Source: Thermoactinomyces vulgaris (lineage in GTDB: Bacteria; Bacillota; Bacilli; Thermoactinomycetales; Thermoactinomycetaceae). Taken from it: a DNA stretch of 24,000 nucleotides. Made by a program: the position numbers and the translations under genes. Where the stretch lies: positions 64,291 through 88,290 of the forward strand of contig NZ_REFP01000007.1 in assembly GCF_003688725.1 (NCBI RefSeq), in the 5' to 3' direction. Under the pieces are notes generated by a model. It saw only the letters and a program-made list of their open reading frames with translations. It searched no databases and was not told the DNA's origin. This document shows, one piece after another, positions 1 to 24,000 of this stretch. The first letter of the stretch is position 1, and the number at the start of each line of letters is the position of its first letter.

Positions 1-177
1 GATTTGGAAGACTGGTTTCAGCAGTGGCGGTTCCGGCACATGAAAACCGTGGAGCGGATCATCGGTTACAAAAAAGGAACCGGCGGCTCGTCCGGGGTTT
101 CTTATTTGAAAAAAGGGTTGGACCAATCCTTTTTTCCGGAGCTTTGGCATGTGCGCACAAAACTACAGGCGAGGTGA
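1..177 (+). CDS. kynA: C-terminal end of tryptophan 2,3-dioxygenase (5' truncated by window)
   Basis: Frame 1 reads [58 protein letters not shown], the conserved heme-TDO C-terminus ([24 protein letters not shown]); directly upstream of kynU. Confidence 0.9.
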
Positions 178-182
178 ATCCG

Positions 183-1466
183 GTGCCGTCCTTCTCCTCT
201 TTTTTTGAAGAAGCATGGGAGCTGGATCAAAACGATCCGCTCGGGAAGTATCGCGGGGAATTTTATTTGCCGGACGGGAAAATCTACTTGGACGGGAATT
301 CATTGGGGTTGCTTTCCAAACGTTCGGAGCTGGCCTTGACGGAAGTTTTGGACAGTTGGAAAAAACTCGGGATAGACGGCTGGGTTCAGGGAAAAAGGCC
401 CTGGTTTTATTTCGCGGAGGATTTGGGGCAAAAGATGGCGCCTTTGGTGGGGGCGCGGCCGGAGGAAGTGGTGGTGACCGGTTCGACGACGGTGAATATC
501 CACCAATTGGTTGCCACTTTTTACCGCCCGCAAGGTTCCCGCCGCAAGATCTTGGCGGATGTACTCAATTTTCCCTCCGATCTTTATGCTTTAAAAAGCC
601 AGTTGATTCTTCACGGATATTCAGCGGAAGAAGACTTGATCTGTGTGCCGTCTGACCCGTCGGGGAGATATTTGGATGAGGATGAAATCATTGCAATGAT
701 GAATGAGGAGGTGGCGCTGGCCTGGTTGCCGGCCGTTTTATACAAAAGCGGACAATTGTTGGATATGGAAAAGTTGACCAAAGCGGCTCATGAGCGCGGC
801 ATCCTCATCGGCTGGGATGCATGCCATTCTGTCGGGGCGGTTCCCCACCGGTTTGCGGAGTGGGGGGTTGATTTTGCCGCTTGGTGCACGTATAAATATT
901 TGAACAGCGGTCCTGGTGGGGTGGCCGGTCTCTATGTCCACAAAAAACATCACGGAACCAAACCGGGGCTTGCCGGTTGGTTTGGTTCGGACAAAGAGCG
1001 CCAATTTGAAATGGCACCGGAGATGATCCCCGGAAGCGACGCCGGGGCTTATCAGATCGGAACGCCGCATTTGCTCAGTATGGCTCCGCTCATTGGATCG
1101 TTGTCCATCTTTGCTGAAGCGGGGATGGAAGCCATACGCAAAAAATCGTTAATGTTAACGGACTTTCTTTTCAAAATGGTGGATCAGATTTTTTCTTCTT
1201 ACGGATTTGAAACCGGAACCCCGCGGAATCCCAAGCAGCGTGGAGGGCATCTTGCTTTGGAACATCCCGATGCCCTTCAAATCAGCAGGGCATTAAAGGC
1301 AGAGGGCGTCATCCCTGACTTTCGCCCTCCCAATGTGATACGATTGGCTCCGGTGGCTTTATACAACTCGTTCATCGATGTTTGTGAAGCCATGAAACGA
1401 TTGAAGCAGATTATGGATGAGAAAAAGTATCAACATTACCCCACTGAATCGAAAGAGGTGACTTGA
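183..1466 (+). CDS. kynU: Kynureninase; start likely GTG at 183 (GTG at 174 also possible) rather than the ORF-track start at 24
   Basis: PLP enzyme signature [45 protein letters not shown]; GGAGLAGWFG-type region; RBS-like GGCGAGGTGA at the end of kynA. The ORF upstream of 174 overlaps the kynA frame. Confidence 0.92.
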
Positions 1467-2098
1467 TGACCTGGATTGATATTTCCCAGCCCCTTCACTC
1501 CGGAATCCCGGTTTGGCCGGGAGATGCCCCGTTTCAATATGAATTCACTTACACCAAAGAAGAAAGCGGATCGGTCAATGTCGGTCAGGTGCAAATGAGC
1601 ACCCATACCGGAACCCATATTGATGCCCCTTTTCACTTTGACGAGGCGGGGAGCAAGGTGAACGAATTGGATGTGAATCTTTATATCGGCAAAGCCAGGG
1701 TCATTCATTTGCCGGGAAGAGAAAAAATCAAGGCGGAGGACCTGATGGAAAAAGAATGGGGCGGGATAAGCCGCCTTCTGATCCGGACCGATTCGTGGCG
1801 GGATCGGAACGTGTTTCCCGAAGAAATTTGTCATCTTGATCCGGATGCGGTCCCGTATCTGAAAAAACAGGGGATCCGCCTGATCGGGCTGGATGTTCCG
1901 TCCGTGGATCCGATCGACAGCAAGACGTTGCCGGCACACCATGCTTTATGGGATGCAGGCATCCACATTTTGGAGGGGGCGGTTTTGGACAATGTGGAAG
2001 AAGGGATTTATGAATTGATGGCTTTGCCGCTTCCCATTCTCGGAGGGGACGGGAGCCCGGTCAGGGCCGTGATTCGCCCGGTGGCAGAATCCCTTTGA
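1466..2098 (+). CDS. kynB: Kynurenine formamidase (KynB-type, metal-dependent cyclase family)
   Basis: STHTGTHIDAPFHF motif, IPVWPGD, GLDVPSVDPIDSKTLPAHH, GSPVRAVIRP; ATG overlaps the kynU stop (TGATG). Confidence 0.93.
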   Translation: MTWIDISQPLHSGIPVWPGDAPFQYEFTYTKEESGSVNVGQVQMSTHTGTHIDAPFHFDEAGSKVNELDVNLYIGKARVIHLPGREKIKAEDLMEKEWGGISRLLIRTDSWRDRNVFPEEICHLDPDAVPYLKKQGIRLIGLDVPSVDPIDSKTLPAHHALWDAGIHILEGAVLDNVEEGIYELMALPLPILGGDGSPVRAVIRPVAESL

Positions 2099-2104
2099 AG
2101 CGGT

Positions 2105-2136
2105 AAAAAGAGGCGGAGCATTTCCGCCTCTTTTTT
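2105..2136. terminator. Bidirectional Rho-independent terminator between convergent kynB and oxidoreductase
   Basis: aaaaagaggcgga-gcattt-ccgcctctttttt: GC-rich hairpin with A-run and U-run, between convergent ORFs. Confidence 0.85.
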
Positions 2137-3140
2137 CAGGAGAAGTTTTCGTTGACCAGAGTGACTTTTCCAACCGCCTGGCCCGATTCGAGCCGTCGAT
2201 GGGCTTCAGCCGCTTCTGCAAAAGCGTAAGTTTTTTCATCCAACAAGGGCTTGATTTTTCCTTCATCCACCCACCGGCTGATTTGTCTCAAGATTTCACC
2301 ATGGCGTTGCAGGCCTTTGCCGGTGAGAATCGGGAGGATCATAAAGACGGCATGCAGGGTCAATCCTTTGTTGTGCATGAGGGATAAATCATGCGTGGAA
2401 CGGGCCGCGATGGTGACGACATGGCCGTGGATTTTGACTGCTTGCAGAGAACGGTCGATATTGGCTCCGCCAACGGTGTCGATCACCACGTCAAAGCCTT
2501 CGCCGCCGGTATATTGTTTGACATAGTCATCCACTTCACTTTGCCGGTAAAAAATGGGGTGATCGGCTCCCAACCTTTTGGCGATTTCTGCTTTCCGGTC
2601 TGTGGAGACGGTGGTATGTACCGTGGCACCGGTGAGTTTGGCCAGTTGCAGGGCGATATGGCCGACGCCCCCGGTTCCGGCATGAACCAACACGTTTTGT
2701 CCTTCTTGAATTCGTCCCCGTTCAAAAACGGCTTCCCAAGCGGTGATCGACACCAAGGGAAGGGCGGCCGCTTCTTGGAAGGAGAGCGAGCGGGGTTTTG
2801 GCGCCACCAGCTCTTCGCGGACGAGCAGGTAGTCAGCCAGAGCCCCGCCATGCGTGTTTTTAAAGCCTCCGGCACAGGCAAAAACCTCATCCCCGACTTG
2901 AAAAGAGGTGATCCCTTCCCCGGTTTCTTCGATGACCCCGGCCACATCGCCGTGTAAAACGGCCGGCAGTTCGGGGGCAACATTCGGCACGGCTCCGCTT
3001 CGGATTTTTGTATCAATCGGATTGACACTGGTGGCGGCGACGCGGATCAGGACATGGCCGGGCAACACCGCCGGACGCTGGAGGGTTACCGGTTCAAACA
3101 CATCCGGGGAACCAAATTGGCGGATGATTTGTGCATGCAT
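2136..3140 (-). CDS. Zinc-binding dehydrogenase / NADPH:quinone oxidoreductase family (MDR)
   Basis: VLIRVAATSVNPIDTKIRSG, GDEVFACAGG, GQNVLVHAGTGGVGHIALQLAKLTGA Rossmann motif; RBS AAAGGAGGAG before ATG at 3140. Confidence 0.88.
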   Translation of the reverse strand: MHAQIIRQFGSPDVFEPVTLQRPAVLPGHVLIRVAATSVNPIDTKIRSGAVPNVAPELPAVLHGDVAGVIEETGEGITSFQVGDEVFACAGGFKNTHGGALADYLLVREELVAPKPRSLSFQEAAALPLVSITAWEAVFERGRIQEGQNVLVHAGTGGVGHIALQLAKLTGATVHTTVSTDRKAEIAKRLGADHPIFYRQSEVDDYVKQYTGGEGFDVVIDTVGGANIDRSLQAVKIHGHVVTIAARSTHDLSLMHNKGLTLHAVFMILPILTGKGLQRHGEILRQISRWVDEGKIKPLLDEKTYAFAEAAEAHRRLESGQAVGKVTLVNENFS

Positions 3141-3202
3141 GGTTTTCTCCTCCTTTATTTTTTAACAAATATAACATATCTTTGGCGTGAGAAGGAGGAG
3201 GA

Positions 3203-4378
3203 TCACTCGTCTTTGGCTTTGACACCGTAGTCCCGCAAATTGAGATCGACTTTAATGCGAATCGGAACGTCGGCAAACCATTTGACTTCCCATTCATTCT
3301 TGATGCGTTGCCACAATTTGTTGTCATGGATGCGGAGGGCGTCTCCGAAACCGGCCACATCGGCCTGATAAATTTTTTGCATTTTATACAATACCGAACG
3401 CATTTGATGGACGATTTTATCTTCTGCCCTTTTTTCCAAGCGTTTAAGATATTTCGGATCCGTGGCGTCTTCTTCTTCAATCCAGTCTTCCGTCAAATAA
3501 CCTCCGGTTTTTACGTGGACATCAAAAGAAATTTTGTCACCTTCCACACGGGGTTTGATTTTGCTGGACATGTTAAAAATCCTGACGGCGAAAATGGCTT
3601 GATCCTCATCATAAACGTTTAACACGCCGCCTCCCTTTTTTCCGGTGATCCAGTTGACCCCAGCAATGTCTTCGGAATTCATGAAACCGATCAATTTTTT
3701 GTTTCTCCCGCTGATGACAGCGGCATCTTCCAGTACGATTTCATCATTTTTTTTGGCGATGCAGGGGAGCAAAAAGCTTTGGTTGCTGGCCAAAAATTTC
3801 CCTGCTCTTCCATACGTCACCGGCTCTAATATCCGAAGCGAATATTTGGTGTTGTCTGCGATACTGAGAATTTTAAGAGCCGGCAATTCATTGCCTTTGC
3901 TTTTATCATCGCTCTGCAGAAACTCTCCCGCTTTTCCTTTCGTGCACAGGATGGTGCTGCTTAAGCGGACATACGGGCCTCGAAACAGATAGTCCAGCAT
4001 GTTTCGAAAATTCATGCGTTTGGCCAATTCTTCCCCGATCAACGTGATCTTCAGGTGTTGTCCAAGGAGCGGACCCCGGTTGAATAAAGCGACTTCCACA
4101 GCCATCTTGCCTAAGGTGTTTCCGGTGATCGTTGTATTTTCATAATCGATTGTCCCTTCTCCGCTGGAGGGTTGTTTCGGATCCATAATTTGAAGGGTGG
4201 CGTTGATCACCGGTTTTTCCCCTTCAATCCGGACTTCACCGGTCTCTGTGTCACCCAGATCAAGGGCCAGTCCGATATTGGCTGAAGTTTCTTCAATATC
4301 CCGGTAGTCCCAACAGCCTGTGAGCATGATCAGGCTTACGAGAATCAAACTGACAAACAGTCGCCTTTTTCCGTTCAT
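3203..4378 (-). CDS. Ger(x)C family spore germination lipoprotein (GerA receptor C subunit)
   Basis: Lipobox MNGKRRLFVSLILVSLIMLTGCWDYRDIEE; 'ANIGLALDLGD', RFFRGPYVRLS-type regions; third gene of a gerA/B/C operon; RBS GGAGG before ATG. Confidence 0.93.
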   Translation of the reverse strand: MNGKRRLFVSLILVSLIMLTGCWDYRDIEETSANIGLALDLGDTETGEVRIEGEKPVINATLQIMDPKQPSSGEGTIDYENTTITGNTLGKMAVEVALFNRGPLLGQHLKITLIGEELAKRMNFRNMLDYLFRGPYVRLSSTILCTKGKAGEFLQSDDKSKGNELPALKILSIADNTKYSLRILEPVTYGRAGKFLASNQSFLLPCIAKKNDEIVLEDAAVISGRNKKLIGFMNSEDIAGVNWITGKKGGGVLNVYDEDQAIFAVRIFNMSSKIKPRVEGDKISFDVHVKTGGYLTEDWIEEEDATDPKYLKRLEKRAEDKIVHQMRSVLYKMQKIYQADVAGFGDALRIHDNKLWQRIKNEWEVKWFADVPIRIKVDLNLRDYGVKAKDE

Positions 4379-4389
4379 GTTGACCTCCG

Positions 4390-5496
4390 TTAATTATGGT
4401 GTCTTGAACGCCGGTTGCGGATCCAGGCAACCACCAGTGCGATCGGCACAATGATGAAGACCACGAAGAGCTCGATGTGCACCAAAATGGTGCCCAGGTT
4501 AAAAAATTCATTGATATCCGCCGGCAGGAATGCGATCAAAAAGATCAAGGGAGAGACTCCGTAGATAAAAAAACGGATGTTTTTTCCGGTAATTTGGGAA
4601 ATCCCCAGACAAAAGATGTATTGCATGCTCACATAGGTGGCGAAGATTTGCAAGATCCAGACGGCCAGCAAAAACACTTCATATCGTTCGAAAAATATGC
4701 CTGTCAGTTCGTAGGAGCGGATTAATTCAATGGTCGGAAAAGTGAGGGTGATCGTCTGATCCGGTCCCAATCCGCCCACCACGACAATCACAATGACAAC
4801 GTAAAAGAGTGCGGGCACCAAAATCCCGGCGGAAATCGCTTTCCATGCTTCTTTTTTTCGTTGCATGAATGCGTTTAACACCAACATGAATTCATAACCT
4901 GAAAACGTCAGGGATGAACCGTGAATCCCTTTGATCACCGGTTCCACCCCCATTCCCATGACCGGCAGAATGTTTCGCCATTCAAACACTTTAAAGCTGG
5001 TGGCCAATACGACAAAGAAAAAGAAGAGAGTGATGGGAAGCAAAATTTCAAACATCCGGGCGACGGCAACGATTCCGCCGGTCATCAGATAAATCCCGAC
5101 AAACACCATGAGCGATATGGATACAGCCGGCGGGGTGTTGGGAAGCAAATAGAAGTGTGTCACCTCGGCCATGCCTCTCAATTCATAGCCGGCAGTGATA
5201 AAAAGATATGAGAGAAAGATCAAATTGGCCAAATTGCCGATCCATTTGCCAAAGATTTGCGTGCTGTATTGAAAAAAAGTTTGATCCGGATAATACCGGT
5301 TCAACCGGATAATCAACCATCCCATCAACAGAAGAATCAGGGTTGCAAGAATGACCGAAATCCAACCGTCCTGTCCTTGTGTGTCTTCCGTGACATTCCG
5401 GGGAAGGGTTAGGACGCCCATTCCCAGAATGACCGAGGCGATGAATATCGATGTTTGAATGGTGGTGATCTGTTTCCGATTGCTGTCTAGCATCAC
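4390..5496 (-). CDS. GerAB/ArcD/ProY family transporter (GerA receptor B subunit)
   Basis: ~10 hydrophobic segments; ITTIQTSIFIASVILGMGVLTLPR N-terminus typical of GerAB; between A and C subunit genes. Confidence 0.93.
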   Translation of the reverse strand: MMLDSNRKQITTIQTSIFIASVILGMGVLTLPRNVTEDTQGQDGWISVILATLILLLMGWLIIRLNRYYPDQTFFQYSTQIFGKWIGNLANLIFLSYLFITAGYELRGMAEVTHFYLLPNTPPAVSISLMVFVGIYLMTGGIVAVARMFEILLPITLFFFFVVLATSFKVFEWRNILPVMGMGVEPVIKGIHGSSLTFSGYEFMLVLNAFMQRKKEAWKAISAGILVPALFYVVIVIVVVGGLGPDQTITLTFPTIELIRSYELTGIFFERYEVFLLAVWILQIFATYVSMQYIFCLGISQITGKNIRFFIYGVSPLIFLIAFLPADINEFFNLGTILVHIELFVVFIIVPIALVVAWIRNRRSRHHN

Positions 5497-5506
5497 GACA
5501 CATCCT

Positions 5507-7060
5507 TCATTGTTTTTGCCGGACCGGGTCTTGGGGTTTTAAGGTGACCGGACGGCGGTTTGTGCGACTCAGCGGCGACCGGAACAAAATGTCTTTCCAA
5601 TCTTGGGTTCGTATGGGGGCAATCGGTGCCAAGTAAGGGAATCCGAAGCTTTCCAAGCGGACGAGATGAGTCATTGTTAACAAGAAAAAGATGATGATCC
5701 CGTACAAACCGAAAAAGGCGGCAAATAACATGAGCACAAAGCGCAAATACCGGAGAGCGATCCCGGCGTTATATTGGGGGATGGCAAAGGATGAGATCGC
5801 TGTCACCGCAACCACCACCAACAAGATGGGACTGACAATGCCAGCTTGCGCAGCGGATTCCCCGATCACCAACCCGCCGACAATACCCACGGTCTGGCCG
5901 ACCGATTTGGGAAGACGGAGCCCGGCTTCCCGCAACACTTCAACTGCCACTTCCATAAACAACGCCTCCAAAACCGACGGGAAAGGCACACCTTCCCGGG
6001 TGGCGGCAATGCTCATCGCCAGCCTTGTCGGGATCAGCCCTTGATGGAAGGAGGTAAAGGCGATATAGAAAGCCGGCAGGGAAATCGACAGAAAAGCAGA
6101 CATGTACCGCAAGTAACGTAGCAGGATCCCCGGAATCCAACGGGTGTAGTAGTCTTCCGGCGATTGCAAAAACATCCAAAACGTGACAGGTACAATCAGG
6201 GCAAAGGAGGTCCCGTCCAGAAGTATCGCCACCCGTCCTTCTGTCAGCGCCCCCGCCACCCGGTCCGGACGTTCGGTGTCTTGCACTTGCGGAAATGGAG
6301 AAAAGGTGTTGTCTTCGATCAAATGCTCAATATAACTGGTGTCCAATACTTCATCGATGTCGATCTCTTTTATGCGTTGATCCACCGTTTTGACCAATTC
6401 CGGGTCTGCGAGGTCCTGGATGTAGACGACTGACGCTTTGCGCTGTGTCCGCCTTCCGAGAACATAGGACTTATAAGTAAGATTCGGCGTGGCCAAACTT
6501 TGCCGGAGCAGCGCCAAATTGACTTCCAGCGAGTTGGTGAAACCGATTTGGGGTCCCCGGACAATTGCTTCGGTTTCGGAGGGTCCCAAGCTGGTTGTCA
6601 ACTTCTTGCTAGTGGCCATTACAATTGCTTGGTCGCATCCGTCCACCAACACGGCCGTGGATCCCCGGATCAAATGGATGAAAATATCCGAATAGCTTTG
6701 AATTGATTTGATCTTATAGAAACTTAAAACGTGGTTTTTGATCAAGTTGATGATTTCATCCGACTGGATGAATTCGGTTTCCCCGGTGGTGAATTCATCC
6801 CAGTTGTGCATCAAACGGTCGAGAATTTGTTCGTTGATGGTTTTCTCATCCACCATTTCTTTCATAAACAAACAGGCCGCCTGGATGTTGGTCCCGCCGA
6901 TTCGAAAGGAACGGATGGTCAAGTCCGGATGTTGTTCTGTCAGTTTGTTGAAATAATTCACATTGGTTTCAAGGTTGTTTTTCAAACGATCCGTATCGGC
7001 TGATTGTTTGTTTTCATGTATGTCTTTTTTCCGTTTCCGGTAGAAATGGCGCTTGATCAA
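5507..7060 (-). CDS. GerA family spore germination protein (A subunit)
   Basis: VRGPQIGFTNSLEVNLALLRQSL, EVLREAGLRLPKSVGQTVGIVGGLVIGESAAQAGIVSP, AIPQYNAGIALRYLRF motifs; probable TTG start. Confidence 0.94.
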   Translation of the reverse strand: MIKRHFYRKRKKDIHENKQSADTDRLKNNLETNVNYFNKLTEQHPDLTIRSFRIGGTNIQAACLFMKEMVDEKTINEQILDRLMHNWDEFTTGETEFIQSDEIINLIKNHVLSFYKIKSIQSYSDIFIHLIRGSTAVLVDGCDQAIVMATSKKLTTSLGPSETEAIVRGPQIGFTNSLEVNLALLRQSLATPNLTYKSYVLGRRTQRKASVVYIQDLADPELVKTVDQRIKEIDIDEVLDTSYIEHLIEDNTFSPFPQVQDTERPDRVAGALTEGRVAILLDGTSFALIVPVTFWMFLQSPEDYYTRWIPGILLRYLRYMSAFLSISLPAFYIAFTSFHQGLIPTRLAMSIAATREGVPFPSVLEALFMEVAVEVLREAGLRLPKSVGQTVGIVGGLVIGESAAQAGIVSPILLVVVAVTAISSFAIPQYNAGIALRYLRFVLMLFAAFFGLYGIIIFFLLTMTHLVRLESFGFPYLAPIAPIRTQDWKDILFRSPLSRTNRRPVTLKPQDPVRQKQ

Positions 7061-7074
7061 CGTCAGTCATCCTT

Positions 7075-7188
7075 TCATGAACGAATCCATTGAAAGAGGC
7101 GGGTCACGGCACAAGGAATCACGAGAATCAATATGGCAAAAATGAATATTTTCTTATCCGGAATATGCTCCACGATAAATTCCCACAT
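7075..7188 (-). CDS. Small 37-aa single-TM protein, first gene of ger operon (start at internal ATG 7188, not ORF-track 7257)
   Basis: MWEFIVEHIPDKKIFIFAILILVIPCAVTRLFQWIRS; AAGGTGA RBS 5 nt before ATG; 14 bp before gerAA; the upstream part of the 60-aa ORF overlaps the preceding terminator. Confidence 0.6.
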   Translation of the reverse strand: MWEFIVEHIPDKKIFIFAILILVIPCAVTRLFQWIRS

Positions 7189-7237
7189 GGTATCACCTTC
7201 ATGGTTAGTGTGTTTCAATGTTTTGTTTTTCATGCGC

Positions 7238-7265
7238 AAAAAAAGACGGCCGGACATGGGCCGTC
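7238..7265 (-). terminator. Rho-independent terminator of the carboxypeptidase gene
   Basis: Minus strand GACGGCC-catgtcc-GGCCGTC-TTTTTTT, about 38 nt after the stop codon. Confidence 0.88.
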
Positions 7266-7302
7266 ACAGATTTTGTGAGAAAGGATCTTAAATCTTATAT
7301 TG

Positions 7303-8604
7303 TTAATCCTTAGCTTGGCAATATTGTGCCTCTTTTCCGATGACCCGATAGGGACAATCGGCTTGTTCCGCCAGATAAAGAGCCGCTTCCCGGTTCCGTT
7401 CCGTTTCGCGTTCAATGACTTCATCCGGTGGATAAAAGCCTCCGCCGGAGGTTCCTTTCGGATACATTTCAAACGTGAAGGCGAAGATGTTATGTTCGCC
7501 GTATGCCCAGTCGGTCATGTCTCCATCCGTGATGTACAAGTCGCTGGATTGTTGGGGGGTGTAACCGTTGGTTTCAGCCATGGTTTCCCCCATGGTTTTA
7601 AATACCTGATAATCATCAGCGCTCATGTCATCCGGGGTGTTTTCGTAGGTGTATCCGTAGGGCCACAAGATCAATTCGCTGTAGGTGTGAAAACTGATGG
7701 CCGTTTTGATTTGCTGTTCCCCGTTGATCACCCGGCTGTTGACGAAATCGCGGAGAGCAGCAGTTTCCGGTGCGGAAAAAGGAGCTTGTCCGCGATAGGT
7801 TTCACTGGACGGATTGCTGCTGGAACCTCCGCAACAACCCCACTGGTAACCGTAGTTCCGGTTCAAGTCGGTGCCGATGGAGGAAGATCCGCTGTTGGGC
7901 TGGCGATTTTTGCGCCAGTATTGGTATTTGCCGGTGGAGATGTCGTACTCTCCCCCGTCGGGGTTCATATTAAAGAGGATGTAGATTTCCCGGGAATCGA
8001 CAATCTCTTTGATTCTCGGATCGGTGGCATAATTGTCGGTGTACAGGTGGAGCAGATAAAGAGCCATTTCAACGGTTAAATGTTCGCGGGCATGATGCAG
8101 GGAGGCGTAGAGAACTTCCGGCTCGTCTTCATCCTCTTGAACGTTGTCGCTGATCTTCACCGCCCACAGGTCACGGTTTTCATATGATTTTCCAATGCTG
8201 AATTTGCGGACGATGTCGCCGTGATCGGAAACGGCTTGATCAATCTCTTTAACCATTTCGTCATAGTTGTGGTAGCGGGAGTCGGCATCGGGGAAATCGA
8301 GGGTTCCCAACACCGGCTCGGCTTTGGGTTGAAAGCCTTTTTCTTTCAGGCTTTTCAGTTCCGTGTCGGTTGCAAGCACTCTCACATAATCCGCTCCGAC
8401 CTCTTCGATGGATGCACCGGTCCGGGCAATTTCGGTTCGTTGTTCTTTGCTTTTGACTTCAGGGATGTGGTAGAATCCGGTGGTGGAAAAACGGTTTTCA
8501 TCCAAGGATTCTGTTGCGCTGTTGACAAAGCCGGTCATCGGAAAGGCCGCCAAAAGCATCAGGGAGACAGTCAGGGAAAACCACCGTTTTTTACGGGAAA
8601 GCAT
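7303..8604 (-). CDS. Secreted zinc carboxypeptidase, M14 family, carboxypeptidase T-like preproprotein
   Basis: Signal peptide [30 protein letters not shown]; [16 protein letters not shown] zinc motif, [46 protein letters not shown]; close match from memory to Thermoactinomyces carboxypeptidase T. ATG 8604 with upstream AAAGGAG. Confidence 0.95.
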
Positions 8605-8752
8605 GGGAACAAAGGCACTCCTTTCAAAAATATAATGAATTGGATAAAGATTGAAACTATTCAATTGATAAAAGAAGGCAATCTTTATCCATATGAATAA
8701 TTCTATGTAAAAATATCAAAACCTTCTGAAATTCTTTTTTCTTGCATACTAA

Positions 8753-8818
8753 AAGGCAGGTGCTTTTGGTTTGGTCCTGTTGTTGTTTCACAGAGGATTA
8801 ACCAAAGGCACCTGCCTT
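8753..8818 (-). terminator. Long inverted repeat downstream of mgtE, probable terminator
   Basis: aaggcaggtgcttttggt (8753-8770) versus accaaaggcacctgcctt (8801-8818), 17/18 complementary; followed on minus by a short TTTT. Confidence 0.5.
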
Positions 8819-8879
8819 CATCTCCTGATCAGAACTTTGATCGGTACTCAAAGTTTCATCAACCTCGATTCATCAGATT

Positions 8880-10232
8880 TTAAAGTTCCAATATCATTTT
8901 GGCAATCGTCATGTAAATGATCAATCCGGTTCCATCCACCAAGGTGCTGATCAATGGTCCGGAAACGACCGCCGGGTCTGCTTTCAGCCGGCTCAGGATC
9001 AGCGGCAATGCTGCGGAAACCACGGACGACCAGATGACAATAAACATCGCAGCCAACGCGACCACATAAGCCACGTCAAAGGTGACGCCCATGATCCAAG
9101 CCCGGATAAAGCCGATCAGTCCCAGCGACATGCCGAGAAACATTCCGGTGAGGAGTTCTTTTTTGATGACACGGAACAAATCTTGAAACTTGACTTCCCC
9201 GACACCGAGGGCCCGGATCAGTGTGGTGACAATTTGCGAACCGGTGTTTCCGCCTGTCCCGATTAACAAAGGGATAAAAAAGGATAGGGCAACCACTTGA
9301 TCCAGCGTGCTCTGGTAACTTTCCAAAACTGTTGCGGTATAAGCACCTCCGACAAACAAAATGAAGAGCCAGACAATCCGTTTCCGGTATAAACTCCAGA
9401 TGGAGGTTTTGAAGTAAGGTTCGGTCAACGGTTGGCTTCCTCCGATTTTTTGGATGTCTTCGGTTGCTTCTTCCTGAATGACCTCGACCACATCATCGTA
9501 GGTGACGATTCCGATCAACCGGTGTTGCCGGTCCACGACGGGTACGGCATAAAAACCGTAACGGGACAAAACCGATGCGACCTCTTCCTGTCCGGTTTCG
9601 GCCGGAACGGAAATGATATCGGTTTTGGCGATGTCGGAAAGCGGGGTTTTCGGATCGGCCAAAATGATTTCTTTGAGTGAAGCCACGCCAAAAAGTTTGC
9701 CACGTTGGTCGGTGACATAGATGTAGGAGACAATCTCCGCTTCATAACCCACTTTCCGGATGTGCCGGATGGTTTGTTCCCCCGTCCAATAGGCCCGGGC
9801 CGATACATAATCCACTGTCATCAAGCCGCCGGCCGTATCCTCCGGATAAGTCATTAGCTGTTTGATCTTTTTCCGGTAATCCGCCGGGAGCAGCCGTTGC
9901 AACTTTTCGGCTTGCAGCGGGTGGATGGCGAGCAGGAGGTCCACCACCATGTCACTGGACATTTGCTTGATCAATAACGAGGTGACCGTTTCGTCCATGC
10001 GGCTCAGCAACTCATAGGTTCTTTCCGGCTCGAGATATTCCAAAACTTCCGCGGCATGAGCCAAAGATAAATGGGTGATGAGTTCCCGTTGGAGATCCAC
10101 ATCCAAATCTCGGAAAATCTCGGCCAAATCGTATGGTTGCATTTGGCGCAAAAGCTCCAACAAGCGCGTTTCTTTTTTTTCGGAGCAGAACAGGTTTTGC
10201 AACTCTTCCTTGACGAAAGCTGCTTGACTCAT
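8880..10232 (-). CDS. mgtE: Magnesium transporter MgtE
   Basis: N domain and two CBS domains (TYPEDTAGGLMTVDYVSA), C-terminal TM domain with FVGGAYTATVLESYQ and PLLIGTGGNTGSQIVTTLIRALGVGEV. Confidence 0.96.
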   Translation of the reverse strand: MSQAAFVKEELQNLFCSEKKETRLLELLRQMQPYDLAEIFRDLDVDLQRELITHLSLAHAAEVLEYLEPERTYELLSRMDETVTSLLIKQMSSDMVVDLLLAIHPLQAEKLQRLLPADYRKKIKQLMTYPEDTAGGLMTVDYVSARAYWTGEQTIRHIRKVGYEAEIVSYIYVTDQRGKLFGVASLKEIILADPKTPLSDIAKTDIISVPAETGQEEVASVLSRYGFYAVPVVDRQHRLIGIVTYDDVVEVIQEEATEDIQKIGGSQPLTEPYFKTSIWSLYRKRIVWLFILFVGGAYTATVLESYQSTLDQVVALSFFIPLLIGTGGNTGSQIVTTLIRALGVGEVKFQDLFRVIKKELLTGMFLGMSLGLIGFIRAWIMGVTFDVAYVVALAAMFIVIWSSVVSAALPLILSRLKADPAVVSGPLISTLVDGTGLIIYMTIAKMILEL

Positions 10233-10248
10233 CTCGTTTCCCCCCTTT

Positions 10249-10287
10249 TATAAAATAAAAAACTCCCACTGACGATGAGAGCGGGAG
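10249..10287 (-). terminator. Intrinsic terminator at the 3' end of the M-box expression platform
   Basis: Minus strand CTCCCGCT-ctcatcgtc-AGTGGGAG (8-bp stem with one GU) followed by TTTTTTATTTTAT, just before the mgtE RBS. Confidence 0.8.
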
Positions 10288-10319
10288 ACAGAGCAAAACA
10301 AGCCCATTGAAGCATGAGC

Positions 10320-10490
10320 CGGCCTTTATCTCCCTCATCGAGCTTTGGCACTGCACGGCATAGGTTGTAACAACCAGCTACATTAGAAAAGACCTTCGTT
10401 CCGATCTTTTCTGCTGACCCATTGGCGTCTCTCGACATTTTTGGGCAGTAGCGTATCTCCGAACAGGAACCTCACCTAACAGAGATAAAA
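10320..10490 (-). promoter_or_regulatory. M-box (ykoK leader) Mg2+-sensing riboswitch controlling mgtE
   Basis: Minus strand contains the conserved blocks GTTAGGTGAGG.TCCTGT..GGAGATACGCTACTGCCCAAAAATGTCGAGAGACGCCAATGGGTCAGCAGAAA ... AATGTAGCTGGTTG ... CCTATGCCGTGCAGTGCCAAAGCTC. Confidence 0.95.
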
Positions 10491-10521
10491 CCATGACAAT
10501 ATAAGGTTTTGAACGTTGTCA

Positions 10522-10551
10522 AGTATAACGCTTGGCAGAAAGGGTTGTCAA
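10522..10551 (-). promoter_or_regulatory. Probable sigma-A promoter for the M-box/mgtE transcript
   Basis: Minus strand TTGACA (10551-10546), 18-bp spacer, TATACT (10527-10522). Confidence 0.6.
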
Positions 10552-10782
10552 TTGATCTTGTGTTGAAATTTCTTAAAGGACATATTGTCATTATATTTTA
10601 TTAAACAAGGGCGGGGAGGGTGCCATCCTGCAACCGGAAAGATTGAATTTTTACGGAAAATTTAGTAAAATATACTTATATATTAATATAAATTTCGTTC
10701 TTCCATGAAAGCAGTCGTTCCAGTTCTATGTGGGTCTGAATCAGATATAGAAAGGAATTCCTTTTCGGGAAGGAGATGCGAG

Positions 10783-12186
10783 ATGAGTGTGGACCACAAG
10801 GCGTTGGAACGGGCGATTGCCGAAATCACAGAGATAGCCAAGGGTTTCGGGCTTGATTTTTATCCGATGAGATACGAAATTTGTCCGGCAGACATTATAT
10901 ATACTTTTGGTGCCTATGGCATGCCGACGCGGTTTTCACATTGGAGCTTCGGCAAAGCTTTTCACAAAATGAAACTGCAATACGATTTAAATTTAAGCAA
11001 AATTTATGAATTGGTCATTAACTCTAATCCTTGCTATGCTTTTTTGCTCAAGGGAAACAGCTTGACGCAAAACAAAATGATCGTGGCTCATGTCCTGGCG
11101 CATTGCGACTTTTTTAAGAACAACGTCCGTTTTTCGGCAACTTCCAGAGACATGGTGGAGACAATGGCCGCCAGCGCGGAGCGGATCCGCCAATATGAAA
11201 TGAAGTACGGGAAAGAAGTGGTGGAGGAATTTTTGGATCATGCCCTCGCCATTCAAGAGCACATCAATCCGAGCCTGTTGGATTTAAAAGCCAACCGGAA
11301 GAAAGCGAATCCGTCAACCCCTTCCAAACCTTCCACTCCTTATGATGACTTGTGGGAATTGGATCAACCGGAAAAACACCCGAAGCCTTCTCCAAAAAAG
11401 AAACAATTCCCTGAACAGCCGGAAAAAGATTTGGTTCTGTTTTTGATGAAACACAGCCGGGTGCTGGAAGATTGGCATCAGGACATTTTGACCATTTTGC
11501 GCAATGAGATGTTGTATTTCTGGCCGCAGCTGGAAACCAAAATCATGAATGAAGGTTGGGCCTCCTACTGGCACATCCGCATCATGCGCGAGTTGGATTT
11601 GAATGAAGAAGAGGCGATTGAATTTGCCGGTTTGAATGCCTCTGTCTTGCAACCTTCCAAAACATCCATCAATCCGTATTACCTGGGATTGAAGATGTTT
11701 GAAGACATTGAACGCCGGTGGGATCATCCAACCGAAAAAGAGCAGAGGGAGTTGGGGATGAAGCCCGGGCAAGGGCGGAAAAAAATCTTTGAAGTCCGTG
11801 AGTTGGATTCCGATATTTCCTTTTTGCGGAATTACCTGACCGAAGAGTTGGTGGAAAAACTGGATTTGTATGTATTCCAACGCAAAGGCGACGAGTGGAA
11901 AATCACGGACAAAAACTGGGAGTCGGTCCGGGATGAGCTGGTGATGAGCCGGATCAACGGGGGACATCCGTTCATTGTGGTGAAAGACGGGGATTATGCG
12001 GAAAACGGAGGGTTGTATTTGCTCCACCGGTATGAAGGCGTTGAGTTGGATACGAAATATCTGGAAAAAACGTTGCCGCATGTTTATGCATTATGGGGCC
12101 GCCCGGTCTATTTGGAGACAGTGATTGAAGAGAGAAAAGTGGTTTTTTGTTATAACGGGAAAAAATGCACACGGCGCTATTTGTGA
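10783..12186 (+). CDS. spoVR: SpoVR family protein (spore cortex-related)
   Basis: [67 protein letters not shown] and [32 protein letters not shown]; ATG 10783 preceded by AAGGAG. Confidence 0.93.
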
Positions 12187-12227
12187 AAAAATGTCCGCTT
12201 CAATTCGGGGTTGAAGCGGACATTTTT
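12187..12227. terminator. Bidirectional terminator between convergent spoVR and repeat-protein gene
   Basis: aaaaatgtccgcttcaa / ttgaagcggacattttt, 17-bp perfect stem with A/U flanks. Confidence 0.88.
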
Positions 12228-12229
12228 GT

Positions 12230-15200
12230 TTATTCACCGGAACGCGGCTCCTCCTGTTGAGCATCTTCTGTTCCGGCTTCCGATCCGGTTTCCGGCTCCT
12301 CTTTACCCCGGGTTTTCATTTCCTCTTTATCCGGCGTTTCCGTTTCTTCTTCTTCCAGCTGTTTTTCTTCCCCGGTTGTTTCGGTTTCCGCGATGTCCGT
12401 TGCAGAGGAAATGGTTAACGGGAGAAAGGGTTGGACCGGGTCATCCGTTAATGGGTTGTGGTTTTGTTCATCTTCTTCTTCCTGTTTCACCGTTTTTGGA
12501 TGATGGTCGGAATTGGCGTTTTCCGGTTTTTTCTCTTCGCTTGCGACATTGTCTGTGTCCGGAACCGGGATGGCGGCAGGAATGTCATCCACCGGGGTTT
12601 GTCGGGCGAACCAGTGAAGCAATCCTTCGATGGAGGTCGTGGATTCATGATTGCGGTCGATTTGGATGACAAAGTGGTCGGCGTGATTTTCTTTCAGTGT
12701 CACCAGGCATTCCGGATGATTGGTGATGGCCACGACGGCATAGGGCGATTTAATCGGAGTGGCCAACGGGATTTGAAACGTCCGTCCGGACATATTTTCT
12801 TCCAGTTGGAAGCGGGCAATGCCTGAAACCGTGGCAGGTTGTTCATCCGCAAGGAGCGGACGGAAATTCAATTTCTCCAAGCCGATGCTTTGATCAGCGA
12901 TTTTTTCGGTGGTCACTGCTTGGTCCGTCAGATGTTCCGCAGAAATGGCGCCGGATTCAATGTGTGTTCCCTGGATTTGTTTTTTGGCGATGTGGCAGGA
13001 CAAAATCGCATCATCGTTGATATGGCGGGGGAAGATGGACTGGGATGCCAACTTGTCGGAATGAACGGCTTGATCTTGAAGCAGATCGGTTGAAATGGCT
13101 CCTTGCTCAATGTGCATTTCCTGGATTTGCCGTTGGGCAATGTGCCAGGAGCGCACGGAATCATCTGCGATATGGCGCGGCAAGATGGAATGCGAAGCCA
13201 GTTTGCCGGCATCGACCGCGTCATCTTGAAGATGGGCTTTGGTGATGGCTTCTTCTTGGATGTGCCGGCCGGAGACGGCCGTATCTTCAATATGGTGGCC
13301 TTGGATTTGCTCTTTTTCAATGTGCCGGGACAAAACGGCACCGGCTGAAATGTGCGGGGACAAGATTGCATTTTGGGCCAGATGGCGGGCCGCGATGGCT
13401 TCATCCTGGATGTGTCCGGATGCCACGGATTGTTCCGCGATATGCTTCGACTCGATTTGCTTTTCCTGAATATGCCCGGATTGAATGGCCTCTTCTTGGA
13501 TGTGCCGGCCGGAGACGGCTGTATCTTCAATATGGTGGCCTTGGATCTGTTCTTTTCTGATATGACGTGACAAAACGGCACCGGCTGAGATGTGCAATGA
13601 CCCGACAGCTTCCTCGTTCAGATGATGTTCGCAAATCGAGTTTTCATCCAGGTGTCCGCTTTGGATCTGTTGTTCCCCGATGTGGTGAGACAAAACGGAT
13701 GCGGCGGACAGATGCCGGGACGATATGGAGTCGGATGTCAAATGCCGGGAAGAAACCGTTTCATCACAGAGCAGCTCCCCGGAAATGGATTGTTCCTGAA
13801 TGTGCCGGGCGCTGATTTGCTTATCCTGAATATGCTCGGCGTTGACGGCTTTATCTTGAATATGACGGGATTTGATCTGGTGATTGGCGATTTTTTCGCT
13901 GACGATGGCATGGTCTTTTAAATGGTCCGTGTGAATTTCGCCGTGTTTCAGATGTTTTGCGTTGATTGCCCCGTCCTCAATGTGATTTTCGCCGATGGAT
14001 TGGTCTTGCAGATGGTGGCTTTGGATCTGCTTTTCCCCGATATGCCGGGATAATACGGCTTCAGCGTCAAGATGTCGGGATTCGACCGATTTTTCTCCAA
14101 GGTTGCGGGCATGGATCGCTTCATTTTGGATCAGTTCGTTGGAAATGGACTGGTCTTTGATGTGCTCCGGACCAATTTGTTTTTCCCGGATGTGGCGGGA
14201 GGTGACGGATTCGCTGTGGAGATGGCGGGAATCGATTTCGCCTTCTCCGATTTTTTCTGCGGTCACTGCTTGATCTTTCAAATGCCGTGTGTGAATTTGC
14301 CCGTTTTTGATGTGATGGTCCTCAATGGACTGATCCGCAATATGTTGGTTTTCGATGACGGAGTGGTCCAGTTTTTCTTTGGTGATGGCTCCGTCGACGA
14401 TGTGGGTGGACTGGACGGAAAAAGGTGCGATGTGATGGCCGCTGATGGTGGCGGATCCGATGTGTTTTCCCTGAATGCTTTCATTGGCCAGTTTATCCCC
14501 GTAGACGGATTCGTCCGCCAGATGTTTGTGTTGGATTTGCCCCCGGTCAATGTGTCTGGACTGGATGATCTGTTCTCCCAGATGTTCCCGCAAAATGGTG
14601 TGGTGTCCGATTTTTTCGGACGTGACGCATCCGTTGGCCAGTTTGTTCGAAGTGATGGCAAAGTCGTTGATTTTGTCGGTGGATACCGATTCCGGAGCCA
14701 GTTTGGAAGTGGAAATCGAATGGTCGATCAACTTGGAACCGGAAATGGAATGATTGGCCAAATGTTGCTCATTGATGCTTGCTTCCTGGATGTGGCGTTT
14801 GTTGATGCTGTTTTCTTGCAGGTGTTCTTCGCCGATGATTTTCCTGTTCAGATGTTTTTCCTGAATGGCGCCTTCGGCAATGGCTTCGGCATGGACACTG
14901 TTTGGGGCGATGTGTTGTTCTTTGACGGAATCCGGGGTCAAATGTTCATGGGTGATGATGCCCGGCTGCAAATGATCTTTGTGAATGGATTGATTTCGGA
15001 TTTGTTGTCCGGTGATGGATTGATGGGTGATTTTTTCCCCCGGGATGGATTGTTCCCCGAAATGGTGGGGGCTGATGGCTTTTTCCTGAATGTGGGAACC
15101 TTGAATGGAGCCGGGTTGAATGTGTTGGGATTCGATGGATTGAGATGCGATTTTGTCGCTGGTGACAGCGCCGTTTTGCAATTTGCTTTCGGAGACGGAT

Positions 15201-15901
15201 TCATCGGCCAGTTTTGCTTGGTTCACGACTTCGTTTTCCAAATGAATGGTGCGGATGGAACCGCTTTTTAATTTTTCGCCGCTGATGGACTGATCGGCCA
15301 AATGCTCATTTAAAATATGGCCCAGTGACAAATGTTTGCTTTGGATCGAGCGTTCTTTGAGTTTGCTTTCATTGATGCTGCCGTCTGATAATTTGCTGCC
15401 GGGAATTTCATTGTCTTTAATGTGTTTGGCTTGAATGGAATCTTTTTTGATGTGGCTTCCTTCAATGGAATCATGATCCAGATGGAAGGAGCGGACTGCA
15501 TTTTTGGCAATTTTTTGTGAGGTGACGGCTTCATTTTTCAATTTGGATTCGGTTACGGCCGCCTGTTCAAGGTGATCGGTGCCAATGCTGTCCGGTTTGA
15601 TCTTTTTCCCGCTGATCGACTGGTTGGCGATTTTTTCCTCCGTGACGGCGGCGTCGGCGATGTCATTGGTGTAAATCGGCGAATGGCTTTGCCGGGTCTG
15701 GGTGGATGAAGTTTTTAAAGGTTTGGATAAATCGGACAGTTCCGCGGTGTTTTCCATGTCTTCCAACAGACCGGTTTTGTTCCGTTTCTTTTTCAATTCT
15801 GCTTGCTCCAATTGAATGAGTTCCTCCAAAATTCGTTCATCGGCCATGTAAGGAGAGGGACGTTCCCTTTTTTTGGCTGAATGAGACTTTCTCTTCTTCA
15901 A
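12230..15901 (-). CDS. Large decapeptide-repeat protein (93 tandem 10-residue repeats), basic N-terminus, short C-terminal domain, acidic tail; no signal peptide
   Basis: Single 1223-codon ORF; TTG start at 15901 with GAAAGGAG RBS 8 nt upstream. Repeat consensus x-x-x-[SAQ]-[IV]-x-x-x-[HK]-[IL]. Confidence 0.9.
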   Translation of the reverse strand: MKKRKSHSAKKRERPSPYMADERILEELIQLEQAELKKKRNKTGLLEDMENTAELSDLSKPLKTSSTQTRQSHSPIYTNDIADAAVTEEKIANQSISGKKIKPDSIGTDHLEQAAVTESKLKNEAVTSQKIAKNAVRSFHLDHDSIEGSHIKKDSIQAKHIKDNEIPGSKLSDGSINESKLKERSIQSKHLSLGHILNEHLADQSISGEKLKSGSIRTIHLENEVVNQAKLADESVSESKLQNGAVTSDKIASQSIESQHIQPGSIQGSHIQEKAISPHHFGEQSIPGEKITHQSITGQQIRNQSIHKDHLQPGIITHEHLTPDSVKEQHIAPNSVHAEAIAEGAIQEKHLNRKIIGEEHLQENSINKRHIQEASINEQHLANHSISGSKLIDHSISTSKLAPESVSTDKINDFAITSNKLANGCVTSEKIGHHTILREHLGEQIIQSRHIDRGQIQHKHLADESVYGDKLANESIQGKHIGSATISGHHIAPFSVQSTHIVDGAITKEKLDHSVIENQHIADQSIEDHHIKNGQIHTRHLKDQAVTAEKIGEGEIDSRHLHSESVTSRHIREKQIGPEHIKDQSISNELIQNEAIHARNLGEKSVESRHLDAEAVLSRHIGEKQIQSHHLQDQSIGENHIEDGAINAKHLKHGEIHTDHLKDHAIVSEKIANHQIKSRHIQDKAVNAEHIQDKQISARHIQEQSISGELLCDETVSSRHLTSDSISSRHLSAASVLSHHIGEQQIQSGHLDENSICEHHLNEEAVGSLHISAGAVLSRHIRKEQIQGHHIEDTAVSGRHIQEEAIQSGHIQEKQIESKHIAEQSVASGHIQDEAIAARHLAQNAILSPHISAGAVLSRHIEKEQIQGHHIEDTAVSGRHIQEEAITKAHLQDDAVDAGKLASHSILPRHIADDSVRSWHIAQRQIQEMHIEQGAISTDLLQDQAVHSDKLASQSIFPRHINDDAILSCHIAKKQIQGTHIESGAISAEHLTDQAVTTEKIADQSIGLEKLNFRPLLADEQPATVSGIARFQLEENMSGRTFQIPLATPIKSPYAVVAITNHPECLVTLKENHADHFVIQIDRNHESTTSIEGLLHWFARQTPVDDIPAAIPVPDTDNVASEEKKPENANSDHHPKTVKQEEEDEQNHNPLTDDPVQPFLPLTISSATDIAETETTGEEKQLEEEETETPDKEEMKTRGKEEPETGSEAGTEDAQQEEPRSGE
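12869..15658 (-). repeat. 93 contiguous 30-bp coding repeats (decapeptide array) within the 1223-aa ORF
   Basis: Hand-parsed residues 82-1011 fall into exactly 93 decads without insertion or deletion, from ADAAVTEEKI to ADQSIGLEKL. Confidence 0.95.
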
Positions 15902-16111
15902 AGGTCGTACTCCTTTCTATCGGGCATTTTCCACTCTCTTTTAGGTATATGCATCAAAATGAAAAATGGAAACATGTCAAATCAAAATCGCACAACGCCA
16001 GTATTCATCGGGTTTCCTAAGAATAACCATTTATTACATATTAAAGGAGCGTGGATTTATGTTAGTATGAACCTAGCTTTGGGAGCGGCAAAAATGGAAG
16101 AGGAGGATTTG

Positions 16112-16786
16112 ATGCAAAACAGTAAAAAATTTATTAAATTGGGAATTACTGTCGCAGCATCTCTTGTGATTTCTACAGGACTTCCGGCAGGCATCACACA
16201 TGCCGCCACTTTGGAAACGGCCAACCATTCCTTGATTTCCCAGATTTTCAAACAGTTTGGTTGGGCGTTCAAGGGAAAAACGGCAAATGCACAGCCTGAA
16301 AATCCGGAAGCTTCAGAACCGTCCGGACAAACCACGGTTCCTGAAAACCAAACTGGACAAGCACCGTCCGATAACGGGCAAACGGATACAGAACAAACAG
16401 CTACGACCAAAGCAGACCAGATTATTGCAACAGGAGAAAAATATTTGGGAACACCTTACCAGTTTGGCGCTAAATCAGGACAAACCAAAACCTTTGATTG
16501 TTCTTCTTTCGTTCAACATGTGTTTAAAGAAAACGGCATTGATCTGCCGCGTAACTCCCGTCAACAATCAACGGTTGGACAAACGGTTCCTTTCAGTGAA
16601 ATCCAAAAGGGGGATTTGTTGTTCTTTGAGCTGAGCAGCAATCCGGGACGGATCGGCCATGTGGGCATTTATGCCGGGAACAACAAAATCTTGCATACCT
16701 GGGGACCGGGTGGTGTCCGGTATGACGATTTGTCCGACCGCTGGTTGAAAGAAGGGTTTGTCAAAGCCCAACGTGTGATTCAGTAA
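16112..16786 (+). CDS. Secreted NlpC/P60 family endopeptidase
   Basis: Signal peptide MQNSKKFIKLGITVAASLVISTGLPAGITHA; low-complexity linker; NlpC/P60 core GTPYQFGAKSG...FDCSSFVQHVFKENGIDLPRNSRQQ...GDLLFFE...GHVGIYAGNNKILH; AGGAGG RBS before ATG 16112. Confidence 0.92.
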   Translation: MQNSKKFIKLGITVAASLVISTGLPAGITHAATLETANHSLISQIFKQFGWAFKGKTANAQPENPEASEPSGQTTVPENQTGQAPSDNGQTDTEQTATTKADQIIATGEKYLGTPYQFGAKSGQTKTFDCSSFVQHVFKENGIDLPRNSRQQSTVGQTVPFSEIQKGDLLFFELSSNPGRIGHVGIYAGNNKILHTWGPGGVRYDDLSDRWLKEGFVKAQRVIQ

Positions 16787-16852
16787 ACGTGTGATTCGGT
16801 AAATTCGGAAAAAACATCCGTTGAAAATATTCGTTGTCGCTCCAACGAATGA

Positions 16853-16889
16853 AAATGACTGCTCAGATCTTGTTTCTGAGCAGTCATTT
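16853..16889. terminator. Bidirectional terminator between convergent NlpC/P60 and GNAT genes
   Basis: aaatgactgctcag / ctgagcagtcattt, 14-bp perfect stem. Confidence 0.85.
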
Positions 16890-16891
16890 GT

Positions 16892-17389
16892 TTAATTTTC
16901 CGGAACCGGGATTCTGACAGACGGTTCGGATTTCTTCAACACGTCCGCCGGATCGAAATTTCCCCCGCCCAGCCAGAGGGTGTCTTTTCCGGTCGGGCCT
17001 TTACATAGCGAAAAAGCCATCAATCCGCATGAAAAACACAGTTTTAAGCTGGGGATGTTGTCGGAAGCGACCCGGGCATATACTTTCCCCAAGGATTGGA
17101 TCGCTTGCTTCAAAAGTTGTTCCCCCACCCGTTTCCGGCGGTAATCCGGATGGACCGCGATGAAAGATTCTTCAATTCCGTAGTTTCCAAAGACAATGAT
17201 TCCCGCCACTTTTTTTTCGTCATAAGCGGCGGCGATATAAGTTCCTTCCTTCAATTCTCCAGGCGTCAACCGGTGGAACCACCGCATCGCCTGATGGGTG
17301 ATTCTCCCGTCTCCGTATCGTCTCAAAAAGCGGAGCAGGGGTTTTCGGATCCGCTCCAACGATTGCGGCGGAAATGCATGAATTTTCAT
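16892..17389 (-). CDS. GNAT family N-acetyltransferase
   Basis: GIEESFIAVHPDYRRKRVGEQLLKQAIQSLGKVYARVASDNIPSLKLCFSCGL: acetyl-CoA binding R/Q-x-x-G-x-G/A-like loop; ATG overlaps upstream gene stop (ATGA). Confidence 0.8.
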   Translation of the reverse strand: MKIHAFPPQSLERIRKPLLRFLRRYGDGRITHQAMRWFHRLTPGELKEGTYIAAAYDEKKVAGIIVFGNYGIEESFIAVHPDYRRKRVGEQLLKQAIQSLGKVYARVASDNIPSLKLCFSCGLMAFSLCKGPTGKDTLWLGGGNFDPADVLKKSEPSVRIPVPEN

Positions 17390-18708
17390 GTCGCCGTCCC
17401 CTCCGATGTATGTGAAAATCCGCTCAGGTACAATGAGTATTCAATCAAACGGCGCAAAGACCGTCTCCGGATGTTGGGTTCGTCAAATTTCATCGGCTTG
17501 GAATTGGCCTCAAAGATCCAAAGGCTTCCGTCTTTTTCAATGCCGAGATCCATCGACATTTCCCCCAGGAGGGCGTTTTGTTGGTTTTCAATCCACCGGG
17601 CGGTCCGGATGCCGACTTGTTCGATCCGTTCTTTGATACGATCTGTTTCGCTGCCAAACACGGATTGAAGTACCGTGTCGATTTTTTCGATGTGCCCTCC
17701 CATGGGAACATGGGTGGAAATTGCCCGTTCGCCGGCCACCCGGACCCCCATCCCTGATAACCCCCATCGGCCGGTGCCGTTTTTCTGGAGCAAAATGCGG
17801 ATGTCAAACGGATGGCCGTGAAAGGTGGCCAACGGGATGCCTTGTTGCAAAATATAGGCGGTTTTTTGTTTCAGCCGGTTGTACAAATCCCAAACTTCTT
17901 TCAGGGTCCGCACCCGGTATTTCTTTTTTTCCCTGGTGGTCTGGTAGGAGAGTTCATAGTGCTGCTTTTTTTTGTCAAGGCGCATCATTTTGATGCCGGC
18001 TTTTCCTTCGACCGGTTTAAAATAAAGAACCGGATGTTTGGCGGCCATGCGCTCCAATTGTTCCATGTGGTGAAGCCGGACGGTTTCCGGTAACAGCCGG
18101 TGTAAGTCGGGAGAAGCGGCAAGCTGTTGGTACAGCGTCCATTTGTCAAAAAAGCCGGGGTTAAACAGGTAAACGCCCGGCATTTGCTGCAGTTGCCGGA
18201 TGGTTTGCCGGACTTCCGGGGTTTTTTCAATCATCCGGTTGGGGATGCGATTGTACACGACATTCGGGAAGGGCAGCCGGGCCGCTTTCCACCGCGGTTT
18301 CACCGAATGAGGATCCAGCAGATATCCGTTGACGGTGGAATGGTTGCCGATGCCTTGGGGCGTAAGGACAAACACGGTGACGCCCATTTCTCTTCCCGTC
18401 CGGATCAAGTCGGCGAAATTTTGGTGATTTCCTCCAAACGGCTTTTTATTGTTTGAGGTTAATATGGCGACAAAAGGACCGGCTTGATAATGATTCTTCC
18501 GGGACAAATGCCTGAGGCGGGCGGGCGTGTGATGGGATTGGCTGGGCCTGCCGTGGGGGTTGAATCTGATTTTCGCTTTCGTGTGACGGCCGATAATGGC
18601 AGAAACCATGCCGGGAAACTGTTTTTTTGGATATCGTCTGAGCGGAACAAATTCCAGGGTGTTTTTGTTTGGTACGATGGACAGCCAGCCGGCTTTGGGT
18701 AATTTCAT
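17386..18708 (-). CDS. YheC/YheD family ATP-grasp protein, paralog 1 (start ATG 18708)
   Basis: PNVVYNRIPNR, YFKPVEGKAGIKMMRL, RRALFDIRILLQKNGTGRW-like region, MDLGIEKDGSLWIFEANSKP ATP-grasp C-terminal motif; RBS GGGGGAG. Confidence 0.85.
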   Translation of the reverse strand: MKLPKAGWLSIVPNKNTLEFVPLRRYPKKQFPGMVSAIIGRHTKAKIRFNPHGRPSQSHHTPARLRHLSRKNHYQAGPFVAILTSNNKKPFGGNHQNFADLIRTGREMGVTVFVLTPQGIGNHSTVNGYLLDPHSVKPRWKAARLPFPNVVYNRIPNRMIEKTPEVRQTIRQLQQMPGVYLFNPGFFDKWTLYQQLAASPDLHRLLPETVRLHHMEQLERMAAKHPVLYFKPVEGKAGIKMMRLDKKKQHYELSYQTTREKKKYRVRTLKEVWDLYNRLKQKTAYILQQGIPLATFHGHPFDIRILLQKNGTGRWGLSGMGVRVAGERAISTHVPMGGHIEKIDTVLQSVFGSETDRIKERIEQVGIRTARWIENQQNALLGEMSMDLGIEKDGSLWIFEANSKPMKFDEPNIRRRSLRRLIEYSLYLSGFSHTSEGTAT

Positions 18709-18728
18709 AAGATGGCGCTCCCCCTTTG

Positions 18729-20096
18729 TTAAATGAAGTTGGTCAGATTTAAACAATAATCGGTTATATATTTTGCAGACATGCGCCCGGCTTCGCGCAA
18801 ACTCGGATGCAAGAAGATGTGCCTGCCCGGTTTGGCATTCACTTCAAAAAGCCAAACGCGGCCGTTGCGGTCCACCCCGATGTCCAGCCCCAACTCTCCC
18901 AGGGTTCCGTCAATCTGTTCTTCCAATGTTTCGGCAATGGTGATGGCGGAGCGGATGATCATTTTTTTCACTTCAGAGGCATGCTGATGGAATGTTTTAA
19001 GAAGCAGTTCATCCGTCCGGATGATGGAGCCTCCGGTCCTGACATGTGTTGTGACGCAACCGAAACCGGCTGCCTTGGAGCCGATGGCAACCACTTTCCA
19101 GTGCCCTTTGCTGTCTTTGTGCATGTGAACACGGAAATCGACAGGTCGGTGGTTATTCCGGATCAACCGGATCCCCTGCTGAACGAGATATTTTTTGAAC
19201 CGGGGAGAGTGGATGCTGCCAAAATAATGGCTGATTAACGCTTTTAAAGACCGGAACAGGTGAAGGACGTTTTTGTTCCCTTTGTGGAACCGGCAATAGT
19301 AACCTTTTCCCGGGTGGTAAGTGATGCGGAAAATCCCCAGCCCCAAACTGCCGCCACTGGGCTTTAAATAGACCATCCGATGCTCTTTCAGCATTCTTTC
19401 CATGATCTCCAGAGTGGGGGGCATGTAAGTTTCGGGCATGAAAGTGGATGTTGCCGGATGGTGGTTCAGCATCTGATGGATGGACCATTTGTTGAAAAAG
19501 CCTTGGTTGAAGATTTTGCAAGCGGTGTTTTTTTTGAAGCGGTTTAAACAGGACTGAACCTGGGCCATGGATTCAGCCCGGCGATTGGGAATCCGTTCAT
19601 AAATGACATCGGGAAACGGTGAGAACAAGGGATGCCAACGATTTTGGAAGAAGTACCATCCCCGGACGGTTTGATTCTGCCAATTCACCATTTCCGGAGT
19701 AAAGACATAGATGAATGGTTTTTCGTCAAAACCCGCTTGAATGAAACTACGAAATAACTGGGTCCGGTTGCCGAAAGGTTGTTCCGGGTGGTGGCGGAAA
19801 CCGGTGGTGAGGATGCCGATCACGGGTCCGAATTTCAACGTTTTGTCGGTAAACAGAGCCCGGATGGTTCCCGTGTAAGGGAAGAGCAACTGTCTGGCGA
19901 CCGCCGGGGAAAGGAAAATCTTGTTTCCGGCCAGTGGAGCGATGATCACCCGGGTGATCATCGTTTTGTTTCCAAGTTGAATTTTAATGGATTGCCCGCT
20001 TTGGCATCCCCATAAATTCCCTAATGCCTGGCTGATCACAATGGCTTTGGCCGGAGTTTTGGAGTGAATTCGTATTTGGCAAAGGATTGATTTCAT
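18729..20096 (-). CDS. YheC/YheD family ATP-grasp protein, paralog 2
   Basis: PDVIYERIPNRRAES, YLKPSGGSLGLGIFRI, RPVDFRVHMHKDSKGHW, LGLDIGVDRNGRVWLFEVNAKPGR; RBS AGGAGGG. Confidence 0.88.
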   Translation of the reverse strand: MKSILCQIRIHSKTPAKAIVISQALGNLWGCQSGQSIKIQLGNKTMITRVIIAPLAGNKIFLSPAVARQLLFPYTGTIRALFTDKTLKFGPVIGILTTGFRHHPEQPFGNRTQLFRSFIQAGFDEKPFIYVFTPEMVNWQNQTVRGWYFFQNRWHPLFSPFPDVIYERIPNRRAESMAQVQSCLNRFKKNTACKIFNQGFFNKWSIHQMLNHHPATSTFMPETYMPPTLEIMERMLKEHRMVYLKPSGGSLGLGIFRITYHPGKGYYCRFHKGNKNVLHLFRSLKALISHYFGSIHSPRFKKYLVQQGIRLIRNNHRPVDFRVHMHKDSKGHWKVVAIGSKAAGFGCVTTHVRTGGSIIRTDELLLKTFHQHASEVKKMIIRSAITIAETLEEQIDGTLGELGLDIGVDRNGRVWLFEVNAKPGRHIFLHPSLREAGRMSAKYITDYCLNLTNFI

Positions 20097-20106
20097 ACTG
20101 ACCCTC

Positions 20107-21207
20107 CTAGCTGTTCAATAAGGCATTCGCATATTGAATGGGAAACTGGATGGCACGCCGCCGCACTTCCAGTTCTCCGGTTTTTAAGAAAACGGACCGC
20201 CCGGGTTTTGAGTTGACTTCAATAATCCAGACATCTTTGTTTTCATCGATGCCGATATCGATTCCCAGCTCTACCAGAGGACCGTGACGGCTTTCGATAA
20301 ACGGGGGCACGATTTCACTCAGATAGTTGATGGTCGAGGAAATTTTGGCTGCTTCTTGCGGGGTGTAATGCTGCTTTAAAAAAGGTTGGAACGGTAAAGC
20401 TTGCCCGCCGCCGTGCAAATTGGAGGTGATGGAATCGGGTTGGCCGGTCCGGATGGCATGCCCCGTTGTTTCCCATCTTTTTTGTCCGTTTTTTTGGACC
20501 AGAATCCTGACATCAAACGGGCGTCCATCCGGTGTGTTCAGCGACAAAAGAGGTTGAAGGATGTAACGGGTGTCCCGGATGGTTTGTTCCACCCAATGGC
20601 TGAGTTGGACCAGGGTTTGAAATTGAACGGAAAAAGGCCGGTTGAATTTCGTCCGCCCTTTCAGCAAGAAAGAGGAGGGGGGGATTTGTTCGATGGCGAC
20701 CACTCCTCTTCCGTGACTGCCGCCATTGGGTTTGATCAAAACACGGTTATGTTTCCGGAGGAAAGAGAACAGCTCTTGTGCATGGGTCAACCGCTTGGTT
20801 TCCGGGAGATAAGTCCGGATTTCCGGATGCTCTTTCAAGATGAGATAGGTTTGGTATTTCCCGCCCAAAGCTCTTCCAAGCAACCGGATTTGCGGGTCTT
20901 GGGTGATTTTTTGAACATGGGGTTTATACTTCATATAATGCCGGGCGTTGACATAATAACAACGGTCATAGATCAAATACGGCAGCGGAACCGTCTGTTG
21001 TTTCCAACGCTGATTGTGATAATGCCAAGCCGGAACCGTTCTGGTTTTCCAATGAATCCGGCCCGGATTGAATATAAAGACTTCCAGCCCCTGCTTTTTT
21101 CCTTCGAGTGTCAGTTGTTCAAAGAATGTGTGCTCTTTAAACGGAGGGTGTTTTTGGTTGTTTCCGTAGCAAACCATTATGCCAAGCCTGTTTTTTTGAT
21201 CGGTCAT
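20107..21207 (-). CDS. YheC/YheD family ATP-grasp protein, paralog 3 (short form)
   Basis: YLIYDRCYYVNARHY, LIKPNGGSHGRGVVAI, RPFDVRILVQKNGQKRW, LGIDIGIDENKDVWIIEVNSKPGR; ATG overlaps stop of upstream paralog. Confidence 0.88.
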   Translation of the reverse strand: MTDQKNRLGIMVCYGNNQKHPPFKEHTFFEQLTLEGKKQGLEVFIFNPGRIHWKTRTVPAWHYHNQRWKQQTVPLPYLIYDRCYYVNARHYMKYKPHVQKITQDPQIRLLGRALGGKYQTYLILKEHPEIRTYLPETKRLTHAQELFSFLRKHNRVLIKPNGGSHGRGVVAIEQIPPSSFLLKGRTKFNRPFSVQFQTLVQLSHWVEQTIRDTRYILQPLLSLNTPDGRPFDVRILVQKNGQKRWETTGHAIRTGQPDSITSNLHGGGQALPFQPFLKQHYTPQEAAKISSTINYLSEIVPPFIESRHGPLVELGIDIGIDENKDVWIIEVNSKPGRSVFLKTGELEVRRRAIQFPIQYANALLNS

Positions 21208-22628
21208 CGCCGTTGCCTCCTCATGATCCCGGAAGTCGTCGAAGGAGAAGGGGCGGGAGGATGTTTTCCTTGCTTGGAAAGGTATAGCACGTAGTCGATC
21301 AACCGCAACACGGACGGGCGAAAATGGCTGTTTGGATTAATCACGGTGTCATCGGTTTTGGATGGTTTGGAATTGATTTCAATCAGCCAGATTTTTCCGT
21401 GCACATCAATGGCCAGATCGATTCCGAGTTCGGCGAAATGGCCGTCGGCCAAACGTTCAAACGTTTTGGCGATGTCAAGTGCGGCGGCCCGAAGTTGGTG
21501 GATGGACGGTTTGTTTGGATAGGACAATTCCTTCAAAACATCACTTGCTTTGCGGATTGTACCTCCACGGGCCAGATTGGATACAATATGTTGAATGTTG
21601 GCAATCCGCGCAACGGAAGAAGTGATTTTCCAAACCCCTTCCTTGGTTTTTTGTGCCAAAATGCGAAAGTCTACCGGCCGGTAGTCAAATTTCATCAGCC
21701 TGAGTCCCTGTTGGGCGATGTAAGGCTGGCTTCTGATTTTTTGTTTTAACAATTTCATCAGGCTGGAATGGTTCTTCAAGGTTCGGCGAACCGTTCCCCC
21801 TGGAGTGGACAGTTGATAAATCCACCTGTTTTTGGAATGGGTTATCTTGATGATCCCGCTTCCCAGACTGCCGTTGGTCGGTTTGAGATAAACGGTGGAG
21901 TATCGTTTAAAGAGGGATAAGGCCCTCGGATCGCGGAATGAATAGGTTTCCGGCAATCGCGAACGGATTGCTTCATCTTGGACCAGGATTTGATAAACCT
22001 GTAATTTATCCAAAAACCTCTCATTAAAGATGGGGATCCGGAAAAGGTTTTTTAACAGGGACATTTTTTTCTGCAAAGATTCTTGTTGCTCGATGCGGCG
22101 TGAGTTGATGCGGTTGTAAATTACATCCGGGAGCGGGTATTTTGTACATTGCCACCGGTTTTTCTGTTTGATCCAGACGGTCGTTTCATTCCGGTTTAAA
22201 TCGATGTGTTCCGGCGTGATGACAGCGACCCGGATCCCTCTCATCTGACCGGCAGTGATGCATTCATCCAGAAATTTGGTCATCAGGCCAAAAGGTTGAG
22301 CACGCTTTTCCTGTGGATGGGCATTGATCAAAATGCCAAAAACAGGTCCAAATCGCAAGCGGAGAGAATGTGCGTCAAAATGGGCCCGAATCCATGGCTG
22401 AGGGTTCATTTTCAATTGCTCGGCAAGCTCAGAGCTGATGCAAATCAGTTTATGGTTCATGCGACTGAAAGCGACTCGTCCTTTTGCGATGGCTGAACCA
22501 AATGCGACTGAGAAAACCGGGGTTTTTATCTCCAATTTTTTGGCCAAAGCCTGACTCATCACCAGATCAATGTGGTGAGGAAGCTGATGTTGCGACAAGA
22601 TTTGAATTTGTACTTGTGCCAGCCCCAT
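21204..22628 (-). CDS. YheC/YheD family ATP-grasp protein, paralog 4 (start ATG 22628)
   Basis: PDVIYNRINSRRIEQQ, YLKPTNGSLGSGIIKI, RPVDFRILAQKTKEGVW, LGIDLAIDVHGKIWLIEINSKPSK; RBS GGAAGGGG. Confidence 0.88.
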   Translation of the reverse strand: MGLAQVQIQILSQHQLPHHIDLVMSQALAKKLEIKTPVFSVAFGSAIAKGRVAFSRMNHKLICISSELAEQLKMNPQPWIRAHFDAHSLRLRFGPVFGILINAHPQEKRAQPFGLMTKFLDECITAGQMRGIRVAVITPEHIDLNRNETTVWIKQKNRWQCTKYPLPDVIYNRINSRRIEQQESLQKKMSLLKNLFRIPIFNERFLDKLQVYQILVQDEAIRSRLPETYSFRDPRALSLFKRYSTVYLKPTNGSLGSGIIKITHSKNRWIYQLSTPGGTVRRTLKNHSSLMKLLKQKIRSQPYIAQQGLRLMKFDYRPVDFRILAQKTKEGVWKITSSVARIANIQHIVSNLARGGTIRKASDVLKELSYPNKPSIHQLRAAALDIAKTFERLADGHFAELGIDLAIDVHGKIWLIEINSKPSKTDDTVINPNSHFRPSVLRLIDYVLYLSKQGKHPPAPSPSTTSGIMRRQRR

Positions 22629-22656
22629 GACAATCCCCTTCCGCCTGTAAAATACT

Positions 22657-22664
22657 AATGTATG
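22657..22664 (-). promoter_or_regulatory. Sigma-E-like -10 element (CATACATT) upstream of the ATP-grasp operon
   Basis: Minus strand CATACATT fits the sigma-E -10 consensus CATACANT; no convincing -35 found. Confidence 0.35.
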
Positions 22665-22860
22665 GTATGTGGGCGTCAACCGCATGGTGAATAAAACAGG
22701 CTTGGCTTCGGCGGAAGGGATGGAAAAAAAGCGGGAAAATCGTTAGGATGAAAAAGAGGGGGACTGAAGCCGGACGGGTGGAAGGATGACCTTGTCCACG
22801 GTCACGGTTTCCCGGGATGGTCAGACAGGTTGAAAGGATTGCAAAGAAGGAGGATGACGG

Positions 22861-23550
22861 ATGAACATTACATATCACGGACATTCTTGTTTTGAAATTG
22901 AAACCCCGAAACACCGCATTGTCATTGACCCGTTTTTAAGCGGCAATCCGCTGGCGAAAGCGAAACCGGAAGAGATCAAGGCAGATTGGATTTTATTGAC
23001 GCACGGTCATGACGACCACGTCGGGGATACGGTGGACATTGCCAAGCGGAATCAAGCGACCGTGATCGCCCCCCATGAATTGGCCGTCTGGCTCGGTTTC
23101 CAAGGGGTGAATGCCCATGGCATGTCCATTGGCGGAGGCTATTCGTTTGATTTTGGCCATGTCAAAATGGTGAATGCGCTGCATGGTTCCGGATTTGTCA
23201 AAAATGAAGAACAACAAATCATTTATTTGGGACCACCATCCGGTTTTGTGCTGACCTTGGAAGGTAAAACCATTTACCATGCAGGGGACACTGCGCTTTA
23301 CTCTGATATGAAACTGATTGGAAGAGGAAAAGAAATCGATTTGGCCCTTCTCCCCATCGGGGACAATTTCACCATGGGGCCGGAAGATGCGCTGACGGCT
23401 GCGGAATGGATCGGGGCCAAGCATGTGATTCCGATGCATTACAACACGTTCCCGCCGATCCGGCAAGATGCCGGCGCTTTTGTGGAGAAACTGAATGCCA
23501 AAGGTATGAGCGGCAGTGTGCTTGGCGTCGGCGAAACATTCACCCTCTAA
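22861..23550 (+). CDS. UPF0173 metal-dependent hydrolase (YtkL-like, metallo-beta-lactamase fold)
   Basis: [50 protein letters not shown]; RBS AAGGAGG. Confidence 0.92.
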
Positions 23551-23576
23551 GATAACGATTTGTAAATTTACTGTAA

Positions 23577-23604
23577 TTGACTCGTAATCTTTTTCCACTA
23601 CAAT
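23577..23604 (+). promoter_or_regulatory. Strong sigma-A-like promoter
   Basis: TTGACT (23577-23582), 16-bp spacer, TACAAT (23599-23604). Confidence 0.6.
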
Positions 23605-23630
23605 AGACGAAGATGAAAACCCCCTTTGGT

Positions 23631-23659
23631 AGAGACGGTTTTAAAGCCGTCTCTTTTTT
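23631..23659 (+). terminator. Rho-independent terminator
   Basis: agagacgg-ttttaaag-ccgtctct followed by T-run. Confidence 0.85.
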
Positions 23660-23742
23660 GTTTGCTCATAAGGCTGATAAGCCGGTGCTATATAAAAAGA
23701 CAAAAGAATATATTGTTGGTAAATGGTGAGGGGGGAAGGGAA

Positions 23743-24000
23743 TTGAAAGGTAAACGGATGATTGAACTTGGAATCAGTGTGGCCCTTTTGATCATTGCCG
23801 TCCCCAAGCTTCCCTTTGATCTCCATGGAGGGGGAGGAACGTTTTTTTCCCTGATGTGGTTGACGGGGTTATCCCTGAATATCGCGGCCAATATTTTGGA
23901 GATGAAACGGTTGTTGAAAAAAGAACGCAAAGAAAAAATGATCCGGCAATATTTCAGAATGTTGGAACTGAAGAAAACCCTAAAACACCGTCAGATCACC
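23743..24000 (+). CDS. N-terminal part of a small membrane protein of unknown function (open at window end; absent from ORF track)
   Basis: TTG 23743 (or ATG 23758) gives MKGKRMIELGISVALLIIAVPKLPFDLHGGGGTFFSLMWLTGLSLNIAANILEMKRLLKKERKEKMIRQYFRMLELKKTLKHRQIT without stop; GGGGGGAAGGG RBS. Confidence 0.65.
   Translation, partial: MKGKRMIELGISVALLIIAVPKLPFDLHGGGGTFFSLMWLTGLSLNIAANILEMKRLLKKERKEKMIRQYFRMLELKKTLKHRQIT

Follow-up and report, generated by a model that had tools for sequence, protein, structure and literature searches.

A histidine-rich decapeptide-repeat protein of Thermoactinomyces vulgaris with a phage-type shaft, a putative spore-surface fibre

The locus investigated here raises the question of what an endospore former might do with a very long, strictly regular array of decapeptides in which histidine recurs at one fixed position, encoded by a gene that converges on spoVR. 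The gene lies at positions 12230-15901 on the minus strand of the window, i.e. the whole stretch of 24,000 nucleotides that was analysed, and its translation gives a product of 1223 amino acids. A first-pass annotation had proposed that the array forms a stacked beta-solenoid bearing a column of His side chains and that the protein might have a role in the spore envelope.

Parsing of the translated ORF showed that residues 82-1011 (12869..15658, minus strand) consist of 93 uninterrupted ten-residue units without a single insertion or deletion, exactly as had been counted in the first-pass annotation, with the consensus x-[DE]-x-[SA]-[IV]-x-[SG]-x-[HK]-[IL]. The hand counts given there were also correct on recount: position 5 is Ile in 63 units and Val in 30, position 10 is Ile in 50, Leu in 42 and Phe in one, and position 9 is His in 63 (68%), Lys in 24, Leu in three and Gln, Ala or Asn in one unit each. 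The long periodic His array is thus real, and the regularity of the decads and of the His register is far beyond chance. Positions 3 (Q/G/E/K/D) and 8 (E/R/K/D/S/H) are polar or charged, and Gly occupies no fixed position within the decad. In the Thermoactinomyces protein, a basic residue at position 8 was present in 33/63 His-type units versus 2/29; this pairing is not general, as other family members show Glu-His. The shaft contains 93 Lys and Arg residues, 133 Asp and Glu residues and 92 His residues per chain, and HxH motifs occur only three times in its 930 residues. Pairwise identity among the 93 units averages only 26%, the His codons of the array are mixed (34 CAT and 29 CAC) and Tandem Repeats Finder detected almost no repeat at the DNA level, indicating that the array is old and has been kept by selection and is not the result of recent amplification. 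No higher-order periodicity above the decad was found in the Thermoactinomyces protein.

The gene is real and under purifying selection. The same 3672-nt gene was present in six independent metagenome assemblies with 0-4 nucleotide differences, one of them differing by a local patch, and the gene callers of JGI and Logan likewise predict a product of 1223 amino acids. The ortholog of T. intermedius DSM 43846 is identical over residues 1-1024, and codons 1-1011 of the two species differ by two synonymous and no non-synonymous substitutions. The repeat count is therefore not an artefact of misassembly, the error that the first-pass annotation had named as able to overturn it. The C-terminal domain is variable and recombining. 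An ortholog from another genus (L009) is collinear with an identity of 35%, and the H or K identity of position 9 is kept in 12 of the first 17 units.

The TTG start codon (15899-15901) is preceded at a distance of 8 nt by a ribosome-binding site read from the sequence, AAAGGAG (15910..15916, minus strand). Further upstream lies a candidate promoter, the conserved motif TTCCAT-N10-GATG-CATATACCTA (15942..15971, minus strand), with a -10-like box starting with CATA. The bipartite motif was also found with identical spacing upstream of the L009 ortholog, and a copy with one mismatch, AATATACTTA, precedes the spoVR ATG by 27 nt. The intergenic region yielded no promoter of the sigma-70 type. Assignment of the motif to a sigma factor is putative: compared with the B. 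subtilis sigma-E and sigma-K consensus sequences it fits neither cleanly and, in our reading, about 6/8 consensus positions of the -10 box match and the -35 spacing is off. A bidirectional intrinsic terminator (12187..12227), comprising a 19-bp stem between an A-run and a T-run, is placed between the stop codons of spoVR (12186) and the decad gene (12230) and is common to the two convergent genes.

The shaft is flanked by three further modules. The N-terminal module (residues 1-81; 15659..15901, minus strand) comprises a K/R-rich stretch, the family motif ELxWLD[DE] (here EELIQLEQ) and a linker; in an alignment of eight family N-termini EL was invariant and the basic stretch was conserved. Neither a signal peptide nor a transmembrane segment was found, the Kyte-Doolittle hydropathy over 19 residues peaking at -0.22 within residues 1-60 and at 0.96 over the full length, and SLH and LPXTG were likewise not found in the protein. 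The shaft is followed by a WIAG-tail domain (residues 1012-1115; 12557..12868, minus strand), of which residues 1027-1099 (12605-12823) matched positions 5-77 of the 80 positions of NCBIfam model NF012201 with 41 bits versus a cutoff of 33 (E = 1.5e-10). Alignment with four relatives revealed invariant G, F, VA, P, C, G and W, and the WIAG motif itself is represented by the variant H-W-F-A-R in place of W-I-A-[IV]-G. AlphaFold2 predicted three strands in this domain with low confidence (pLDDT 45-69). Residues 1116-1223 and the stop codon (12230..12556, minus strand) make up an acidic low-complexity tail with 34 Asp and Glu versus 10 Lys and Arg residues and a pLDDT of <50 where modelled; comparable acidic tails occur in P0123, P0124, L037 and L040. 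None of these three modules had a relative in PHROG, INPHARED or IMG/VR, and the WIAG-tail domain also had none among phages or in the PDB.

Judged by sequence, the protein belongs to the WIAG-tail family of Bacillales fibre proteins, and no published function for the NF012201 family was found in the literature. The combination of a basic N-terminus, a long decad array and a WIAG-tail domain, which is our own generalisation and not NCBI's definition, is common to 14 metagenomic members and L009. The 14 further members contain uninterrupted runs of 55-122 decads with His at position 9 in 20-100% of the units, and the basic ELxWLD module is shared. Members with a named host all derive from endospore formers, i.e. 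Thermoactinomyces, Paenibacillus thiaminolyticus and Caldalkalibacillus salinus, and the Paenibacillus member shows a 20-residue super-repeat, GEGEVTGRHI GAGEVxGHHI. WIAG-tail proteins such as the partial P. thiaminolyticus and C. salinus entries resemble the present protein in domain, architecture, His/Lys register and often an acidic tail; they differ from it in the WFAR motif found here and in gene neighbourhood.

In the window, the neighbours are the convergent spoVR, four YheC/D ATP-grasp genes, a GerA operon and GNAT and NlpC/P60 genes, whereas GT2 and rhamnose genes prevail at most other loci. No glycosyltransferase stands beside the decad gene in Thermoactinomyces; a GT2 gene lies directly downstream in L034, L046, L032, L045 and L010, and other family loci carry rmlA/B/D-type genes for rhamnose synthesis and a GT4. 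Two CotS-family kinases are encoded at L046, YheC/D is present at L034 and L009, and at L010 the precomputed annotation includes an Ena-domain protein. These neighbourhoods strengthen, at the level of the family, the link to spores that the first-pass annotation had drawn.

The shaft repeat is a homolog of the repeat that builds the shafts of phage tail fibres. The tail fiber family phrog_892 matched the shaft in 15 stretches with E = 3.1e-122, among 19 matching PHROGs in total; 76 phage records retrieved by tblastn carry the annotation tail fibre or minor tail protein, and BFVD yielded structural matches to phage fibres with a probability of 1.0. The resemblance of the Lys-form units to phage tail-fibre repeats, noticed earlier from the letters only, was thereby confirmed. 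Phage shafts (PHROG 892, PF25296, T7-like cyanophage fibres and minor tail proteins of Arthrobacter phages) share with the present shaft the ten-residue period and the pattern a-D-x-A-V-T-x-x-K-[IL]. The Pfam model PF25296, 'Decapeptide repeat region', did not match the whole protein or four fragments of it even at E <= 10, and it matched the relative P0001 only below threshold. In the 132 retrieved relatives position 9 is Lys in 61% and His in 9%. The statement that a His-dominated form is unusual thus holds against the phage relatives, but not within the protein's own family. The Thermoactinomyces shaft further differs from phage shafts in the basic position 8 of its His units and in the lack of a virion-attachment or receptor-binding domain and of a phage context, and the longest decad run in the retrieved relatives outside the WIAG-tail family was 61 units versus 93 here. 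Homologous decads come directly after the T7 tail-fibre N-domain in P0049, P0087 and P0113, and precede the S74 intramolecular chaperone in P0022, P0061 and P0084 and the YadA anchor in P0059; phage LME-1 has a trimeric head-decoration protein (PDB 9EG4 chain H) with about four such decads. These domain contexts suggest that the protein probably assembles into a homotrimeric fibre.

The fold of the decads was modelled with AlphaFold2 for the monomer only, from a 44-sequence alignment and over 200 residues of decads (pTM 0.40). The decads were modelled at pLDDT 76-93 and DSSP returned '------HHH-' for every unit, i.e. six extended residues followed by a one-turn helix; no strand or bridge was predicted in them, and no structural match to the model was found in the PDB. 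As evidence on a beta-solenoid the monomer result is not decisive. A monomeric beta-solenoid, in which one decad or a pair of decads would form one coil and His9 would line up in one or two columns for metal chelation or self-assembly, is nevertheless unsupported, because AlphaFold2 predicts no strands and the PDB contains no match. The strict hydrophobic period of 5/10 residues would suit such a fold, the hydrophobic residue at each fifth position being a likeness to pentapeptide-repeat (Rfr-fold) proteins, and weak matches to designed and natural pentapeptide solenoids were obtained (4yei, E = 3.5e-4; HetL, 22.7 bits); some homologs carry a precomputed Pfam Pentapeptide_4 annotation, and the super-repeat of the Paenibacillus member points the same way. 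Pentapeptide repeats of the A(D/N)LXX type, however, need a small buried residue at i-2, which is absent here, where positions 3 and 8 are polar or charged. The scores were also far below the cutoffs (HetL 22.7 versus 260 bits, Alr5209 17.9 versus 125 bits), Pfam Pentapeptide did not match, the architectures that hold homologous decads are those of trimeric fibres and the shaft lacks any period above the decad. The solenoid that the first-pass annotation had proposed is thus improbable.

The remaining alternatives concern location and use. One possibility is a role apart from the spore, with coincidental neighbours: the protein would serve vegetative or aerial hyphae as a fibre or adhesin, or would reach the matrix through lysis or non-classical release. 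Clusters of glycosyltransferase and rhamnose genes are also used for the glycoproteins of S-layers and cell walls, and adjacency to spoVR is not kept at the other family loci examined. This explanation is rather unlikely, given a protein without signal peptide, SLH, LPXTG or transmembrane segment, the recurrence of families characteristic of the spore coat (YheC/D, CotS-like kinases, the annotated Ena domain) beside members in several genera, and the restriction of named hosts to endospore formers. A protein that is cytoplasmic by sequence could also act within the mother cell as a ruler or scaffold, e.g. for the spacing or thickness of spore layers, in which case the exact number of repeats would matter and no surface appendage would be formed. 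The 93 units without indels, the identical length across strains and assemblies and the position next to spoVR (cortex formation) and a cell-wall hydrolase agree with such a role, but family members differ greatly in repeat number (55-157 units), and a variable, recombining C-terminal domain and the adjacent glycosyltransferases of other genera fit an exposed surface better, making a ruler quite unlikely. That the protein is a tail fibre of phage origin which continues to serve a prophage, a tailocin or a gene-transfer particle is hardly credible despite the very strong matches of its repeat region to phage tail-fibre families: the 10 kb to each side contain no phage gene, the neighbours being chromosomal sporulation and housekeeping genes, the GC content resembles that of the neighbours, T. 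intermedius and the six metagenome assemblies share the chromosomal context, and the termini lack phage relatives as well as a detectable tail-attachment domain.

The reading that we prefer, with middling confidence, is that of a four-module WIAG-tail fibre protein which would be trimeric, located on the spore surface, anchored by its N-terminus and equipped with a His-lined rod. The basic N-terminal module with its K/R stretch and ELxWLD-like motif would be the anchor, and would be followed by a rod of 930 residues in 93 in-register decads, a small, presumably beta-rich WIAG-tail domain and an acidic, probably disordered tail. By analogy with the homologous repeat of phage fibres, three chains would combine into one long fibre without branches, its core formed by the aliphatic side chains of positions 5 and 10, and position 9 would lie at the end of the one-turn helix, facing the solvent. 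AlphaFold2 places position 9 in this helix and not in a strand, and the free exchange of His and Lys at this position within the family, both inside single orthologs and from one ortholog to another, indicates that the fold does not depend on His, whose side chain probably faces the solvent; this exchange argues for exposed His/Lys rows on a probably trimeric, probably spore-surface fibre. From the lack of an export signal and the location of family genes among genes of spore-coat type we infer that the protein is made in the mother cell and laid down on the spore surface, where the variable C-terminal domain would be distal to the anchored N-terminus, as in the BclA nap or Pasteuria spore fibres. 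The change from an ancestral Lys to His at 63/93 units would provide regular rows of imidazoles, 189 per trimer. Around pH 6 the charge of the rod could switch from about -40 towards about +52 per chain upon full protonation of its 92 His residues, and the imidazole rows could also bind divalent metals.

The comparison with BclA and other collagen-like spore fibres (the Bacillus exosporium nap, Pasteuria) concerns likeness of working and not homology. BclA is linked to rml genes, and Pasteuria spore fibres invite the same comparison. Common to both sides are a short N-terminal anchor, a trimer-type rod, a small C-terminal domain, the lack of a signal peptide and glycosyltransferase and rhamnose genes at the family loci; the decad, however, takes the place of Gly-X-Y and the two sides are unrelated in sequence, as are their C-terminal domains. 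In phage T4, the tip of gp37 coordinates Fe through HxH motifs and gp12 binds Zn, with the His residues buried on the three-fold axis. These proteins are likewise trimeric fibres with periodic His residues forming collinear sites, but here successive His residues are 10 residues apart and can be replaced by Lys, a pattern that speaks for a place on the surface, unlike the HxH sites of T4.

Phage tail fibres, giant-virus fibres and some autotransporter stalks make wide use of the decad repeat, and neither a solved structure of an extended decad array nor a paper on the repeat was found. A cellular family with 55-122 perfect decads is a good substrate for solving the fold, and its natural His-for-Lys series, from 20% to 100% His, offers a test of pH- or metal-responsive rigid rods. 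Spores of Thermoactinomyces are airborne allergens (farmer's lung), and their surface proteins are for this reason of some practical interest. If the protein is indeed located on the spore surface, it would represent a spore appendage of a new structural class, present in Thermoactinomyces, Paenibacillus and their relatives, and a phage fibre module would have been reused in cell differentiation. It is possible, but on balance doubtful, that WIAG-tail proteins, next to collagen-like BclA naps and Ena pili, constitute a third kind of endospore surface fibre that has so far gone undescribed, built from a phage shaft repeat which spore formers captured and retuned from Lys to His, so that hundreds of exposed imidazoles would line its surface as a pH switch or metal array; were this so, the fibres might mediate pH- or metal-dependent adhesion or aggregation of spores, or metal sequestration.

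The fibre protein is encoded by an ORF of 1223 codons on the minus strand (window 12230-15901), whose TTG start is preceded at a distance of 8 nt by the canonical ribosome-binding site AAAGGAG. A strong bidirectional terminator was found between its stop codon and the convergent spoVR gene. Contigs in 72 blocks of the metagenome collection encoded a SpoVR protein identical to the one in the window, and in the six longest of these loci the gene adjoining spoVR was always 3672 nt long, with 0-4 nucleotide differences and a local patch in one of them. The fibre gene is genuine, and its length does not stem from an assembly artefact; the constant length also removes the concern, raised in the first-pass annotation, that an assembly error might account for the number of repeats. 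Residues 82-1011 correspond exactly to window 12869-15658 and consist of 93 ten-residue units (decads) with no indel. Position 5 is Ile in 63 units and Val in 30, position 10 is Ile in 50, Leu in 42 and Phe in one, and position 9 is His in 63, Lys in 24, Leu in three, and Gln, Ala and Asn in one each; units 64-81 form a stretch with His throughout. These numbers, obtained by parsing the translated ORF, agreed throughout with the unit and residue counts made earlier by hand.

The units of this shaft are evidently old, judging from a mean pairwise identity of 26% and from the mixed usage of His codons (34 CAT, 29 CAC). Tandem Repeats Finder detected only short repeated fragments at the DNA level, and the sole recent event in the array was a duplication with an offset of eight units (240 nt), which left units 70-73 nearly identical to units 78-81 (111 nt, about 90% identical in nucleotide sequence). 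Position 8 was basic in 33 of the 63 His units and in two of the 29 units without His (p = 2e-5); in Lys units position 8 tended to be acidic and position 6 to be Thr. The Arg-His pairing at positions 8-9 also occurs in a Paenibacillus member of the family (GEGEVTGRHI), whereas other members carry Glu-His, indicating that the pairing is lineage-specific. As the shaft contains 93 Lys and Arg, 133 Asp and Glu and 92 His residues, its net charge would rise from about -40 per chain to as much as +52 upon protonation of the His residues. One metagenome locus (L001, ortholog at 9951-13622) showed a 38-residue patch in which residues 757-794 had been replaced by sequence resembling units 57-60 of the same gene, with 27 amino-acid changes and unchanged length; in this one assembly the patch is due either to intragenic gene conversion between units or to an assembly chimera. 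Antisense ORFs on the plus strand within window 12839-15271, the longest of 399 aa (e.g. 14072-15271), are a side effect of the periodicity of the codons. A corresponding antisense ORF of 204 aa ('MMAYYFSFADVAACYFS...') in the Paenibacillus thiaminolyticus locus L010 (86-700, minus strand) has been annotated as a gene, which is almost certainly spurious.

Pfam revealed no domain in the fibre protein, and 19 PHROGs families matched it, headed by phrog_892 ('tail fiber protein', E = 3e-122, 15 stretches). A tblastn search of 50,697 phage genomes yielded 76 records with 21-27% identity, annotated as tail fibre, minor tail or host specificity proteins and deriving from T7-like cyanophages, from Arthrobacter, Bacillus and Alteromonas phages and from others. 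The 120 best proteins of a search of 5.8 billion proteins were 19-30% identical to the fibre protein, and the domains found beside their decads were Phage_T7_tail, Peptidase_S74, BppU_N, Prophage_tail and YadA_anchor. In three relatives (P0049, P0087 and P0113) the decads begin directly after the T7 tail-fibre N-domain, at about residue 165-172, while in other relatives they precede an S74 chaperone or a YadA anchor. Architectures of these types are homotrimeric fibres. From these comparisons the decad of the shaft is, with near certainty, a phage tail-fibre shaft repeat. In the retrieved relatives position 9 was 61% Lys and 9% His, despite their selection with a His-rich query. The only solved chain containing decads, about four of them, was that of the head-decoration protein of Legionella phage LME-1 (9EG4 chain H). 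According to the LME-1 paper this protein is trimeric and its distal part was not modelled; the text of the supplement contains no description of the decad-bearing stalk.

The ends of the fibre protein are different. Residues 1027-1099 pass the NCBIfam WIAG-tail model (NF012201) with 41 bits (cutoff 33), and neither this domain, the N-terminal 81 residues nor the acidic tail (residues 1116-1223) had a match in PHROGs, the phage genome collection or IMG/VR; the WIAG-tail profile likewise found no relative in the PDB. The ends are almost certainly not phage-like and define a cellular family. The divergence of the domain, and the breaking of short-read assemblies within the repeats, made relatives difficult to find; their NCBI entries are labelled 'partial'. 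A word-indexed protein search with the C-terminal domain gave one relative, HMMER over 1.8 billion representatives gave six, and an alignment of five sequences was too divergent for a genome scan. The family was recovered from metagenomes with a degenerate DNA pattern for the conserved core VAMT[DN]HPxC, which yielded 14 true members; a related shorter pattern gave only chance matches in IMG/VR. Uninterrupted decad runs in these members comprised 55 to 122 units, so that the 93 units of the fibre protein are typical and no record. Position 9 was nearly always His or Lys, with a His fraction from 0.20 to 1.00 (e.g. 59/59 in L045, 25/26 in L025 and 54/100 in L040). In the shared N-terminal module some 15 residues rich in Lys and Arg precede an ELxWLD[DE]-like motif, the E-L of which was invariant in eight sequences. 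The ortholog of another genus (L009) is collinear with the fibre protein at 35% identity, and 12 of the first 17 units have the same choice of His or Lys at position 9, indicating that this choice is unit-specific and conserved and has not drifted at random. Essentially all-His arrays were observed in L010 (263-1257, Paenibacillus thiaminolyticus), L025, L042 and L045, with units such as GEGEVTGRHI/GAGEVTGHHI or SHGAITAEHV (59/59 His). These units are near-identical, in contrast to the diverged units of Thermoactinomyces, indicating recent homogenisation, and the NCBI records are interrupted by N-gaps within the array. A match in a giant virus, gene BQ1_177 of Chrysochromulina parva virus BQ1, has also been reported (PMC12085832); if correct, the domain extends outside Bacillales.

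In the set of species-representative genomes the single match was Thermoactinomyces intermedius DSM 43846 (Thermoactinomycetaceae, Bacillota; locus L007), which is 97.6% identical to the window over 19.7 kb. Residues 1-1024 of its ortholog are identical to the fibre protein, and codons 1-1011 show two synonymous and no non-synonymous differences. Window 12000-13000, encoding residues 1025-1223 and the 3′ end of spoVR, is a sharp hot-spot of divergence, and the last 200 residues differ by 46 amino acids and a four-residue indel. Since dS was 0.25-0.31 in these C-terminal 200 residues and 0.003 in the preceding 1011 codons, the module of WIAG-tail and acidic tail looks like an imported allele, as would be expected of an exposed module. 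Accelerated evolution of the module in place is disfavoured by the same dS together with a dN/dS of about 0.3-0.4. Divergence from T. intermedius also climbs to about 5% beyond window position 17000.

The first-pass annotation had proposed a stacked beta-solenoid with a ladder of His residues at position 9. An AlphaFold2 monomer prediction of 16 decads with six non-overlapping internal windows was unusable (pLDDT 53.5), and a MAFFT alignment of 74 overlapping 20-decad windows was discarded, as the overlaps had been aligned by identity (530 columns). A second monomer run, on 20 decads and the tail domain with an alignment of 44 sequences drawn from internal windows, family members and homologs (runs of 20 units), gave a pLDDT of 76-93 for the decads. 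Every unit had the pattern '------HHH-', i.e. six residues that are extended or lack regular structure, a single helical turn at positions 7-9, and position 10, and not a single strand or bridge was predicted in the 200 residues. Foldseek found no structural match in the PDB (best E = 2.3), and predicted phage tail-fibre models were matched in BFVD with probability 1.0. The stacked beta-solenoid is therefore not supported by the model. PDB sequence searches gave, besides the LME-1 decads, weak matches to designed pentapeptide solenoids and to DotG. A pentapeptide-repeat fold, suggested by the designed solenoids and by a weak match to HetL, was rejected because its buried i-2 residue would correspond to positions 3 and 8, where the decads have polar or charged side chains. 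Lys and His at position 9 are interchangeable within the fibre protein, between orthologs and across the family, which argues that this side chain should be solvent-exposed rather than buried on the axis. The HxH iron sites of T4 gp37 are reportedly buried on the axis; the fibre protein, in contrast, has only three HxH motifs in its 930-residue shaft and a position 9 that is probably exposed. Among solved structures, neither the PDB sequence searches nor Foldseek revealed an extended array of decads.

No signal peptide, TM segment or wall-anchoring domain was found in the fibre protein, which has the build of an extracellular fibre despite this lack of an export signal. In endospore formers, this combination is typical of proteins that the mother cell synthesises and deposits on the spore. 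Neighbours of the fibre gene are spoVR (convergent), an NlpC/P60 hydrolase gene (divergent) and, at window 16892-22685 (minus strand), a GNAT acetyltransferase gene and, after it, four YheC/D-type ATP-grasp paralogs in tandem (456, 455, 366 and 493 aa); a GerA germinant-receptor operon lies farther away in the window. It is pure speculation that the Glu-rich acidic tail might be a substrate for RimK/TTL-like amino-acid ligation by the YheC/D enzymes. Window 24-2098 (plus strand) carries kynureninase-like and cyclase (kynurenine formamidase-type) genes overlapping by 4 nt, a tryptophan-degradation pair unrelated to the fibre gene. The neighbourhood signal is stronger across the family than in the window. 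A GT2 glycosyltransferase gene lies directly downstream of the WIAG-tail gene in L034, L046, L032, L045 and L010 and one gene off in L031; GT4 enzymes were also among the neighbours. Genes for dTDP-rhamnose synthesis comprised rmlD in L034 (above the NCBIfam cutoff) and rmlA/rmlB-type genes in L034, L045 and L010. Two adjacent homologs of CotS-family (APH-fold) spore-coat kinases (L046 7852-9751, minus strand; TIGR02906, 129 and 95 bits, cutoff 172.7) adjoin the WIAG-tail gene and a double-GT2 protein, and YheC/D ATP-grasp genes occur near the WIAG-tail genes of L034 and L009. An Ena-domain protein in L010, present in the precomputed Pfam annotation (A_ENA), was not reproduced with the local Pfam copy. 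Enzymes of the GT2/GT4, rhamnose, CotS and YheC/D-type families mature the spore crust of B. subtilis and the glycosylated BclA nap of B. anthracis.

The fibre gene is preceded by a bipartite motif of 30 nt, TTCCAT-N10-GATG(C/A)ATATACCTA (window 15942-15971, minus strand), which recurs with identical spacing upstream of the L009 ortholog (about 7754-7783, plus strand). A copy of its 3′ box with one mismatch is located 27 nt upstream of spoVR (window 10669-10678, plus strand); two matches of this box were found in the window against 0.36 expected, and 6 of 100 shuffles reached two. The candidate promoter box of the fibre gene is CATATACCTA. No sigma-70-type promoter was found in the upstream region, and on inspection by hand none of the sigma-E, sigma-K, sigma-F and sigma-G consensus sequences fitted cleanly; the CATA start of the box resembles mother-cell promoters, which is only suggestive. 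The start of the NlpC/P60 gene (window 15881-16786, plus strand) is placed by gene callers at ATG 15959, while a mechanically delimited ORF, starting at 15881, would overlap the fibre gene. The two starts (fibre gene: 15899-15901, minus strand) are about 58 nt apart, so that the candidate promoter of the fibre gene lies inside or over the NlpC/P60 5′ end. No obvious ribosome-binding site precedes the mechanical start of spoVR (ATG 10705), and the match to Pfam covers the protein only from residue 30; translation may in fact begin further downstream.

Taken as a composite, the fibre protein would be a trimeric WIAG-tail fibre of the spore surface with a phage-type decad rod and exposed rows of His, a reading that we consider evenly balanced as a whole. 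Membership in the WIAG-tail family and homology to phage shafts are, from sequence comparison, virtually beyond doubt. Trimerisation is probable, location on the spore is slightly favoured, and a role of the His rows in tuning charge or binding metals is tentative. Its basic N-terminal module would anchor the trimer in an outer layer of the spore, with the WIAG-tail domain and acidic tail at the distal end, a placement suggested by analogy with BclA and by the variability of the C-terminal 200 residues. The periodic rows of exposed His would tune the charge of the rod around pH 6 and could bind metals. The literature yielded no paper on the function of the WIAG-tail domain or the decad repeat, and nothing relevant to function among work on the Thermoactinomyces spore coat or exosporium. 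The WIAG-tail domain is already catalogued by NCBI and the decad repeat by Pfam and PHROGs; what is new is the definition of the family's architecture, the link of the WIAG-tail family to gene clusters of the spore-coat type, and a variant of the phage shaft repeat in which His takes the place of Lys.
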